Source: Actinomycetota bacterium
Lineage (GTDB): Bacteria; Actinomycetota; Thermoleophilia; BMS3ABIN01
DNA length: 64,000 nucleotides
Direction: 5' to 3'
Assembly: GCA_016235065.1 (NCBI GenBank)
Contig: JACRMB010000005.1
Location: forward strand, 9,524-73,523
Part shown: piece after piece, positions 1-64,000 of the stretch
Position numbering within the stretch: the stretch's first letter is position 1
Layout: the number at the start of each line of letters is the position of its first letter
The notes under the pieces: generated by a model
The model's database searches: none
Told to the model about the DNA's origin: nothing
The model's input: the letters and a program-made list of their open reading frames with translations, nothing else
Program-made: the position numbers and the translations under genes

Positions 1-432
1 GCGCTCGAAGCCTGCGGTCGCGATTTCGAATTCACTTTCGTGGATATGGGAAACCCTCACTGCATAATCGAGGTCGACGATCTCGACGGCGTCGAGATCG
101 GACTGCTCGGGCCGGCGATCGAGAATCATGAGTTATTCCCCAATCGCACCAACGTGGAGTTCATGAAGGTGCTCGGCCCCTCAGAAGTCGCCATGCGGGT
201 CTGGGAGCGCGGCGTGGGGGAGACCAACGCCTGCGGCACGGGAGCCTGCGCCGTGGCTGTGACTGCTTACAGGACCCGTGGGGCTGTGAGCCCGATCATG
301 GTCCATCTTCCCGGCGGCGATCTGCTGGTAGAGGTTGACCTGAAGCTGAACGTGATCATGACCGGCCCCGCTGAAGAGATCTACTCAGGAACCATGTCAG
401 AAGACTTAATAAACCGGATCAAGGAGTTGTAG
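1..432 (+). CDS. dapF: Diaminopimelate epimerase, C-terminal part (5' end lies outside the window)
   Basis: The frame is open from base 1 to TAG 430-432. The translation has MGNPHCI, NVEFM and the C-terminal catalytic-Cys motif GETNACGTGACA. Confidence 0.9.
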   Translation, partial: ALEACGRDFEFTFVDMGNPHCIIEVDDLDGVEIGLLGPAIENHELFPNRTNVEFMKVLGPSEVAMRVWERGVGETNACGTGACAVAVTAYRTRGAVSPIMVHLPGGDLLVEVDLKLNVIMTGPAEEIYSGTMSEDLINRIKEL

Positions 433-435
433 AAG

Positions 436-1593
436 ATGAGGTTTTCGCGGCGAATGGATGGATTGCCACCGTACCTGTTTGCCGAGATCGAGCGCAAGAT
501 CTCGGAGAAACGCAAGCAGGGCGTGGATGTCATAAGCCTGGGCATCGGCGATCCCGATATGCCCACGCCGCCGCACATCGTTGAGGAGATGCAGCGCCAG
601 GTCGCCGATCCGGCAAACCATCAGTATCCCAACAACAAGGGTCTGGAAGAATTCCGCCAGGGCGTGGCTACCTTCTATAAGAACCGTTTCGGCGTCGACC
701 TCGATCCCGAGACTGAGGTATTCCCGCTTCTTGGCGCCAAGGAGGGCATCGCCCACATCTGCTTGAGTTTTCTGGATGACGGCGACGTCTGCCTCGGAGC
801 CGATCCCGGCTATCCAGTCTATGCCAGTGGACCGATCCTGGCGGGTGGCAAGGCAGTCCCGATACCGCTCAAGCCAGAGCTGGGCTTCCAGCCCGATCTG
901 GATGCCATCGACGCAGAGACTCTGAAAAGGGCGAAGCTGCTCTTTGTAAATTATCCGAACAACCCCACCGGCGCGGTCATCGAGGACGATTTCTTCGAGC
1001 GGCTGACCGAGTTCGGCCGCAGGCACGATATCGCTATCATCCACGACAATGCCTATTCAGAGATAACTTTCGACGGATATACGGCCCCCAGTTTTCTGGA
1101 GACACCGGGATCGAAGGAAGTCGGCATCGAGTTCTACTCACTCTCCAAGACCTACAACATGACCGGCTGGCGCATCGGCGCTGCAGTCGGCAATGCCGAG
1201 GTAATCGAGGCGCTCTGGCGTCTGAAGACCAACATGGATTCCGGGATGTTCCAGGCGCTGCAGCGGACGGCCGTCACGGCGATGACCGGCGACCAGCAGT
1301 GTGTGAAGGACATGTGCGCCCTTTACCAGCGGCGCCGTGACCTTGTAGTGGGAACGCTCCGCGATATCGGTATCGACATAGTGACCCCCAAGGGGACTAT
1401 CTACATCTGGGTACCGGTGCCGGATGGCTACACCTCGGCGTCTTTCGCCGACATGGTCCTCGAGAAGTGCGCCGTGGTGGTCCCGCCAGGCTCCGGCTAC
1501 GGCGCCAGCGGTGAAGGCTTCGTCCGGATCTCATTGACCGCACCCGACGAGCGGATTGCCGAAGCGCTCGATCGGATAAAAGATAATTTGTGA
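436..1593 (+). CDS. dapL: LL-diaminopimelate aminotransferase-like class I aminotransferase
   Basis: 385 aa with [27 protein letters not shown] and [12 protein letters not shown] (PLP-Lys region). It directly follows dapF. Confidence 0.75.
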
Positions 1594-2834
1594 GTGAGCG
1601 CGCCTATCTGATAGCCGTCGTTTCCGGACCCGTCCGCGAAGGGGAGGGGAATGAGCCGCTGGCGGAACTCCGTGAGCTGATCTCGACAGCGGGCGCCGAA
1701 TACGTTGGCGAGATGATCCAGCGCCGTGACCACCCTGTAGCGCATACCTATTTCGGCAAGGGCAAGATAACGGAGCTGAAACAGGATATAGAGCGCCTGA
1801 AACCGGACCTCATCGTCGTCGAAGACGAGCTTACCCCGACACAGCAAAGAAACCTCGAAGATAAACTCGGCGTCCGGGTGATCGATCGCGCCGCCCTCAT
1901 CCTCGACATCTTCGCTCAACACGCTCATACAGCGGAGGGCAAGCTCCAGGTGGAGCTCGCCCAGCTTGAGTTCAACCTTACCCGAATGCGAGGCAAAGGC
2001 ATCGAGCTTTCCCGGCTGGGCGGCGGCATCGGTACCAGGGGCCCGGGAGAGACCAAGCTCGAGGTAGACCAGAGGGTTGCGCGCAATCGCATCAGCAGTC
2101 TCAAGCGCCGGCTAAGGGATGTCTCAAACTCCCGGGAGGTCATGCGCCGTTCGAGGCTCGCATCGCGCCTGCCGCTAGTCGCACTGGCCGGATACACCAA
2201 TACAGGAAAATCCACGCTGCTCAACGCGCTTACATCCGGCGGTGTATCGGTTAATGACCGCCTGTTCGAGACGCTGGATCCAACAACCCGCAGCTTCACA
2301 TTCCAGGGGCAGGGCTTTCTTCTTACTGATACGGTCGGTTTCATCCGCAAACTGCCTCATCAGCTGGTCGAGGCTTTTCATTCAACTCTGGAAGAAACAC
2401 TGGTAGCGCACCTGATACTTCATGTAGCGGATGCTTCAGCCCCTGAAGAAGATCTCGACGGTATGATCCGCGCCGTAGAAACCGTGCTCGAGGGCATAAA
2501 TGCCGCATCCATACCTCGCATACTGGTCCTGAACAAGTCTGACAGGCTCGATTCCAATCAGGAGAATTTCCTGCGGCGGACCTATCCCGATGCCGTCATG
2601 GTCTCAGCGCTGAAGCAGGAGGGCCTTGAGAGCCTCCTGCAGCGCGTCAAGGAATTCTTCGATTTGCGGCTGGTGAGCGTCGAGCTGTTCTTTCCCTACG
2701 GAGACGGCAGCGCGATCGGTGAGATCTACAGGTCAGGCTCGGATGTGGAGCTGGAGAATACCCCTGAGGGCGTGATCGTCCGTGCCCGGCTTCCCCGCGA
2801 GGAAGCGGAGCGGTTCAAGAAATACAGCCATTAG
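1590..2834 (+). CDS. hflX: GTPase HflX
   Basis: 414 aa. The GTG start overlaps the upstream stop (GTGA). An HflX N-domain is followed by a G-domain with [15 protein letters not shown] and NKSD. Confidence 0.92.
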
Positions 2835-2897
2835 GCAGTTTTACCGGCTGGCAGAAAGCGCGTTCCTGAGAAGCATACTCTCTGATAGACTTCGCCT

Positions 2898-3329
2898 GTG
2901 AGGATCCCCATCAAGATACTCGACCCAGCTGCGACCGTGCCTGCGCACGCCTACGGCGACGGCGATGCCGGTGTCGATCTTACCAGCGTCGCTGAGATCA
3001 TTCTCGCCCCGGGTGAACGGACTCTCGTACCCACAGGCATCGCAGTGGCCATCCCCCACGGTTACGGCGGCTTTGTGCAGCCGCGCTCGGGCCTGGCCGC
3101 CCGGCATGGGATAACCCTGACCAACTCGCCAGGCCTGATCGACAGCAACTACCGCGGTGAGATCAATATCATCTTGCAGAATACCGGTGAGGAGACTTTC
3201 AACATAATGGTCGGCGACCGCATCGCCCAGCTGGTAATCATGCCGGTCGAGCACGCAGAATTCGAAGCCGTGGACGAACTGCCTGAATCCTCGCGTGGCG
3301 AAGGCGGCTTCGGCAGCTCTGGTGTCTAG
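2898..3329 (+). CDS. dut: dUTP diphosphatase
   Basis: 143 aa with a GTG start. dUTPase motifs [21 protein letters not shown] and GFGSSG are present. Confidence 0.93.
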
Positions 3330-3446
3330 CCATCGTATTCCGCGCAAAGTCCAGGCTCCCACTTTCTCCATGATTAAAAATATCCATCGGTGGCAAGATA
3401 CGGCAAAGGTGTTTTAGCCGGAATCGAATCCAGGAGAGGAGCCACC

Positions 3447-3833
3447 ATGCAGGATCACAACACGCAGGGAGCATTCAGCTGGAACGAATTATTGACCAAG
3501 GATGTGGATGGCGCAAAGAAGTTCTATACAGAAGTGCTCGGGTGGACCACGGAAGACATGCCCATGGGTGAGATGGGGACATATACCATATTCAAGGTGG
3601 GTGATGAGCAGGTAGGCGGGATGATGCAGATGCCGCCGCAGGTCGAACAGATGGGCGCGCCGCCTTACTGGGGACCATATATTTCAGTCGACGATGTGGA
3701 CGCCACAGTAGCGAAGGTCGAATCACTGGGGGGCAAGGTACTGGCGCCACCCATGGATGCCGAGGGAGTGGGAAGATTTGCTACCGTGCAGGACCCCCAG
3801 GGTGCTGTCTTCGGCATCATAAAGGGCGTATAG
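3447..3833 (+). CDS. VOC (glyoxalase/bleomycin-resistance fold) family protein
   Basis: ATG 3447 is preceded by AGGAGAGGAG. The translation FSWNELLTKDVDGAKKFYTEVLGW...YISVDDVDA...GRFATVQDPQGAVF is typical of single-domain VOC proteins. Confidence 0.8.
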   Translation: MQDHNTQGAFSWNELLTKDVDGAKKFYTEVLGWTTEDMPMGEMGTYTIFKVGDEQVGGMMQMPPQVEQMGAPPYWGPYISVDDVDATVAKVESLGGKVLAPPMDAEGVGRFATVQDPQGAVFGIIKGV

Positions 3834-3913
3834 ACCTGCCCCATAAGATCTGTAGATCGAATAAAGGTGCGGCTCAGGCGACCACAGCCATGTGATATAC
3901 TCACGTTTGCATT

Positions 3914-3990
<77 letters not shown>

Positions 3991-4015
3991 TTACACCTGG
4001 ACACCGGAGGCACCT

Positions 4016-4546
4016 CTGGCAACCGCCGCCAATGCTTTAACCCTCATACGTCTCCTGGCGGTTCCCGCAATCGTCGTTCTGGTGCTCCGAGCTGATGGCG
4101 GCTCCAGCATGGCGGCAACGATAATCTTCGCCGCCGCAGCGCTGACTGATTTCCTCGATGGCCGTCTGGCCAGGGCTACTGGAACCGTCACCGAGTTCGG
4201 CCGGGTCTTCGATCCGTTTGTCGACAGGGTCTTCATCTGTGGCACAGTCCTGGCGCTTACCCTGGCAGGCCGCCTGCCCTGGCAGGGGGTCGCCCTGCTC
4301 GTAGGGCGGGATATTTTTATGATTCTTGGGTATAAGGTCCTGGGGACGCAGGAGATAAAGCTGCGGGTGACCTTTCTGGGAAAGACTTACACGGCTGTCT
4401 TGATGGCAGCGGTACTCATGTGCCTGGCGGATCTGGGTCCCTGGCTGATACTCTTCTGGATCGGGGTAGCCGGTTCTCTCGTAACCGGAGCAATGTATGC
4501 GGTCAAGGGACTGGCGAAATTGACCGAGGTCAGGTCGCAATCCTGA
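4016..4546 (+). CDS. pgsA: CDP-diacylglycerol--glycerol-3-phosphate 3-phosphatidyltransferase (CDP-alcohol phosphatidyltransferase family)
   Basis: The motif DGRLAR-x8-G-x3-D-x3-D is present and the protein is multi-TM. The ORF-track 5' extension runs through the tRNA. No ATG/GTG/TTG lies upstream of the conserved N-terminus, and CTG 4016 sits 5 nt after GGAGG. Confidence 0.8.
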   Translation: MATAANALTLIRLLAVPAIVVLVLRADGGSSMAATIIFAAAALTDFLDGRLARATGTVTEFGRVFDPFVDRVFICGTVLALTLAGRLPWQGVALLVGRDIFMILGYKVLGTQEIKLRVTFLGKTYTAVLMAAVLMCLADLGPWLILFWIGVAGSLVTGAMYAVKGLAKLTEVRSQS

Positions 4547-4580
4547 TCGCGGCCATTGTCGCCATGGCAGCGCGTTCTAG

Positions 4581-4609
4581 TTGACAAAAGTTTTTTCGCG
4601 GTATAAATA
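4581..4609 (+). promoter_or_regulatory. Candidate sigma70-type promoter (TTGACA, then TATAAA/TAAATA 15-17 nt downstream)
   Basis: TTGACA lies at 4581-4586 and an AT-rich -10-like hexamer at 4602-4609. Both are in the intergenic gap upstream of the 4705 gene. Confidence 0.35.
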
Positions 4610-4704
4610 CCGTAACTGCACCTGCAAGCTCGGTTTCCCGATTAGCGGGTATCTGGTTTTTGCAGGCACCCATTATAGATTCCACTGGGAATGAAAGGGG
4701 TCAG

Positions 4705-7218
4705 ATGAAGGCAGTAGTGATGGCTGGGGGAGAGGGAACCAGGTTGAGGCCGCTAACCAGCAACCAGCCCAAACCGATGGTCCCCATCGTCAACAAGCCC
4801 TGCATGGAACATATCATCGAGCTTCTCAAGAAGAACGGGATAACGGATATCATCGTCACCCTGGCCTTCCTGCCCCAGAGCATACGCGGCTACTTCGGCA
4901 ACGGTTCTTCCCTGGGCGTCTCCATCGAGTATTCTGTGGAGGAGAGCCCTCTGGGTACAGCCGGTTCAGTGCGCAACGCCTTCGAGCACCTCGACGAGAC
5001 CTTTATTGTTATCAGTGGTGATGCGCTCACCGATTTCGACCTCAACGAGGTCATCGACTTCCACAAGAAGAAGGAGTCGATGATCACCCTGGCCCTGAAG
5101 AGCGTCGAGAATCCGCTCGAGTTCGGCGTAGTCATCGTCGACGAGGACAACCACATCAAGCAGTTCCTGGAAAAACCCAGCTGGGGACAGGTATTCAGTG
5201 ACTATGTGAATACTGGGATCTACGTGCTTGAGCCCGAGATCTTCGACTATATCCCGGCGGATACCAAGTATGATTTCAGCCAGGAGCTCTTCCCCAAGAT
5301 GCTCAAGCGCGGCAAGCCCATGTACGGTTTTCCCTGCGATGGATACTGGCAGGACATCGGGAACATCAACCAGTTTCTGAGGGCCAACCATGATGCCCTC
5401 GACGGCAAGGTCAGTGTCAACATCCCCGGCATCAAGCTGCGGGAGAACATCTACATCGGGGAGAAGCTGAACCTCGACAGCCTCGATAACATCCGCGGCC
5501 CGGCGCTGATCGGCAACTACGCCAAGATCGATACCGGCGCCAAGATCCAGCCTTACACGATCCTGGGCAACAACGTTGTGGTCAAGGATAACGCCGAGAC
5601 CGATCACTGCGTCGTCGACTCCAACACCTACATCGGCTCCGGCGCCAAGGTCAGCGGCGCCATCATCGGCAAAAACTGCGATATCAAGCCAAGCGCGACT
5701 GTCCACGCCAACGCCGCCCTTGGCGATGAGTGCAGCATAGGCGATCACAGCATGATCGCCAGCAACGTCAAGATCTACCCCTTCAAGGTGATCGAGGCGG
5801 GAGCCCACGTCTATTCCAGCATCATCTGGGAGTGGCGGGCACTGTCGACCCTGTTCGGCCGCGATGGCGTGACCGGGCTGGTCAACGTGGACATCACCTC
5901 TGACCTGGCCCTGAAGATAGCCATGGCTTACGGCACCACCCTGGACAAGGGGGCCCAGGTCAGCATCAGCCGCGACGAACATCCGGCGTCACGCATGATC
6001 AAGCGGGCCATCGGCGCCGGCCTCAACTCTACCGGGGTCAATATCCGCGACCTCAGGGTGACGCCGGCCTCCGTGAACCGTTTCGATCTGAAATGCGGCA
6101 ACGCCGTGGGTGGAATCCACGTGCGGGTCTCGGCCTGGCATCCGGAAGTCATGCAGATACTGTTCTTCGAACCGCCGGGCAGCCCGATCGGCGAATCAAC
6201 TGAGCGCGACATCGAAAAATATTACAACCGCCACGATTACCGCCGGGCATTCTATACTGAGATCGGCAGGATCATATATCCGATGCGGAGCACTGAAGAA
6301 TACATCCAGGGCCTGCTCGCCACCTGGGATGTGGAAAAGATCCGTTCGCGGCGGTTCCGTTTCGTTCTGGACCACAGTTTTTCCAGCGCTTCCCTGATCG
6401 CCAGCCGCATGCTCTCCAAGCTGGGCGCGGAGATAATCGGAATCAACGCATTCCTCGACGAAGACAAGACGGCTATCTCTTCAAGCCTCGAGGGCGACTC
6501 GAGCCGGTTGCAGAAGCTGGTGGTCTCCGCTGGCGCTGACCTCGGCATCACGATCGACAATGCTGCGGAGAAGATATTCCTGCTCGACGAGAATGGTGAC
6601 GAGATCTCTACGGAAAAAACCCTTTTCCTGCTTCTGAAGCTGATGGCCAACTCTGAGGGACAGGGCAGGGTAGCTTTGCCGCTCACAGTCTCCCGCCTTG
6701 CGGAGAGCCTTTTAGAAGGTACAGGTTGCGAGATCCTGAGGACTAAAGTCTCCCAGGCAGCCCTTACCGAGGCCGCGGCCCTGCCTGATGTCATATTCGC
6801 GGGAGCCGTTGGCGGCGATTATATCTTCCCTGGCTTCCTGCCAGCCCATGACGCCCTGATGAGCATGGGCAAGGTCCTGGAGCTTCTGGCGGTCTCGGAA
6901 AAGCCCCTGTCGGAGCTGGTGGCACAGATCCCCGACACCACACTTATTCGCGAGACCAAGAGCTGCCCCTGGTCGCTCAAGGGCGTCGCCATGCGGGAGA
7001 TATCCGAGAGCATCGGCGACGAAGAAGAAGTCAGCAGGCTCGATGGGATCAAGGTCTTCCATGAGAACGGCTGGGCCCAGGTACTGCCGTCCCCGGATGA
7101 GCCCCTGTTTGAGATATATGCCGAGGGGGATACAGCCGAGGATTCACAGGCCCTGCTGGAGCGCTACTCGGCCAGGCTGGACGAGATAATCGAGACCCAT
7201 GCCAGGCAGGAAGCCTGA
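4705..7218 (+). CDS. Sugar-1-phosphate nucleotidyltransferase (mannose-1-P guanylyltransferase-like) fused to a phosphomannomutase/phosphoglucomutase-like region
   Basis: ATG 4705 follows GAAAGGGG. The N-terminus has [11 protein letters not shown] and hexapeptide (LbH) repeats. The C-terminal ~450 aa has PGM/PMM architecture. The ORF-track start at 4660 is probably too far upstream. Confidence 0.8.
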
Positions 7219-7294
7219 CCCCAGGTCTTGATCGAGCCTGCCTGCCATAAGCCAGCGCCTTAAGCAACCGGCTGAGCATCAGGCAGAAACCATC

Positions 7295-7906
7295 ATGCGA
7301 CTCGATATCCACGTACACACGTCACCGGGCAGTCGCTGTTCCCAGATGACTGTGAAAGCTTATTTTCATGACGCCACGGGCCTCGGTCTGGATACTCTAT
7401 GCATCACCAACCACGGCGAGACCGGCGATTACGAAGCCATGCTGGCCCTGGTGCCGGATGGGCTGCATGTCATCCCCGGCGTGGAGATCTCCTCACCCGA
7501 GGGAGATTTTCTCGTGTTTTCTACTGACATGCTCTTCCTGTCCTCGCTGGAACCGGTGCAATCCCTGCCAGATCGCGGCTCAAGGCCACCAGAGACAGCT
7601 GTCGTCTGGGCTCATCCTTTCGCGGGGAATCCCGGCGGCGCCGGCGTGGCTGGTGGATACATCAAGGAAATCACAGCCGGGGTGGATGGCATCGAGGTCT
7701 TTAACGGGAACTGGCCGGATGAGCAGGCCAGCGCACTGGCCCGGAGCATAGCCGCTGAATATGGCATCGCGGAACTCGGTGGCAGTGACACCCACAGGCT
7801 GGAGCAGATCATGCGCTGTTATACCGTGTTCGATGCAGAAATAAAAAACGCCGCTGAACTGGTAGCGGCGATCCTGGGGAAAAAGACGCATGCTGTAAAA
7901 GCATGA
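7295..7906 (+). CDS. PHP-domain metal-dependent phosphoesterase
   Basis: 203 aa with the N-terminal MRLDIHVHT signature, ITNHG, and later WAHP and GGSDTH metal-ligand motifs. Confidence 0.75.
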   Translation: MRLDIHVHTSPGSRCSQMTVKAYFHDATGLGLDTLCITNHGETGDYEAMLALVPDGLHVIPGVEISSPEGDFLVFSTDMLFLSSLEPVQSLPDRGSRPPETAVVWAHPFAGNPGGAGVAGGYIKEITAGVDGIEVFNGNWPDEQASALARSIAAEYGIAELGGSDTHRLEQIMRCYTVFDAEIKNAAELVAAILGKKTHAVKA

Positions 7907-7923
7907 TCCTCTGCAGTAATCCG

Positions 7924-8508
7924 CTAATCAGCCCCGGTTTTCGCGATAACCTGTTTGCTCACGTTCTTCAGCGCTTCAAACACGCCGACTCCAGTAAGCG
8001 CGCAGGATCCTACTGCTGGCGATTTGGTGTGGTTCAGAAGTTCATCTAGGTCGCCTTCAGAGAAGATATCGCTGAGATCCCGCTTGTTATACTGCATGAC
8101 CAGCCCCAGATCCATTGGATTATCGCCCTGGTCCTGCAGGTTGTCCCACATGTTCATATATGCCTCTATGTTATCGTCAAGGCGGTTTATCTCGGAATCG
8201 ACGACGAAAACGATGCCGTCGACTCCCTGGATCACAAGCTTGCGGCTGGCGTTGTACTGCCGCTGTCCTGGAACGGTATAGAGGTGAAACCGGGTCTGCA
8301 GCCCCCTGACCTTGCCCAGGTCGAGAGGCAGGAAGTCGAAATAGAGCGTCCGCTCCTCTTCGGTGGCTATGGATACAAGCTTACCCTTCACCTGGGGGTT
8401 AACCTTGCGGTAGATGTATTGCAGGCTGGTGGTCTTGCCTCCGAGGGCGCAACCATAATAAACGATCTTGTAGTTGATCTCTCCCGCAGCCAGGTTGATC
8501 AGCGCCAT
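7924..8508 (-). CDS. mglA: MglA-type Ras-like small GTPase
   Basis: 194 aa with INYKIVYYGCALGGKTTSLQYIY, ERTLYFDFLP, FHLYTVPGQ and YNKRDL. It is near-collinear with Myxococcus MglA. The start ATG overlaps the mglB stop (TAATG). Confidence 0.85.
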   Translation of the reverse strand: MALINLAAGEINYKIVYYGCALGGKTTSLQYIYRKVNPQVKGKLVSIATEEERTLYFDFLPLDLGKVRGLQTRFHLYTVPGQRQYNASRKLVIQGVDGIVFVVDSEINRLDDNIEAYMNMWDNLQDQGDNPMDLGLVMQYNKRDLSDIFSEGDLDELLNHTKSPAVGSCALTGVGVFEALKNVSKQVIAKTGAD

Positions 8509-8915
8509 TATTCCTCTCCTTCTGACAAAAAAGCCTCAGCCAGTGAATCGACGGCTCTCCTGGTTATCAGCCTCACCCTGCCGATATCACTCGACCGGCG
8601 AAAGCAGACGACCAGCAGAACTTCGGGCGATACCTGGGCAATATGGATATTGATCTTTGCTCCTTCATGCAGCATGACCGTATGGGCAGAATCTTCGACC
8701 ATGCTGGCAAGCAGGCGGGACGCCGCGAACGAACCCGCCGCCAGTGAGGCGATGGCGTCCGAATCAGCCAGCTTCGTGGATGATATCACGCTGATGGGTT
8801 GCCCTGCAGTGGATACGAGTCCCAGATACTCCGGTGATATGGCGTTCCTCAACTGCTGCAGAATGCGTGTCGCCGCCTCTATCTGGGAACTGAGAATTGT
8901 CTGGTTTTCGCCCAA
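8508..8915 (-). CDS. mglB: Roadblock/LC7-domain protein, MglB-like GTPase-activating partner
   Basis: 135 aa with a TTG start. The motifs SLAAGSFAAS, HEGAK, LLVVCF and IGRVRL match the MglB pattern. It lies immediately upstream of and is coupled to mglA. Confidence 0.78.
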   Translation of the reverse strand: MGENQTILSSQIEAATRILQQLRNAISPEYLGLVSTAGQPISVISSTKLADSDAIASLAAGSFAASRLLASMVEDSAHTVMLHEGAKINIHIAQVSPEVLLVVCFRRSSDIGRVRLITRRAVDSLAEAFLSEGEE

Positions 8916-9075
8916 TAGCCTCGAATTGCCCTTCGCTTTGCCCGGGAATGACCTTCAATATTGCTTATCGGCAGCTTGATAAACCGCCATCACCCCACCG
9001 TAGCGCTCTTACAGTGCCACCAGTTTCCTGCCATCAGGCCACCAGTTGCCCGTACCGCCATTTCTCAAGCTGAAG

Positions 9076-9104
9076 TTGAACCTTGGTTGTAACGGGAATA
9101 TAAT
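9076..9104 (+). promoter_or_regulatory. Candidate sigma70-type promoter TTGAAC-N17-TATAAT
   Basis: TTGAAC lies at 9076-9081 and TATAAT at 9099-9104, about 30 nt upstream of GTG 9134, which has a GGAGG SD. Confidence 0.5.
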
Positions 9105-9133
9105 GATTCAAACCTAGTCCGCGGAGGTCAAAA

Positions 9134-9406
9134 GTGGAAAATCTTCCTGAGCTTTCAAGCCTGTCTGACAAGGAGCTCAAGTCCCTGATAAGGGAGCTTG
9201 TCACCCAGGAGCAGGAGTTTAGTTATCAGCGCCGCATATTGCACGGCAAGATCGATATCCTGAGGGCAGAGCTGGTGCAGAGGCTGTCTGGAAAGCGTGA
9301 TTCTGGAGAGTCGCTCATTTCTGCCGATGATGTCAGCAAGCTGACAGACATCCTCGCCAAGGGAGACCGCTATTCCCTGGGTGGTAATCCGTCAGAGAAG
9401 AAGTAG
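9134..9406 (+). CDS. RsiG-like coiled-coil protein (candidate single-motif c-di-GMP-binding anti-sigma factor)
   Basis: 90 aa with a GTG start after GGAGG. It is predicted helical and has no TM segment. Residues 26-41, EQEFSYQRRILHGKID, match E-x3-S-x2-R-x3-(Q/H)-x3-D. Confidence 0.5.
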   Translation: MENLPELSSLSDKELKSLIRELVTQEQEFSYQRRILHGKIDILRAELVQRLSGKRDSGESLISADDVSKLTDILAKGDRYSLGGNPSEKK

Positions 9407-9469
9407 GCAGGTTTAGGCCGGCGGCCAGCCGGAAAAAAATGATCGTGTTCATCAAGGGGAGGAGTCAGA

Positions 9470-9742
9470 GTGCCAGAGCGTTTCGCCAGGCTTGTAGGAG
9501 CCATCCAGCATCTTTTTGAAGACATGGGAGTCGATGTCGTGGAGGAGCGGGTGCTGAATTTCATCCTCCAGGAGATCCATTGCGGCAAGACCCTGGAGGA
9601 GGCTCTCGACGAGCCCTATGTGGTAAACAACACCAAGCCGGCCTGGAGGCGCGAGATACTCGAGCGCCCGGAGATCATCAAGGCTGTTGAAGAAGAAGTT
9701 GACCGTACCTTTGAAGGACATAAGGGTGATTGTGGAAAGTGA
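9470..9742 (+). CDS. Hypothetical protein
   Basis: 90 aa with a GTG start after GGGGAGGAG. Its stop overlaps the next start (GTGA). No domain recognised. Confidence 0.55.
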   Translation: MPERFARLVGAIQHLFEDMGVDVVEERVLNFILQEIHCGKTLEEALDEPYVVNNTKPAWRREILERPEIIKAVEEEVDRTFEGHKGDCGK

Positions 9743-10209
9743 CCAGGGTATATTGCCACGAGTGCGGCTTCCAGAATACCGAGGAAGGCAAGTACTGCAG
9801 TAAGTGCGGTGCACTTCTCCCGGAGGAGGAAGCAGGCCCTGAGGCGACGATCCGCTTTTCTCCGGAGTCGGAAGAGCGCGAATCCGAATTTGACAGCCTC
9901 ACCGAGGTGGCAAAGGAAGGCGTATCGCTGGTAGTACGGAGCGGGGGAGGCCTCGCGGGGGAGACCTTCGAGCCCGCTGGCCAGAAGACGACCATCGGCC
10001 GTCACCCTGACAGCGACATCTTCCTGGACGACATCACCGTTTCCCGAAACCACGCCGTGCTGATGCAGAAACCCGATGGATTCTATATCCAGGATCAGGA
10101 CAGCCTCAACGGCACTTATGTGAACCGCGCGCGGGTAGAGACCCAGAAGCTCACAGACGGTGACCAGGTACAGATCGGGAAATACAAGCTAACCTACATC
10201 GAACGATGA
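9739..10209 (+). CDS. Zinc-ribbon plus FHA domain protein (GarA/OdhI-position homologue)
   Basis: The N-terminus has CHECG...CSKCG. The C-terminal FHA domain reads TIGRHPDSDIFLDDITVSRNHA...DSLNGTYVN. GTG 9739 overlaps the upstream TGA; the ORF-track TTG 9730 is also possible. Confidence 0.85.
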   Translation: MTRVYCHECGFQNTEEGKYCSKCGALLPEEEAGPEATIRFSPESEERESEFDSLTEVAKEGVSLVVRSGGGLAGETFEPAGQKTTIGRHPDSDIFLDDITVSRNHAVLMQKPDGFYIQDQDSLNGTYVNRARVETQKLTDGDQVQIGKYKLTYIER

Positions 10210-10934
10210 GCGACGAAGGCGGCTCCAGCGCCACGAACAAGGCTCTCACGATAGGCGCTGTCGTAGAGCTTCTCAAGTCAGAGTTCTCTGACATCAGCAT
10301 CAGCAAGATCCGATATCTCGAAGATGAGAAGCTGATCTCACCCAAACGGACAACAGGCGGTTACCGGCTTTTTTCCAAGGCCGACATCGAGCGGCTGCGA
10401 ACTATCCTCTCCCTTCAGCGGGACGAATTCCTGCCGTTGAGGGTCATCCGGCAGGAGCTTTCCCGCAAAGGTACGGTAGCGGTCAGGCCAGCCAGCGGCA
10501 GGCGATTCAAGAAAGTCAGCCTGAAGGCGCCAGCTGCGTCTGATACCAAGAGCTATACCCTGGATGAGGCCCTGGAAGCCTCAGGGGCCGAAGGCGAGCT
10601 TGTTCGTGAACTCGAGGAGTACGGGCTTATCAGCGGTGTGTCGACCGGCGGCACCCGCCGGTACGACCAGACAGACGTCGAGGTCATGGCGGCGGCGTCA
10701 GACCTGGCGCAGTATGGAGTCGGCGCCCGCAACCTCAGGACGCTCAAGAGTTCAGTAGACCGCGAGTCGGCGCTGCTGCTGCAGATCCTCTCGCCGACCC
10801 TGCGCTCGCAGAATCCGCAGTCACGAAAAGAGGGCGTTGCTGCACTCGAGAACCTGGCGACGGTATCCTCATATCTCAAGCATCTGCTTCTTATAAAAGA
10901 CCTGAGAAATTACACAGCGTCTTTGACCAAATGA
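10206..10934 (+). CDS. MerR-family transcriptional regulator (FtsR/Rv1828-like position)
   Basis: 242 aa with the MerR HTH LTIGAVVELL...ISISKIRYLEDEKLISPKRTTGGYRLFS. There is an ATGA overlap with the FHA gene. Confidence 0.85.
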   Translation: MSDEGGSSATNKALTIGAVVELLKSEFSDISISKIRYLEDEKLISPKRTTGGYRLFSKADIERLRTILSLQRDEFLPLRVIRQELSRKGTVAVRPASGRRFKKVSLKAPAASDTKSYTLDEALEASGAEGELVRELEEYGLISGVSTGGTRRYDQTDVEVMAAASDLAQYGVGARNLRTLKSSVDRESALLLQILSPTLRSQNPQSRKEGVAALENLATVSSYLKHLLLIKDLRNYTASLTK

Positions 10935-11001
10935 TAGATAATTAGTCAATTCAATGGACGTGCCCACGCGTCCGCAAACTGCTGAAAGGAGCAAAGGATT
11001 C

Positions 11002-11523
11002 ATGGATCTGGCCGCAAAGATTAGAGACATCCCCGATTTTCCCAAGGAGGGGATCCTTTTCAAGGATATAACCCCGCTGCTTCAGGACGCGGAATCGCTG
11101 AGGTACGCCATCGACCAGCTGGCGGAGTTCGGAGTGGGGAAGAAGATCGATGTCGTAGTCGGCGCCGAAGCCAGGGGGTTCATCCTTGGCGCCGCCCTGG
11201 CATACACCCTGGGGGCAGGTTTTGTGCCCGCCAGAAAGCCTGGAAAACTGCCGTTTCTTACCGTCGCGGCCGAGTATGACCTCGAATACGGAACCGATAG
11301 CCTGGAAGTCCATAACGACGCCATCGTCCCGGGAACCAGAGTCCTGGTGCACGACGACCTGCTGGCAACCGGGGGAACCGCCCGCGCCAAGTGCGACCTG
11401 GTAGAGAAGCTGGGTGGCGAAGTGGTGGGGGTGACCTTTATCGTCGAATTGTCGTTCCTTGGCGGCCGCGAGAAGCTCAAGGAGTACGATATCCTGAGTC
11501 TGATAACTTTCGACGGCGAGTAG
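11002..11523 (+). CDS. apt: Adenine phosphoribosyltransferase
   Basis: [27 protein letters not shown] is followed by the PRPP motif [16 protein letters not shown] 11002 is preferred over the longer ORF-track start. Confidence 0.93.
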
Positions 11524-11567
11524 GCAGCCTCGACGGGCAGCAGGAGCAGAAAAATAATGAGGAATCC

Positions 11568-11597
11568 GGAGGTGCTCGTTAGAGCGCCTCCTTTTTC
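11568..11597. terminator. Rho-independent terminator between convergent apt and the RlpA-like gene
   Basis: A 10-bp stem GGAGGTGCTC/GAGCGCCTCC (one G-U pair) with loop GTTA is followed by TTTTT. An A-rich tract lies on the other side. Confidence 0.7.
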
Positions 11598-12638
11598 TTA
11601 ACGGTAGATCTCGGCGCTGATGTAGCCCACACCGGTGATGCCGATAGCCTGGGCGCTCGAGTATGAAAGATCGAGGATCCTTCCGCCAACATAAGGACCG
11701 CGGTCATTGATCCGGACAAAAACTGATCGCCCATTATGGGTCACCTTCAGCCAGGTGTTGAACGGCAGTGATTTGTGGGCGGCGGTATAGCCATACATGT
11801 TGTAGATCTCGCCATTGGCGGTCGTGTTCCCCTGAAATCCGGGACCATACCAGCTGGCCATGCCATTGAGGGCTATCCCGGAAGGCTGAAGTCCCGCAGG
11901 CGGTTCGTTGGATACGATCACGGAAGGTCCCATGACGCCGGTATAGATGCTGCCGGCATCGATCGATGCGGATTCCTCGGCAAGCCTCCTGAGCTCTTCT
12001 TCCTGTTCACGGGTCCGGGCCTGGGCCAGCTCAGCTGTCTGTCTGTCGATGCTGGATCTGCCGGTCGCGAGCTGATATTCCAGCTCCTTTTTCCGTGACT
12101 TGAGGGCGTTTGTGTCCCCAGCCTGGTCCTGTTTGAGGCTGTCTACACGCTCTCTGGCCTCGCGGACCGTGTCTGCTTCGGCTTTAACCCGCTTTACCAG
12201 GCGTTCGTCGTTTTCTGAAACCTTGCCAAGATATGCAAGACGGGCAAGCGCGTCAGTGAAGTCCTCGCTTGAAAGAGCTACCTCGTAAAAACTGGAATCC
12301 CCAAGCTTGTAGATGGCCGATATTCGGCCCTCGTACATCAGAAGCGTCGAATGATAACGGTCTTCAGCATAACGCAGCCGGTCAGTCGCGTCAGCAAGCT
12401 CCATACGGCGCTGATTGAGGTAGACTTCGGAGCTTGCGAGCCTGCTGTCGATGTCCGTCAGCTCCTGCCTGGCTTTCTCCATTTCCTGCTTTTCGGCCTC
12501 GATCCTGCCAGCGATGTCCTGAGAGCTGTTCTCAGCGCCTGCGACGGAGACAGCGATCAGCAGACTGCAGCAAATCGATGCAGCAAAAAGGATTATCGAA
12601 ATCCGGGAATATTTTCGATCACTGATGATCTGTCGCAT
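11598..12638 (-). CDS. RlpA-like double-psi beta-barrel (lytic transglycosylase-like) protein with N-terminal anchor and long coiled coil
   Basis: 346 aa with a TM/signal segment and a Glu/Arg-rich coiled coil. The C-terminal DPBB reads ASWYGPGFQGNTTANGEIY...FVRINDRGPY. Confidence 0.8.
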   Translation of the reverse strand: MRQIISDRKYSRISIILFAASICCSLLIAVSVAGAENSSQDIAGRIEAEKQEMEKARQELTDIDSRLASSEVYLNQRRMELADATDRLRYAEDRYHSTLLMYEGRISAIYKLGDSSFYEVALSSEDFTDALARLAYLGKVSENDERLVKRVKAEADTVREARERVDSLKQDQAGDTNALKSRKKELEYQLATGRSSIDRQTAELAQARTREQEEELRRLAEESASIDAGSIYTGVMGPSVIVSNEPPAGLQPSGIALNGMASWYGPGFQGNTTANGEIYNMYGYTAAHKSLPFNTWLKVTHNGRSVFVRINDRGPYVGGRILDLSYSSAQAIGITGVGYISAEIYR

Positions 12639-12984
12639 GACATTATTCCATTTCCCTAAAAAGGCCCTGAACTAACAGGGAACTCGAGCTATGCGCAATC
12701 CGTGGCATCTATCGACACGGACCGCAGAGAGTTTAGTACAAAAGAGGGGAGGTTTCACAGCGCTTGAGACAGAACAGGAAATTAATTTCTAAAGTTACAT
12801 AACATATATTATCGTGCACGAATGGAGGAGGGCCGAAAAGCGCCGGGTAGGCCAGGACCTGCCGAACTGTCTGAATGGATTGCTTTTACAGGCATACTGC
12901 CTGTTCAGGGAGATTCTGCTGAATTACTGCAGCGCGAATCCGGACGGATACGGGGAAATGCCGGGATGTGGCATGAAAAGCGTT

Positions 12985-14670
12985 CTAGACTTGTTGGTCA
13001 AGCAAAGCGAGAATGCTTTCTGCAGCGGCGCCGAGATCGAATTTGTGTTCGATGCCGTCGCTGCGAAGCTGTACTTCAACCGTTCCATCGGCTACGGAGC
13101 GTTTGCCGACCGTGACCCTGACGGTGCAGCCAAGCAGCTCAGCGTCTGAGAACTTGGCTCCGGGCGAGATAACCCTGTCGTCGAATAATACCTCGGCGCC
13201 GGCCCCCATGAGCTCTGAGTAGAGCTTTTCAGCCATAGCCGTCTGCTGATTATCCTTGGGCTGCACCAGAAGCAGGTGGATGCTGAAGGGCGAGATGCTG
13301 GCAGGCCAGACGATGCCCTTGTCATCAGCAAGCTGTTCTACGGCCGCGGCAGCGATACGCGCCGGTCCGATGCCGTAGCTTCCCATTATGATCTTCTGCT
13401 CCTTGCCGTTCTCGTCCAGGAAGGTCGCATTCATCGGTTCGCTGTATTTGGTGCCCAGTTTGAAGATATTCCCTATCTCGATTACCTGCTCGATACTGAG
13501 GGGTTTGCCGCAGTGGGGGCAGGATTCATCAGCTTTTACGCGCCTGATGTCGGCAAGTTCGGCCTCGAAGTCATCACCGGTGACGACTCCCTTGAGGTGA
13601 TATCCGGTCCTGTTGGCGCCAGTGACGAAAACACCTCGCTCCAGTGATTCGTCCGCGATCTTGCGGATATCCAGGCCGACAGGCCCGATAAATCCGGCCT
13701 CAGCGCCGGTCAGCTCCCTGATCTCTTCGGGCGTAGCCGGCCTGCTGGCGCCGATGACCCGGTTAAGCTTGGATTCCTGCAGTTCCTGGTCACCGCGGAC
13801 CATGGCCAGTACCGGGCCATCATCGGTGACAAGAAGCACGGATTTAAGCAGCAGCGCCGGATCCAGCTTCAGGAATGCCGAGACTTCATCGATCGTGCGA
13901 GCATCAGGGGTCTCGATCTCCTCAATCCCGGTTTCAGGGAATACCGGCACTCCGGGGACCGACCTTGCCAGCTCCAAGTTCGCGGCATAGCCACAATTAC
14001 AGAGAGCCACCTCGTCTTCACCGGCGGCGCTTGGCGCCATGAACTCGTGGGCGGTGGCGCCGCCCATCATGCCGGGATCGCTCTCGACCATGTAAAAACG
14101 GATGCCACAGCGCTTGAATATGCGGCTGTAGGCCTGGATATGCAGCTGATAGTTCTGCTCCAGCGCCTGTTCATCGGTATCGAAGCTGTAGGAGTCCTTC
14201 ATAATGAACTCGCGCGTGCGCAGGATGCCGCTCTTGGGCCTGGCTTCATCCCGGAGCTTGGTCTGGATCTGATACCAGACCTGCGGCAGATCCTTGTAGG
14301 AGCGGATCTCCTTGGCCGCAAGCCAGGTGATGACTTCCTCATGGGTCATACCCAGGACCATGTCGCGGCCGCCGCGGTCCTTGAGGCGGAACATCTCATC
14401 GCCGATCTCGTCATAACGTCCGGTAGTCTGCCAGATCTCGGCCGGGTGCATGACCGGCATGGAAAGCTCCTGAGCGCCGATGGCGTTCATCTCTTCACGG
14501 ATTATCCTGCAGATCTTCTCCATCACTCTCAGGCCCAGAGGCAGGTAAATGTATAGGCCGGCAGCCAGCTGCCGCACCAGGCCGGCGCGGACCATCAGCT
14601 TGTGGCTGATCGCCTCGGCCTCGGCCGGGTCTTCTTTGAGTGTCGGGAAGAATAATCTGGATGCTCTCAT
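12985..14670 (-). CDS. proS: Proline--tRNA ligase
   Basis: 561 aa from ATG 14670 (MRASRLFFPTLKEDPAEAE), with class II motifs and an insertion (editing) domain. The longer ORF-track start would add 73 non-homologous residues. Confidence 0.93.
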   Translation of the reverse strand: MRASRLFFPTLKEDPAEAEAISHKLMVRAGLVRQLAAGLYIYLPLGLRVMEKICRIIREEMNAIGAQELSMPVMHPAEIWQTTGRYDEIGDEMFRLKDRGGRDMVLGMTHEEVITWLAAKEIRSYKDLPQVWYQIQTKLRDEARPKSGILRTREFIMKDSYSFDTDEQALEQNYQLHIQAYSRIFKRCGIRFYMVESDPGMMGGATAHEFMAPSAAGEDEVALCNCGYAANLELARSVPGVPVFPETGIEEIETPDARTIDEVSAFLKLDPALLLKSVLLVTDDGPVLAMVRGDQELQESKLNRVIGASRPATPEEIRELTGAEAGFIGPVGLDIRKIADESLERGVFVTGANRTGYHLKGVVTGDDFEAELADIRRVKADESCPHCGKPLSIEQVIEIGNIFKLGTKYSEPMNATFLDENGKEQKIIMGSYGIGPARIAAAAVEQLADDKGIVWPASISPFSIHLLLVQPKDNQQTAMAEKLYSELMGAGAEVLFDDRVISPGAKFSDAELLGCTVRVTVGKRSVADGTVEVQLRSDGIEHKFDLGAAAESILALLDQQV

Positions 14671-14737
14671 ACCGGGACTAAGCCTAACGATTTTAGAAGG
14701 GAAAGTACAAGGAAATACTGAACAGCGGGGGCAACTT

Positions 14738-15787
14738 CTATTTGTGGGCCTTATCGATCTCTTCGAAAAGCGCGTCCACCAGTTCATCGGCGGGTACCTT
14801 GCGGATCGGTTCGCCATTGGCAAAGACCAGCCCCTCCCCCTTGCCTCCAGCGATGCCAAAATCAGCTCTCCGGGCTTCGCCGGGGCCATTGACCACGCAA
14901 CCCATCACTGCTATTTCAATCACTTTGTCGTAATCACTCAGGCGCCGCTCAACTTCAAGGGCGATGCCCTCGACATCGATCTCGGTTCTGCCACAGGTCG
15001 GGCAGGAAATCAACTCGGGGCCATATTCTCTGAGGCCGAGACTGCGCAGGATCTCGTAAGCGACCCGTATCTCTTCCACGGGATCTGCCGTAAGCGAGAC
15101 CCTGATGGTATCCCCCACTCCCTGCGCCAGTAGTGCACCGATGCCGACGGCGCTCTTGATGGAACCGGCCCAGCGGGTCCCGGCTTCGGTAACGCCAAGG
15201 TGGATTGGATGATCCAATAGCCTTCCCAGGGCCAGGTTTGCCTCGATGGTCTCGGTGACTGAAGAAGATTTGGCTGAGACCTTTAGTTCCTGGAAGTCGA
15301 GTTCCTCAAAAAGGGTTACATAATCGAGGATGGTCTCAACCAACGCCTGCACGAGATCCCGCTCGGCCAGCTCGCGTTTCTCTTTAGGCAGGGAGCCGGA
15401 ATTGACGCCGATGCGCACTGGAATGCCGGCCTCGCGTGCTGCGTCTAACACCGCGGCAACCCGTTCGCGACTGCCGATGTTCCCGGGATTGATCCTGAGG
15501 CCGTCTGCGCCAGCTGCGACCGCGGCGATGGCCAGCTCCGCCTTGAAGTGGATATCGGCGACGACCGGCAGCGGCGATTCGGCCACGATCGCCGAAAGCG
15601 CCTCAACCGCGGCTTCGTCAGGGATGGCGACCCGCACGATCTCACAACCATATGCCGCCAGGCTACGGATCTGGCCTAGGGTGGCTTCGGCGTCGCGGGT
15701 ATCGGTGTTAGTCATCGACTGGACCGCGACCGGCGCGCCACCGCCGACCGGGACGTTTCCTACCGTTATCTGCCTCTTGCTGGCCAT
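14738..15787 (-). CDS. ispG: 4-hydroxy-3-methylbut-2-en-1-yl diphosphate synthase
   Basis: 349 aa with VGGGAPVAVQSMTNT, SCPTCGR and MGCVVNGPGE. Confidence 0.94.
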   Translation of the reverse strand: MASKRQITVGNVPVGGGAPVAVQSMTNTDTRDAEATLGQIRSLAAYGCEIVRVAIPDEAAVEALSAIVAESPLPVVADIHFKAELAIAAVAAGADGLRINPGNIGSRERVAAVLDAAREAGIPVRIGVNSGSLPKEKRELAERDLVQALVETILDYVTLFEELDFQELKVSAKSSSVTETIEANLALGRLLDHPIHLGVTEAGTRWAGSIKSAVGIGALLAQGVGDTIRVSLTADPVEEIRVAYEILRSLGLREYGPELISCPTCGRTEIDVEGIALEVERRLSDYDKVIEIAVMGCVVNGPGEARRADFGIAGGKGEGLVFANGEPIRKVPADELVDALFEEIDKAHK

Positions 15788-16863
15788 CAGGGCTGCAGAT
15801 CGAAACCGGTGGTCTGGATCCGTTCTATATCGTTCATGATGCCGGTCAGGAACAGAAGAGCAAAGAGCATCAGACCGACGATCGAAACTCTTTCGAAAAC
15901 TTCCCGCCGTATCGGTGAACCCTTAATTTTTTCAAGTATATTGAACAGGACATGGCCGCCATCCAGGGGCAGGAATGGCAAGAGGTTGAAGATGGCCAGC
16001 TGCAGGCTGATAAAGCCGAGCACTGTGAGATAAACACTCCATCCCATCTCGACTGTCTTGGATGAAAATGCGACTATGCCAATCGGTGATGAAAGGTCCT
16101 TGCGGCTCTGCTCGCTTATAAAAAGGTTCTTGATTGCTATAAAAGTCTCACCGGTCATTTCCCAGAGCCTGGAAAAAGAAGATGAGACTGCTTCAGTGAA
16201 TGGAAGGCCATGGTAGCCGACTACTTCGGCCTCGAAGACTATCCCCAGGATGCCCTCGCCGGTCTCTTCATTCCTGCCGATGGCCGCAGGAATCGTGAGT
16301 TGCTGATCGTCTCGCTCGACTACCAGGCTGATCGTCTGGTCGGGCCTGGAGCGCAGCTCTTCGCGTAGATCTTCAGGTCTGTCAGAGACTACTTCATTGA
16401 TAGCCAGAACCCTGTCGCCGGGTTCGATGCCGGCGCGGTCGGCCCCGCTGTCAGCCTGGATGTCGGCGACGACAACAGTAGCCTCGTAGTCGGGGATCCC
16501 CTGCCAGAAAACAATGAAAAAGAACAGTCCCGCGAACAGCAGGTTCATTCCGGCCCCGGCGGAGATCACTATAATGCGCTGCCATACCGGCTTGGCGACA
16601 TATGCCCTCGGTTTGACGTCATCGGGAAGCTCTTCTTCCCTGGTCATGCCCGAGATCTTCACATAACCGCCCAGAGGGATGAAGCCGATGCCATATTCGG
16701 TCTCGCCGATCTTCTTCTTCACGGCGGCCGGAGGAAAGCCCAGATAGAACTTTTCCGCCCGCATGCCAAACGCCTTGGCTGCGAGAAAATGCCCCAGCTC
16801 GTGCACAAGGATGAGGAATCCGATTCCAAGAACGGCGATTACTATGAACAGGAGTTTCAACAT
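15787..16863 (-). CDS. M50-family site-2 (RseP-like) zinc metalloprotease
   Basis: 358 aa with HELGHF near the N-terminus, an internal PDZ segment and a C-terminal NLLPFLPLDGGH motif. Confidence 0.9.
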   Translation of the reverse strand: MLKLLFIVIAVLGIGFLILVHELGHFLAAKAFGMRAEKFYLGFPPAAVKKKIGETEYGIGFIPLGGYVKISGMTREEELPDDVKPRAYVAKPVWQRIIVISAGAGMNLLFAGLFFFIVFWQGIPDYEATVVVADIQADSGADRAGIEPGDRVLAINEVVSDRPEDLREELRSRPDQTISLVVERDDQQLTIPAAIGRNEETGEGILGIVFEAEVVGYHGLPFTEAVSSSFSRLWEMTGETFIAIKNLFISEQSRKDLSSPIGIVAFSSKTVEMGWSVYLTVLGFISLQLAIFNLLPFLPLDGGHVLFNILEKIKGSPIRREVFERVSIVGLMLFALLFLTGIMNDIERIQTTGFDLQP

Positions 16864-16868
16864 GAGGA

Positions 16869-18014
16869 CTAGGTGGTGAAGGCTTCTGCCTGGCGGCGCG
16901 CCGCTGTATCGATCTCGGTGATATCCTCCAGCCCACTGATCGCGGACGCAAGCTCACCATCCATCGCCGCCAGCGTCTTCTCGATAACGGCGGGTATGTC
17001 CAGGAACCGGATCCGCCCTTCAAGGAATGCCGCGACGGCGATCTCGTTGGCCGCGTTCACGGCGATGGGTGCTCCGCCACCGCTCCTTCCGGCCTCGATT
17101 GCTATCTCGAGGCAGGGAAACGCATTCAGGTCAGGCTTGAAGAACGTCAGTTCGCCCTGCTCGATCAGGTCAAGCTGCGGCATGACCACAGGCAGGCGGT
17201 CGGGATAATTAAGGGCATAGGCTATCGGCAGTTTCATGCTGGGAAGGCCCATCTGCGCCAGTACCGACCCATCGCGGAAACGGGCCAGGGAATGGACGAC
17301 GGATTGCGGATGAACGAGTACATCGATCTCATTATAGCCGACCCCGAAAAGATGGTGGGCTTCGATGACCTCAAGGCCCTTGTTCATCAGCGTGGCCGAA
17401 TCGATGGAGATCTTGCTTCCCATCTTCCAGCGGGGATGGTTGAGGGCATCGTCCCGGGTGACCTTTTCCAGCTGGTCACGGCTGCGGCCGAAGAACGGAC
17501 CTCCAGACGCGGTCAGGAAGATACGCTCGAGCCCTTCTTCCTGCCCCTGGATACACTGGAAGATGGCGCTGTGCTCACTGTCGACCGGCAGGATGCGGAT
17601 CCCTCTCTGCCGGGCGGTCTCCATTATCAGCTCACCGGCCACCACCAGGCTCTCCTTGTTGGCGAGAGCCAGGTCTAAGCCCCGGTCCAGGGTGGCCATG
17701 GTCGCTTCCAGGCCGGCGGCGCCGACCACGGCGTTGAGGACGATATCACATTCGACCGACTCGATCAGACCACGGATGCATCCCGGCCCAGACAGCACAG
17801 AAGCGCCCGGTAGCTCATCGATAACCGTGCTGCCTGCGTTCTCATCGAGGATCGCCACATCATTCACACCAAAAGCTCTGGCCTGCTCGACCAGCTGCTT
17901 GTGGCTGGTGCCGGCGGCAAGTCCGGCTACTTCCAGGCCTTGTGTCTCCGATATGACCTCCAGCGCCTGCTTGCCGATGGAACCGGTCGATCCGAGTAAG
18001 AGTACTTTCTTCAT
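16869..18014 (-). CDS. dxr: 1-deoxy-D-xylulose-5-phosphate reductoisomerase
   Basis: 381 aa with LGSTGSIG, LANKESLV, PVDSEHSA and NAANE. Confidence 0.95.
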   Translation of the reverse strand: MKKVLLLGSTGSIGKQALEVISETQGLEVAGLAAGTSHKQLVEQARAFGVNDVAILDENAGSTVIDELPGASVLSGPGCIRGLIESVECDIVLNAVVGAAGLEATMATLDRGLDLALANKESLVVAGELIMETARQRGIRILPVDSEHSAIFQCIQGQEEGLERIFLTASGGPFFGRSRDQLEKVTRDDALNHPRWKMGSKISIDSATLMNKGLEVIEAHHLFGVGYNEIDVLVHPQSVVHSLARFRDGSVLAQMGLPSMKLPIAYALNYPDRLPVVMPQLDLIEQGELTFFKPDLNAFPCLEIAIEAGRSGGGAPIAVNAANEIAVAAFLEGRIRFLDIPAVIEKTLAAMDGELASAISGLEDITEIDTAARRQAEAFTT

Positions 18015-18809
18015 CTAGCCTCCGTTGCCTACCATGGCGGTGACTACGTAAAAGGCGGCCACAGCGGCGAAGATGAGCGAGTCAAAACGGTCGAGGATGC
18101 CGCCGTGCCCGGGTATGATCGTACCCGCGTCCTTCACATGCGAAGCCCGCTTGATGTATGACTCAAAAAGATCGCCGAGGGGCGCGGCAATGGCAATGAC
18201 CAGTCCGAGGACGAAGAACTGTCCGGATCCCATCCAGGGAAGTGATTTGCCGGCGATCAGCACGACTACTATCGTTCCGACGAAGCCTGCCAGGGTTCCC
18301 TCGATGGTCTTGTTAGGTGATATGACTGGTGAGATCGGCCGCTGGCCCAGGTAATGGCCTACTGCATACGCCACCGTGTCTGATGTCCAGGTAGCCAGCA
18401 ATACGACGATGGCCAGGCTGATGCCGTAAGTCGGCGTGCGCAGCAGGATAACATGGGAAAAGCCTATCCCCACGTAGAAGGCGCCAAAGAACGTCACCGC
18501 CATCTCCCCCACCATCTCGGGTTTGAGGCCTCTGATGGCATGGAGGATGAAGGTAAGCGCGAAGAGGTAGATACAGCCCCGCATGGCGCCCTCCAGGCCT
18601 CCGGTATGGGCTCCGATGAGGATCAGCGCCGCGCCGCCGTAGCCGGCCAGCAGGTTGGGCTTGTAAGACCTGGTCATGCGGTAGAACTCGTGCAGGCCGA
18701 GGATGCTCAGAACAATCAGGGCGACCAGCAGCGGGATGCCGCCGGTATATACGACGATGAGGGCGAGGATGGCGCCGACGACGCCTACGAGTGCGCGGGT
18801 GATCAGCAC
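18015..18809 (-). CDS. cdsA: Phosphatidate cytidylyltransferase
   Basis: 264 aa, multi-TM, with the C-terminal signature KRASHVKDAGTIIPGHGGILDRFDS. Confidence 0.92.
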   Translation of the reverse strand: MLITRALVGVVGAILALIVVYTGGIPLLVALIVLSILGLHEFYRMTRSYKPNLLAGYGGAALILIGAHTGGLEGAMRGCIYLFALTFILHAIRGLKPEMVGEMAVTFFGAFYVGIGFSHVILLRTPTYGISLAIVVLLATWTSDTVAYAVGHYLGQRPISPVISPNKTIEGTLAGFVGTIVVVLIAGKSLPWMGSGQFFVLGLVIAIAAPLGDLFESYIKRASHVKDAGTIIPGHGGILDRFDSLIFAAVAAFYVVTAMVGNGG

Positions 18810-18815
18810 CGTGGC

Positions 18816-19574
18816 CTACCTGGCTCCGAAGCGGCGCTGGCGCCTGCCGAATTCAGTCATAGCCTCGAGCAGGTCCTGCTCGTCGAAATCGGGCCAGAGT
18901 TTGTCTGAAAAATAGAGTTCACAATAAGCGCATTGCCAGAGGAGGAAGTTACTCACCCGCTGCTCGCCGCTGGTGCGGATCAGCAGCTCGGGATCGTGCA
19001 TCTCGGGGGCGTAAAGATATTTGCTGAAGTCGACGTCCTCACCTGCCGCGAGACCATTGCCGGCCGCCGCCAGAGCGGCGTCGATGATCTCGGAACGGCC
19101 TCCGTAATTAAAAGCGATATATAGGGTCATGGTGCTGTTCTCCGCAGTCAGTCCTTCAGCCCATTCCATCTTTCCCAGCAGGCTGTCAGAAAGGCCCTGG
19201 CGCCTGCCGATGAACCTGACCCTGACATCCTGGCTCGCCAGTTCCGGGACTTCCTTGTCGATCAGTTCGCCGAACATCTTCATCAGGGCATCGACTTCCT
19301 GCGCCGGACGCTGCCAGTTCTCGGTTGAGAAAGCGTATACGGTGAGCTCCCTGATGCCGGCTTTGCGCGCGGCCTGGATCGTACGTTTGAGAGCTTTGGC
19401 GCCTTCACGGTGACCGGCGATGGCCGGCATGTGACGACGCGCTGCCCACCGCCCGTTGCCATCCATGATGATGGCTATGTGCCGGGGCGTGTTTTCCGCA
19501 TCTAATAAAAAATCTTCGCTTGCAGCCCTGCTCCGGCGAAGATTTCCAAGAAGGTTACGCAAAGTAGCCATCAC
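18816..19574 (-). CDS. uppS: Isoprenyl (undecaprenyl) diphosphate synthase
   Basis: 252 aa with HIAIIMDGNGRWA, FSTENW, LIRTSGEQRVSNFLLWQ. Confidence 0.93.
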   Translation of the reverse strand: MMATLRNLLGNLRRSRAASEDFLLDAENTPRHIAIIMDGNGRWAARRHMPAIAGHREGAKALKRTIQAARKAGIRELTVYAFSTENWQRPAQEVDALMKMFGELIDKEVPELASQDVRVRFIGRRQGLSDSLLGKMEWAEGLTAENSTMTLYIAFNYGGRSEIIDAALAAAGNGLAAGEDVDFSKYLYAPEMHDPELLIRTSGEQRVSNFLLWQCAYCELYFSDKLWPDFDEQDLLEAMTEFGRRQRRFGAR

Positions 19575-20137
19575 ACCTCCAGGATCTCACCTTCCTTGTG
19601 CTTCAGCATCTCATCGATCTTCTCGATATGCTTGTCAGTCACTTTCTGGAATTCTTCCTTGGTGCGGCGCAGATCGTCCTCGGAGATCTCGCCTTCCTTC
19701 TGCAACTCTTCGATATCGTGGAGGACGTGACGGCGGATGTTACGCACCGCCACCCGGCCGTTCTCCGCCAGGCCCTTTACCACCTTGACCAGCTCGCGCC
19801 GGCGTTCCTCAGTCAGCTCCGGGATATTCAGGCGGATGACATTGCCGTCGTTGTTGGGGTTCAGACCCAGCTCTGACTCCATGATCGCGTGTTCGATCTC
19901 TTTCATGGCCGACTTGTCGTAAGGCGTGATGACCAGCAGCCTTGCTTCGGGCGCACTGAGGTTGGCAAGCTGCTTGAGCGGGGTCTTGCTCCCGTAGTAA
20001 TCGACTATTATTCGGTCCAGAAGGGCGGTGGATGCCCTGCCTGTCCGGATAGTGTTGAACTCGTTGTGGGTAGCGACCACAGCCTTGTCCATGCGGTCGA
20101 TTCCGTCTGTGAGAAACTCCTGGACCATCTCGTTCAT
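19571..20137 (-). CDS. frr: Ribosome recycling factor
   Basis: 188 aa with IRTGRAS, LNIPELTEERRRELVK. Its stop overlaps the uppS start. Confidence 0.95.
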   Translation of the reverse strand: MNEMVQEFLTDGIDRMDKAVVATHNEFNTIRTGRASTALLDRIIVDYYGSKTPLKQLANLSAPEARLLVITPYDKSAMKEIEHAIMESELGLNPNNDGNVIRLNIPELTEERRRELVKVVKGLAENGRVAVRNIRRHVLHDIEELQKEGEISEDDLRRTKEEFQKVTDKHIEKIDEMLKHKEGEILEV

Positions 20138-20179
20138 CTGGCCTCCCTGGCGCTTCCTTGGGCTTACTTTGCTTACTGG

Positions 20180-20950
20180 TTATTTCGCCGGTGAGCTTAC
20201 TATAGTTCCGGCTTTTTCGCCAGAAAGCACCCGCTGGATGTTCATCTCGTCAGTCATGTTGAAGACGTGGATCGGCAGGTTGTTATCCATGCAAAGTGAC
20301 AGGGCGGTAGTGTCCATCACCCTGAGTCCGCGTTCGATAGCCTCCAGATGCGTCACTTCCGGCAGGAAGACGGCGTCGGGATTGGTTTCGGGATCCGAAT
20401 CGTAGACCCCGTCAAAACTGCGCTTTGCCATCATGATAGCCTCGGCGCCGATCTCCAGCGCCCGCAGGGCTGAAGCGGTATCTGTGGTGAAATATGGATT
20501 GCCGGTGCCGGCGGCGAAGATCACGATCCTCTTCTTCTCCAGATGCCGGATAGCCCGGCGCCGGATGTAGGGCTCAGCGACTTCCTGCATGTGGATCGCC
20601 GACTGCACGCGGGTATCAAGGCCCAGCTTTTCCATTCCATCCTGAAGTGCCAGCGCATTAAGCACCGTCGCGATCATGCCCATATAGTCGCCGGTGGCGC
20701 GGTCCATGCCACGGGTGCTGCCGGCTACGCCGCGGAATATGTTGCCCGCGCCGACGACGATGGCGATCTCGACGCCGCGTTTCCAGGTGGTATGAACCTG
20801 GTTGGCTATATCGGATATCTTGTCCGGGTCGATGCTGAGCATGTCCTCGCCCTGCAGCGCCTGGCCTGACAGCTTTATCAGTACCCGTTTGAAAACGGCC
20901 GGCTCACCGGCAAAGTCCTGGTGGCAAGCCGATTTGGAGTCAGGCGTCAA
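20180..20950 (-). CDS. pyrH: UMP kinase
   Basis: 256 aa with [22 protein letters not shown] and [13 protein letters not shown]. Confidence 0.94.
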
Positions 20951-21558
20951 CTGTCCTTGCCCAGCTCGAAGCGAACGAAGCGCCTGATGCCGATGTTCTC
21001 GCCGATCTTGCCGACGATCTCTCCGAGGAGCTGTTCGATCGTCAGTTTGTCATCCCTGACGAACGGCTGCTCAAGCAGGCAGACCTGCTCGTAATATTTG
21101 TCGAGCTTGCCGGCGGCGATCTTTTCGAGGATGTTGTCCGGCTTGCCGGTCGCCCTGGCCTGGTCCTTGTAGATCGCCATCTCGGCTTCGACGACGTCAG
21201 CAGGAACGTCTTCGCGGCTTATATATTTGGGAGCCGCGGCAGCGATATGCATGGCTATGTCATGGACGAAGGTCTTGAAGTCATCATTCATGGCAACGAA
21301 ATCGGTCTCGGAATTAACCTCTACCAGGACGCCGATCTTGCCGCCCATGTGGATGTAGCTGTCGACCAGCCCCTCATTGGCGGCACGGCCGCTTCGCTTG
21401 GCGGCATCCGCCAGGCCTTTGGTGCGGAGCAGTTTGACTGCTTCCTCATGGTTGCCTTCACATTCGGCGAGGGCCTTCTTGCAGTCCATCATGCCCGCTC
21501 CAGTCACCTCGCGGAGTTCCTTTACTTCCTTGGCGCTAACTGCCACTTTCCACCTCAC
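20947..21558 (-). CDS. tsf: Elongation factor Ts (short form)
   Basis: About 200 aa with [18 protein letters not shown]. The start is GTG 21558 or GTG 21546. Either one overlaps the 3' end of rpsB. Confidence 0.9.
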
Positions 21559-22582
21559 TGTTCTCTTCCGGAGCCTTTTCCTTTTTGGCGGCCGGTTTAT
21601 CTGTAATGGCTGATGTGTCTTCCTTTGGAGCCGGTTTCGACGCTACCTTCGGCGCCGGCTTGGCTGCAGCGGCGCTCTTTGCCGGTTTCGGTTTTGAAGG
21701 ACCCTTGGGCCTGGTGCCTGATTTTGGCTTGCCAGCCGGCTTGCCGCCGCCTCTCTGAGCGGTTTTTCTGTCAGCGGGAGCCGTCTCACCGGCTGCGGCT
21801 GCGGCATCGGCTGCGGCTTTCGCGGCTACGGCAGCTTCAGCAGCCGCTTTGGCTGCCGCTTCAGCTGCTGCCTTGCCAGCGATCATCTCTTTCTCGGTGA
21901 ACATCTGCTTGCCCTCGACTGCGGCTTCAGCCAGCGCGCGGATGATAAGTCCACAGGACCTGATCGCGTCATCGTTGCCGGGTATGACGTAGTCGACCTC
22001 GTTGGGATCACAGTTGGTATCCACGAGCGCCACGATGGGAAGTTTCAGCTTGCGGGCTTCCTTGATGACGATAGCCTCGCGGCGAGGGTCGATCACGAAC
22101 ACAGCCGCGGGCAGCTTGTCCATATCCGAGACGCCGCCCAAGTTGGTCTCCAGTTTCTTCAGCTCCGCCAGCAGGTTCATCTGCTCGCGGGTTGGAAGCA
22201 GCTCAAGCTGCCCTTCCTCACGAAGCCGGCGCAGCTCATGCATGCGCTTGATGCGATGCGAGATGGTACTGTAATTGGTGAGCAGGCCGCCGAGCCAGCG
22301 ATGGGAAACATAAGGCATCCCGGAACGCTGTGCTTCTTCGGCGATTGTGTCCTGACACTGCTTCTTGGTGCCGACGAATAGCACTTTCCTGCCGTTGGCT
22401 GTCAGGTCCTTGATGAAGTCATACGCATCATCGATCAGCCTTATGGTCTTCTGCAGGTCGATGATGTAGATGCCGCCGCGCTCCGTGAAGATGTAAGGCT
22501 TCATCCGGGGGTTCCAGCGGCGGGTCTGGTGTCCGAAGTGCACTCCGGACTCGAGCAGCTCTTTCATTGATACAGCAGTCAA
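21536..22582 (-). CDS. rpsB: 30S ribosomal protein S2 with a long Ala/Lys/Pro-rich C-terminal extension
   Basis: TTG 22582 follows AAAGGA and gives MTAVSMKELLESGVHFGHQTRRWNP. The last ~120 aa are low-complexity (KAAAEAAAKAAAE...KPKPAKSAAAAKPAPK). Confidence 0.92.
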   Translation of the reverse strand: MTAVSMKELLESGVHFGHQTRRWNPRMKPYIFTERGGIYIIDLQKTIRLIDDAYDFIKDLTANGRKVLFVGTKKQCQDTIAEEAQRSGMPYVSHRWLGGLLTNYSTISHRIKRMHELRRLREEGQLELLPTREQMNLLAELKKLETNLGGVSDMDKLPAAVFVIDPRREAIVIKEARKLKLPIVALVDTNCDPNEVDYVIPGNDDAIRSCGLIIRALAEAAVEGKQMFTEKEMIAGKAAAEAAAKAAAEAAVAAKAAADAAAAAGETAPADRKTAQRGGGKPAGKPKSGTRPKGPSKPKPAKSAAAAKPAPKVASKPAPKEDTSAITDKPAAKKEKAPEENSEVESGS

Positions 22583-22712
22583 ACCGAGATCCTTTCTCTC
22601 GAGCTTTATTATGCCGCTCCTTGATGGGCGCTCCGGCAGGGCGGCTATCCGCCGTGGCGCCATGACATGCTAAAACGGACCGAGGCGATGCAGCCGCAGT
22701 CCAAGCCGGGAT

Positions 22713-22721
22713 ATTGTAGCA
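22713..22721 (-). promoter_or_regulatory. Candidate extended -10 element (TGCTACAAT) for rpsB
   Basis: The minus strand reads TTTTTTTGCTACAAT about 130 nt upstream of the rpsB start. The leader between them contains nested GC hairpins (22627-22661). Confidence 0.35.
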
Positions 22722-22806
22722 AAAAAATGGACCGGTTTCCCGATCAATGGCCACTTCCCCGATCCGGGCTGGAAACCTTGTTCCTTTTACTGATATCTTC
22801 CGGTTG

Positions 22807-23220
22807 ATGGATGAAACTCATGATATCGCCGAATCGATCGTGGCCGGCTCGCGGGTCATAGCGATCGTGGGGGCTTCGCCGAATCCGGCGAGGCCCAGCT
22901 ACATGGTTGCCAGCTATCTGATAGATTGCGGTTTTGATGTGATCCCGGTAAGGCCGAAGGTCAAGTCTATTCTGGGGTGCAGATGCTATGGCAGCCTCGA
23001 GGAGATCCCGGTGAGAGTGGATATCGTGGATGTTTTCCGCCGGTCCGAGGCGTGTCCTGACGTAGCCAGGGCCGCGGTAGAAGCCGGCGCCGGAGCTCTG
23101 TGGCTGCAGGAGGGAATAATAAGCGAGGAGGCGGCCAGTATTGCCCGTGATGGCGGACTGCGCGTAATCATGGACCTGTGCATCAAAAAGGTGCACGCAG
23201 CCATGGAAACAAAGACGTAA
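22807..23220 (+). CDS. CoA-binding domain protein (YccU-like)
   Basis: IAIVGASPNPARPSYMVASYLIDCGFDVIPVRP and VDVFR match the family. ATG 22807 is preferred. Confidence 0.82.
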   Translation: MDETHDIAESIVAGSRVIAIVGASPNPARPSYMVASYLIDCGFDVIPVRPKVKSILGCRCYGSLEEIPVRVDIVDVFRRSEACPDVARAAVEAGAGALWLQEGIISEEAASIARDGGLRVIMDLCIKKVHAAMETKT

Positions 23221-23229
23221 GCTGCACTC

Positions 23230-23904
23230 ATGTGGATCCTGCCTCTGATAGCGACGATCGTCAGCGCCCTCTTCTCCGGCATTGTCTTCCGCCAGTATCT
23301 GGAACGGCGGAATCCCGCTCACCTCTCCTGGGCTGCCGCCTTGTTCCTGTTCGGGATCGGGACCGCGTGTGATTTCCTGGCGAGCCTCAGCGGCTGGACC
23401 CCGCTGATCGCCAAAGTCTATTACCTGACCGGCGCCACCGTGGTTGTGGGATACCTGGCGCTGGGCACCCTCTATCTCCTTGCGCCGCGGCGGATTGCCC
23501 GGATCTGGCTGGCTCTGATGCTGCTGGCGACTGTGACAGCGATAATCATGCTTGCGGGAGCCGAAGTCGACCCGGTCAAGCTGCGATCGGAAGCAGAGTC
23601 CGGATGGAAGGCGATCGACAGGCCGGCGGCGCTTTCGGCGATGGTCATCGCGATCAACAGCATCGGAACCTTGATCCTGGTGGCTGGGGCGGCATATTCG
23701 GCGCTATACCGGCGATACACCCGTGCCAACATCCTCATTGCCCTGGGAACGCTTGTCGTGGCTCTTGGCGGCAGTCTGATGAGGCTGGGCCACTATGAAT
23801 TCCAGTCCGTGGGCCAGACTGCCGGAATCACTATCATGTTCGCCGGCTTCCTGATGACGATGAAGCCACAGGAGCGACAGTCTGCACAGCCTGTAGACGC
23901 CTGA
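23230..23904 (+). CDS. Integral membrane protein, function unknown
   Basis: 224 aa with about 6 hydrophobic helices. No recognisable motif. Confidence 0.6.
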   Translation: MWILPLIATIVSALFSGIVFRQYLERRNPAHLSWAAALFLFGIGTACDFLASLSGWTPLIAKVYYLTGATVVVGYLALGTLYLLAPRRIARIWLALMLLATVTAIIMLAGAEVDPVKLRSEAESGWKAIDRPAALSAMVIAINSIGTLILVAGAAYSALYRRYTRANILIALGTLVVALGGSLMRLGHYEFQSVGQTAGITIMFAGFLMTMKPQERQSAQPVDA

Positions 23905-23945
23905 ATAAGCTGGTTTTTGACTACACGGAGTAGTACAATTCTTAT

Positions 23946-24389
23946 ATGGCTGCAAAACGGAAAAAATCGGCACGACTGGTCAACCTCAGGACATCCCGGA
24001 AAGGGATCAAGCAGGTCCTTGGCGATCTCGAAGCCGATATCATGGAACTGCTCTGGAAAAAGAGCCCGGCCAGCGTGCGGGAGATCCATGAGAACCTGGC
24101 CAGCGAGCGGACCATCGCCTATACGACAGTCATGACCGTTATGGGGAGGCTTGCTGAAAAGGGGCTGCTCATACGCGAGCAGCATGGGCGCGCCTATCTG
24201 TATGTTCCCACCCAGACACGTGAAGAATTCTGTTCTGAAGCAATCAGTACCGTGATGGAGGGACTACTCGGCGGTTTCGGGGAGCCGGTGCTCTCTCATT
24301 TTGTCGATACGGTCGATTCCGATGACACGGCCAAGCTCGACGAGCTCATCCGTCTGATCGAGAAAAAGAAAGAAGAGGCCAGGCCATAG
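23946..24389 (+). CDS. BlaI/MecI/CopY-family transcriptional repressor
   Basis: 147 aa with a winged helix, ELLWKKSPASVREIHENLASERTIAYTTVMTVMGRLAEKGLL. TACAAT ends 6 nt before the ATG and there is no SD, so it may be leaderless. Confidence 0.85.
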   Translation: MAAKRKKSARLVNLRTSRKGIKQVLGDLEADIMELLWKKSPASVREIHENLASERTIAYTTVMTVMGRLAEKGLLIREQHGRAYLYVPTQTREEFCSEAISTVMEGLLGGFGEPVLSHFVDTVDSDDTAKLDELIRLIEKKKEEARP

Positions 24390-24466
24390 GCTACCTGACT
24401 CTGACGGTTGCATACCTTGCTTTACTCACGAGCCCCTGGATAATCCGCCGGTGGCTTCATGGGCGT

Positions 24467-25447
24467 GTGCGGCCTCGAACCGCTGCGCTGGCTTATTTTG
24501 GCTCGATAGCCGCTATTGGAGTAGCAACGGGTGCATTTCTGGCGCTTCTGGTTCTCAGGTTCGTTTCCGGCTCTCTTCTGACAGCGATGGGCGACGCCTG
24601 TGGCGGCATCTTCGCCGCCGGCCACGGCTTCCTGGCTGCCAGTAACTGGAATTACCTGCTGGCTACGATCATCTTTGCAGCATTCCTTTCTCAGCTGGCG
24701 TTCCTCTTCGGCGGCGGTTCGAAGCTTTTTCGAGTCAGCCACAGAGAGAAGATGATACGAAAGGCCCGGGGGCTTTCCTGTCCGGCTCTTGAAGTGTTGA
24801 CAGGAGAGAAGTGGGCTGCGAACCTGAGCTTCATGCCGGGGAACAATCGACTGGACGCCCTGACCGTTGGCCTTTTACGGCCTCGGATAATCCTTACCGA
24901 AGGTCTCGTGGATGCCCTGCAGGGACGGGAGCTTGTCGCTGTCGCGGCTCATGAGGAAGCCCATCGCGCCGCCCGTGACAACCTCCTCATAGTGGCGGCA
25001 AAGTCAGTGGTCGCGACCCTCTTTTATCTGCCCGGGCCAAAAATGGCTTTCTCGCAGATGAGAGATTGTCTTGAAAGGGCGGCTGACCGCCGAGCTGTCC
25101 GGGTATCCGGCGACCGTCTCGCAATCGCGGGCGCCCTGGCCCGGATCGCCTCCGTGAGTCAATCTGAGGCCGACTCCGGAGTCTCGGTCGCTACTGCTGT
25201 AAGAGGCAGCGGAGACCTGGTCTCCCGCCTCGAAGAGCTTATCAGCGATGAGAGCCATCCCGAGAGCCGCGGCTGGTGCAGGCTGGCCCTTATGGTCGCT
25301 GGCACCGCGCTGATAATGGGGATTTTCTCCTCCAGTGCTCTGGCGGTTGCAGGCTCTGACCACAGGGAAGCATTCATCTGTTATACGCAGCATGCCCAGG
25401 GTGCCGGCCCGGAAGATATCTGCGAGTCGGAACACCCTTCTCACTGA
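24467..25447 (+). CDS. M56/M48-type (BlaR1-like) membrane zinc metalloprotease without a penicillin-binding sensor domain
   Basis: 326 aa with a GTG start, N-terminal TM helices and the HExxH motif VAAHEEAHRAARDN. It lies downstream of the BlaI-like gene. Confidence 0.75.
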   Translation: MRPRTAALAYFGSIAAIGVATGAFLALLVLRFVSGSLLTAMGDACGGIFAAGHGFLAASNWNYLLATIIFAAFLSQLAFLFGGGSKLFRVSHREKMIRKARGLSCPALEVLTGEKWAANLSFMPGNNRLDALTVGLLRPRIILTEGLVDALQGRELVAVAAHEEAHRAARDNLLIVAAKSVVATLFYLPGPKMAFSQMRDCLERAADRRAVRVSGDRLAIAGALARIASVSQSEADSGVSVATAVRGSGDLVSRLEELISDESHPESRGWCRLALMVAGTALIMGIFSSSALAVAGSDHREAFICYTQHAQGAGPEDICESEHPSH

Positions 25448-25505
25448 TACCCTACTCCCGCATGCGAGTCGGAACACCCTTCTCACTGATACCCTACTCC
25501 CGCAT
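25422..25505. repeat. Perfect 42-bp tandem duplication (2 copies)
   Basis: GCGAGTCGGAACACCCTTCTCACTGATACCCTACTCCCGCAT occurs at 25422-25463 and again at 25464-25505. It contains the stop codons of both convergent genes. Confidence 0.95.
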
Positions 25506-27065
25506 ACCCATGGGCATATTCAGCAGCCACAGGTTAAGTGCGGCAAAGGCGATCATCAGCACCAGCATGGGAGCCAGCCCGGCGACTGCTCGCAGCCTGT
25601 CTCCGAAAGTCTGGCGGGCTACTCTCCAGCCCACGTAGACCGCCCCAAGATAGCCGATGGCGATCAGGGTCATCTGGATCACCCTCAGCGGTTCGGCATG
25701 CAGCAGCGGACTGGTGATCACCGATACCGTTCCGAAAAGGTCCCATCCCCAGCCCAGCGGATCGGAGACGACCGGGATCGCAGCCGCTCCCTCCTCGAAG
25801 AAATGCACCAGGTTGTGGGCAAGGTGTGAAGACAGCGCTATCGGCAGGAAGGCGAATGAGAAGCCGATAAACACATTCCTGACACGGGCGCCGTTACCGC
25901 CAGCCCATTTCGTCAACACTGACCAGAGCGCGAAGATGAGCATGGGTGCTATAACCGCCATCAGCAGGTAGCTGATGGTCAGCACAGCATTCTCACCCAG
26001 CCCGGTCGCTTCGATGATCTCATTCGAGACATCTACCCACGGCTCAACCATGGAAAGTGTCTGGAAGACGGTGACGCCCAGAAGGATCACTACAATGGCG
26101 GCAACGTCGAATCCGATCTTTTTCGTCTTCCACAGATCCGAAAGGAACGGCCTGACGTTAAGGGCGACGTTGTCGTTAGGGCAGGTCTTGATGCATTCGG
26201 TGCACATGACGCAGTAGGTGTTCGTCTCCATGGTCTGAGGCATCTCGAACATGGGGCAGCCATAACCCTTCTCACTGCCGCGGTAGCATGATTTCTTCTT
26301 GCACGAACGGCAGACTTCGTCGCTGCGGTTGCGGATCTCCAGCGGCGCTGTCATCGAATAGGCGCCGATGATGCCACCTATCGGGCAGACATAACGGCAG
26401 AAGGTCCGCCGCTCGAAGACGAGCGACACGATGATCGCCGGAACGATGAACAGCGCAAGCGTCACCAGGGCTGTATAGAACGGATTGCTGGCGAGGCCCA
26501 GGAAAAGGTACATCCAGGTCAGGATGATAAAAAAGCCGGTCGGCACCCAGAAATTCCGCAGCCGGCGAGGCCACTTGCGATTGAGGCTGAAAACCCTCGT
26601 CCCGACCTTCCACAGCCGCCCCCTTTGCAGCCATTCGGCAAAAGACACCAGCGGGCACAGCATGCACCAGGTGCGTGACAGGAAGAGGAAAGTGAAGATG
26701 ATGATCGCCCACCAGATGAGCCAGGTGAAGACCGTGGCAAAATTCTTGTCGCCGAGCTGGGTCCCCCAGATACCGGCGATGATAACCACAAGGAAGATGA
26801 TGGCGTTGGGAAGCTGGAAGGCGAACTGGAAGGCACGGCTCTTCAACATGCGTCGCACCCAGCCTATCTTCATCAGATCGTAACGGTGAGATGCCGGAGA
26901 AGCATTCTTATGGTCATCATAGTCCGCTGTGGCTTCATCGATCTTATGCTTGAGGGTCCTTCGCGCAAGCAGCCAGACAGTCAGCGGCGTGATCAGGATG
27001 ATGAAAATCAGATAGGGGATCAGGAGGGAAAAATCCCCGGCTCCGCCTGCGTGGCCATGTTCCAT
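25494..27065 (-). CDS. Membrane-bound 4Fe-4S polyferredoxin (NapH/YccM-like)
   Basis: 523 aa and multi-TM. Cys clusters are CMLCPLVSF, CRYVCPIGG, CRSCKKKSC and CVMCTECIKTCP. Confidence 0.78.
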   Translation of the reverse strand: MEHGHAGGAGDFSLLIPYLIFIILITPLTVWLLARRTLKHKIDEATADYDDHKNASPASHRYDLMKIGWVRRMLKSRAFQFAFQLPNAIIFLVVIIAGIWGTQLGDKNFATVFTWLIWWAIIIFTFLFLSRTWCMLCPLVSFAEWLQRGRLWKVGTRVFSLNRKWPRRLRNFWVPTGFFIILTWMYLFLGLASNPFYTALVTLALFIVPAIIVSLVFERRTFCRYVCPIGGIIGAYSMTAPLEIRNRSDEVCRSCKKKSCYRGSEKGYGCPMFEMPQTMETNTYCVMCTECIKTCPNDNVALNVRPFLSDLWKTKKIGFDVAAIVVILLGVTVFQTLSMVEPWVDVSNEIIEATGLGENAVLTISYLLMAVIAPMLIFALWSVLTKWAGGNGARVRNVFIGFSFAFLPIALSSHLAHNLVHFFEEGAAAIPVVSDPLGWGWDLFGTVSVITSPLLHAEPLRVIQMTLIAIGYLGAVYVGWRVARQTFGDRLRAVAGLAPMLVLMIAFAALNLWLLNMPMGMRE

Positions 27066-27092
27066 TGTTCAGACTCCTTTTAGCTTCTGTTC

Positions 27093-27434
27093 TTAATAAC
27101 CGGATTTTGCTGTGACTTTGTTATCCGCTATCTCAAGGCGGATCCAGCCCTTGCTACCCTGGTAATACCAGTACTGCATATCCATTGACTCACCGGTCAT
27201 AGCCCCGTCACCCATCGAATGGCCGCCGCTCATGCTCTTTGCCTCTGTCTTGGCGGGCTCGCCGGCGATCCCCTTCAGCGAATCGGTGGTCATCCCCACT
27301 TCGATGCTGTCGTACTGCTCGCGAGTGAGATCCTTTGAGTCTGTTGATGCCTGGGTCCCGCAGCCGCTCGCGTATGCCAGCAGTGTCAGCGTCGTGATAG
27401 CCGCTGCGCAGATAATCAGGATTCTCTTCATCAT
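27093..27434 (-). CDS. Small lipoprotein (DUF3862/BLIP-like fold candidate)
   Basis: 113 aa with a signal peptide ending in the lipobox YASGC. It lies 27 nt upstream of the polyferredoxin gene on the same strand. Confidence 0.6.
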   Translation of the reverse strand: MMKRILIICAAAITTLTLLAYASGCGTQASTDSKDLTREQYDSIEVGMTTDSLKGIAGEPAKTEAKSMSGGHSMGDGAMTGESMDMQYWYYQGSKGWIRLEIADNKVTAKSGY

Positions 27435-27508
27435 TCCTCCATCGATAAATGATTTGTTAAAAGTCGGTACCGGGCTTTCAGGACCGGAACCCTACCAGAC
27501 TACGTACA

Positions 27509-27537
27509 ATAGTACTACACGATATAGTAGTATGCAA
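27509..27537 (-). promoter_or_regulatory. Candidate promoter TTGCAT-N17-TACTAT for the lipoprotein-polyferredoxin operon
   Basis: On the minus strand, TTGCAT lies at 27537-27532 and TACTAT at 27514-27509. They sit in an AT-rich gap directly downstream of a terminator. Confidence 0.45.
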
Positions 27538-27540
27538 GAT

Positions 27541-27568
27541 AAAAAAAAGACGGGCCCTTAGGCCCGTC
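27541..27568 (-). terminator. Rho-independent terminator
   Basis: On the minus strand, GACGGGCC-TAAG-GGCCCGTC is followed by TTTTTTTT, 32 nt after the stop of the 27600-28007 gene. Confidence 0.85.
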
Positions 27569-27599
27569 AATGTCGATCATGAATCAGGTGCCGGTCTGC

Positions 27600-28007
27600 T
27601 CAGTCTACTTCCTCTTCCAGCATCCAGCATTCGAGGACACCGGGATAGCAGTCGTCTTCCAGCGCTTCGACAGCCCCTTCAGGGCAGTCTTCTGCGACCT
27701 GTGTTACCTGGGGATAACGGCTGCATTTGCCTAGATTCCTGTCGCGGCAATCTATCTGCTTGTCGGATAGCGACAGGATGTCACCATCCATCGCCTCCTG
27801 CCGCCTGAGTTTGCCGATCAGGCTTTGCAGACCAGCCTGCGCCACCGCCCGTTTGCGGCCCTCAGCGCTAAGATCCGGTGAATGGCCGGGCCTTGCAGTC
27901 GCGATCCAGACTATCCTGTCCTCCGGTGCAACTACGAGGAATTTTGCCGACAGGGCGTCGTCCTCTCGTTCTGGTATTACCGTGCAGGTGATCTTGTAAG
28001 CAGTCAT
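27600..28007 (-). CDS. Hypothetical Cys-rich protein
   Basis: 135 aa from ATG 28007, which is preceded by GGAGGGAGGGAC. The C-terminal half has 5 Cys and an acidic tail. No family recognised. Confidence 0.6.
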   Translation of the reverse strand: MTAYKITCTVIPEREDDALSAKFLVVAPEDRIVWIATARPGHSPDLSAEGRKRAVAQAGLQSLIGKLRRQEAMDGDILSLSDKQIDCRDRNLGKCSRYPQVTQVAEDCPEGAVEALEDDCYPGVLECWMLEEEVD

Positions 28008-28247
28008 GACGTCCCTCCCTCCGTAATCCTTCGTCCAGAGCCCTTGCATTTCTCTCAACTTCTACCCGGGGGGCAGAACATGCAATCCCCCCGGTGATGC
28101 TTACGGTACAGCTTTCGGCACCTGAAGCGCAGCACGTGAGAAAAACATCAGATCGAATATTAGACGAAAGCCACGAGGAATGGATTCAGAAAGAAGCAGG
28201 TAGGAAAGAGCTTTTTGAGTCGGCTGGTTACGCAGTCAGCCGGCAGG

Positions 28248-28907
28248 CTACTTCGGGGTTGAATGACGTGCTTTTTCGAGGCAGTCCATCACCTCTTCAT
28301 CGGAGACCTGATCGAAATTGCGGTAGAACTCTCCCACGGCCCCGAAATAGGACGGTGTGGAAAAACACTGGACGTCATCGGCATTCTTTTCAAGACGGCT
28401 CATCACCCGCGGTGAAGCCACGGGAACCACGCAGATGATTTTTTCGGCGCCTCGATGGCGCAGGGATTTCAGTGCCGCCAGCATCGTGAATCCGGTTGCC
28501 ACGCCGTCGTCGACGACGAGGATGGTCTTGCCTTTGACATCCGGGGGCTCGGCGACTCCGCGGTATTGCTCGTAACGGCGCCTGGTCTCGGCGATCTGCT
28601 CGTCAGCCATCTCGCGGATGTTCCGCTCGCTGACCTCATGCAGACGGGTGGCGTTCTCGTCCAGAAGCAGGTTCCCGTCGAAATCCACAGAACCTATGGC
28701 GAGCTCCGGATTCAGGGGTGCGCCTATCTTGCGGGTCACCCACACGTCCAGCGGCAGCTCCAGAGCCAGTGCTATTTCCAGTGCGACTACGATCCCGCCC
28801 CTGGGCAGTCCGAGGACAACGGTGTCAGCGGCGCCCCTGTAACCTTCCACCATTGAGATCATCCGCTGGCCTGCATCCTTGCGATCCTCGAAAAACATCA
28901 ATTCCAC
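28248..28907 (-). CDS. Phosphoribosyltransferase-family protein
   Basis: 219 aa with FEDRKDAGQ, VLGLPRGGIVVA and the PRPP loop ILVVDDGVATGFT. Confidence 0.8.
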   Translation of the reverse strand: MELMFFEDRKDAGQRMISMVEGYRGAADTVVLGLPRGGIVVALEIALALELPLDVWVTRKIGAPLNPELAIGSVDFDGNLLLDENATRLHEVSERNIREMADEQIAETRRRYEQYRGVAEPPDVKGKTILVVDDGVATGFTMLAALKSLRHRGAEKIICVVPVASPRVMSRLEKNADDVQCFSTPSYFGAVGEFYRNFDQVSDEEVMDCLEKARHSTPK

Positions 28908-29023
28908 CCTTCGATATCAAATATTAACTGGCATGACAATATGCACCAGTATTCATGGCACCTTATTAAGTACGAGGCGTGTATGACATTCCCTGCCTTG
29001 CGATGAGATACTGCCCAACTGTG

Positions 29024-30025
29024 TCAGGCCGCAAACCCGCCGGAAGCCATGGCGCCCAATGATAAATATCCGGGAGAAACGATCGGGGTCACATACCTGG
29101 CAGCGCTGGCGATCATGGCGGCATTATCCGTGCATAATTCTGGCGGCGGGATCCGCAGGCGAATGCCTCTGACGTCGCATTCGCGGGAAAGTCTGCGGCG
29201 CAGCTCAGAGTTGGCGCTGACGCCTCCCGAGAGGCATAACTGCTCGCTGCCATTCGCTTCAGCTGCCGCAATCGACTTGCTTACAAGAGCTTTGACCACT
29301 GATGCCTGGTAGCTGGCTGCAATATCAGCCTTGTGGATATTGAACTCACGGGCATCGAGATCTCTCAGGTAATAATAGAGTGCGGTTTTGACGCCACTGA
29401 AGCTGAAGTCGAGATTGCCCTGTCTGTTCAGGCCAACGGGAAAGACCATATAGTCTGGATCTCCACCCGATGCAAGTGCATCAAGCTCAGCGCCCCCGGG
29501 GTATCCCAGACCCAGCAGCCTGGCTCCCTTGTCCAGTGCTTCGCCGGCGGCGTCGTCCAGGGTCTGCCCCAACAGCTCGAACCTGCCCCGCTCATGCACC
29601 ATCACGATTGATGTATGGCCTCCGGATGCGACCAGGCAGACAAATGGCGGCTCCATAGGCTCTGGCGGCAGGTAGTTGGCAGCTACGTGGCCTTCAAGAT
29701 GGCTGATGGCAACGAACTCAGCATCCAGCGCATAGGCGATAGCTTTTGCCGTCGATACGCCTACAAGCAGGGCGCCGATCAGGCCCGGCCTGTTGGTTAC
29801 TGCTACCCGGGTGATGTCTGCCAAAGACACCTCTGCCTCCGTAAGTGCTTCTGCTATCACCGGATTTATTAGTTCGAGATGATGACGGGACGCCACTTCC
29901 GGAACCACGCCACCATATTCCGCGTGGAATGCTGTCTGGGAAGAAATGATGCTGGCAAGCAGGCGGTCACCGTCCAGGATCGCCGCGCAGGTGTCATCAC
30001 AGGAAGTCTCGATGGCGAGTATCAA
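29024..30025 (-). CDS. tsaD: tRNA N6-adenosine threonylcarbamoyltransferase
   Basis: ILAIETSCDDT and GGHT are present, plus GGVSAN. TTG 30025 overlaps the rimI stop (TTGA); GTG 30052 is also possible. Confidence 0.92.
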   Translation of the reverse strand: MILAIETSCDDTCAAILDGDRLLASIISSQTAFHAEYGGVVPEVASRHHLELINPVIAEALTEAEVSLADITRVAVTNRPGLIGALLVGVSTAKAIAYALDAEFVAISHLEGHVAANYLPPEPMEPPFVCLVASGGHTSIVMVHERGRFELLGQTLDDAAGEALDKGARLLGLGYPGGAELDALASGGDPDYMVFPVGLNRQGNLDFSFSGVKTALYYYLRDLDAREFNIHKADIAASYQASVVKALVSKSIAAAEANGSEQLCLSGGVSANSELRRRLSRECDVRGIRLRIPPPELCTDNAAMIASAARYVTPIVSPGYLSLGAMASGGFAA

Positions 30026-30474
30026 GCCAGCATGTCCTCGGAGTCTTTCCACATGATCAGGGCATCCTCGCCGTTATCGCGATAATAGCCTTTGCGGATG
30101 CCGGTGCAGATGAATCCGAAGCTCTCGTACATCTTGATGGCGCCGCGATTGGATTTCCTGACCTCCAGGGTGAAGCCCCGGTGCTTGTCGCTGCTGCAGA
30201 TATCCAGGAATTGCTCGATCATGTCAGTCGCGAGATATTTTCGGCGGTAGTCGTCCCTTACTGCCAGGTCCAGAAGATGCCAGACTTCGACATACTGGGT
30301 AGCGATTATATAGCCGACGATCCCGCCCTCGTCCACTGCCACCAGGCAGACGCTGGAATCCTTTGCCAGCTGGGTGATGAAGGCATTCAGCGACCACGGA
30401 CGGGGAAATGAGGATTCCTCGATCTCGAGTACCTGCTTCAGGTCTGACAGCCGCATGGGCCTTATTTCAGCCAA
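30022..30474 (-). CDS. rimI: Ribosomal-protein-alanine N-acetyltransferase (GNAT)
   Basis: 150 aa with a GNAT fold (LEVRKSNRGAIKMYESFGF), in the canonical tsaB-rimI-tsaD position. Confidence 0.85.
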   Translation of the reverse strand: MAEIRPMRLSDLKQVLEIEESSFPRPWSLNAFITQLAKDSSVCLVAVDEGGIVGYIIATQYVEVWHLLDLAVRDDYRRKYLATDMIEQFLDICSSDKHRGFTLEVRKSNRGAIKMYESFGFICTGIRKGYYRDNGEDALIMWKDSEDMLA

Positions 30475-31205
30475 GGTTCTCTCTTTTTCAGAAGGACGGT
30501 CTTGTCTGCGTCTGGCTCGCGTACATAAAAAGGCAGGACGCTGAGCAGCTTTCCGGGATGATACCCAGCTGCGATCTCAGAATCCTCGGCCGCACTGATA
30601 TGCCAGCCGGCTCGCATCCGGTTAGCTTCGTCATCCGTTTCTAATAGTTCCAGTCTCCCGCCGGCTGCCAGGGTTTCCCGAAAGGCCAGCGCTCCATTGC
30701 CGCCCGCGCGTACAGAGCCTTCGGATATCTCCGGAAGGATATCAGACAGTCTGTCCGGGTCAAGACAGAGTACTTCAGATTCTGGCTTCAGTCCTTTTTC
30801 CCCTTCTTTTTTATAAAGGCGGGCAAATACCTGGCCACGCCTGGCATCGATCAGAGGCAGGATCCAGCGAGGCATCGGCTTCTCTGCGCCATCGGCCAGC
30901 CCGTTGGCGAGCGCTTCGAGGCTGCTGTATCCAAAAAGTGGCAATTCCAGGGATTGCGCGAGCGCCCGCGCCGTTGCTATGCCCACCCTGAGCCCGCTGA
31001 ACGTCCCTGGGCCTGTACCGGCCACTATGGCATTGAGATCGCCGATCGCCAGGCCGTTGCTGTCGAGCAGGTCCTGTACAGCTGGAAGCAGCATTTCCAG
31101 ATGGGACCGGCCGGCATCGATGCTGAGTTCATCGAGAACCTTCTCCCCATCTCCCAGCGCCAGGGCGAGTACCTCCGTCGATGTGTCAATGGCCAGCGTC
31201 GGCAT
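30462..31205 (-). CDS. tsaB: tRNA threonylcarbamoyladenosine biosynthesis protein TsaB
   Basis: 247 aa with LAIDTSTEVLALAL and GTGPGTFSGLRVG. Confidence 0.88.
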   Translation of the reverse strand: MPTLAIDTSTEVLALALGDGEKVLDELSIDAGRSHLEMLLPAVQDLLDSNGLAIGDLNAIVAGTGPGTFSGLRVGIATARALAQSLELPLFGYSSLEALANGLADGAEKPMPRWILPLIDARRGQVFARLYKKEGEKGLKPESEVLCLDPDRLSDILPEISEGSVRAGGNGALAFRETLAAGGRLELLETDDEANRMRAGWHISAAEDSEIAAGYHPGKLLSVLPFYVREPDADKTVLLKKREPWLK

Positions 31206-31656
31206 GCAACCTCTCCAGTCCGCTGGCGATCCTGCTGTTGCTGCTATCTATCGAGATGCGTCTGCTGTTCAGATCTACATGCTCGAGCCTGATGATCGCG
31301 TCCGGTTTCTCTATGAAGGGGGCTGCACTCTCCGGCCACTCTATGAAAGTCACTGCGTCTTCCTCGAAGAACTCTTCAAAATCCATGAAGTCTTCAGCCT
31401 TGAAGCTGGATAACCGGTAAAGATCGAGATGATGGACCCTGATAACGCCGGAATAACTCTGGGCCATGGTGTAACTGGGGCTTGTCACAGGTTCGCTGAC
31501 ACCCAGGGCTTCTGCAGCATGACGTATAAAAAACGTCTTTCCCGCGCCCAGTTGCCCGATCAGAAAGACGATATCGCCAGCCTGCAACAGTTTGGAAAAA
31601 CCGGCGGCCAGGCATTTGGTCTGTTCTTCCGACCGGGAGAGGATTTCCAGGGGCAT
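31186..31656 (-). CDS. tsaE: tRNA threonylcarbamoyladenosine biosynthesis ATPase TsaE
   Basis: 156 aa with the Walker A motif GQLGAGKTFF, plus SPSYTM and HLDLYR. Confidence 0.9.
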   Translation of the reverse strand: MPLEILSRSEEQTKCLAAGFSKLLQAGDIVFLIGQLGAGKTFFIRHAAEALGVSEPVTSPSYTMAQSYSGVIRVHHLDLYRLSSFKAEDFMDFEEFFEEDAVTFIEWPESAAPFIEKPDAIIRLEHVDLNSRRISIDSSNSRIASGLERLHADAGH

Positions 31657-31664
31657 GATTCTGG

Positions 31665-32342
31665 CTAAAACAGGTCGAGTTGCTCAGGCTCAGCCTGACC
31701 CTCAACTGCCTCTATCACAGGATCAGGGTCGACAGCGGAAGGCTCAGCCAGCGGTTGAGGTTTTGCCTGCCCCAGAAGCGCCGGCAACTGATCGAAATCA
31801 GCCTCAAGCGCTTTCAGGTTGGATGGCGTGTAAAGGGCCGCAGCAGGGTGGTAGACAGGAAATAAAAGAATGCCTTCATATCCTGGCATAGCCTGTGGCT
31901 GGCCGTGGATCCGGGAGATGCCGTCAGGCTTGCCTGACAGCAGTTTTGTCGAGAAGTTGCCCAGGGTGCAGATGACCCTTGGTCTGATGATGGATATCTG
32001 CTCTTCAAGGAACGGCCTGCAGGTCTCGATCTCGGACGACAGTGGATCCCGGTTGTCCGGGGGCCTGCATTTCAGGACATTGGCCACATAGACGTCTGCG
32101 CGCCTGAGTCCGATCCGTCCCAGGAGTTTATCGAGGAGCTTTCCAGCCTGGCCGACGAATGGGATCCCCTGCTGGTCCTCATGATAGCCGGGGGCTTCGC
32201 CAACGAACATCAGCCTGGAATCGGCGCTTCCCGAGCCAAGCACGGCGTTGGTGCGGGTCTTCCCCAGTTCGCATCGCTGGCATGATTCCACCCGCTTTAG
32301 TAGCTCTGCCAGGCGGTCTGCCGCTGAGATCGTGCTATCCAC
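31665..32342 (-). CDS. Family 4 uracil-DNA glycosylase
   Basis: CQRCELGKTRTNAVLGSG, MFVGEAPGYHEDQQGIPFVGQAG and HPAAAL are present. The start is uncertain: GTG 32342 overlaps the upstream zinc-ribbon stop, while the ORF-track start 32471 would overlap that gene by 137 nt. Confidence 0.85.
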   Translation of the reverse strand: MDSTISAADRLAELLKRVESCQRCELGKTRTNAVLGSGSADSRLMFVGEAPGYHEDQQGIPFVGQAGKLLDKLLGRIGLRRADVYVANVLKCRPPDNRDPLSSEIETCRPFLEEQISIIRPRVICTLGNFSTKLLSGKPDGISRIHGQPQAMPGYEGILLFPVYHPAAALYTPSNLKALEADFDQLPALLGQAKPQPLAEPSAVDPDPVIEAVEGQAEPEQLDLF

Positions 32343-32571
32343 AGGAAGAACAGGATGTTTTTGAGCAGGATCCGCAACCCTTGGCTGTATTGCCGGCCGA
32401 AGCCGGTCCGGAGCCTCCGGCTGATTTGAAAGAGAAGCTCGAGAGCAGCCGTTGGACCTTCTTCGAGCCACAGGAGGGGCATTTCACACCTTTGGCGCCC
32501 TTATCACCAGAGCTCACCAGCTCTTCGAAACGATCTCCACATCCGCTGCAGCAAAATTCATAGATCGGCAT
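32335..32571 (-). CDS. FmdB-family zinc-ribbon protein (CxxC...CxxC)
   Basis: MPIYEFCCSGCGDRFE...KCPSCGS is followed by a Gly/Ser/Cys-rich tail. ATG 32571 is the preferred start. Confidence 0.8.
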   Translation of the reverse strand: MPIYEFCCSGCGDRFEELVSSGDKGAKGVKCPSCGSKKVQRLLSSFSFKSAGGSGPASAGNTAKGCGSCSKTSCSSCG

Positions 32572-32838
32572 GATAAATACCTGCAATATTCGTGATTTTA
32601 AACAGTCTGAGGTTCCTGTCCCAGCAATTAGACTCTAGATTATACATCTGCCCTTTGCAAGAAAGCGCCGCCTGCTGCTATCCTCTTTGTACCTTTTACG
32701 GCAATCGACCGAGGTCTGGTATCCCTTTGCGGGAACTGGAACGGAGGCTGACTGAGATGGTTGAGATCCACATTATCCCGGATGGCTCCCCTGCTATCCG
32801 CCTTTTACTGTGCACAAGAGTCAAGGGACGCGGCTGAA

Positions 32839-33741
32839 ATGGCGCCCGAAGTAAAAAAACCAGCAGGCGCCGATAGCCGATCGAGCCTCGTCGCGGAAAA
32901 AATCACCGATGTCAGGGAGCGGATCACCGCTGCCAGGACAAGTCCTGATATCGTGGTGAGCCTGGTTCCCACGATGGGTTCCTTTCACGAAGGGCACCTC
33001 AGCCTGATGCGGGCTGCCAGGGCGGAATCGGACTTCGTGGTTGTCAGTATCTTCGTGAATCCGGCCCAGTTCGGTCCGGCGGAGGACCTGGAAGCGTACC
33101 CCAGGGACCTTGAGCACGACCTGGAACTTGCCGCCCATGAAGGTGTGGATCTGGTCTTCAGTCCCGCAGAAACCGAGATGTATCCGCAAGCTTACGAGAC
33201 ATTTATCGAGGTCGGCCAGGTAGCTGACGGCCTGTGTGGCCAGGGCCGGCCAGGCCATTTCAGGGGCGTGGCCACCGTAGTCGCCAAACTTTTTAATATT
33301 GTCAGGCCGGATGTGGCATATTTCGGCCAGAAGGATGCACAGCAGGCCGCGGTCATACGGCGGGTGGCGACTGACCTGGATATTGCCACGGAGATCCGTG
33401 TTTGTCCGATTGTGCGCGAAGCCGACGGCCTTGCCATGAGTTCGAGAAACTCCTATCTGACTGACGAAGAGCGCATCCAGGCTCCCGCGCTGTACAACGC
33501 GCTGCTCCTGGCGAAGGAGTCGGTGGAAAATGGTGAATCCGATGCCGCCAGGATCAGGAAGGCGATGCGGCGGGCTATCGGCCAGCATTACCTTCTTGAA
33601 TTCGAATACGCCCGCATCGTCGATCCTGATGATCTGAAACCGGTCGCTACTGTCGACCGTAAAGTGCTGGCGGCCGTGGCCGCCCGGGCCGGTAAAGCCC
33701 GTCTGATCGATAACATGTTGATTGAACCTTTGAGGAGGTAG
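32839..33741 (+). CDS. panC: Pantoate--beta-alanine ligase
   Basis: VPTMGSFHEGHLSLM, VSIFVNPAQFGP and FGQKDAQQ are present. ATG 32839 is the preferred start. Confidence 0.93.
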   Translation: MAPEVKKPAGADSRSSLVAEKITDVRERITAARTSPDIVVSLVPTMGSFHEGHLSLMRAARAESDFVVVSIFVNPAQFGPAEDLEAYPRDLEHDLELAAHEGVDLVFSPAETEMYPQAYETFIEVGQVADGLCGQGRPGHFRGVATVVAKLFNIVRPDVAYFGQKDAQQAAVIRRVATDLDIATEIRVCPIVREADGLAMSSRNSYLTDEERIQAPALYNALLLAKESVENGESDAARIRKAMRRAIGQHYLLEFEYARIVDPDDLKPVATVDRKVLAAVAARAGKARLIDNMLIEPLRR

Positions 33742-33742
33742 C

Positions 33743-34141
33743 ATGCGGAGGATAATGCTGAAAAGCAAGATTCACCGTGCCACAGTGACTGCCGCGAGCG
33801 TCGATTATGAAGGCAGCATCAGCATCGATAGTGAGCTGATGAAAGCGGCGGATATCCTGGCTCACGAGCAGGTGCATGTCCTGGACGTCGATAACGGTAC
33901 CCGTCTTGTCACTTATGCGATTCCCGGCAATCCCGGCGAGATCTGCATGAACGGCGCCGCTGCCAGGAAAGTCGCAGTCGGCGACACCGTGATTATCGTC
34001 TCCTATGGTGGGCTGGTCCCAAAGGAATGGCCCGATCATGAGCCGGTCATAGTCCTCGTGGACAAAGACAATCGGATCAGCAGCATCAAGGGCGAGCGGA
34101 AAAAGCCGTCGCCGGAAGAACCCGCCAGCCCTCACGACTGA
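33743..34141 (+). CDS. panD: Aspartate 1-decarboxylase
   Basis: MLKSKIHRATVTAASVDYEGSISID contains the self-processing G-S site. Confidence 0.94.
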   Translation: MRRIMLKSKIHRATVTAASVDYEGSISIDSELMKAADILAHEQVHVLDVDNGTRLVTYAIPGNPGEICMNGAAARKVAVGDTVIIVSYGGLVPKEWPDHEPVIVLVDKDNRISSIKGERKKPSPEEPASPHD

Positions 34142-34187
34142 CATTCACCAGCCGTCACAACTGACATCGAAGGGAGAGCAAGCCAGA

Positions 34188-34646
34188 ATGACATCGAAAA
34201 AGGAAACCCCCACTCCAGGTCTTTCACAGACAGTATTCAGCCGCGAACTGGAGTTCCCCATGCGCGAGGAGCTGGACATCGTCAACATCACCCAGGAAGT
34301 ATCCGGGGCCGTCCACGAAAGCTCCATGAAACACGGCGCTGCGACAGTGTTCGTGCCCGGGGCGACCGGAGTCGTCACCTGCCTGGAATTCGAGCCCGGA
34401 GTCGTCGCTGACTTCAAGGCGGCGATGGAGCGCATGGCGCCACGAGACATTCCCTACGAGCATGACCGTTACCAGGCTGACGGCAACGGCCATGCCCATG
34501 TCCGGGCCGGCATGCTTGGGCCTTCGCTGACAATACCTTTCATCGACGGCGAGCTGACCCTGGGTGTCTGGCAGCAGGTAGTGCTGGTGAACTGTGACAA
34601 CCGCCGGCGCAACCGGCGGGTGGTCGTCCAGGTAATCGGCTCCTGA
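34188..34646 (+). CDS. YjbQ/UPF0047 family protein (secondary thiamine-phosphate synthase-like)
   Basis: 152 aa with GAATVFVPGATGVVT, NGHAHVRA, GVWQQVVLVNCD. Confidence 0.82.
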   Translation: MTSKKETPTPGLSQTVFSRELEFPMREELDIVNITQEVSGAVHESSMKHGAATVFVPGATGVVTCLEFEPGVVADFKAAMERMAPRDIPYEHDRYQADGNGHAHVRAGMLGPSLTIPFIDGELTLGVWQQVVLVNCDNRRRNRRVVVQVIGS

Positions 34647-34653
34647 AAGGCTG

Positions 34654-35946
34654 ATGCCCATGCCTCCCATCCTTCAGGTAGCTCTGGACTTTTTGGATCT
34701 GCCGCGGGCGCTCCAGGTCGCGGATGAAGCCCTGAAGGGCGGCGTCGACTGGATCGAGGCCGGCACGCCGCTGATCAAGAGTGAGGGTCTCGAGGCGGTC
34801 CGGCAGATGAAGCGGCGCTGGCCGGACGCGGTGATCGTCGCTGACCTCAAGACCATGGACGCCGGCCGCTTCGAGATGGAGTCGGCTGCGAAAGCCGGGG
34901 CACAGGTCGCCGGCGTTCTCGGGGCCGCTTCCGACGCTACTATCGCCGAGTGTATCGAAGTCGCTCGCAACTACGGCTTGCGGGTGATAGTCGACATGAT
35001 CGAAGTCGTTGACCCCGTGGAACGCGCCCGCCAGGTCGAGAAGATGGGCGCGGATTACGTGGGCATCCATACGGCCATCGACCAGCAGATGCAGGGAAAG
35101 GCCGATCTGGAACTCATCCGCAGGATCAAGGCAGCAGTGTCGATCCCCGTCTCTGTCGCGGGGGGTATAAATTCCGAAACAGCCGCCGATGCAGCCGCCG
35201 CCGGCGCCGATATCATCGTAGTCGGCGGAGCGATAATCAAAGCGGCAGACGCCGAGCTGGCCGCGCGCCAGATCAGGCAGGCGATCGATTCCCGGCGAGG
35301 TGTTGAAACGACCCTTTACAAGCGAGCGAGCGGCACTGATATCCTTCCCGTTTTAAGCCAGGTATCGACGGCCAATATCTCCGACGCGATGCACAGAAGC
35401 GGCGAGCTCACGGGATTGATGCCCGTATACAGTGGAATCAGGATGGCAGGCCCGGCATTCACAGTGCGGACGTTCCCCGGAGACTGGGCTAAACCGGTCG
35501 AAGCCATCGATCTTGCCCGGAAAGGCGATGTGATCGTGATCGACGCCGGCGGCGCCGGCCCTGCCGTCTGGGGTGAGCTGGCGACCCACAGCGCCCGCGA
35601 GCGGGGCATCGCCGGTGTGGTCATCTACGGAGCAGTGCGTGATACTCCAGAGATAAGAGAGCTGGAATTTCCGGTATTTGCTAGCATATTCACGCCCACT
35701 GCCGGCGAGCCAAAAGGATTCGGGGAAGTCGATGTGCCGGTAAACGTGTCCAGGGTGAAGATAAATCCTGGCGACTGGCTGGTCGGCGATGATGACGGCG
35801 TCGTCGTCATTCCGAAAGCAAAAGCCATCGAGGTGGCAAACCGGGCGATGGACGTTCTGGAGAGGGAAAACCGTCTACGGAAAGAGATCCAGGATGGCAG
35901 CACCCTGAGCCAGGTGGCCTACCTGCAGAAGTGGGAAAAGACCTAG
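34654..35946 (+). CDS. Fusion of 3-hexulose-6-phosphate synthase (OMPdecase-fold) and an RraA-like domain
   Basis: 430 aa. The N-terminal half has ILQVALDFLDL...IEAGTPLIK...VADLKTMDAG...GIHTAIDQQ. The C-terminal half has NISDAMHRSG...GPAFTV...GDVIVIDAGG...WGELAT...GVVIYGAVRD. Confidence 0.8.
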   Translation: MPMPPILQVALDFLDLPRALQVADEALKGGVDWIEAGTPLIKSEGLEAVRQMKRRWPDAVIVADLKTMDAGRFEMESAAKAGAQVAGVLGAASDATIAECIEVARNYGLRVIVDMIEVVDPVERARQVEKMGADYVGIHTAIDQQMQGKADLELIRRIKAAVSIPVSVAGGINSETAADAAAAGADIIVVGGAIIKAADAELAARQIRQAIDSRRGVETTLYKRASGTDILPVLSQVSTANISDAMHRSGELTGLMPVYSGIRMAGPAFTVRTFPGDWAKPVEAIDLARKGDVIVIDAGGAGPAVWGELATHSARERGIAGVVIYGAVRDTPEIRELEFPVFASIFTPTAGEPKGFGEVDVPVNVSRVKINPGDWLVGDDDGVVVIPKAKAIEVANRAMDVLERENRLRKEIQDGSTLSQVAYLQKWEKT

Positions 35947-36176
35947 TCCGAACTGTTCTTGATGCGGATCACTTTATGCAGCCTGGTCCGCACATCTCCG
36001 GGCATCTCCGGGGCGGGGATTTCCCGGTACATGGTCACCGTCCTCCTGAGAGTGTTGACCACGACGCGGCAGTTGTAGCAGTCCTTGAGATGGCCCTCGA
36101 TCTCGCGGCAGGTCTTTTCTGCTAGATCCTCATCGATATATTCAGAGAGCCCTTCGAGTATTTCCCGGCAATCCAT
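35943..36176 (-). CDS. Soluble zinc-binding (ZAS, RsrA/RshA-like) anti-sigma factor
   Basis: 77 aa with no TM segment. An N-terminal Cys precedes the H-x3-C-x2-C motif (HLKDCYNC). It lies directly downstream of the ECF sigma gene. Confidence 0.8.
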   Translation of the reverse strand: MDCREILEGLSEYIDEDLAEKTCREIEGHLKDCYNCRVVVNTLRRTVTMYREIPAPEMPGDVRTRLHKVIRIKNSSD

Positions 36177-36178
36177 GG

Positions 36179-36784
36179 CTAACCTGTCTCCCCTGTGAAG
36201 TAATCTGACAATCTGTTCCTGAGATACAGGCGTGCCCTGTGCAGTCGTGATTTCACCGCAGGGATAGAAAGATCAAGTACCTTTGCGACTTCCGCTGCGG
36301 GCATGCCTTCCACGTCCCTTAACACGAAGACGACCCGATATTTGTCGGGCAGCTCCGCAACAGCCTCGTCCATGACCTGCCGTGCCTCATCGTTAAGCAG
36401 CTTTTCCGCTGGACCACCTGACCAGTCGACCATGGATGTCTCCGAGTGGGCGGCATCCTTGATGGAATATACTTCATCCAGAAATTCCCCTTCGCTTTTC
36501 TCTCTCCTGCTCTTCTGGCGCAGTTTGGTCAGGGCGGCGTTGGCGGCGACCCTGTAAAGCCAGGTCGAAAAACTCGACCGGCTCTTGAAACCGTCAATAG
36601 ACCTGACGACGTTTAAAAAAGTATCCTGCAAAACGTCCTCTGCGTCTTCCTTGTTCCCCAGCATCCTGTAAGCGAGGCTGTAAACCCTGCTTTCATACCG
36701 GGACATAAGGGCTTCCAGGGCATCAGCGTTACCGTCCCTGATCTCATCTATCAGTTCATTGTCGGTGGGAACTGTATTCTCCAT
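36179..36784 (-). CDS. ECF-type RNA polymerase sigma factor (SigH/SigR-like context)
   Basis: 201 aa. Region 2 reads YSLAYRMLGNKEDAEDVLQDTFLNV...FSTWLYRVAAN. Region 4 reads VFVLRDVEGMPAAEVAKVLDLSIPAVKSRLHRAR. Confidence 0.88.
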   Translation of the reverse strand: MENTVPTDNELIDEIRDGNADALEALMSRYESRVYSLAYRMLGNKEDAEDVLQDTFLNVVRSIDGFKSRSSFSTWLYRVAANAALTKLRQKSRREKSEGEFLDEVYSIKDAAHSETSMVDWSGGPAEKLLNDEARQVMDEAVAELPDKYRVVFVLRDVEGMPAAEVAKVLDLSIPAVKSRLHRARLYLRNRLSDYFTGETG

Positions 36785-36978
36785 TTGTTAGACTATGATT
36801 TGTTTTAAAGGATTCGTCCGGGGCCAAACGGACGTCTGACAGCCGGTGTTAAGTCTAACATTATCGCTGTGGCTTCTCCCACACGAATCCTTTTGATGCC
36901 AATTCCATCAAAATAATCGACATGGTAACAGAGCGGCCTGGATTTGGTAGAGGCCGATCAGCAGGAGGTGAGAAGCAA

Positions 36979-37185
36979 ATGGCAATCTATGATTTGAAGT
37001 GTGACGACTGCGGCAAGCAGTTCGAGAAGTTCGTGACCGGCTTTCTGACCGAGGAAGACAAGGAATGCCCCCGGTGCAACAGCAGCCGTATATCACAGAA
37101 ATATAGCAGCTCTTTTGGTATCGGATCTTCCTGTTCCACCACAGGTGGCGGATGCAGTAAGCCGCCTTCAGGCGGTTTTGGCTGA
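36979..37185 (+). CDS. FmdB-family zinc-ribbon protein (second paralogue)
   Basis: MAIYDLKCDDCGKQFE...ECPRCNS is followed by a Gly/Ser/Cys tail. ATG 36979 follows AGGAGGTG. Confidence 0.8.
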   Translation: MAIYDLKCDDCGKQFEKFVTGFLTEEDKECPRCNSSRISQKYSSSFGIGSSCSTTGGGCSKPPSGGFG

Positions 37186-37238
37186 GGTTAGTCCCGAAGC
37201 CTGTAAGGCTTCCAAGGATTCAGGTCCGGAGGTTAGTA

Positions 37239-37433
37239 ATGCAGCTTGCCCGGGTAGAGGCGAATATATGTAGTGGCCATAAGAGCTGTCCCGCCAGGAA
37301 GGCATGCCCCACGAAGGCTTTGTTCCAGATGGATCCTGGTGAAGTGGTCACGGTTAACGGATCGCTTTGCCGCGGTTGCGGTGACTGCGTGGTGGCATGT
37401 CCTGAAAAAGCGATAAAGATCAGCCAGGTATAG
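37239..37433 (+). CDS. Small 4Fe-4S ferredoxin-domain protein
   Basis: 64 aa. CSGHKSCPARKACP and CRGCGDCVVACP give two cluster-type Cys groups. Confidence 0.7.
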   Translation: MQLARVEANICSGHKSCPARKACPTKALFQMDPGEVVTVNGSLCRGCGDCVVACPEKAIKISQV

Positions 37434-37508
37434 TGGTGACCAGGGTGTTAACGCCGGACTTGACGGCTGCAGTTAAAAAACATCTGATCGATTCGAAAGG
37501 AGCAGAAG

Positions 37509-37832
37509 TTGTCAGCTAACGTTCTCGAAGTGACTGATGCGAATTTTCAAAGTGAGGTACTCGATTCCGATGTGCCGGTCATAGTTGATTTCTGGGCTGC
37601 CTGGTGCGGTCCCTGCCGCATGGTGGGCCCCATCGTCGAGGAGATCGCCCAGGACCAGGCCGGCAAGGTAAAGGTCGCGAAGCTCAATGTTGATGAGAAT
37701 CGTGAGACCGCAACCAAATATGGGATCATGAGCATCCCGACGATACTTCTGTTTGATAAGGGCGCGATCGCCAAGCAGGTAGTCGGCGCCATGCCCAAGA
37801 GCGCGCTGGTGCAGGAGCTCGGTCTGGCCTGA
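37509..37832 (+). CDS. trxA: Thioredoxin
   Basis: 107 aa with a TTG start after AAAGGAG. The active site is WAAWCGPC. Confidence 0.93.
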
Positions 37833-37846
37833 AGTCTGCTGAGGCG

Positions 37847-39235
37847 CTAGTAGTGGATCGAGACTATGGTGCCCATGGGCGTCCAGTTGAAGAGGTACTC
37901 AGCTTCGTCCAGTGGCAGTCCAACGCAGCCATGGCTGGTAGGTGTTCCAAAAGTCGTTGACCAATAGTTCCCGTGGATGGTGTAATCGCCATTGAACATT
38001 AGTACCCAGGGAACGTTTGGCGCCACATAACCCTCTCCCCTCATATCCAGCTTCTCTGCCTTGGCATAAACCGCATAGGTGCCAGTTAGACTCGGTGTCG
38101 CCTGGGAACCGCTGGAGCAGATCATCGTCCTGACCAGCTTGTCATTGTCGTATAGATAGACCTTCTGCTCGGTCAGGTTCACATCGATCTGTTTCGACGG
38201 CTTTGCCGTGAACGAGCTTTCAACATCCTGTCTGAGGTAGCTGCCGCTGACACCGCGGAATGCTTCAGTTCCACCCTTTACGCGGATAGTGGCCTTCTGG
38301 CCTTGAGTCCATTCGGCGAGCGGTTTGAATTCAATCGTGTCGGGTGAGATCCAGTCCCATCCTCCCAGAACCTGCGGATCGAAGGATATTATCGACTCCG
38401 CGATCTCTGGATTCTTGATATCCTCGCTGAAAGTCAGAGTCGGGCGCGTGCTCAGGCTGACTCCGGACTCGCCGTCTCCCGGAACGAAGAATATCTTCAG
38501 CGGATTAGTCGTAGTCACCTTCTGCGAGTAAGGCTTCAGCATACCGGCGCCATTATCGGCGGTAGCACTTGTGACCGTCAGAGTGTATTCCTTGCCCTGC
38601 TCGTATCCCTCGAAGGATATGAATGCCCTGGTCCTGTTCTCTTCATCGAGCCTTGAGGTCGACTGGAGTTCGGGGCTGATCTCGTAAGAAAAAGTCTCTA
38701 CGGGTGTATTGAACTCGATGATGATCGGCTCACCGATTGGAACCGTCTGTGTTCCCTGGGTGAATACGGGAGCGGGTGTGGTTATCGTCTGGAAGGAAGC
38801 GCTTTCGCTCACCTCTTTCTTCCTGGGGCCGGTCATGGTCAGCTCGGTCAGCTCCGCATCGACCTTCACCTCATAACGGGAATCGGGCCGCAGCAGCGGC
38901 CCGCCGTCTGATCGCGTGAAGACATCACCATTCAGGCTGCCCTCAATGATCTTGTCGCTGACGGTCGCCCCCAGCGGATCCAGCGTGACTTCCCTGACGC
39001 TGACGTTTTTGACCTCCCCCCGCATCCAGCTGGTGAAGATCTGCAGCTGCTGGTCGATGGTGACATCCTTGCTGCCGTTCTCTGGCTTTATCTTTATCTC
39101 GGGGGGGAACAGTGAGGCCATGGACAGGTAGCCCAGGAATACCACCGCGATAAGCGTAGCCCCAATGACGAATGCTGTATTACGCCTGACTGAACCAGCT
39201 GATTTTGAGTTTTGTACTGGAGTTGCCCTGCTCAT
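37847..39235 (-). CDS. L,D-transpeptidase (YkuD domain) with N-terminal anchor and Ig-like repeats
   Basis: 462 aa. The C-terminal catalytic region is YTIHGNYW...TSHGCVGL. The N-terminus has a TM anchor. Confidence 0.85.
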   Translation of the reverse strand: MSRATPVQNSKSAGSVRRNTAFVIGATLIAVVFLGYLSMASLFPPEIKIKPENGSKDVTIDQQLQIFTSWMRGEVKNVSVREVTLDPLGATVSDKIIEGSLNGDVFTRSDGGPLLRPDSRYEVKVDAELTELTMTGPRKKEVSESASFQTITTPAPVFTQGTQTVPIGEPIIIEFNTPVETFSYEISPELQSTSRLDEENRTRAFISFEGYEQGKEYTLTVTSATADNGAGMLKPYSQKVTTTNPLKIFFVPGDGESGVSLSTRPTLTFSEDIKNPEIAESIISFDPQVLGGWDWISPDTIEFKPLAEWTQGQKATIRVKGGTEAFRGVSGSYLRQDVESSFTAKPSKQIDVNLTEQKVYLYDNDKLVRTMICSSGSQATPSLTGTYAVYAKAEKLDMRGEGYVAPNVPWVLMFNGDYTIHGNYWSTTFGTPTSHGCVGLPLDEAEYLFNWTPMGTIVSIHY

Positions 39236-39313
39236 ATGACGCTGCCCCTGGTTGCTTCAATAGACTGTATTCATTATAGCGGCCTCAACCCGGAGAGCAA
39301 AAAACGCTCATGT

Positions 39314-39342
39314 TTCAAGGATGATCTCATAAGGTCGATATT
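39314..39342 (+). promoter_or_regulatory. Candidate promoter TTCAAG-N17-GATATT placing a TSS just 5' of the riboswitch
   Basis: TTCAAG lies at 39314-39319 and GATATT at 39337-39342. An alternative is TTGCTT-N17-TATAGC at 39252-39280. Confidence 0.3.
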
Positions 39343-39349
39343 TAGTGTA

Positions 39350-39432
39350 CAAGTGCGAAAAGGCAAACCCATCGCGAGGTGGGGGCGCAAAGCTAGGGGT
39401 CTCCTCCGGAGACAGCCCGGCCGCCGAAGCTC
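39350..39432 (+). promoter_or_regulatory. c-di-GMP-I (GEMM-I) riboswitch aptamer
   Basis: GGCAAACC lies at 39362-39369. A 6-bp stem CCCAUC/GGUGGG is capped by the GNRA loop GCGA. CGCAAAGC lies at 39386-39393, followed by a second hairpin GUCUCC-UCC-GGAGAC. The element order and spacing match the Vc2 aptamer. Confidence 0.8.
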
Positions 39433-39474
39433 TGTAAGCTGTTCTTTAATGAACAGCGTTGACGTGTTGCAGTC

Positions 39475-39516
39475 AGCTCATCTGCTCCGACATCACCGGG
39501 CGGTTGAGCTTTTTTT
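39475..39516 (+). terminator. Intrinsic terminator forming the riboswitch expression platform
   Basis: An imperfect ~13-bp stem (AGCTCATCTGCTCC ... GGGCGGTTGAGCT) is followed by a run of 7 T. It lies upstream of the 39584 ORF. Confidence 0.7.
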
Positions 39517-39583
39517 GTGTCCTCACCGGGTGCGCCAGGCGCAAGCTTGACAGCGACGTGGTTTGTCCATCAAACGGCAGGCG

Positions 39584-40003
39584 ATGATGGACACGGTAAA
39601 CAGAGAAAAGCAGAATTTCAGGATGATCATCCTGGCTCTCGCAGTTCTCGTTTGCGCCTGGTTGCTTCCCACAGGCGTAGGAATAGCGGCTTCGGCATCG
39701 AGCAGTATGAAAGTCACGCTTGTCGTCGAGGACGCGGTCGGTGTGAACTATGGCAGGTCGGCGCTTGACTCCGGCTCCGTGGGCAGGGCAGGTCAGGTCA
39801 TCACAAAGTTTGTCACTCGGACGGCATCGTCAAGGCTCGCTGGAATGGCAGTGGATGAAGCGAGAGACCCGCAAGTAGATGATAGCGGAGTTCCGTTTGG
39901 GTCCGGAACAGACACAGGCCCGGACGATGCCGTGTCGGGTGGCGTACTTGATAGAAGCGAATCAATGGAAAGCGAAGTTGTAGTCACAGTAAGCAGTCTG
40001 TAG
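39584..40003 (+). CDS. Small secreted protein of unknown function (riboswitch-controlled)
   Basis: The signal peptide is REKQNFRMIILALAVLVCAWLLPTGVGIAASA. The mature part is ~100 aa, Ser/Asp/Gly/Val-rich, with no recognisable domain. The start is uncertain (ATG 39584/39587 or TTG 39563). Confidence 0.6.
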   Translation: MMDTVNREKQNFRMIILALAVLVCAWLLPTGVGIAASASSSMKVTLVVEDAVGVNYGRSALDSGSVGRAGQVITKFVTRTASSRLAGMAVDEARDPQVDDSGVPFGSGTDTGPDDAVSGGVLDRSESMESEVVVTVSSL

Positions 40004-40301
40004 AAAAGCGTCCCTCGTCGGCTCCAAAACCGACATCAGCTTTGGCGGCATGTATCTTGCCCGAATCCCTCGCTGGGATGGATACAGCCGCCGAAGCTTT
40101 CTTCTCCGGAAAAGATTTGCCACTTCCCTGATTGAAGGAAACCAATAAGGCTATGTAGAAAAAGTTATCGCGGCATCCGGATTCCGTGCGGCCGCATCTT
40201 CGGGAACGTCATCCGTGGCAGTAATTTCTTTATTTTTGAGTCATGTTCCATGCTCAAAAAGGCCACGGCGGGTTCGGGTATCGCATCAGAACAGGAGATC
40301 A

Positions 40302-40757
40302 ATGGATATACAAAAGATGGTTGATGAGCGCATCGAGGAACTTCTTGCCAGGAAAAACATCTCTTATCCCACACCGGAAAATCAGGATGAAGTCCCAAGT
40401 GATGAGTTGTCTGATCTTGGCGATGTCATCGAGGAAGCAATGATGGAAGTCGCTGAACGAGTGCTTGCCATCTCCGACCGCGTTGCAGGTGATTTCGCCC
40501 GGATGGAAAAAGATATCCTCGATTCACGATTAGCAGTTCTTCAGAGCGCTGAGGCTGTTCTTGATATAGCTGTTTCACTAAGGCGCAAGGCGAAAGCGCT
40601 GACATCAGCCTCTGTGGAACCTGCCAGGAAGAGGACTGTCAGAGACGACGAGCTGCATCTCGTGGACGATATTTATGATCTTGAAGCCCTCGGCCTGCAG
40701 GACGGCCGAGCCAGTATGCACGATCATGGAGTCGCGTCCCTGTTCAGAAGGACCTGA
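40302..40757 (+). CDS. Hypothetical helical/coiled-coil protein
   Basis: 151 aa from ATG 40302, which follows AGGAGA. Its stop abuts the start of the GGDEF gene. Confidence 0.55.
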   Translation: MDIQKMVDERIEELLARKNISYPTPENQDEVPSDELSDLGDVIEEAMMEVAERVLAISDRVAGDFARMEKDILDSRLAVLQSAEAVLDIAVSLRRKAKALTSASVEPARKRTVRDDELHLVDDIYDLEALGLQDGRASMHDHGVASLFRRT

Positions 40758-41840
40758 TTGCCTGAAAGGCGGTTCATCCCTCATATGGATCAGGGCAAAC
40801 TGAACGAATTGAGAGAGTTTTCTGTTTCCGTCGCAGCTGAAGGCAGGAATGATGAATGCCGTCCAGCTTCTACGACAGGCTCTTATCCTCTGTTGACCCG
40901 GAAGGCTGCTGTCTCCCTCAAGAGACGTGAGACCCAGGTTATCAAAGGCTGGCTCAAGGAGGTCATCGACAGTCTGGGTCTGCCCTCCCTTCAGGCATTC
41001 CCGACAAGTGAGCTCGCGGCAGGATTCCCGGCTGTAATCGACGGCGTCGCCGAGGCTATCGCCGATCCGTCAGCTGCGCATTCGCGGCATAGAGAGGTAG
41101 CCGAGATCTCGGGCCTTCTGGCGCGGCTTCGCAAGGAAGATGCCAGCATCGAGAGGTTTGTGGACGACTACTCCCTGCTGAAAAGCCTGATGTTCGATGC
41201 GGCTGCGGCAGACTTGCGGCAATCTGACATGGCCGTTCTGAGTATCACCCGAAATCTCGAGGAAGGATTCAACACAGTCCTCAAGGAAGGCCTCAAGGCT
41301 TATGTTGAGCAGCACTCGTCAAGGCTCCAGCATCTTGCTGACACCGATGCTTTGACCGGCCTGTACAACGTGAGATACTTCCGCAGCCAGCTGCACAAGA
41401 ACCTGGAGATGTACAAGCGCTATCGGATCCCCTTCTCGCTTCTCATGCTCGATATGGATAACCTCAAACAACTCAATGACGCTCGCGGCCACCAGTCAGG
41501 CGATCTTGCACTGAAGCATCTGTCGGCGATCATGGCTGACGAGAAGCGTGAGACTGATATCGCTGTGAGATATGGCGGCGACGAGTTCTTCCTGGTGTTG
41601 CCGGGGACCGGAGCCGCTGATGGCGAGCGACTGGCTTACCGTATCGTCCGCCGTGTTCGGCAGCTCAACATCCACTCGGGCGGCAGGGATATCGCCGGTG
41701 TCTCAATCGGAGTCGTATCCTGTCCGGACAACGGTTCTGACGTCGGAACCCTGAGAGCGAAAGCTGATCGGGCGCTCTACCTCGCCAAAGCGATAGGCGG
41801 CGCTTCGGTAGCCAGCTTTCAGGAATTCCACGAATCCTGA
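40758..41840 (+). CDS. Diguanylate cyclase (GGDEF) with an uncharacterised N-terminal sensor region
   Basis: 360 aa with DALTGLYNVRYF and a RETD I-site located 5 aa before RYGGDEFFLVL. The start is TTG 40758 directly after the upstream TGA, or ATG 40785. Confidence 0.88.
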   Translation: MPERRFIPHMDQGKLNELREFSVSVAAEGRNDECRPASTTGSYPLLTRKAAVSLKRRETQVIKGWLKEVIDSLGLPSLQAFPTSELAAGFPAVIDGVAEAIADPSAAHSRHREVAEISGLLARLRKEDASIERFVDDYSLLKSLMFDAAAADLRQSDMAVLSITRNLEEGFNTVLKEGLKAYVEQHSSRLQHLADTDALTGLYNVRYFRSQLHKNLEMYKRYRIPFSLLMLDMDNLKQLNDARGHQSGDLALKHLSAIMADEKRETDIAVRYGGDEFFLVLPGTGAADGERLAYRIVRRVRQLNIHSGGRDIAGVSIGVVSCPDNGSDVGTLRAKADRALYLAKAIGGASVASFQEFHES

Positions 41841-41844
41841 TCAA

Positions 41845-42327
41845 TCAGAGTTTGTAACCGATCTTGCGCAGCAGTTCCTTACGTTCAGCTTCATCAGAAT
41901 CCGACTCCACTCCCTTACTGGCTGATCCGTCGATGACGCCGATGATCCCGCGGCCAAGCGCAGTCTCCGCGACTAATACTTCAACGGGATTGGCGGTCGC
42001 GCAGAAGATGCCGCAGACTTCGGGAACCTGCTTGATCGCATTCAGGACGTTGATGGGGAAGCCGTTCTCCATCAGGATGATAAAGGCATGCCCCGTACCA
42101 AGTGCCTGAGCGTTCCTGCGCGCAAGCCCGGTCAGGTTTTCATCATTTCCGGAGCTGCGGACCAGGCAGGGACCAGAAGCTTCACAAAAACCGATGCCGA
42201 ACCTGATTCCCGGGACAGATGAAGCCATTACTTCGTGCAGGTCTTCGACGGTCTTGATGAAATGAGATTGTCCCAGGATCATGTTCATATCCTCGGGCTT
42301 GTCTATGCTCACGATCGATGTTTCCAT
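41845..42327 (-). CDS. Adenosine-specific kinase family (PF04008-like) protein
   Basis: 160 aa with GQSHFIKTVEDLHE, PGIRFGIGFCEASG, FPINVLNAIKQVPEV and CATANP. Confidence 0.55.
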   Translation of the reverse strand: METSIVSIDKPEDMNMILGQSHFIKTVEDLHEVMASSVPGIRFGIGFCEASGPCLVRSSGNDENLTGLARRNAQALGTGHAFIILMENGFPINVLNAIKQVPEVCGIFCATANPVEVLVAETALGRGIIGVIDGSASKGVESDSDEAERKELLRKIGYKL

Positions 42328-42355
42328 CTCTCCTCCTCCGGGCCGGATTTTGATC

Positions 42356-43435
42356 TCATACCTGGTTTGCTGTGAGCCACAGGCTTATGAGCGCCATCCT
42401 GCTCGCCTGGGCCATGACCGTGCGGTCGATATTGGCGGGGTCGTCGTAGATCGTATGATAGTAAGGATGCCAGATACTTGGGTCGCTTCCCCAGTCCCAG
42501 TCGACAGTGACGGCCGGTATAGCGAACAGCCAGTCGAACGACTGGGCATCTGAACCGATATCTGTACCTTCCTCGACAACCGGGATCCCCAGAGCCTGAC
42601 CCGCCTGCTGAATGGCCTGAACGATCGGGGCGGCGCCGGCGAATCCTTCATCCCAGACACCGAAATAGCTGCCGCCACTCGCACCTATGCCGTCGATATT
42701 GATCATTTCGACACTGTCGTCGAGGCCGGCGGTCACTATCTGCTGGCCCAGTGCCTTGGAACCGAGCAGATCGATCTCCTCGCCGGCGAATGCGCAAAAA
42801 ACGATGGTTTTTCTTGTCCTGATCCCGGTCTGGCGAAATACGTTCGCAGCCTCGATGACGGCTGCGACCCCGGCTGCATTATCGTCGGCGCCATTAAACG
42901 CATTGCCGTTGCTGTCCAGTCCCAGGTGGTCGTAATGGGCGGCCAGTATCACGAAGCCGCCGGCCGGATCGCTACCTGGGATGATCCCGATGATGTTCTC
43001 ACCTGACACACCGGCAGCCATGAAAGGATGGCTGTACGACTGCAATCCGGCAGCGGTCCAGGGCTCGAGACCGAGGGCCGCGAACCGATCGGCGATATAA
43101 GCTGCTGCAGCCCTGGCTCCTGCGGTGCCGGTCTCACGGCCCTCATATTCATCTGCGGCAAGGGTATTGAGATGCGTGAGCTCACGATCGATATCCATGG
43201 CTGAGAGCAACTGGTTCATGTCTCGGGAAGGGTCGCTTGATATTGCCGGAGCTGGAGATGTGATCGTGGTCTCTGTCTGGCGGGCTGGCGGGACAAAATC
43301 GTAACCAGTCCGGGCTTCGGGGGTGGTTTTGATCGCGGCGCCCTCTTTTTGAGCACATCCGGAGGCGACGCCCAGAAATGCGACCGCTGCCAGTATGGCC
43401 GCGAGCGCGGGTGCGGCGGTCAGCGACGCTCTCAC
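42356..43435 (-). CDS. M28-family aminopeptidase lipoprotein
   Basis: GTG 43435 overlaps the fpg stop (GTGA). The lipobox is GVASGC. M28 motifs HYDHLG, GADDNAAG, FAGEEIDLLGS are present. Confidence 0.82.
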   Translation of the reverse strand: MRASLTAAPALAAILAAVAFLGVASGCAQKEGAAIKTTPEARTGYDFVPPARQTETTITSPAPAISSDPSRDMNQLLSAMDIDRELTHLNTLAADEYEGRETGTAGARAAAAYIADRFAALGLEPWTAAGLQSYSHPFMAAGVSGENIIGIIPGSDPAGGFVILAAHYDHLGLDSNGNAFNGADDNAAGVAAVIEAANVFRQTGIRTRKTIVFCAFAGEEIDLLGSKALGQQIVTAGLDDSVEMINIDGIGASGGSYFGVWDEGFAGAAPIVQAIQQAGQALGIPVVEEGTDIGSDAQSFDWLFAIPAVTVDWDWGSDPSIWHPYYHTIYDDPANIDRTVMAQASRMALISLWLTANQV

Positions 43436-44256
43436 TTTTGGCAAACGGGGCAGAAGTATGTGGCCCTCCCCCCCAGCCGGATCTTTTCCACACTGGTGCC
43501 GCAAGCCGGGCAAGGCTCCCCGAGCCTTCTGTGGACCTGGAAGATGTCCTGATAGCTTCCCCGGCGTCCCTGCGAGTCGCGGTATGTGTCGATCGAGCTG
43601 CCCTGCAGGCTGATAGCTTTTTTCAGTGTGGCCTTTATGGATTTTACGAGGCGCCGGATCTCTGCATCATCGAGATCGCCGGAAGGGCGCGTCGGCAAGA
43701 TGCCAGCTCCGAAAAGGGCTTCGTCCGCGTAGATATTGCCAATACCGGCAACCAGTGCCTGATCGAGTAGCAATGACTTGATCGGCCGGCTCCTCCCGCG
43801 CAGCACCTGGCTCAGATATCTTGGATTGAAGCCGTTTTCCAGAGGCTCGGGACCCAGCTTGCTCCAGTATCCGGCGCTCTCTTCGGAACTCAGGATGAAG
43901 GCTCTTCCAAACCTCCGGGTGTCGTGAAACGACAGTCCGTTTCCGTCGGCAAATGTAACCAGTAAGCGGAGATGCTTATCATCTTCCATCGGCAGGGGCA
44001 GTTTCAGATGAGTAAGTCTGCCAGTCATGCGCAGGTGGATGACGAGAGTATCCCCTGAGTCGAGTTCAAGCAGAAGGTATTTTCCGCGACGGCCCGCGGC
44101 GATTATGGTCCGGCCACTCAACCGGCGTTTGAAGGCATCCGGGGTCCCGGGGGCAACAGCACTCTGATCCAGGACTTCGATCCGGGATATCACGCTGCCG
44201 GTGAGCACAGGCTCAAGCTGGCGGCGGATCGTCTCTACTTCAGGTAACTCAGGCAG
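43432..44256 (-). CDS. fpg: Formamidopyrimidine-DNA glycosylase
   Basis: The conserved N-terminus PELPEVETIRRQL lies upstream of the ORF-track start. It is reachable only from CTG 44256, which follows AGGAG-N6, and an in-frame TGA lies at 44271-44269. The C-terminal zinc finger is CPACG...CPVCQ. Confidence 0.88.
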   Translation of the reverse strand: MPELPEVETIRRQLEPVLTGSVISRIEVLDQSAVAPGTPDAFKRRLSGRTIIAAGRRGKYLLLELDSGDTLVIHLRMTGRLTHLKLPLPMEDDKHLRLLVTFADGNGLSFHDTRRFGRAFILSSEESAGYWSKLGPEPLENGFNPRYLSQVLRGRSRPIKSLLLDQALVAGIGNIYADEALFGAGILPTRPSGDLDDAEIRRLVKSIKATLKKAISLQGSSIDTYRDSQGRRGSYQDIFQVHRRLGEPCPACGTSVEKIRLGGRATYFCPVCQK

Positions 44257-44359
44257 CTTCAGCTCCTGTCATCGATATCCTTTTTCTACCATTCCTGATC
44301 AATAATATGCACTCGGCCGAGTTTATGAAAAGGCATTAGTGGGATTTCGCCATCATCCG

Positions 44360-45580
44360 TCAGGTACAGCTGCGGCCTCCCACCTGCCGCTGCAGGGGCG
44401 CCCGGATAGCCAGGATCAGCACGAGAGTCAGGAGGGACACCAGCACATCTACGGCCATGGGGGCTGTGATCCCGAAATTACGCCAGGTGTACGGCACCAG
44501 CAGGCTGCTGCCGATTATGCTCCCCCACTCGCCGAATGAACCGACGAAACCGGTGACCGCACCACGTTCGTGAGGCAGGGTGACGTCGCCTATGAGCGAA
44601 TAGAAGGCATTGAAGTATGCGGGGGTTCCCGCGCCGCCCAGGGCGAAAGCCGCCATGACGACCCAGGTGCCCGGATGAAGATAGACGATAACGCCCTGTG
44701 TCACCAGGGTCAGCATCCCGAATGCCATGACCCATATCCGCCCGACCTTATCCGACAGCTGGCCGAGAAACGGACTCGATACGGCTGCGGCAGCGCCGCT
44801 AATCGCGAAGGCAAGAGCGATGTCGCTGCTGCTCCAGGCCAGCAACTCCGCTGTCAGTATGGGCGCGGATGTCAGAAAGATAGCGATTGCCATCATCAGG
44901 AGGAACTGGACGAGTGACAGTGAGAAGGACGGCAGGCAGAAGACGCTGGAGAACACACGCCTTATATGAGACAGTCGCGGGAGCAGATCGTCCCAGCCGG
45001 CCAGCGGCCCGCGGACGCTGATATGAGGAATCGCCAGGCTTAGCAGGAAACAGATCGCTCCCAAAGCCCCTCCGATCCAGAAGGGGAACTGGATGTCGTA
45101 CGCCTGGGCGAGAACGCCACCCAGCACCGGGCCGGCGATGACGCCGATATTTATGGCGCTGCTGGTCACCCCGTTCGCGAGCCCTCGCAAATCCGTCGGT
45201 GTCCTGTCGTTGATATAAGACTGGGAGGCAACGGCGAATCCAGAGGCGGCTACACCCTGCAGCAGCCTCAACAGCATCATTGATGTCCTGTCGGTTGTGA
45301 GCGCGTATGCGGCAGTAGTGGTCGTGAACAGTAGCAGGGAGGCGGACATGATGCCTCTGCGTCCTACGCGGTCTGACAGGACGCCCAGAGGGAACTGAAG
45401 CAGGACCCGTCCTATAAAGAATGCCGCAACCAGGAGGCCGATGTCATATTCGTCGAAACCCAGCTGCTCGGCATACTGGGGCAGAAGCGGAAGCATCATC
45501 ATGAAGCCGGTCATGATCACGCCGCTGGAGAGAGCCAGCACGAAGATACTCCAGTGAAGCTGTCTCAGGGATCTGTACAT
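44360..45580 (-). CDS. MFS transporter
   Basis: 406 aa with ~12 TM helices and the loop 2-3 motif GVLSDRVGRRG. Confidence 0.85.
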   Translation of the reverse strand: MYRSLRQLHWSIFVLALSSGVIMTGFMMMLPLLPQYAEQLGFDEYDIGLLVAAFFIGRVLLQFPLGVLSDRVGRRGIMSASLLLFTTTTAAYALTTDRTSMMLLRLLQGVAASGFAVASQSYINDRTPTDLRGLANGVTSSAINIGVIAGPVLGGVLAQAYDIQFPFWIGGALGAICFLLSLAIPHISVRGPLAGWDDLLPRLSHIRRVFSSVFCLPSFSLSLVQFLLMMAIAIFLTSAPILTAELLAWSSSDIALAFAISGAAAAVSSPFLGQLSDKVGRIWVMAFGMLTLVTQGVIVYLHPGTWVVMAAFALGGAGTPAYFNAFYSLIGDVTLPHERGAVTGFVGSFGEWGSIIGSSLLVPYTWRNFGITAPMAVDVLVSLLTLVLILAIRAPLQRQVGGRSCT

Positions 45581-45599
45581 GCAACGGCGGCGGTCGGTC

Positions 45600-47288
45600 T
45601 CACATGGATTCCGGAGCCGCGACTCCTACCAGTTCCAGGCATTGGGCGATCACATTCCTCGTAAGGCGGCAGAGGTCCAGGCGGAACCTGGCAGCATCAG
45701 GAGCAGCTTTGAGGACCGGACAGTTATGATAGAACGCGTGGTAAGTCGCGGCCAGTTCACGCGAGTAGGCCGTCAGGCGCTGAGGGCCGCGCGAGTCGGC
45801 GGCTCCCATGACAGTCCTGGGAAACTCCGCCAGCTTCATGACCAGCTCCCGCTCCTGGCTTTCCAGGGAAACATAAGCGGTGCTGTCTCCAGAATCCGCC
45901 CCGGCTTCCTCGGAACGCTTCAGTATCGAGCAGATCCTTGCGTGGGCGTACTGGACGTAATAAACAGGATTCTCTTCCGACTTGAGCTTTGCCTTTTCCA
46001 GGTCCAGGTCCAGAGTGCTGTCGGCGCTGCGGTCTACCAGGTAGAAGCGTGCAGCGTCGACGCCGATGCTGTCGACCAGTTCCTCCAGGGAAACCATGGT
46101 CCCCCGGCGTTTTGACATCTGTTTCCGCTCACCCAGCTCGACGACGTTCACGAGCTGTCCGATGATTATCTCCAGCTTTTCCGGATCATGGCCAAGCGCC
46201 GTGAATGCTGCCTTCATCCGGGCTACGTAGCCATGGTGGTCTGCCCCCCAGATGTTGATCAGCCGGTCATGCCCCCTCGACAGCTTGTGCTGATGGTAAG
46301 CGATGTCTGAGGCAAAGTAAGTCGGTTCGCCGGAACTTCTGATCAACACCCTGTCCTTGTCGTCGCCGTGCCGGGTGGTGAGCAGCCAGCTGGCCCCATC
46401 CCTGACAGACAGCTCGCCGGCTTCTGTCAAGGTTGCCATCGCCTCTGGGACGGCATCGCTGTCATACAGGCTGGCTTCTGAGAACCACTCGTCGAACACA
46501 ACACCGAACCGCTCCAGGACCGCGCGCACTTCGCCAAGCACTAGTTCACAACCGCGATTCCGGAAAAAGGTTATGGCGGACTGTCCCGGTTCCGGATCAG
46601 AATCCGCAAGAAGGCTGTCGCCGATCTCATCCTTGATCAGCTGGGCGATGTGGATCGTATAATCGCCCTGATAGCCCTCCTCTGGGAACTGGACGCTCCT
46701 GCCCCATAGTTCCGCATACCGGACAGCCAGGGAAAGGCCGAAGATATCCATCTGGGAGCCGTAATCGTTTATATAGAACTCACTGGTGACCCGATGGCCG
46801 GCAAACGAAAGGATCCGTTTCAGCGAATCACCGTAAGCCGCATATCGCGCATGGCCCACATGCAGCGGACCCGTAGGATTGGCACTTACATATTCAAGCA
46901 GTATCCCTTCAGGCTGCCCGACTATGTCACGCCCATAATCACGCCCGCGGGCCAGGGCTTCCAGCGCAGCTCCGGCGATAGCGCCGCCGGTAAGGAAAAA
47001 ATTGATGAAACCCGGTCCGGCGACTTCTATCTTCTCGCAGTATTCCATGACCTGGTCACTCGCACGCATCTCATCGATCAGCTTGCGGGCGATCTCTGCA
47101 GGCGGCAGTTTTGCGGCTCCAGCGGCGATCATGGCGATACTGGTCGCCAGATCCCCATGTCCCCGCGCAGCCGGGCGCTCGAGCATTATCCTGCCAGCAA
47201 GGGCTTCACCACCCCAGGAAGAGAGCAAAGGCCGCAGAGACCCTGCCACGCGGCTTGTGAAGTCATCCAGGAAGTCTGCAGCGCTCAA
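45600..47288 (-). CDS. argS: Arginine--tRNA ligase
   Basis: 562 aa with the HIGH-type SANPTGPLHVGH and a KMSK-type MSKRRG, plus a C-terminal anticodon-binding domain. Confidence 0.94.
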   Translation of the reverse strand: MSAADFLDDFTSRVAGSLRPLLSSWGGEALAGRIMLERPAARGHGDLATSIAMIAAGAAKLPPAEIARKLIDEMRASDQVMEYCEKIEVAGPGFINFFLTGGAIAGAALEALARGRDYGRDIVGQPEGILLEYVSANPTGPLHVGHARYAAYGDSLKRILSFAGHRVTSEFYINDYGSQMDIFGLSLAVRYAELWGRSVQFPEEGYQGDYTIHIAQLIKDEIGDSLLADSDPEPGQSAITFFRNRGCELVLGEVRAVLERFGVVFDEWFSEASLYDSDAVPEAMATLTEAGELSVRDGASWLLTTRHGDDKDRVLIRSSGEPTYFASDIAYHQHKLSRGHDRLINIWGADHHGYVARMKAAFTALGHDPEKLEIIIGQLVNVVELGERKQMSKRRGTMVSLEELVDSIGVDAARFYLVDRSADSTLDLDLEKAKLKSEENPVYYVQYAHARICSILKRSEEAGADSGDSTAYVSLESQERELVMKLAEFPRTVMGAADSRGPQRLTAYSRELAATYHAFYHNCPVLKAAPDAARFRLDLCRLTRNVIAQCLELVGVAAPESM

Positions 47289-47512
47289 GGGAGGCCTCCT
47301 TCAGTCTCAAGATCCTGCTGGAGGCGGGATATCTCATCCGCGGTACGGTTGCGTGCATCGATGTCCACCGTGATAGACAAAAAAAGGTGATCCCCTTCGC
47401 GGGCGCCCGGGGGCAACAGTGATGAGGCGATGATTTTTTCCTCGTCATCGGCCAGGATCACAGCAAGATCACCCTCGAAGCGGTCAAGGTAGCAGTAGAG
47501 CCCCGGAGTCAA
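47285..47512 (-). CDS. DUF3006-like small protein
   Basis: 75 aa. LDRFEGDLAVIL...LLPPGAREGDHL matches the family pattern. There is a 4-nt overlap with argS. Confidence 0.55.
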   Translation of the reverse strand: MTPGLYCYLDRFEGDLAVILADDEEKIIASSLLPPGAREGDHLFLSITVDIDARNRTADEISRLQQDLETEGGLP

Positions 47513-47516
47513 CTTT

Positions 47517-48578
47517 TCAGGAGGCCTTGTCGGTCTCGAGCAGCTGCTCTAGGAGCTGTATCTCGGAAGGAGTTCCGACGGTTATGAGGATATCTTTTTC
47601 TTCCAGCCGTGTATCGGGGCTGGGATTGGTGTCGAACGGTTCACCGGATTTTCTGATGGCCAGCACGGAAGTGCCGGTCCTCTGCCTGATCTCCAGATCG
47701 CGGATACTTTTGCCGACAACCGGCGAACTAGCCGAGAGCTGCAGCTGCTCGACTCTCAGCTCGAGCTCGCCGCCACCGGTGACTACATCCAGATAGTCGC
47801 TCACCATCGGCTTCAGCATCAGGGTGGCCATCTCGCGGCCACCGATCGCATACGGAGACACGACCTTATCGGCGCCCGCCTTCTCGAGTTTGCTGTGCGA
47901 CTCCTCGGTGTTGCCTCGCGCCACAATCCAGAGGTCGGGAGACAATACCCTCGCCGAAAGCGTCACGAAGACGTTGTCGGCATCCGAATCCACACAGGCG
48001 ATAAGACCTTTTGCGCGGACGATGCCGGCCCGGTGTAAAGTCTCATCGTCAGCGGCATCACCCTCGACGTGCGGATGATCGTCCTCCCTCGCCCTGGCTA
48101 TGCTGTCAGGATTGGAATCTACGACGACGAACTCTTCTCCGGACCGCGTGAACTCCTTGGCGACCTGTTCGCCGACGCGGCCGTATCCACAGATGAGATA
48201 ATGGCCAGACAGCTCGGATATTTTCTTTTTCATACTTCTCTCCTCAAGCATCTCGGCCAGGTATCCGCCGACCAGGAATTCTATTACCACACCGAAAGCG
48301 TATAGTAACGTCCCCATTCCTCCCGCGATCAGGATGACTGCCAGGATCTTGCCCCCGGCTGTCTCCGGAGCCGAGCCCATGCCGACGGTCGATATGAGAA
48401 CTACCGACGTGAAGAATGCATCGAGGGCACCCTGGTCCTCCAGAAGAGCGAATCCCAATGTACCCGCCAGAACGATCGCGAGCAGAATCCCTATAAGGGC
48501 CAGTATGCGTTTGGGTGAAATCATGGATTGCCATGGCATGAGCAGCCCAAGTCTAATGGAAGCAACTGGGGTTTTCAA
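47517..48578 (-). CDS. Two-TM pore cation channel with RCK (TrkA-N/TrkA-C) domains
   Basis: The pore region is VVLISTVGMGSAPE. The Rossmann-type segment is ICGYGRVGEQVA, followed by a C-terminal TrkA-C. The start is uncertain (48578/48539/48524). Confidence 0.8.
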   Translation of the reverse strand: MKTPVASIRLGLLMPWQSMISPKRILALIGILLAIVLAGTLGFALLEDQGALDAFFTSVVLISTVGMGSAPETAGGKILAVILIAGGMGTLLYAFGVVIEFLVGGYLAEMLEERSMKKKISELSGHYLICGYGRVGEQVAKEFTRSGEEFVVVDSNPDSIARAREDDHPHVEGDAADDETLHRAGIVRAKGLIACVDSDADNVFVTLSARVLSPDLWIVARGNTEESHSKLEKAGADKVVSPYAIGGREMATLMLKPMVSDYLDVVTGGGELELRVEQLQLSASSPVVGKSIRDLEIRQRTGTSVLAIRKSGEPFDTNPSPDTRLEEKDILITVGTPSEIQLLEQLLETDKAS

Positions 48579-48651
48579 CGAGAAGGCTGCCCTTGAGGTT
48601 ATCCAGCGCTAGCTATCGAAGCAGATACAGCTCGCGCGGAGAACCGACAGA

Positions 48652-49353
48652 TCAGAGGAACGGCAGGTCGGGGACGCGCTCGTTTTCTTCGCCCTCAGCC
48701 TCACTATATTTCTCTGGAGAGAATATCGCTTCGCGGACGATCACCGGCATGTTGCGCCACAGGCAGATGCCATCCTTTAAATATTTCTCTTTCTGTTCCC
48801 TGGAACAATCAGAGGTGCAGGAAGAGCACAGCTCGTCATCGGGCAGTTCCTGTTTGGCCTTGGTGGGTCTTTGACCTTCATCCAGCCTTCTGCTCGTTTC
48901 CAGCAGTAGATGCTGCACGTTGATATGGGGAGAGATCGGAAAAACGACTGGCTTCGTTGGAATGACGAATTTGAACGTACCTTCCACCCAGTTGGAAAGC
49001 TCGAGCGTGTTCTCGTATGCCTGTTCGGCGATTATGCTGGCGATGGCCTTCCTGTCTACTGCGCCGGCATTCATGAGGGTGATGCCGAGGAACTCGCGTT
49101 TCTCTCGCAGGGCAGATGACAGGATGATCTTTCTCAGGTCGCCGGCGGAGATCAGGTTGGCCTTTACCATGCGCGCCCCAAGCATATGGTCGGAACGCGG
49201 CACCGAAACCGCCTCGATAAAGCCGTCCTTGAGATAGATTATTGCCCGTTCTTCCTTGTCCTCGAGCTCTAGCAGACCTGATTTCTGGTAACTGGCAAGG
49301 AGCTGAAGCACCATGAAGACGGAGAACTGACTGATTTTTCCCCAGAGAATCAT
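48652..49353 (-). CDS. DUF4388 (PATAN-like) domain protein with Cys-rich C-terminal region
   Basis: The N-terminus GKISQFSVFMVLQLLASYQKSGLLELEDKEERAIIYLKDGFIEAV fits DUF4388. The C-terminus has CSSCTSDC...C. ATG 49353 is the preferred start. Confidence 0.5.
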   Translation of the reverse strand: MILWGKISQFSVFMVLQLLASYQKSGLLELEDKEERAIIYLKDGFIEAVSVPRSDHMLGARMVKANLISAGDLRKIILSSALREKREFLGITLMNAGAVDRKAIASIIAEQAYENTLELSNWVEGTFKFVIPTKPVVFPISPHINVQHLLLETSRRLDEGQRPTKAKQELPDDELCSSCTSDCSREQKEKYLKDGICLWRNMPVIVREAIFSPEKYSEAEGEENERVPDLPFL

Positions 49354-49540
49354 ATGGCTCAGAAATAGTAGTAGGAATGGAGTTGCCCTGCTTATACAGT
49401 ATATCGGCATGCCAAAAAGCGAGCTTGATTTACCTGGAGAAAGCAAGACACCCGCCGGAGTGGTTCCGACGGGTGTCTGGTATTTCTATTTAGTGCCTGG
49501 CCCCTGGTCAGGGGTCACCATCCGCTGTGTGCCTGATCGT

Positions 49541-50479
49541 CTATCCCGGCACGATGCCCAGATTTGCGTTGCCGCTGTGGCCTTTCTCACGCGCTTCAGC
49601 TTCTTCGAGATCGACATTACCGGTATAGACCTGGTTCTTGCCTCGACGCTTTGCTTCGTACATGCGCGCGTCGGCGATCTTGACAAGCCTGTCACCAGCG
49701 TCGGCATCCACGCCGAAGGAAGCGAGGCCGACTGATACGGTGATACTCCGCTTGACGTTCGGGTCTGCGAACGTCGAACACCTCTCTTCGACGCTGGAAC
49801 GCAGGCGCTCGGCGACTCTGCAGGCTGTATCGAAATCACAGCCGAGTATAAGGGTGAACTCCTCACCGCCATAGCGTGAAGCTATATCCTCACCCCGTGC
49901 TTCGGCGGTGATCGTCTGAGCGACCTTCTGCAGCACATAGTCACCTTCCTGATGACCGAACTGGTCGTTGTACAGTTTGAAGTCGTCGATGTCCAGGAAC
50001 AGGACCGTCAGATTTGTGCCGTCGGTCCTGAGGCTACTGACCTTGTTCACGAGGTACGTCTGGAAGAAACCGTGGGTGTAGAGCGACGTCAGATCATCCG
50101 TGGTTGACTGCCGCCTCAGCTTCAGGGTCTCCCTGTGCTCTGAAGTGAACATGTAGTAGAAGCCTATGGCGAACAAAAGGATGAAGATGAATTCCGTAGC
50201 CTCGTACATGGTACCGACATATGCGACGCCCAGGTCCTTCATCACGGACAATGTCATGGCAATGCCGAAAGAAACAGCCGCCAGGCTCAGGAACAGCCAT
50301 GACCGTTTTCTCACGTCGCGGCCGATGGAGGGCAGGATGCGGATTGCGAAGTAAAACGCGATCAGCGCCAGCACCAGGCTTGCAAACTCGAGAACGGTCT
50401 CAAGCATCTCCTCGCCTTCTTCGACCGCGCCTCCCTCCTGGGCTATCAGACTCATGAATGAGAATAGTTCAGTTTTCAT
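49541..50479 (-). CDS. Membrane-anchored diguanylate cyclase (GGDEF)
   Basis: 312 aa with ~4 TM helices and DDLTSLYTHGFF. A RGED I-site lies 5 aa before RYGGEEFTLIL. Confidence 0.88.
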   Translation of the reverse strand: MKTELFSFMSLIAQEGGAVEEGEEMLETVLEFASLVLALIAFYFAIRILPSIGRDVRKRSWLFLSLAAVSFGIAMTLSVMKDLGVAYVGTMYEATEFIFILLFAIGFYYMFTSEHRETLKLRRQSTTDDLTSLYTHGFFQTYLVNKVSSLRTDGTNLTVLFLDIDDFKLYNDQFGHQEGDYVLQKVAQTITAEARGEDIASRYGGEEFTLILGCDFDTACRVAERLRSSVEERCSTFADPNVKRSITVSVGLASFGVDADAGDRLVKIADARMYEAKRRGKNQVYTGNVDLEEAEAREKGHSGNANLGIVPG

Positions 50480-50596
50480 TTTTTTACTCCCCCTTACTTT
50501 ATTTAATGCTGGTTTGAAGTTTTATATGCACACTTTATCGGCAAAATAAGCATTTGCTTTGCCGGTTATTTTTCGTTGTCTGCATTCATATATTAA

Positions 50597-53062
50597 TCAG
50601 ACCCCCATCCGTGCTTCCCGTTGGGTGCTGCTTTCAGATTTGATGATCCGTGCAAACACATCAACTACTCGAGGGTCGAACTGGGTTCCTGTGTTACGCT
50701 CCAGTTCGCCCAGGGCCATCTGGGTGGACAATGCCTTGCGATAGGGCCGGTCGGAAGTCATCGCCTCATAGGCGTCCGCCACAAAAAGGATCCTGGCGCC
50801 GAGAGGATTCTCTTCGCCGCCCAGTCCATCGGGATAGCCATTGCCATCGTAGCGTTCATGGTGATGGCGCACTATCGACTGCACAGGGAACGGGAAGTTG
50901 ACTGGAGCGAGGATCTTCTCGCTGAGAACCGGGTGTTTCTTGATGATGTTGAACTCTTCGACAGTCAGTTTCCCGGGCTTGGAAAGGATCGCGTCTGGAA
51001 TGCCGATCTTGCCCACATCATGAAGGTAGCCCGCATACCGGATCGTCTGCAGTTCGGCTCCCTGGAGTCCCAGTCCTCTGGCTATCGCTTCCGCATAAAG
51101 CGATACGCGTTCAGAGTGGCCCCTGGTGTATGTATCCTTGGCATCGATGGTCTCGGCAAGCGATCGGATGGTGCCAACAAAAGCGTCCTGAAGATTCTCA
51201 TACATCCGGGAATTCTCAATGGCGATCGCAGCTTCGTTTGCAGAAGTGGTCAGCAGGTTCATCTCATTTTTCTTCAGCTCGCGGGGCTCTGCGAAATATA
51301 TGCAGATAACGCCGATGCTCTGCCCTTTTGCGAGCAGAGGCAATGCCACGAGTGACGAGTAGCCCTGAATGCTGGCTACATGTTTCCACTGGGCGTAAGT
51401 ATTGTCCGAGACGACATTGTTCACGGCGAATGGCCTGTTCTCTGTAAATGCCATGCCAATCGGCCCAAAACCGATGGGGATCCTGCGCTTGCGATTGATA
51501 GTCCAGACATACTCGGCGGAAAGGTTATAGCTGGCGACAATATTGAGGTGCCGGTCCTCCTCGTCGGGAAGCAGTACGGAGGCGAACTGGGCTCCGATCA
51601 GGGCGCCCACCCGCTTTGCCACGACGCTTACGACTTCCTGGTAGTCGAGGGTCGAAGTGAAAGCCTGGCTTATCCTGTGCATGGCGGAGAGCTCTTTGAC
51701 GTGGCCTTCGGTCTTCTCATACAGCTGAGCGTTCTCGATTGCCACTGCAGCCTGGTTCATCAGGGTTTGATAGAACTCAATCTTCTTGGCGCTGAAGGGA
51801 GTACGGTCCCAATTGCGCACTTCACCGAGGGTAACGACACCGATCGCCTCGTTTTTGGAGACCAGAGGCAGAAGCAGAGCCGACTTGGTGTCGGATGTCA
51901 GGGCCCATTCCCACTCAGCTTCAGAACCCTCGACGGAGAGTTGCCCATTATGGCGAAGGACACACGGTTTGCTGGAAGCCAGCACATTTGCGTGATGTCG
52001 GGCTTCAGTCAGGTCGAGGCTATCCCCGATGCCCCGGTTCCATTCCGGCATGTCCCTGGTCGGGGATGCCGCCTTGACTATCAGGCTGCTGCTATCGCCA
52101 TCGAGCAATGATATCCGGCAATAGCTCACCCGCTGCGACGCGGCTATCTTCTCGCACAATATCTGGAGTATCTTCTCTACCTTCAGGGCTGAGGAAACAG
52201 CTACGCTTGCCTCCAGCAACAACTGGACTTCCTCGTCCCGGGCATTCAGATTGGCGGCCATCTCATCAAAGGCCGAAGCCAGGTCGCCAATCTCGTCGTC
52301 CCGGTTCAGGCTGAGTGGCTGGAGGCTATCGTGAGCGCTGATCTCTCGTGTTGCGGCTGTCAGCTTCTTGATAGGCCTGATCAGCATACGATTCAGAGAT
52401 GCGTATATAACCGCAAGCAGTATCAACAGCGCCAGGTTTGTTATGAGGGCAAAACGGATCTGTTGAGAACGGATCAGGCTGTCCCGCGGGGCTGCGTCGA
52501 GGTAAACACCCACAGACGCGATAGCATTGCCGCTGGCATCGTGAAGGGGGGCGAGCATCTCGATAGTCTTTTCTTCGCCTGCCTCAGCGCCTTCTCCGGC
52601 TGCTTCCTCTTCCTCTTCGATAAAAGTAGTCTCATTGTTGAGGATCGGCTTGATGTCCACGAGGTCAGCTGATTCTCCCATGGAATCTTTGTCTGTACTC
52701 GCGATTACGACGTAGGACGGATCGGCTGCGTTAGACGATTGAGCAGGAGACAGTCCATAGATGGAGATCTTCCTGAGTTCCTCGTTAGTCTTAACGAGGT
52801 TGTCGATCTCCGGCTGGATATGGTCGCCTAACGAGGGACTTTCCAGGCTCGCCAGGCTTGCTTCGATGAAACCGGCGACGGACTCCGCGCGATGCTCGTA
52901 ATCCTTGTTTACTGCTGAAGAAAGATAGCTCGAGGTGTACAAAGTCATGGCAGCCGAAAGCGCCAGAACTGCAAGGAAGATGAGAATTGACAGCTTGCCG
53001 CGCAAGCCGAATTTATGTCTGATACTCACCAGGTTCCGCCCCAGGAAGAGTACGTGAATCAA
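50597..53062 (-). CDS. Membrane sensor HAMP-GAF-GAF-HD-GYP c-di-GMP phosphodiesterase
   Basis: 821 aa with a TM segment, an extracytoplasmic region, a second TM segment, a HAMP domain and two GAF-like regions. HSERV, YLHDVGKIGIP and HHERYDGNGYP follow. The start is TTG 53062 (uncertain). Confidence 0.85.
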   Translation of the reverse strand: MIHVLFLGRNLVSIRHKFGLRGKLSILIFLAVLALSAAMTLYTSSYLSSAVNKDYEHRAESVAGFIEASLASLESPSLGDHIQPEIDNLVKTNEELRKISIYGLSPAQSSNAADPSYVVIASTDKDSMGESADLVDIKPILNNETTFIEEEEEAAGEGAEAGEEKTIEMLAPLHDASGNAIASVGVYLDAAPRDSLIRSQQIRFALITNLALLILLAVIYASLNRMLIRPIKKLTAATREISAHDSLQPLSLNRDDEIGDLASAFDEMAANLNARDEEVQLLLEASVAVSSALKVEKILQILCEKIAASQRVSYCRISLLDGDSSSLIVKAASPTRDMPEWNRGIGDSLDLTEARHHANVLASSKPCVLRHNGQLSVEGSEAEWEWALTSDTKSALLLPLVSKNEAIGVVTLGEVRNWDRTPFSAKKIEFYQTLMNQAAVAIENAQLYEKTEGHVKELSAMHRISQAFTSTLDYQEVVSVVAKRVGALIGAQFASVLLPDEEDRHLNIVASYNLSAEYVWTINRKRRIPIGFGPIGMAFTENRPFAVNNVVSDNTYAQWKHVASIQGYSSLVALPLLAKGQSIGVICIYFAEPRELKKNEMNLLTTSANEAAIAIENSRMYENLQDAFVGTIRSLAETIDAKDTYTRGHSERVSLYAEAIARGLGLQGAELQTIRYAGYLHDVGKIGIPDAILSKPGKLTVEEFNIIKKHPVLSEKILAPVNFPFPVQSIVRHHHERYDGNGYPDGLGGEENPLGARILFVADAYEAMTSDRPYRKALSTQMALGELERNTGTQFDPRVVDVFARIIKSESSTQREARMGV

Positions 53063-53157
53063 GGCCTGCCCATGGCCTCAGTACATAATCGGCCGCTTCC
53101 AGTAAGGCTTTAGGACCGCACCTGGCATGACCGGGCGGAGTACCCGGTCAATAATGG

Positions 53158-53535
53158 CTATTTGGACTCGTGGCGTGAGCGATAATCCTCGATGGCTTTC
53201 TTAAGTCCGTCGGACGCAAGATTTGAGCAATGCATTTTTTGTGGCGGCAGTCCGCCCAGCGCATCGGCAACCGCCTTTTTGGAGATCTCCTGTGCCTCGG
53301 CGAGAGTCTTGCCTTTTGCCATCTCTGTGACCATGCTGCTGGTGGCGATGGCTGCGCCACAACCGAGGGTCTTGAACTTAACATCCTCGATTCGTTCGTC
53401 GTCATCTACCTTGATTGTGATTCGCATGACATCACCGCATTGTGGATTACCTACTTCACCGACGCCATCAGCGTTCTCGACTTCGCCCATGTTCCGCGGA
53501 TTCTGAAAGTGATCCATTACCTGTTCTGTATACAT
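53158..53535 (-). CDS. nifU: Fe-S cluster scaffold, NifU N-terminal/IscU type
   Basis: ATG 53535 follows GGAGGAAG. NPQCGD, LGCGAAIA and MHCSNL provide the three scaffold Cys. Confidence 0.9.
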   Translation of the reverse strand: MYTEQVMDHFQNPRNMGEVENADGVGEVGNPQCGDVMRITIKVDDDERIEDVKFKTLGCGAAIATSSMVTEMAKGKTLAEAQEISKKAVADALGGLPPQKMHCSNLASDGLKKAIEDYRSRHESK

Positions 53536-53579
53536 GACTTCCTCCAGTACTGATGAAACAGATTGATAACACCTTGCGG

Positions 53580-54821
53580 TCAGCTGGCTGCCTCGCAGTC
53601 GCAGCCTTCCCCCTTGCTTCCAGACGCACACTGCTTGGCGCCCCGTTTGTAGATCGGTGACATAGCCCTCAGCCTTTCGGCAACCTCGAAAAGTGCATTC
53701 AAGGCATATTCGGCATCTTCCCTGGTGTCGTGCCTTGAAAGCGTCATACGGACTGATCCATGAGCGAGCTCAGCAGGAAGCCCCAGCGCCAACAGGATAT
53801 GCGAGGGCTCCAGGGTTCCAGAAACGCAGGCTGAACCTGTTGAGACGAAGACCGGCCGTGCTTTTTCCGCAGTGGGATATGAAAGCGAGAGCATGATCGA
53901 TTCTCCTTCGATACCTTCGATCGAGACATTGACGTTGTTTGGCAGGCGCTTTGTGCGATGCCCGTTCAGCCGGATGTCGTCCATGTTCTTCTCGATCAGC
54001 TCGATCATGTAATCCCTGAGGGCCGTTAGTCTTTCCATTTCCGGCCCGATATTCCTGCGGGCCAGCTCGGCCGCCTTGCCGATGCCGACTATTCCAGGCA
54101 CATTATGCGTGCCAGCCCGGCGCTTTTTTTCCTGGCCGCCACCGAGCAGCCATGGAACTATGCGAACTCCACGCCGTATATAAAGCGCTCCAACACCCTT
54201 GGGGCCGTAGAATTTATGTCCTGAAAGCGACAACAGGTCGCATGAGAGAGCCTCGACATCCACCGGAATATGGCCCACGGACTGGGCGGCGTTAACGTGA
54301 AGGTAGACACCTTTTTCCCTGGTTATGGCGCCGATTTCTTCGACAGGCTGGATCGTCCCGATCTCGTGGTTGGCGTGAACCAGGGTCACCAGCACAGTAT
54401 CCTCGCGGATCGCATCGGCTACATCCTGGGGATTCACCAGGCCGTCGCCGTCAACCGGAAGATAAGTGACGTCCCAGCCTCTTTTTTCGAGGTGACGGCA
54501 TGGCATGAGGATCGAATGATGCTCAGCCTGGTCGGTGATTATATGCTTGCCCTTTTCTTCCAGGGCTTCAGCGACGCCCCTGATTGCCCAGTTGTTGGAT
54601 TCAGTCGCTCCACTGGTGAAATAGAGGTCTTTCTGGTCGGCGCCGATCAGGTCTGCCACGTGCTGGCGAGCCTGCTCTATGGCCTGTTTTGCCTGCGAGC
54701 CGAACGCGTACAGCGTCGCCGGGCTGCCGAAATTATCGCCAAGCCATTCAGCCATTGCCTCTACCACCTCAGGATCGGTGCGGGTTGTTGCCGCATTATC
54801 CAGGAATATGGCTTTTTCCAT
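53580..54821 (-). CDS. nifS: Cysteine desulfurase (NifS/IscS class)
   Basis: 413 aa with FTSGATESNN, the PLP-Lys motif SLSGHKFYGPKG and the active-site loop GSACVSG. Confidence 0.92.
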   Translation of the reverse strand: MEKAIFLDNAATTRTDPEVVEAMAEWLGDNFGSPATLYAFGSQAKQAIEQARQHVADLIGADQKDLYFTSGATESNNWAIRGVAEALEEKGKHIITDQAEHHSILMPCRHLEKRGWDVTYLPVDGDGLVNPQDVADAIREDTVLVTLVHANHEIGTIQPVEEIGAITREKGVYLHVNAAQSVGHIPVDVEALSCDLLSLSGHKFYGPKGVGALYIRRGVRIVPWLLGGGQEKKRRAGTHNVPGIVGIGKAAELARRNIGPEMERLTALRDYMIELIEKNMDDIRLNGHRTKRLPNNVNVSIEGIEGESIMLSLSYPTAEKARPVFVSTGSACVSGTLEPSHILLALGLPAELAHGSVRMTLSRHDTREDAEYALNALFEVAERLRAMSPIYKRGAKQCASGSKGEGCDCEAAS

Positions 54822-54854
54822 TCCAATCGCCTCCTCAGGCGTATGTCAGGCGGC

Positions 54855-55523
54855 CTAGACCACTTTTCTGATAAGGAACTTCATCTGGTCGCCGAATTCT
54901 TCGCGGCCGATAAAATCGTTGCCTGTGCCCATGCACCAGGCCGGAATATCCGCTTTTGCCCCTTCATCGTCGGCCCAGACCTCGAGTATCTGGCCGGTGC
55001 CGAGTTTTCGCATGGTCTCGGCGATATGGACGATGGGTAGCGGACAGGAAACGCCGATGCAGTCCAGCTTCTCCGCGATCTCGTCCTCCGAGGCATATGA
55101 CTGTTTAGAGCCATTAGTGGAGATGAGGTCGTGCAAAGTCGTCTGTCCCAGCACATTCTCGCTGGAGCTTTTCAGCTCGGACCATACTCCGACCAGGCCG
55201 CAGCTATCGAGTTTTTCACATCCGGCAGTACTGCCGCCGGCACCGGCACAGCCTGCGGGCGAGACCGGTCCCTGCAGGAGTGTTACAACGTCGAGGACGC
55301 TTATCTCCCGCATATCCCTGTTCAGCGAATATCCGCCAGAAGGACCCCGGTTGCTCTTTAAAAGGCCGCCATTGACCAGGATTCTGAGCACCTGCGTGAG
55401 ATATGGCAGCGGTATCTGCTGACGCTCCGAGATGCCGGATCTTGATACCGGGGTCCCGTCTTCGTTGATGGCGATGTCCATAAGTGCCCGAAGGCCGTAT
55501 TCGCTTTTTGATGAGATCAGCAT
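54855..55523 (-). CDS. Rrf2-family (IscR-like) regulator fused to a TusA-like sulfur-carrier domain
   Basis: Residues 1-135 form the Rrf2 wHTH (SKSEYGLRALMDIA..., GPSGGYSL) with Cys92/102/108. Residues ~150-222 form the TusA fold, LDCIGVSCPLPIVH...GQILEVWADD, which contains the CPxP Cys. Confidence 0.8.
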   Translation of the reverse strand: MLISSKSEYGLRALMDIAINEDGTPVSRSGISERQQIPLPYLTQVLRILVNGGLLKSNRGPSGGYSLNRDMREISVLDVVTLLQGPVSPAGCAGAGGSTAGCEKLDSCGLVGVWSELKSSSENVLGQTTLHDLISTNGSKQSYASEDEIAEKLDCIGVSCPLPIVHIAETMRKLGTGQILEVWADDEGAKADIPAWCMGTGNDFIGREEFGDQMKFLIRKVV

Positions 55524-55529
55524 AGAGAC

Positions 55530-55558
55530 ATTTTATTAATGTGTATTTGTAGAGTCAA
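55530..55558 (-). promoter_or_regulatory. Candidate promoter TTGACT-N17-TAAAAT giving a leaderless transcript
   Basis: On the minus strand, TTGACT lies at 55558-55553 and TAAAAT at 55535-55530. Only 6 nt (GTCTCT, no SD) separate the -10 from ATG 55523. Confidence 0.5.
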
Positions 55559-55659
55559 CAATATTACAACTAAAGATACCCCTCTGAAGTTACGCTCAAA
55601 CGGGGCTATCTGATTGGACGGGGTTTGGTACGGGCGGCTCAGGTTTGCCGGTGTCCCGG

Positions 55660-56439
55660 TCAGATACGAGGGTTCAGACCGAAGACTTCAAGGAAATTCT
55701 CATTTACCTGTCTGGCCAGATCCGGTGCGCAGACACCGCGAATAGCAGCGATCTCATCGAGGATGAAACGGATATATGCCGGTGAGTTATCGTGCCCTCT
55801 TTTCGGTACAGGAGCCAGAAAGGGGGAATCGGTCTCGGTCAGGAGCAGGTTTGCCGGAATGCGGGATACGGCATCACGCAGCCCGGTTGCCTTGGGGAAG
55901 GTCACGTTGCCGGCTATCGACATGAAATATCCACGTTCGGCACAGGCTTCGACCTGCTCATGCAGGGAAAAACAGTGCAGGATGACCTGTAAACCAGAAC
56001 TATGCTTTTCCAGGAGCTCCATTATCTGCTCAGAAGCCTCACGGGAGTGAACCATGAGCGGCAGACCGGTCTCGCGGGCGAGATCCATGTGCATCCTGAA
56101 GGCGTTTTCCTGTACCTGCCTAGGACTGCGGTCGCGATAGAAATCGAGCCCGGTCTCGCCGATGGCGACTACTCTATCTGAAGCTCCGGCAAGCCGGGCC
56201 AGTTCGTCCATGTCTGAGTCGCTGATCTTGGCGGAGGCATTGGGGTGGATCCCGACGGCGGCATAGACTCGATCGTCGGATGTAGCAGCTTCTACCGCCA
56301 TTCCGCTCGAACTGAGGTCTATTCCCACGGTTACCATATGGCTCACACCTGCCTGCTTTGCTTCCGAGAGGGCGGTTGTGGGGTCTTTCAGCAGATCCAG
56401 ATGGCAATGGCTATCTACCAGGTTCGAAGATTCAGACAT
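55660..56439 (-). CDS. tatD: TatD-family metal-dependent hydrolase
   Basis: 259 aa with VDSHCHLD, AIGETGLDFYR, VHSREA and LLLETDSPFL-type motifs. It lies downstream of metG. Confidence 0.9.
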   Translation of the reverse strand: MSESSNLVDSHCHLDLLKDPTTALSEAKQAGVSHMVTVGIDLSSSGMAVEAATSDDRVYAAVGIHPNASAKISDSDMDELARLAGASDRVVAIGETGLDFYRDRSPRQVQENAFRMHMDLARETGLPLMVHSREASEQIMELLEKHSSGLQVILHCFSLHEQVEACAERGYFMSIAGNVTFPKATGLRDAVSRIPANLLLTETDSPFLAPVPKRGHDNSPAYIRFILDEIAAIRGVCAPDLARQVNENFLEVFGLNPRI

Positions 56440-56446
56440 CTCCTGA

Positions 56447-57961
56447 TCAGTCCAGCTTCGGGAAAAGGGGTTCTCCGGAAACTACCGCCGCGCCTGCTTT
56501 GGCTCCTCCCCACTCTGCGTTCTCAAGCGCCATGTCTGATGCATCGCCTGCCTGTCCCAGCCGTCTGAGGATCTCGATCGTAGTCACTGGCATGAAGGGG
56601 TGCAGTAAAAGGGCGCAGATCCTCAGGCCCTCCACAAGCTCATAGAGGACGTCATCGAGCTGTTCACGGTTTGCCTCGTCTTTTGCAAGTTTCCAGGGTG
56701 CGCTGTCTTCCACATGCTTGTTGAGGGTGCGGACAAAGTGCCAGATGCTTTCTAGGCAGCCGGTCAGCTCGACATTAGCGAGTGCCTCGCCAGTGTCGAT
56801 GCCAAGCTGCTGAACCTGGACTGCGAGTGCGGATTCGTCTGTAGATGGCTTGGGAACCATGCCATCGCAATATTTCGATACCATGGCGACCGTACGGCTA
56901 AGCAGATTACCCAGCTCGTTGGCGAGCTCGGCGTTATAGCGTGATTCAAAACCCTCCATGGAGATGACGCCGTCCTGGCCGAACGTAACTTCGCGAAAGC
57001 AGTAGAAGCGGAACGCGTCGACGCCATATCTATCCATGACCTCAAAGGGATCGAGGACATTGCCCCGGGTCTTGCTCATCTTCTGGCCGCCCATGAGCAG
57101 ATATCCATGGATGAAAAGATGCCGGGGCAGCTCGTAGCCTGAGGCCATCAAAAGGGCAGGCCAGATAACGGCATGGAACTTGAGGATATCCTTGGCCATC
57201 AGATGGTAGTCAGCCGGCCAGTATCGGGGAACCAGGTTCTCGGGACGGGCGTACTGGAGCGCAGTTATATAGTTCAGGAGCGCATCGACCCAGACATAGA
57301 CGACCTGCTTCTCGTCCCAGGGGATAGGGATACCCCACTCCAGGGTAGCCCTGCTGATGCTGATATCCTCGAGGCCCTGATCGATGAAGCTCCGGGCTTC
57401 GTTGTAACGGGTATTAGGTTTTACGAAATCAGGATGGCCATCATAGAAATCGAGCAGGGCCTGCTGGTATTTGGAAAGACGGAAGAAATAGTTCTCCTCC
57501 TCGATCAGCTCCGGTACGGTGCCATGGTCGGGACATTTGCCATCGACCAGGTCTTTTTCCGGATAGAAGGTCTCGCAGGAGCTGCAATACAGGCCACTGT
57601 ATGATTTGAGATAGATGTCGCCCTTGTCGTAGAGCTGCTGGATGAAACTCTGAACCGCCTTGCAGTGCTCTGCGTCAGTTGTACGGATGAAGAAGTCGTT
57701 GGTCGCGTTCACCTTGCGTGCGAGTTCCCTGAATTTCACGACCATCTCGTCGACGTGCTCTGCCGGTGACAGGCCGCGCTTCTGGGCTGCCCGGGCAGCA
57801 GGATTGCCATGCTCGTCAGTTCCGGTGAGGAAGAAGACATCTTCTCCCAGCTGACGGTGATGGCGCGCCAGCACGTCGGCAGCTATCGTCGTATAGGCAT
57901 GCCCTATATGAGGCACATCGTTCACATAATAGATGGGTGTTGTGATGTAGAAAGTATTCAT
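56447..57961 (-). CDS. metG: Methionine--tRNA ligase
   Basis: 504 aa with TTPIYYVNDVPHIGHAYT, the Zn knuckle CSSCETF...CPDHG and KMSKTRGN. Confidence 0.94.
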   Translation of the reverse strand: MNTFYITTPIYYVNDVPHIGHAYTTIAADVLARHHRQLGEDVFFLTGTDEHGNPAARAAQKRGLSPAEHVDEMVVKFRELARKVNATNDFFIRTTDAEHCKAVQSFIQQLYDKGDIYLKSYSGLYCSSCETFYPEKDLVDGKCPDHGTVPELIEEENYFFRLSKYQQALLDFYDGHPDFVKPNTRYNEARSFIDQGLEDISISRATLEWGIPIPWDEKQVVYVWVDALLNYITALQYARPENLVPRYWPADYHLMAKDILKFHAVIWPALLMASGYELPRHLFIHGYLLMGGQKMSKTRGNVLDPFEVMDRYGVDAFRFYCFREVTFGQDGVISMEGFESRYNAELANELGNLLSRTVAMVSKYCDGMVPKPSTDESALAVQVQQLGIDTGEALANVELTGCLESIWHFVRTLNKHVEDSAPWKLAKDEANREQLDDVLYELVEGLRICALLLHPFMPVTTIEILRRLGQAGDASDMALENAEWGGAKAGAAVVSGEPLFPKLD

Positions 57962-58063
57962 GCGATGTCCCAGGGTCGGATCCGGATTTCGCTGTAGGTA
58001 TACTAGCAGCTGACCGGGGTCAGGAGAATAACATCGACCATCGGATGCCTCCGGGGCGGCGTT

Positions 58064-59083
58064 TCAGCATGCCGGCGCCGGTTTCTGACGGATCGCCCTG
58101 GAAAACAGGCCGCTTCCAGTGGTGGCCAATATCAATAATCCAGCCAGCAGCAGATTGCCTGTCGGCGAAACACCACTGATGGAAGTGGATGGGCGCCTGC
58201 CCGACAGATCGATATTTGGTGGTTTTTGCTGGCGGGAAAATGAGCCGTCGCTGAATCGCAGCGACAGCCTGCCAGCATCGGACGAAGCGGGATCGTCTAG
58301 CGTGACAGGCACAGCTACCATTTCCGGACCAGTTGGGAGCGTGGCTATATCGATGCCGTCAAGATCTCCAAGGCTGGCAGCTGTGGTGGATGCCGGGGTT
58401 GTGATCGGAACGGTCTGACTATCAGGGATCGCTACCGATTCTGTAATCGCATTGTCCGCGGCGTTTACCGGTTCTGCGACCGTGGAAGAGCCAGCGGCCG
58501 GTTGTGAAGTTGCCGGGTCGGACTCCGGCGTCGCCAAAGCTGGATCGGTTCCGGTTATCGAATCTGAATCAGCCGGACCTGGCGAAACAGTGGAGGGCTC
58601 TGGCGTGGCCAGCAGGGCGACTGGATTGAAATAGGCTTCCCTTCCAGCGGTGACTTTCATGCCGAAGTGTAATGGTGAACCGTCAGACACTGCAAGCTGC
58701 TGACCATTTGATACCACCTGGCCCTGTGACACCCTTAGCTGGGCCAGGTGAAGATATGTTGTCCTCATGCCGCCGTCATGATCGATGCAGACAGTGATGC
58801 CTCCACCTTCAGCAGGCGTATAGCCGGCGAAGGCGACGACACCAGAGCCGCTCGCCAGAATGGGATCACCCTGGGCTACGGCTATGTCTATCCCCCGATG
58901 TCCCCTGTCCGTGCGGCAGTCGAGGCTCCACCCTGAAGTCACCTGTCCGGATGCGGGCCATAAGAAACCACCTGGAGGGAGCGGTGGTTCCACACCGCAT
59001 GCTGCAAACGATGCAGCAGGAAAAAGCAAGGGGAAAATAGATACGACCAGCATTGAGCAACCCATCAAGATCCGCTTCCACAT
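58064..59083 (-). CDS. M23 (LytM) peptidase with Thr/Pro/Ala-rich linker and C-terminal hydrophobic anchor
   Basis: ATG 59083 follows GGAGG and gives a signal peptide. HRGIDIAV and LHFG supply the M23 metal ligands. The C-terminus has a TM-like segment plus a basic tail. Confidence 0.82.
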   Translation of the reverse strand: MWKRILMGCSMLVVSIFPLLFPAASFAACGVEPPLPPGGFLWPASGQVTSGWSLDCRTDRGHRGIDIAVAQGDPILASGSGVVAFAGYTPAEGGGITVCIDHDGGMRTTYLHLAQLRVSQGQVVSNGQQLAVSDGSPLHFGMKVTAGREAYFNPVALLATPEPSTVSPGPADSDSITGTDPALATPESDPATSQPAAGSSTVAEPVNAADNAITESVAIPDSQTVPITTPASTTAASLGDLDGIDIATLPTGPEMVAVPVTLDDPASSDAGRLSLRFSDGSFSRQQKPPNIDLSGRRPSTSISGVSPTGNLLLAGLLILATTGSGLFSRAIRQKPAPAC

Positions 59084-59251
59084 GGTAACCGCCTCCACTC
59101 GAGCTTACGTGTTGTCATTGCGGGCGACAGGAAGAATCTATCATTGCTGCTGGCGGCTGACAATGGAGTAACGCGTCTCTCAATGAAAAATCGAGCTAAG
59201 TGCGGAAAAAAAATTGGCGCCATACAAAGTGGGCTGTACCAAAGATCAAAA

Positions 59252-60799
59252 TCAGGCAGTGGGCCTGCCGGCGATGATCTCCTTGATGATGTCGCTGTCG
59301 TTGAAGGGGAGCGAGCTGTCACCGATGATCTGACTGGTTTCGTGTCCTTTGCCGGCAATCAGAATCGTGTCTCCGTGGGCTGCAGCACTTACCGCGGCTT
59401 CGATCGCTTCCCGGCGGTCCATGATCCTCAGATAAGATACACCGGAATCGATGAGTCCGGGCTCGGTCTGGTCGAGGATCTGCTCCGGAGGTTCCCCGTA
59501 GCAGTCGTCGGTCGTGAGGATGGCTGTGTCAGCCAGTGAGCCGGCGGTCCTGCCCATGGCTGGACGCTTGTCACGGTCCCTCTCACCCGGGCATCCGAAA
59601 ACAAGGATCAATTTTCCTTGAGTCAACGATCTGGCTGCGGTGAGAGCCTTGGCCAGACCGTCTTCGTTATGGGCATAGTCAACGACCACCCTGAACGGCG
59701 CATCCACGTCTACAGGTTCGAATCGGCCAGGCGCGCCGCGCGAGGCGGACAGTCCGGCTGCGATCGTCTCGGTAGTTATCCCGATGGCGAGCGCGGCGGC
59801 CGCCGAACCGAGCGCGTTCTCGAGGTTGTAGGCTCCCGGAAGGTGAAGCCTGACCGGCGCCTGACCCTCAGGTGTGATCAGGTCGAACCCGGTCTCCCAG
59901 CCGGCGTACTCGATATTGCCTGCGCGAACAGTGGCTTCCTTTCTCAACCCGAATGTCGTAGCGCGCTCGCTGAACTCCCTGGCCAGCAGCTGACCGTATC
60001 TATCGTCGATATTGATGGCAGCAAGCGGGACTGAGCCGATGGCTGCCTCAGGTTCACCAGGCCGGTCGAGGGATCCGGCGAAGAGGCTGCGCTTGGCCTG
60101 GAAGTAATGTTCCATGCTACCGTGCAGGTCCAGATGGTCCCGGGTGAGGTTGGTGAAGACGGCGGCAGTGAAATCGAGGCAGGCGACGCGATAAAGATCG
60201 ATGCCATGGGAAGATACTTCCATGGTCGCAGCCCGTACATCGGAGTCGCACATCTCATTCAGCATCCGTTGAAGATCGATCGCTTCGGGGGTAGTGCGCC
60301 TGGCTGGCACCGTCGTCCCGCCGATCCGGTATTCAATACCACCGATAAGGCCGGTTTTCATGCCTGCCTCGCGCAGGATGGCATCGATCATGTAAGTCGT
60401 GGTCGTCTTGCCGTTGGTGCCGGTGACTCCGATAAGCGACAGTTTTTTGGAGGGATTCCCGTAAAAGGCAGCGGCGACAAAGGCCATCGCCTTTCGAACC
60501 GACGGGACCTGCACCTGGGGAATGCCGGCATCTTCGATCCATCGCTCAGTCAGGACAGCGGCGGCGCCGGCATCACGGGCCCTGCCGATAAATTCGTGTC
60601 CGTCGACTTTGAAGCCCGGGACTGCCGCAAACAGGAATCCGGTCTCGACTGATCGGGAATCATAGGCGAGACCTGTTATGGGGAAGCCGTCGCTGGCGGG
60701 TTCACGGCGGAGCACCTGTCCCCCCAGCTCTGAAAGCAGATCATTGAGATAAACAGGGACTGGAGAAGTCACGGCATGCCCGTCAGGCGGACTCACCAT
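59252..60799 (-). CDS. murE: UDP-N-acetylmuramoyl-L-alanyl-D-glutamate--2,6-diaminopimelate ligase
   Basis: 515 aa with GVTGTNGKTTT and a DYAHNEDGL-type motif. The DNPR-equivalent region reads PGERDRDKRP. Confidence 0.92.
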   Translation of the reverse strand: MVSPPDGHAVTSPVPVYLNDLLSELGGQVLRREPASDGFPITGLAYDSRSVETGFLFAAVPGFKVDGHEFIGRARDAGAAAVLTERWIEDAGIPQVQVPSVRKAMAFVAAAFYGNPSKKLSLIGVTGTNGKTTTTYMIDAILREAGMKTGLIGGIEYRIGGTTVPARRTTPEAIDLQRMLNEMCDSDVRAATMEVSSHGIDLYRVACLDFTAAVFTNLTRDHLDLHGSMEHYFQAKRSLFAGSLDRPGEPEAAIGSVPLAAINIDDRYGQLLAREFSERATTFGLRKEATVRAGNIEYAGWETGFDLITPEGQAPVRLHLPGAYNLENALGSAAAALAIGITTETIAAGLSASRGAPGRFEPVDVDAPFRVVVDYAHNEDGLAKALTAARSLTQGKLILVFGCPGERDRDKRPAMGRTAGSLADTAILTTDDCYGEPPEQILDQTEPGLIDSGVSYLRIMDRREAIEAAVSAAAHGDTILIAGKGHETSQIIGDSSLPFNDSDIIKEIIAGRPTA

Positions 60800-61895
60800 C
60801 CTCGATACCTTTTTTCTCGAGCAGGGGCCGGTCCCATTTTTCCAGGATCATTTCCTCCCGGCAGAAATCGATGGTTACCTTGATGATCGCGACCAGCGGG
60901 ACGGCAAGCAGACCTCCGGCGATACCGGCGATGCTGGCGCCGCTGAGGACAGCGAACATCACCCAGAGCGGGTGTACGCCGACGCTCTTGCCCATGATGC
61001 GTGGGACCAGTAGATGCCCCTCGAGCTGTTGCGCCAGCAGGAACAGGAGCGCGACCCAAAGAGCCCTGCCCGGGCTGACGATGAAATATGAGAGGACTAC
61101 TGCCGGCGCCGCGCCGATGAACGGGCCGATCAGGGGGATGACTTCAGTTATTCCGACCCACACTGCGATTATGAATACGTACTCTCCCGCACCGCCATAG
61201 AAGGCTATCATGCCGCCGATCAATCCCATTATGGTCGACAGGAGCAGCTGGCCCCGCAGGTAGCTTCCGAGGGCCGACTGGACCCGGGCGAACAGCCTGA
61301 CGGCGTCGTCACGGAACTGCGGCGGAAAAGCGTTCTTCGCGGTCTTCCTGAATCTGTGCGAATCGATCAGCATGTAGATGCTGATGACGATCACGAGGAA
61401 GGCATTAAAAACCGTATTGAAAAGCAGCTGGGCGAAGCTGAGTGCCTGCTTTGCTACTTCCTCGCCGCCGGATGCAAGCTTGCCTGCTATATCGCCTGGT
61501 GTGATGTCTGGCTTGTATGGAAGTTCGAGTTCCCCGAACCATTTCTGAACGTCGCGGACGATAGACTCAGTCCGGTCGGTATATTCCGGGATATGATCGA
61601 TCAGATAATTCAGTTCAGCGATGACGTTGGGTACGATCAGGGCGATGACGCCGGCGAGGATCGCCAGGAGCATCACCCAGACTATCACTACGGCGAGAAT
61701 GCGCGGCAGGCGCACTTTGTTCTGGAGCAGGCTGACCGGCTGGTCGAGAACGAAAGCCAGGATCGCAGCCAGCAGGAACATGATGACTATCGTGCGGATG
61801 GCGCTGACGAACCAGAGCCCAAGCAGCAGCGCCAGGGGCAGCAGGATGTACTGTACATACTTCGGAACAAGTATTTTTTCTCTCAAAGCGGACAT
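60783..61895 (-). CDS. AI-2E family (PerM/YhhT-like) transporter
   Basis: 370 aa with ~8 TM helices. The conserved C-terminal region is EVIPLIGPFIGAAP...LLAQQLEGHLLVPRIMG. Confidence 0.85.
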   Translation of the reverse strand: MSALREKILVPKYVQYILLPLALLLGLWFVSAIRTIVIMFLLAAILAFVLDQPVSLLQNKVRLPRILAVVIVWVMLLAILAGVIALIVPNVIAELNYLIDHIPEYTDRTESIVRDVQKWFGELELPYKPDITPGDIAGKLASGGEEVAKQALSFAQLLFNTVFNAFLVIVISIYMLIDSHRFRKTAKNAFPPQFRDDAVRLFARVQSALGSYLRGQLLLSTIMGLIGGMIAFYGGAGEYVFIIAVWVGITEVIPLIGPFIGAAPAVVLSYFIVSPGRALWVALLFLLAQQLEGHLLVPRIMGKSVGVHPLWVMFAVLSGASIAGIAGGLLAVPLVAIIKVTIDFCREEMILEKWDRPLLEKKGIEDGESA

Positions 61896-61901
61896 CGTAC
61901 T

Positions 61902-63116
61902 TTATTCCTGCTCGGGAGCGACGACTTCTTCAGCCACTGCAGCTGCGCCGGGATCCGGTGGCTGCCACTTCTCCAGGGAGATCCGTGGTTTGAAGAATGA
62001 GAACAGTTCACGTCCGAGGGCGACGGTAGGCAGGGCCAGCAGCATGCCGGGGATGCCGAACATGTTTGCCCCGGCCAGGACAGCGAAGATGACCACCAGC
62101 GGGTGGACTCCGACTGCCTGGCCCATGATATTGGGAACCAGGACGTGTCCTTCGACCTGCTGGATGAAGACGAATACCAGGATGACCGCCAGCGATATCC
62201 AGGGAGAGGTGAAAAAAGCCAGAAAGACCGGCGGCACTGCTGCCAGGATCGGGCCGATGTATGGAATGAACTCCATCAGCCCCGCCCAGGCCCCGAAAAA
62301 GACTGAATACTGTGCTCCCTGTGGCCAGACGCCGATCGCTCCCAGAAACCAGATACCAAGGCCCGAGCTGATGCCTATGAGCAGGCTCAGAAGCGCCTGG
62401 GCGCGAACCCAGTGAGTGACCGCCCGTTCGCTGCGCTGCACGAATTCATCGGCTTCAGCCTGGTGATCCGGAGGAAAGAAGCGCCGGACGACGCGTCCGA
62501 TACGCTTGGCGTCCAGCAGCATATAGATGGTTATCACTATCATAAGGAACAGGGTGGTGATCATGCTTACGAAGTTGATGGAATATGCCAGAAGCATCGT
62601 GCCCAGATCCACAGCCGCCGTCTCAAGCCTGTCGACGATCCGGTCCACCTCGTTGCTGGCATCGAAGGGCAGATTCAGGGATTCGAGACTGGATTTCCAG
62701 CCACCCACATGCTCACGGATCGTGTCGGTGTAGTCCGGGAGGTTGTCGACCAGCTCCTGAAGCTGGGTGACGGTCGGCGGGATGACCAGGATGAAGAACA
62801 CGACGATGATTGCCAGCAGTGTCAGGAAGACGATAAAAACACCGATGAAACGTGGAATCCTGAGGACTTCCAGCTTTTTCACCAAGGGGTTGATCATCAG
62901 GGAAAGGATCGTGGCTGCGGCGAAGATGAATATCACCTGGATCAGGGCAGAGGCTGTGAACCACGCAAATAGCGCCAGGACCGGCAGGCCGACCATCTGT
63001 ACCCATCGCGGAATCCTGATGCTCAGCCGTCCCCTTTCGGGGCTGAGGTTCTCCGCATCGGCGGAATTCAGATTTTCTTTGTTGTTCTCCGGCACGCCGC
63101 CCTCATTATATATCAC
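61902..63116 (-). CDS. AI-2E family transporter (tandem paralogue)
   Basis: 404 aa with the same architecture, EFIPYIGPILAAVP...FIQQVEGHVLVPNIMG. Confidence 0.85.
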   Translation of the reverse strand: MIYNEGGVPENNKENLNSADAENLSPERGRLSIRIPRWVQMVGLPVLALFAWFTASALIQVIFIFAAATILSLMINPLVKKLEVLRIPRFIGVFIVFLTLLAIIVVFFILVIPPTVTQLQELVDNLPDYTDTIREHVGGWKSSLESLNLPFDASNEVDRIVDRLETAAVDLGTMLLAYSINFVSMITTLFLMIVITIYMLLDAKRIGRVVRRFFPPDHQAEADEFVQRSERAVTHWVRAQALLSLLIGISSGLGIWFLGAIGVWPQGAQYSVFFGAWAGLMEFIPYIGPILAAVPPVFLAFFTSPWISLAVILVFVFIQQVEGHVLVPNIMGQAVGVHPLVVIFAVLAGANMFGIPGMLLALPTVALGRELFSFFKPRISLEKWQPPDPGAAAVAEEVVAPEQE

Positions 63117-63189
63117 CGAACGAGCTTAAATCGTCCATGGCCAGCCAGGCTTAAGTCGCAATATCTAGTGCGGAAAAGCACAATGGGTC

Positions 63190-63217
63190 TTGAAAAAGGA
63201 CCCGGTCGTGATAAAGT
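63190..63217 (+). promoter_or_regulatory. Candidate promoter TTGAAA-N16-TAAAGT with a very short leader
   Basis: TTGAAA lies at 63190-63195 and TAAAGT at 63212-63217. ATG 63229 follows after 11 nt without an SD. Confidence 0.3.
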
Positions 63218-63228
63218 TATCTCCTGAT

Positions 63229-64000
63229 ATGGCTTTAGAGCCCCACACTCTGCAGCCGCGGGTTTCATCAAGATATCGCTATCGATGGCACTCCGCGGCT
63301 TTTCTTGCGACTATGTTCGTCCTTGCCCTGGTGGCACTGGGTGCTGTTATTGCTTCTTCGAGGGCTGCGTCGACTCCCCTTCTAGATGAGCATACGATGG
63401 CCGCCGCCAGGGAGGTCGCGTCGACCCATGAACCAGCCAGGATCGCCCTGGCTACGGCTGGCGAAATCAATCTGATGCTCCCTATCTTCGAGCAGGAAAT
63501 CACCGCAGTCGGTTATCATCCTGTCGATGGCGACAATCTTATCACCCTCCAACCCACCGGACGTCATCTCAACGGTTCGCTGATGTCGAGCCTGGGCCAG
63601 GTATCGCAGCCCGACGGTATGGGTTTTTATCTAATGGAAGAGGGTGGCAGGTTCGGGACGGCCACCTGCTCGCTCGACGTGGGCGCTCCCGCCGGTACGG
63701 TCGTGTTTGCGCCTGTCGACGGTATCGTTGCCGGGATCAGGAATTACAATATTCGCGGTGAGTGTCCGGATACCGAAGTCAAGATCCAGCCCCAGTACCA
63801 GTCGAACATACTGGTGGTTATGACCCACATGGGCAACATCCAGGCTACTCTGGGGCAGCCAGTCCGGGCAGGAGAGACCCGGCTGGGCTCGGTGCGGGGT
63901 CTGGACGGCTGTCTCGAACAGCAGCTCAGCCGCTATACCTATGACAGCGGCAATCATCTGCACATGCAGGTCGAATACCTCAATACCAAGTCGAGACCGT
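63229..64000 (+). CDS. Membrane-anchored M23/LytM-like protein (3' end lies outside the window)
   Basis: This ORF is not in the track because it has no stop in the window. My own translation gives a basic N-terminus, the TM segment FLATMFVLALVALGAVIA, then GAPAGTVVFAPVDGIVAGI and GNHLHMQVE (HxH). The minus-strand ORFs listed here are shadows. Confidence 0.6.
   Translation, partial: MALEPHTLQPRVSSRYRYRWHSAAFLATMFVLALVALGAVIASSRAASTPLLDEHTMAAAREVASTHEPARIALATAGEINLMLPIFEQEITAVGYHPVDGDNLITLQPTGRHLNGSLMSSLGQVSQPDGMGFYLMEEGGRFGTATCSLDVGAPAGTVVFAPVDGIVAGIRNYNIRGECPDTEVKIQPQYQSNILVVMTHMGNIQATLGQPVRAGETRLGSVRGLDGCLEQQLSRYTYDSGNHLHMQVEYLNTKSRP

Follow-up and report, generated by a model that had tools for sequence, protein, structure and literature searches.

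One of the genes in the window analysed here, a stretch of 64,000 nucleotides in full, encodes a short protein of the RsiG family. This gene, rsiG, is followed on the same strand by a small gene of no known family (which we call U90), a gene for a protein with a zinc ribbon and an FHA domain, the MerR-family gene ftsR and an apt-like phosphoribosyltransferase gene. The genes mglB and mglA run divergently on the other strand (Table 1), an arrangement that is shared with four sister genomes (loci L001-L004). The initial annotation had described the rsiG reading frame, a strong promoter and a GGAGG Shine–Dalgarno sequence before it, and the divergent mglBA pair, and each of these was recovered.

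The promoter, TTGAAC-N17-TATAAT, agrees with the sigma-70 consensus at 10 of 12 positions and has the highest sigma-70-like score of the region in a consensus scan. It is kept in L001-L004 despite diverging flanks, and the GGAGG, or its GGAG core, is retained across the same four loci. Furthermore, an identical 90-aa RsiG sequence was called on six independent metagenome contigs. rsiG had been placed upstream of an FHA-MerR operon; the genes are as described, but rsiG is better seen as heading the FHA-FtsR unit itself, with transcription predicted to start from a housekeeping-type promoter.

Table 1. Genes, predicted promoters and other features around rsiG and at the candidate WhiG-dependent genes of the window
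Feature	Position	Strand	Remarks
mglA-like GTPase gene	7924..8508	-	Arf/small-GTPase (Pfam)
mglB	8508..8915	-	Robl_LC7 (Pfam)
Sigma-28 -10-like box GCCGATAA	8965..8972	-	About 50 nt upstream of mglB, without a conserved -35
Sigma-70-type rsiG promoter TTGAAC-N17-TATAAT	9076..9104	+	Top site of the consensus scan
Shine–Dalgarno GGAGG	9123..9127	+	6 nt 5′ of the rsiG GTG, from sequence
rsiG	9134..9406	+	GTG start, 90 aa, single-motif RsiG-family protein
Predicted c-di-GMP signature E26-x3-S30-x2-R33-x3-H37-x3-D41	9209..9256	+	In the long helix of RsiG, read directly
U90	9470..9742	+	90 aa, no known family, between rsiG and the FHA gene
Zn-ribbon and FHA protein gene	9730..10209	+	FHA 76 bits (Pfam); Zn_Ribbon_1 at residues 8-28
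ftsR	10206..10934	+	MerR family; NCBIfam NF050798 FtsR_Actino, 209 bits (cut-off 150)
apt-like phosphoribosyltransferase gene	10954..11523	+	Pribosyltran (Pfam, identical contig); last gene of the putative unit
First strong intrinsic-terminator-like site	11568..11601	+	10-bp stem with 7 G-C pairs, then a T-run
Predicted sigma-28-type promoter TAAA-N15-GTCGATAG	12709..12735	-	5′ of the PcsB-like/DPBB gene (11598..12638)
Predicted sigma-28-type promoter TCAA-N16-GCCGATAT	49401..49428	-	5′ of the DUF4388 gene (Pfam), true start 49353
Sigma-28-like site CAAA-N15-GCCGATAA	50535..50561	-	5′ of the GGDEF gene (49541..50479), weaker
Predicted WhiG/sigma-28-type promoter TAAA-N15-GCCGATTA	53086..53112	-	5′ of the HAMP-GAF-HD-GYP gene (50597..53062)

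Family membership and the c-di-GMP motif

Profile searches bear out the RsiG homology that the initial annotation had claimed. Residues 2-66 of the protein match the Pfam RsiG model (PF22802) with 68.5 bits and an E-value of 4e-19, the gathering cut-off of this model being 27 bits. When phmmer was run against all PDB sequences, RsiG chains were the sole matches. These are the Streptomyces venezuelae RsiG (also named AmfC; 6pfj_T, E 1.2e-11, residues 5-55) and the Rubrobacter RsiG (7lq2, 7lq3 and 7lq4, E about 1e-8, residues 5-80), and the matches from both genera align across the motif helix. An NCBIfam search with the same protein returned no matching model. A database search found 5158 homologues. 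The nearest are from Thermoleophilia metagenome bins, and several of these, 91-94% identical to the window protein, carry the NCBI name "RsiG family protein". All of the named or titled matches among those listed come from Thermoleophilia, its orders or generic Actinomycetota, a taxonomic range that rests on the named entries, as many of the listed proteins carry no source name.

The protein had also been predicted to be helical, and the AlphaFold2 model, built from an alignment of 71 sequences, agrees. It consists of a helix over residues 12-53 that bears the motif (pLDDT above 90), a second helix over residues 64-80 and a disordered tail from residue 81 to 90, with a mean pLDDT of 82. Comparing this model with the PDB using Foldseek gave nothing significant, the best matches being fibrinogen coiled coils with an E-value of 0.83. 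This is expected because two helices alone do not make a discriminating fold, and the identity of the protein therefore rests on the sequence profiles.

Residues 26-41 read E-QEF-S-YQ-R-RIL-H-GKI-D, which is the predicted c-di-GMP signature exactly as it had been noted, with histidine at the place of glutamine. Among the 66,973 residues of the window's six-frame ORFs there is a single instance of the pattern E-x3-S-x2-R-x3-[QH]-x3-D, and shuffling of the residues yields a mean of 0.055 occurrences per window. The glutamate, serine, arginine and aspartate are invariant in the 71-sequence alignment, which includes Rubrobacter, so the motif is conserved in orthologues, as the reading of the initial annotation requires. 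Since the motif fixes only five positions, one might put it down to coincidence in a short ORF that is spurious or unrelated, particularly as the ORF has a GTG start. Against such a reading stand the shuffled expectation, the profile E-value and the thousands of homologues, the identical protein on six independent contigs, and the conservation of promoter, Shine–Dalgarno sequence and gene order; the profile matches and the conservation rule it out, and we give it practically no weight.

The histidine had been treated as a departure from the signature. The canonical Streptomyces motif does have glutamine at the fourth position (PMC8325347), which would favour a degenerate RsiG in which the exchange abolishes c-di-GMP binding and leaves a ligand-independent coiled-coil protein. 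However, among the best 120 of the 5158 homologues, 119 have histidine here, as do all 80 Thermoleophilia genome loci. The RsiG of Conexibacter woesei, which carries the histidine variant, binds c-di-GMP specifically, with a Kd of 25 uM alone and of 1.7 uM in the presence of WhiG, and does not bind c-di-AMP (PMC8325347). Histidine is also frequent in helix 1 of the RsiGs with twin motifs, where the same stacking contact is possible (PMC8325347). Because the clade has the histidine almost universally and shows no variation at the remaining four motif residues, the motif appears to be under purifying selection. Loss of ligand binding is thus very improbable, and His37 is, judging from these comparisons, the norm of the clade and not a deviation.

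RsiGs with a single motif were described in 2021 in exactly two classes, the Rubrobacteria and the Thermoleophilia (Schumacher et al., PMC8325347). These proteins homodimerise and so rebuild the antiparallel coiled coil, as two-hybrid assays showed for five orthologues and a crystal structure for one (PMC8325347). The initial annotation had likened the window protein to the single-motif RsiGs reported from non-filamentous Actinobacteria. The comparison holds: with its 90 residues, its one motif and its Pfam and PDB matches, the gene is by its sequence a bona fide single-motif RsiG that is typical of the known family. From the published orthologues we infer that this protein, too, would bind c-di-GMP and homodimerise.

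Among the closest known systems is that of C. woesei, whose RsiG is, by its published description, a protein from the same class (Thermoleophilia) that is likewise small, has a single motif and carries the histidine variant. It interacts with itself in a two-hybrid assay and co-purifies with WhiG (PMC8325347). Unlike C. woesei, the lineage of the window is uncultured, has a mid-range GC content and comes from groundwater and the subsurface, and its rsiG operon has the extra gene U90 and lies beside mglBA. The window RsiG is about 57-69% identical to RsiGs of soil Solirubrobacterales and Thermoleophilaceae, and about 33-39% identical overall to the Rubrobacter homologues. The RsiG of Rubrobacter radiotolerans (7LQ2, 7LQ3, 7LQ4), a homodimeric anti-sigma factor, also has a single motif, but with glutamine at the fourth position where the window protein has histidine. 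The founder of the family and the best PDB match of the window protein is the S. venezuelae RsiG (6PFJ, 6PFV). This is a twin-motif monomer of 24 kDa that carries both coiled-coil helices in one chain, whereas the window protein has one motif. It sequesters WhiG in a c-di-GMP-dependent manner, is encoded by a gene unlinked to whiG and controls the sporulation genes whiH and whiI. The structure, ligand and partner of the family are already known, and close orthologues of the window protein have already been annotated automatically. The protein itself is one more RsiG from an uncultured lineage and changes little.

A probable WhiG partner encoded outside the window

The window holds no sigma-28 gene that could be found by phmmer with the Escherichia coli FliA or by tblastn with the WhiG of the clade. 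The sole match of both searches in the window is an ECF sigma factor gene (36179..36784), in line with the initial annotation. That annotation had also put the ECF sigma factor under the control of a ZAS anti-sigma factor, a claim that fares less well: the neighbouring ORF (35943..36176) has a weak likeness to the ZAS anti-sigma factor RsrA, scoring 35 bits where the cut-off is 62.5.

The lack of a neighbouring WhiG gene had been presented as an oddity, and it turns out to be the rule. A sigma factor gene of FliA/WhiG length within 10 kb of rsiG is absent from all 80 Thermoleophilia loci. The only sigma-like ORFs near rsiG in these loci, both at L059, encode 539 and 395 aa and are not FliA-sized. 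A missing nearby WhiG is not unusual because the prototype genes of S. venezuelae, rsiG and whiG, lie about 1.5 Mbp apart (PMC7005675). According to a 2026 preprint, RsiG is invariably accompanied by a WhiG homologue from the WhiG2 clade (PMC12871210).

A search for a whiG/fliA homologue in the rest of the genome had been suggested as a check, and full-length whiG genes were indeed found in sister metagenome-assembled genomes (MAGs). The WhiG query consisted of pieces of the Sv and Rr WhiG proteins taken from PDB alignments, and the first Thermoleophilia whiG loci came from a search for the WhiG2 signature Y.PLVKY.AGR in the form of a codon-restricted DNA pattern. This search led to a compact clade of 262-aa proteins that share at least 84% identity and are named WhiG by NCBI. 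A genome scan with a clade-specific stretch found full-length whiG in at least six sister MAGs, three of which (JAGVMV01, JAJRYJ01 and JAJYIM01) carry it together with the rsiG locus, and three (JAUSDE01, JAJYLW01 and JBAZZU01) together with the orthologous HD-GYP locus. All six of the 262-aa WhiG proteins keep the sequence YAPLVKYVAGR, including the Lys, Gly and Arg residues that contact c-di-GMP in the solved complex, and the JAGVMV01 protein scores above the cut-off of the NCBIfam WhiG equivalog model (361.8 against 343). No whiG was present among the matches listed for JAJZQT01, which bears rsiG, or for JBAZWE01 and CAJVWY01, which are represented by HD-GYP loci only; these MAGs are incomplete.

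The position of whiG in the sister genomes is after comM-dprA-xerC, and none of these three genes was found in the window. In the three groundwater sequencing runs that hold the window there is one contig that is collinear with the xerC-whiG region of JAUSDE01, at about 87% nucleotide identity. The depth of this contig in the three runs is 40.3, 7.56 and 6.16, and that of the rsiG contig in the same runs is 39.6, 7.8-8.2 and 5.4-6.9. Equal abundance across samples is the usual binning argument for assigning contigs to one population. The link between the whiG contig and the window is thus one of equal depth in three samples and of presence in sister MAGs, as distinct from physical linkage. The partner of RsiG, which the initial annotation had left open, can accordingly be named: given the whiG genes of at least six sister MAGs, the contig of equal depth in the window's own metagenomes and the conserved WhiG-type promoters in the window, it is very probably WhiG, whose gene would lie in another part of the genome, as it does in the Streptomyces prototype.

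Candidate WhiG promoters and the proposed switch

We scanned the window with the published WhiG2 consensus, TAAA-N16-GCCGATAA, and took as predicted promoters those consensus matches that are backed by conservation, using comparison loci with HD-GYP proteins of 57-85% identity. The clearest conservation is found before the HAMP-GAF-HD-GYP gene, where CTAAAG-N-CCGAT(T/G)A recurs at 8 of 8 orthologous loci with diverged flanks. At the DUF4388 gene, a -10 element GCCGATA(A/T/G) is present at every readable locus. The full form, with a T(C/A)AA -35 element at a spacing of 15-16 before GCCGATA(A/T), is found in the window and in 5 of the 7 readable related loci, while L090 and L093 have the -10-like GCCGATA(G/T) only. 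The TAAA-N15-GTCGATAG site of the PcsB-like gene is conserved in L082 and in L001-L004. All three sites form conserved islands in diverged intergenic DNA, and we hypothesize that they are the trace of WhiG activity.

A further box lies upstream of mglB. Its CCGATA core is invariant in 7 of 7 aligned sequences (the window, one contig that is 100% identical, one that is nearly so, and L001-L004), and the complete 8-mer differs at one position in L001 and in L004. The mglBA pair probably also belongs to the WhiG regulon. The site before the GGDEF gene is only partly conserved in relatives and is not counted as an established promoter. Among the other matches of the scan, the site at 47866-47892 lies inside a TrkA-N coding region, where it encodes G-A-D-K, and is due to chance; the sigma-28-like sites at 38553, 13820 and 54622 are likewise intragenic and were dismissed.

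These observations are consistent with the following mechanism. On the model of the solved Rubrobacter complex, two RsiG chains would pair their long helices (residues of about 12-53) into an antiparallel coiled coil, on which two facing E-x3-S-x2-R-x3-H-x3-D motifs would clamp a c-di-GMP dimer. The loaded RsiG dimer would then sequester the sigma-28-type WhiG, a step for which the conserved WhiG-type promoters of the window speak indirectly. Should c-di-GMP fall, WhiG would be released, the direction of the switch being that of the orthologues. Free WhiG would be expected to transcribe the genes that lie behind promoters of the type TAAA-N15/16-GCCGATAA, which here would be those for the HD-GYP phosphodiesterase, the DUF4388 protein, the PcsB-like cell-wall protein and, probably, mglBA. 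If the HD-GYP gene depends on WhiG, the release of WhiG might lower c-di-GMP further, which would amount to positive feedback. We regard the explanation as a whole, that is, a single-motif RsiG that sequesters a WhiG encoded elsewhere by means of c-di-GMP and thereby governs a sigma-28-type regulon, as very likely.

In Rubrobacter the WhiG regulon includes diguanylate cyclase and phosphodiesterase genes (PMC8325347). The genes behind the predicted sites of the window, with their roles in c-di-GMP turnover and in surface and polarity functions, parallel that regulon. The Rubrobacter regulon centres on type IV pilus genes, and no pilus genes were noted among the approximately 35 annotated genes of the window. 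The HD-GYP, DUF4388 and PcsB-like genes, with mglBA as a probable addition, would make up a first outline of the WhiG regulon of anaerobic groundwater Thermoleophilia. It would broaden the view gained from Rubrobacter, where surface behaviour and the switch's own pool of second messenger are under its control. What goes beyond the literature that we found is the inferred WhiG regulon and the rsiG-FHA-ftsR arrangement described below, both of which we offer as hypotheses.

Gene order and a possible tie to cell division

The order rsiG-FHA-ftsR-apt is found in essentially all of the 80 Thermoleophilia loci, with apt conserved 3′ of ftsR in most of them. The same order is seen in Rubrobacter genomes, including Rubrobacter indicoceani, and in uncultured Rubrobacteraceae; in Rubrobacter the stop codon of rsiG overlaps the start of the FHA gene by 4 nt. 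No strong terminator was found between rsiG and the end of apt in the window. It is known that the odhI/garA-ftsR pair is conserved in Actinobacteria and that the region upstream of it is variable (PMC6683498). The two published RsiG papers make no mention of FHA, GarA or FtsR, and our literature search returned no paper joining RsiG with FHA/GarA/FtsR. That rsiG heads a conserved rsiG-FHA-ftsR-apt cluster in Thermoleophilia and Rubrobacter may be new. The FHA protein of the window does not qualify as an OdhI equivalog (NCBIfam NF041660, 111.4 bits against a cut-off of 200), and its predicted likeness to OdhI/GarA is confined to the FHA domain.

The fixed position of rsiG ahead of FHA-ftsR in both basal actinobacterial classes suggests a link to a conserved cell-division regulator. 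RsiG, or the c-di-GMP bound to it, could provide an input to the FHA/FtsR cell-division module, although we think this unlikely. The route could be a further partner protein, or stoichiometric co-expression by which the WhiG switch is coupled to the division programme. If true, RsiG would ancestrally have done more than act as an anti-sigma factor.

A stronger form of this idea makes one of the other proteins encoded in the rsiG operon (the Zn-ribbon-FHA protein, FtsR or U90) the main partner of RsiG, so that c-di-GMP would be tied to division instead of, or besides, WhiG. The conserved gene order in about 80 Thermoleophilia loci and in Rubrobacter, the 4-nt overlap, the stretch free of strong terminators up to the end of apt and the fact that the published RsiG papers leave the linkage unmentioned can all be cited for it. 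That said, conserved gene order may arise from co-expression without any physical interaction. Co-purification with the cognate WhiG is documented for three RsiGs from Thermoleophilia and two from Rubrobacter, and the structure of the Rubrobacter complex is known (PMC8325347); moreover, the lineage of the window keeps a WhiG with the residues that contact c-di-GMP. An own-operon product as the main partner is hence improbable in our view, and WhiG is the preferred partner.

Finally, U90 is the one member of the unit with a narrow distribution. It is found in L001-L004, at 61-84% identity, is absent from the other 76 loci and matches no Pfam or NCBIfam family. Its own family is small, with 56 cluster representatives, one of which is a fusion of U90 with the zinc ribbon and FHA domain.

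Gene order around rsiG

The order rsiG, Zn-ribbon-FHA, ftsR, apt is common to Thermoleophilia (positions 9134-11523 of the window and the rsiG loci L001-L080) and Rubrobacter (the rsiG loci L336, 5001-7271, and L337, 5001-7045). In Rubrobacter the rsiG stop and the FHA start overlap by 4 nt. Published RsiG work that we searched for the names FHA, GarA and FtsR makes no mention of them. At its position between rsiG and the FHA gene, the U90 gene is confined to the window's clade, and its 3' end runs into the start of the FHA gene. Exhaustive searching turned up 56 small U90 relatives and one protein, P0366 (264 aa), that joins a U90-like N-terminus to Zn-ribbon-FHA.

Features of the window by position
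Feature	Position	Strand	Remarks
U90, 90 aa	9470-9742	+	between rsiG and FHA gene; no known family
25-mer	12794-12818	-	precedes the PcsB-like gene's sigma-28-type promoter by ~60 nt
Housekeeping gene string	12985-22663	-
ECF sigma factor, 201 aa, then 77-aa ORF	35943-36784	-
c-di-GMP-I-GGC riboswitch aptamer	39354-39429	+	Rfam 61.8 bits; gathering score 59
Second GGDEF gene	40758-41840	+
DUF4388 gene, most likely extent	48652-49353	-
HAMP-GAF-HD-GYP protein, 821 aa, and GGDEF protein	within 49541-53062	-

The WhiG signature and the whiG locus

The signature Y.PLVKY.AGR contains the Lys, Gly and Arg residues that contact c-di-GMP in WhiG. Among the loci L124-L243, it also occurs in sigma-28 factors from MAGs of Bacillota, Brevinematales, Latescibacterota and Gemmatimonadota (examples of this spread are L128, L144, L148, L159, L187 and L192), which means that actinobacterial WhiG2, the clade of RsiG partners, is not its only carrier.

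Throughout this Thermoleophilia clade (L244-L254, L339-L343) the gene order is comM(yifB)-dprA-xerC-whiG, with a convergent DUF192 gene as the next neighbour. Beyond DUF192 lie cytochrome, Rieske and cytochrome b genes in L244-L253, the loci with 4-kb flanks; in L342 and L343 a mechanosensitive-channel gene takes their place.

Promoter regions and neighbouring genes

The 25-mer TGCACGATAATATATGTTATGTAAC is nearly invariant in L082, a relative's locus, and in the sister loci L001-L004; the intergenic DNA around it has diverged. It matches no Rfam family. For the DUF4388 gene, the sequence points to 49353 as the most likely start, rather than the longest-ORF start at 49446: ATGATTCTCTGGGG at this site is kept in all relatives, and the gene's sigma-28-type promoter falls within the longer ORF call.

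In the housekeeping string, uppS-cdsA-dxr-rseP-ispG-proS is backed by Pfam hits on an identical contig; judging by ORF sizes and position, rpsB-tsf-pyrH-frr would lie upstream. The 77-aa ORF after the ECF sigma gene bears a weak likeness to the ZAS anti-sigma factor RsrA (35 bits, where the cut-off is 62.5).

c-di-GMP genes and riboswitch

c-di-GMP genes are numerous in the window: they encode the HAMP-GAF-HD-GYP protein and two GGDEF proteins. The aptamer lies upstream of two family-less ORFs (39563-40003 and 40215-40757) and the second GGDEF gene, and the ORF that it overlaps (39212-39550) is probably spurious. The HD-GYP gene, both GGDEF genes, RsiG and the riboswitch all fall inside 45 kb.

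Follow-up and report, generated by a model that had tools for sequence, protein, structure and literature searches.

What does the structured leader of a small orphan gene in an uncultured bacterium sense, and does its ligand silence the gene or turn it on? The question is raised by an intergenic region in the 64,000-nt stretch of Actinomycetota DNA analysed here (the window), in which an earlier note had placed a class I c-di-GMP riboswitch, followed by a terminator of its own, ahead of a small secreted protein. Our analysis indicates that the locus is genuine: a class I c-di-GMP riboswitch, complete with terminator, precedes a gene for a small exported protein in a member of an uncultured Thermoleophilia lineage. 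It adds one more example to a well-known kind of regulator and does not define a new type of system. All leader and ORF features described below lie on the plus strand.

The identity of the aptamer and of its pocket residues is established. An Rfam cmscan of the 64-kb window at gathering thresholds returned one riboswitch and one tRNA, and nothing else. The riboswitch, at 39354-39429, aligns with the full model (1-80 of 80) of RF03167, 'c-di-GMP-I-GGC', a member of clan CL00126, scoring 61.8 bits where 59 is the cut-off (E = 3.5e-12). A second CL00126 family also exceeds its own cut-off at this position, and RF03167 is the best-scoring. The aptamer proposed by the earlier note thus belongs to the GEMM-I/c-di-GMP-I clan above a curated threshold; the top-ranking Rfam model is RF03167 and not RF01051, but the class I, c-di-GMP reading stands, because the G47 that defines the variant is absent. 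A permissive scan (E <= 10) of 39250-39650 added only chance snoRNA matches to the riboswitch, so the negative control, the c-di-GMP-II family RF01786, has no match there even at that level. The plus strand reads AAAAGGCAAACC-CAUC-GCGA-GGUG-GGGGCGCAAAGC at 39358-39393 and GUCUCC-UCC-GGAGAC, the second GC hairpin, at 39399-39413, both as originally quoted. These sequences form a three-helix junction consisting of P1 (39356-57:39425-26), P2 (39368-73:39378-83; CCCAUC-GCGA-GGUGGG, with the GNRA tetraloop GCGA) and P3 (39392-39404:39408-39421), and equivalents of the G21-C46 and C22-G45 pairs are found at 39363-64:39387-88. Among orthologues the aptamer helices are 100% paired, alignment noise in P1 aside, and the core is nearly invariant; the same RF03167 match recurs in 12 orthologous loci at 61-71 bits (cut-off 59).

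Within the GEMM-I class, an adenine at the G20 equivalent defines c-AMP-GMP (GEMM-Ib) riboswitches. The cmscan alignment places G39362, A39389 and C39424 at the positions of G20, A47 and C92, and this G/A/C pocket is identical in all aligned orthologues. The G20 equivalent is therefore a G in the window, as the earlier note had read it in favouring c-di-GMP over cGAMP, and in every orthologue, which argues against the c-AMP-GMP variant class (PMC7266159). G20, A47 and C92 are the contacts for c-di-GMP in Vc2, and an interhelical Watson-Crick pair, C44-G83, has been described as universal in GEMM RNAs (PMC4744006). Its counterpart here joins C39386 (in GGGGC-GC) to the bulged G39415 (in ACAG-CC), both of which are invariant in the orthologue alignment. 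Given this canonical G20/A47/C92 pocket, c-di-GMP is the expected ligand of the 39354-39429 aptamer.

Conservation extends well beyond the aptamer. The imperfect ~13-bp hairpin followed by T7 that had been noticed at 39475-39516 is, on the evidence of folding and orthologue conservation, a predicted intrinsic terminator with a 13-bp interrupted stem and a U7 tract. The stem consists of 6 + 4 + 3 pairs (39475-39480:39505-39510, 39482-39485:39500-39503 and 39487-39489:39497-39499) with one U.U mismatch and one bulged U, and is followed by a T run at 39510-39516; the loop is ACAUCAC (39490-39496). Its folding energy of -20.4 kcal/mol (z = -2.9) was equalled by 0/200 shuffles. A simple consensus terminator scan made no call at 39475-39516 because the stem is interrupted by a 1-nt mismatch and a bulge. 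The terminator is present in all orthologues, with compensatory changes: the 39482:39503 pair goes from C-G to U-A in the orthologous loci L015, L017 and L018, and the U.U mismatch at 39481:39504 is replaced by A-U or U-G. A linker hairpin, H2 (39438-39457; GCUGUUC-UUUAAU-GAACAGC, stem 39438-44:39451-57), is likewise conserved, with double changes at 2 pairs and 92.9% of cells paired. Finally, a start-codon hairpin, UGUCCAUCA:UGAUGGACA (39564-39593, stem 39564-72:39585-93), holds a Shine-Dalgarno-like AGG in its loop (39579-81) and the AUGs at 39584 and 39587 in its 3' arm; it is 98.5% paired, and 4 of its pairs show double compensatory changes, as in UGCCCAUUG:CAAUGGGCA and GUUCAUUG:CAAUGAAC. 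For the leader as a whole, a 15-sequence alignment gives 93.3% paired positions versus 33-52% for slid controls, with double changes at 8 pairs and a covariation score reached by 0/500 shuffles. Upstream of the aptamer, promoter-like elements at 39314-39342 (-35 TTCAAG, 39314-39319; 17-nt spacer; -10 GATATT, 39337-39342) would place the transcription start at ~39349, ~5 nt 5' of the aptamer. A consensus promoter scan made no call at 39314-39342; 'CCGATAnnTA' and 'TCAAG' are kept in this region of the orthologous leaders.

The gene that follows this leader is conserved as well. Its ORF (39587-40003, in a frame open from 39563 to 40003) encodes a 138/139-aa protein, the start ATG at 39587 (or 39584), 5 nt 3' of the AGG, being placed by orthologue comparison. 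The product begins and ends as the earlier note had read it (MKVTLVV...VVVTVSSL), and the frame is coding: indels are in-frame, VVVTVSSL is kept, and third-position changes exceed those at first and second positions. A conserved block, MKVTLxVxDAVGVNYG...GQVITEFVTRTASSRL (~55 aa), is followed by a variable and sometimes deleted linker and by the conserved C-terminal strand VVVTVSSL. With its positive charge, ~23-residue hydrophobic segment and ASA↓S-like site, the N-terminus may be cleaved as a signal peptide (ASA↓S) or may serve to anchor the protein in the membrane. The proposed N-terminal signal is present, and we infer that the protein is exported or membrane-anchored. The view that it has no recognisable domain agrees with profile searches of Pfam, NCBIfam and the PDB, which found no relative. 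AlphaFold2, run with 13 and then 27 sequences, reached pLDDT values of 46 and 51, with confident structure for the N-terminal helix alone. A 5.8-billion-sequence database holds 13 relatives, all annotated 'hypothetical protein [Thermoleophilia bacterium]', and of 1.84 billion cluster representatives searched with a profile, 39 matched. This is a tiny orphan family, and its tie to c-di-GMP signalling offers a handle on the function of an orphan exported protein.

Which genes does the leader control? On the contigs of 14 relatives the order is L,D-transpeptidase (minus strand), small protein (plus), ~150-aa hypothetical protein (plus), GGDEF (plus) and adenosine kinase (minus). The small ORF is separable from the genes that follow it, as it has a 3' hairpin of its own. 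The structure at 40017-40105 (hairpin 40017-21:40030-34, 18-bp stem 40038-40056:40081-40098, U-rich tail 40098-40105) folds at -46.7 kcal/mol (z -4.3) and has been maintained through compensatory changes; L014, L015, L018 and L019 share the base of its stem, GGCGG...CCGCC. It probably serves as the terminator or stabiliser of the small ORF. As a candidate second aptamer, 40017-40105 was rejected: it has no Rfam match, and distant orthologues do not keep its internal loop. Further downstream, a promoter-like motif at 40132-40161 (TTGAAG, 18 nt, TAGAAA; core AAGGAAAC-N12-GTAGAAA) is invariant and occurs only where gene 2 is present, so the neighbouring GGDEF gene appears to have a promoter of its own. 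Two loci, L017 and L018, have the riboswitch and ORF but neither gene 2 nor GGDEF. Together with the 3' hairpin and the second promoter-like motif, these two loci make it unlikely that the riboswitch controls the GGDEF gene; the small ORF is most likely its only target.

Wherever a related locus extends far enough 5', aptamer, terminator and ORF recur together; such loci number ~25 and come from Thermoleophilia, Gaiellales and 'Actinomycetes' MAGs. The suggestion that homologues elsewhere might carry the same leader is answered in the affirmative for all of those with sufficient upstream sequence. When species-representative genomes were scanned with a DNA pattern for the aptamer, 15 loci were found, again in Thermoleophilia, Gaiellales and 'Actinomycetes bacterium' MAGs; 12 precede the small protein, 1 is cut by a contig end and 2 precede a different gene. 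A protein-pattern scan of genome contigs gave no match. The core of the aptamer hardly varies, whereas identity between the proteins falls to 29%. A limited keyword check of the literature found no paper describing GEMM riboswitches in Thermoleophilia or Gaiellales, and the present loci place the c-di-GMP-I riboswitch in uncultured members of both.

Two segments 3' of the terminator hairpin show conserved complementarity to strands of the aptamer core. The first, segment b (UUUUGUGUCCUCACC, 39513-39527), begins inside the U tract and is a 15-nt complement of the aptamer strand GGUGGGGGCGCAAAG (39378-39392), which comprises the P2 3' strand, C44, G45-C46 and A47; this pairing is incompatible with the folded aptamer. 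It is the only inter-segment duplex that goes beyond shuffles (-24.4 kcal/mol, z = -2.9), and its core 10 pairs are found in all orthologues, with 39385:39520 appearing as G.U, G-C or A-U. The second segment, GGUUUGUC (39560-39567), is the complement of aptamer GGCAAACC (39362-39369) and overlaps the 5' arm of the start-codon hairpin. Every orthologue can form the full 8 bp (100% paired), and its GGUUUG is invariant but for L029 (AGUUUG), next to a hairpin that covaries. Taken together, the two complementarities are ~96% paired among orthologues versus 42-60% for slid controls. Covariation in 39378-39392:39513-39527 is not significant (172/500 shuffles) because the aptamer side is invariant. 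We consider both long-range pairings likely to be real. Their function, like the ligand and the direction of the switch, is something that we infer; in combination with the start-codon hairpin, they suggest control of termination and translation, most likely in the OFF direction.

The reading that we prefer, with a probability of roughly 0.6, is an OFF switch that acts at both termination and translation. The mRNA would be monocistronic, and its leader bears, at 39354-39429, the canonical class I (GEMM-I) aptamer. With c-di-GMP bound, the aptamer would keep hold of the P1 3' strand and of both core strands, GGCAAACC and the A47-containing GGUGGGGGCGCAAAG, the terminator at 39475-39516 would form, and most transcripts would stop at ~39514-39517; in those that read through, the hairpin at 39564-39593 would bury the start codon. 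Without c-di-GMP the aptamer would be unlocked, and GAAGCUC (39426-39432) could bind GAGCUUU (39506-39512) at the base of the terminator. In the full-length RNA the core strands could then pair with 39513-39527 and 39560-39567, loosening the start-codon hairpin: the unfolded aptamer would free the AUG by capturing the start hairpin's 5' half as well as 39513-39527, which is otherwise able to pair with GGACACGG at the start codon. The net effect would be to turn off the 39587-40003 protein at termination and at translation. This reading is favoured by the aptamer-disrupting 15-bp complement at 39513-39527, above shuffles and kept in all orthologues, by the equally conserved GGCAAACC:GGUUUGUC pairing, and by precedent, since the class I riboswitches of C. 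difficile are described as transcriptional OFF switches (PMC11477304). Several considerations weigh against it. The proposed long-range helices rest on a complement to an invariant G-rich strand, which tolerates C/U changes; their partners lie 3' of the U tract and therefore cannot influence the termination decision itself; and a secreted, possibly matrix-type protein would more often be turned ON by c-di-GMP.

The termination step of the proposed OFF switch has also to be reconciled with the behaviour of candidate antiterminators. The earlier note had paired the aptamer 3' strand with the terminator 3' arm and had proposed an OFF switch from that pairing; we favour the same direction, but on other grounds. 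The complementarity exists in the window, where the best register, 39414-39425:39499-39510, has an energy of -19.6 kcal/mol (z = -1.7, within the shuffle range), but as an antiterminator it is not kept in orthologues: G-to-A changes in the terminator 3' arm of L006, L015, L017 and the L003 group preserve the terminator and disrupt the proposed alternative. Pairings of the P2 3' strand or the H2 5' arm with the terminator 5' arm were rejected as weak, as having z above -1.1 or as not conserved, and a search among orthologous leaders found no antiterminator that is both strong and conserved, which counts against an OFF switch. In the ligand-free minimum free energy structure of the window's leader, GAAGCUC (39426-32, the tail of P1) pairs with GAGCUUU (39506-12), removing the base of the terminator; when the aptamer is enforced, the pair probabilities of the terminator base rise from ~0.44-0.7 to 0.96-1.0, depending on the 3' end modelled. 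The GAAGCU(C):(G)AGCUUU pairing keeps 5-7 bp in 13/14 leaders, which again favours the OFF direction. Among 19 leaders scored in the equilibrium model, enforcing the aptamer raised terminator-base probability in ~8, in some by a few hundredths, consistent with an OFF switch; it barely mattered in another ~8, lowered the probability clearly in L003 and L030, and lowered it slightly in L001. In most orthologues the terminator probability exceeds 0.9 whether or not the aptamer is enforced, a further point against OFF control. Equilibrium folding of the 19 leaders thus points to a weak and inconsistent bias towards OFF.

A more ambitious version of the OFF reading would see in this leader an undescribed two-level design of c-di-GMP switch, and in its product the founder of a new family of c-di-GMP-controlled extracellular Thermoleophilia proteins, perhaps one that self-assembles through beta-strands. 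In this design, both halves of the aptamer core would have conserved complementary partners 3' of the terminator, and the ligand-free full-length mRNA would refold through 39362-39369:39560-39567 and 39378-39392:39513-39527, opening the start-codon hairpin. We put this forward tentatively, and as a whole it is more apt to fail than to hold.

The alternative that fares best is an ON switch with the same aptamer and ligand, in which the exported protein would be made at high c-di-GMP. The terminator would be the default state without c-di-GMP, and the folded aptamer would free a linker segment that lets transcription continue; for example, AGCUG (39437-39441, from H2) could pair with CAGCU (39474-39478) at the base of the terminator 5' arm. 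It speaks for this reading that adhesins and matrix proteins are, as a rule, induced by c-di-GMP, and that ON switches such as Vc1 and Bc2 are found among class I riboswitches. The terminator that is predicted in the ligand-free ensemble of most orthologues is what such a switch would have as its default; AGCUG and CAGCU can indeed pair, over as many as 7 bp in leaders of the L003 type; and the leaders in which enforcing the aptamer lowers terminator probability, L003 and L030 clearly and L001 slightly, behave as an ON switch would. We regard it as a serious rival, though clearly the less likely of the two directions. The candidate antiterminator has just 4-7 bp (-6.5 kcal/mol, z -0.4) and shifts register in L015, ~8 leaders move the opposite way in the equilibrium model, and the complementarity between the aptamer core and 39513-39527 would be left without a role.

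It is far less probable that the main product of the locus is the terminated RNA of ~165 nt itself (~39349-39516), acting as a c-di-GMP sponge or a trans-acting sRNA, with control of the ORF secondary. The leader is indeed better conserved than the protein (71-80% mean column identity versus protein identity down to 29%), and a strong terminator is found in nearly all orthologues; but the leader always precedes the same ORF family, its conserved elements run past the terminator to the start codon, as cis control predicts, and no target has been identified.

The remaining alternative concerns the ligand and takes the Rfam label at face value. According to Weinberg et al. (2017, PNAS), 'GGC' reportedly refers to the bases at positions 20/47/92, which agrees with the model consensus. 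We take RF03167 model positions 10, 37 and 75 to be Vc2 G20, A47 and C92: the G that precedes the G-C/C-G pairs stands at position 10, the unpaired base that follows them at position 37 and the unpaired C ahead of P1 at position 75. The RF03167 consensus, ACGC-G-AAGC (ACGCGAAG), has a conserved G at model position 37, and this position is A in the window and in 12/12 aligned orthologues, so that the variant-defining G is absent. That the RNA is a c-di-GMP-I-GGC variant sensing a different, unnamed signalling molecule is accordingly the least probable of the readings considered: RF03167 does score highest, both here and in all orthologues (61-71 bits versus 59), but the residue at the A47 equivalent that names the variant is A39389, an A in every orthologue, within an otherwise canonical G/A/C pocket, and the higher score probably comes from shared peripheral architecture, namely the short P3. 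On this sequence evidence the 'GGC' label is an artefact, because the G that stands at the Vc2 47 position in the variant is A here and in all orthologues. Rfam variant models can outscore their parent on sequences that lack the defining substitution, and automatic labels such as 'c-di-GMP-I-GGC' call for a check of the pocket nucleotides.

We consider the locus to be of moderate interest, for the mislabelling by a variant model, for an unusually conserved long platform with aptamer-disrupting complementarity, and for its orphan protein family. The aptamer and its platform can be set against known systems. The RNA resembles Vc2 of Vibrio cholerae (RF01051) in its three helices and in the order of its elements (GGCAAACC, GNRA-capped P2, CGCAAAGC, P3 and GCC-P1), and by alignment in the G20/A47/C92 contacts and the C44-G83 pair. 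It differs from Vc2 in its short P3 (~12 pairs and a 3-nt loop), which has no obvious tetraloop-receptor motif, and in its host, an uncultured Thermoleophilia lineage; most orthologues also depart from the consensus in having G, not A, at position 43. With RF03167 it shares similar overall length and the short P3, but neither this RNA nor any orthologue has the A47-to-G change, and it ought not to be catalogued under that variant.

Close in arrangement are the class I riboswitches of Clostridioides difficile, several of which precede small domain-less proteins (PMC11477304). In these, among them Cd1 upstream of flgB and others that precede small hypothetical proteins, an aptamer is likewise followed by an intrinsic terminator. 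The present leader belongs to another phylum and has, in addition, a conserved start-codon hairpin and a long-range complement to the aptamer core; the C. difficile elements are described as OFF switches, whereas OFF is here the favoured direction. A second parallel is Bc1 of Bacillus thuringiensis, a c-di-GMP-I riboswitch with a long platform and dual transcription-translation regulation, in which two tandem terminators and an 'incoherent' mode of dual regulation are accompanied by no c-di-GMP response in vivo (PMC11218506). The leader described here likewise has a platform of ~155 nt from aptamer to start codon, with a terminator and elements that may affect translation. Unlike Bc1, it has one predicted terminator and one predicted start-codon hairpin, and its conserved long platform makes it a tractable candidate for combined control of transcription and translation.

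The non-coding leader of the riboswitch locus (window 39340-39600, + strand) is far more conserved than the small, putatively exported protein encoded downstream of it (39587-40003, +). Mean column identity across the leader is 71-80%, with an almost invariant aptamer, whereas distant orthologues of the small protein share merely 29-40% identity. Two further blocks of the leader lie outside all assigned helices. The first, UUGACGUGUU (39459-39468, +), is shared by about 10 of the 14 leaders; the second, GCGAC (39553-39557, +), is almost invariant and reads GCGAG in L017, a related locus from another genome. As they stand in the window, the two blocks are partly complementary and could form 8 bp, including three G·U pairs.

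In two lineages (L017, 3001-3450, and L018, 102-623), the riboswitch and small ORF are kept, the two genes that follow them in the window are absent, and a convergent adenosine-kinase gene is located directly after the small ORF. The metagenome-assembled genome DBS2-1.bin123 carries two copies of the aptamer/small-protein unit (L030 and L032), both in the interior of their contigs and on separate contigs, and these represent either paralogues or two strains in one bin. Upstream, synteny is conserved for an ECF sigma factor and zf-HC2 anti-sigma pair (35943-36784, −) that lies a few genes away; this pair is accompanied by genes for a Zn-ribbon protein, a ferredoxin, a thioredoxin and an L,D-transpeptidase.

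The genes absent from L017 and L018 encode an acidic, 151-aa protein without a domain (gene 2; 40302-40757, +), whose true start is the ATG at 40302 preceded by the Shine-Dalgarno (SD) sequence AGGAG, and, adjoining it end to end, a GGDEF diguanylate cyclase (40758-41840, +) whose GGDEF motif is intact and which also has an RxxD I-site (RETD). They are preceded by an invariant promoter-like motif (40132-40161, +), TTGAAG-18 nt-TAGAAA, and by a conserved 5′ UTR of ∼130 nt downstream of it. The two genes look like a transcription unit of their own, placed beside the unit that senses c-di-GMP. The core of the motif, AAGGAAAC-N12-GTAGAAA, might be a site for an alternative sigma factor or a regulator.

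Directly 3′ of the small ORF is a conserved structured RNA (40017-40105, +), composed of a small hairpin and an 18-bp stem followed by a U-rich tail. The stem surrounds an inner hairpin and the loop UUGCCCGA, which is unchanged across close relatives, and the 3′ strand, ACAGCCGCCGAAGCU, is similar to the 3′ end of the aptamer. No Rfam family matched this element. Since its internal loop is not preserved in distant orthologues, the structure is probably a terminator or stabiliser of the small-ORF transcript and nothing more. The window also contains a tRNA gene (3914-3987, +; RF00005, 66.1 bits), without relation to the riboswitch.

In two unclassified MAGs, the same aptamer subtype is found ahead of another gene. 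At these loci (L020, 1585-1625; L031, with the core of the aptamer at 4185, + orientation) it reads CCCAUCGYGAGGUGGGG and retains the canonical pocket. The gene that follows encodes a lipoprotein of ∼320 aa (MK..LxGC) in which no Pfam domain was found. A terminator is lacking, a GGAGG SD is present, and a downstream segment, CGCCCUCAUC or GCGCCCUACC, is again complementary to the P2 3′ strand of the aptamer (−19 kcal/mol).

Compared with the Rfam models, the aptamer at 39354-39429 and those of all orthologous loci score higher with the 'c-di-GMP-I-GGC' variant, RF03167, than with the parent c-di-GMP-I model, and all of them carry the parental A at the position that defines the variant. The RF03167 label is here an example of how automatic annotation can misname riboswitch variants.
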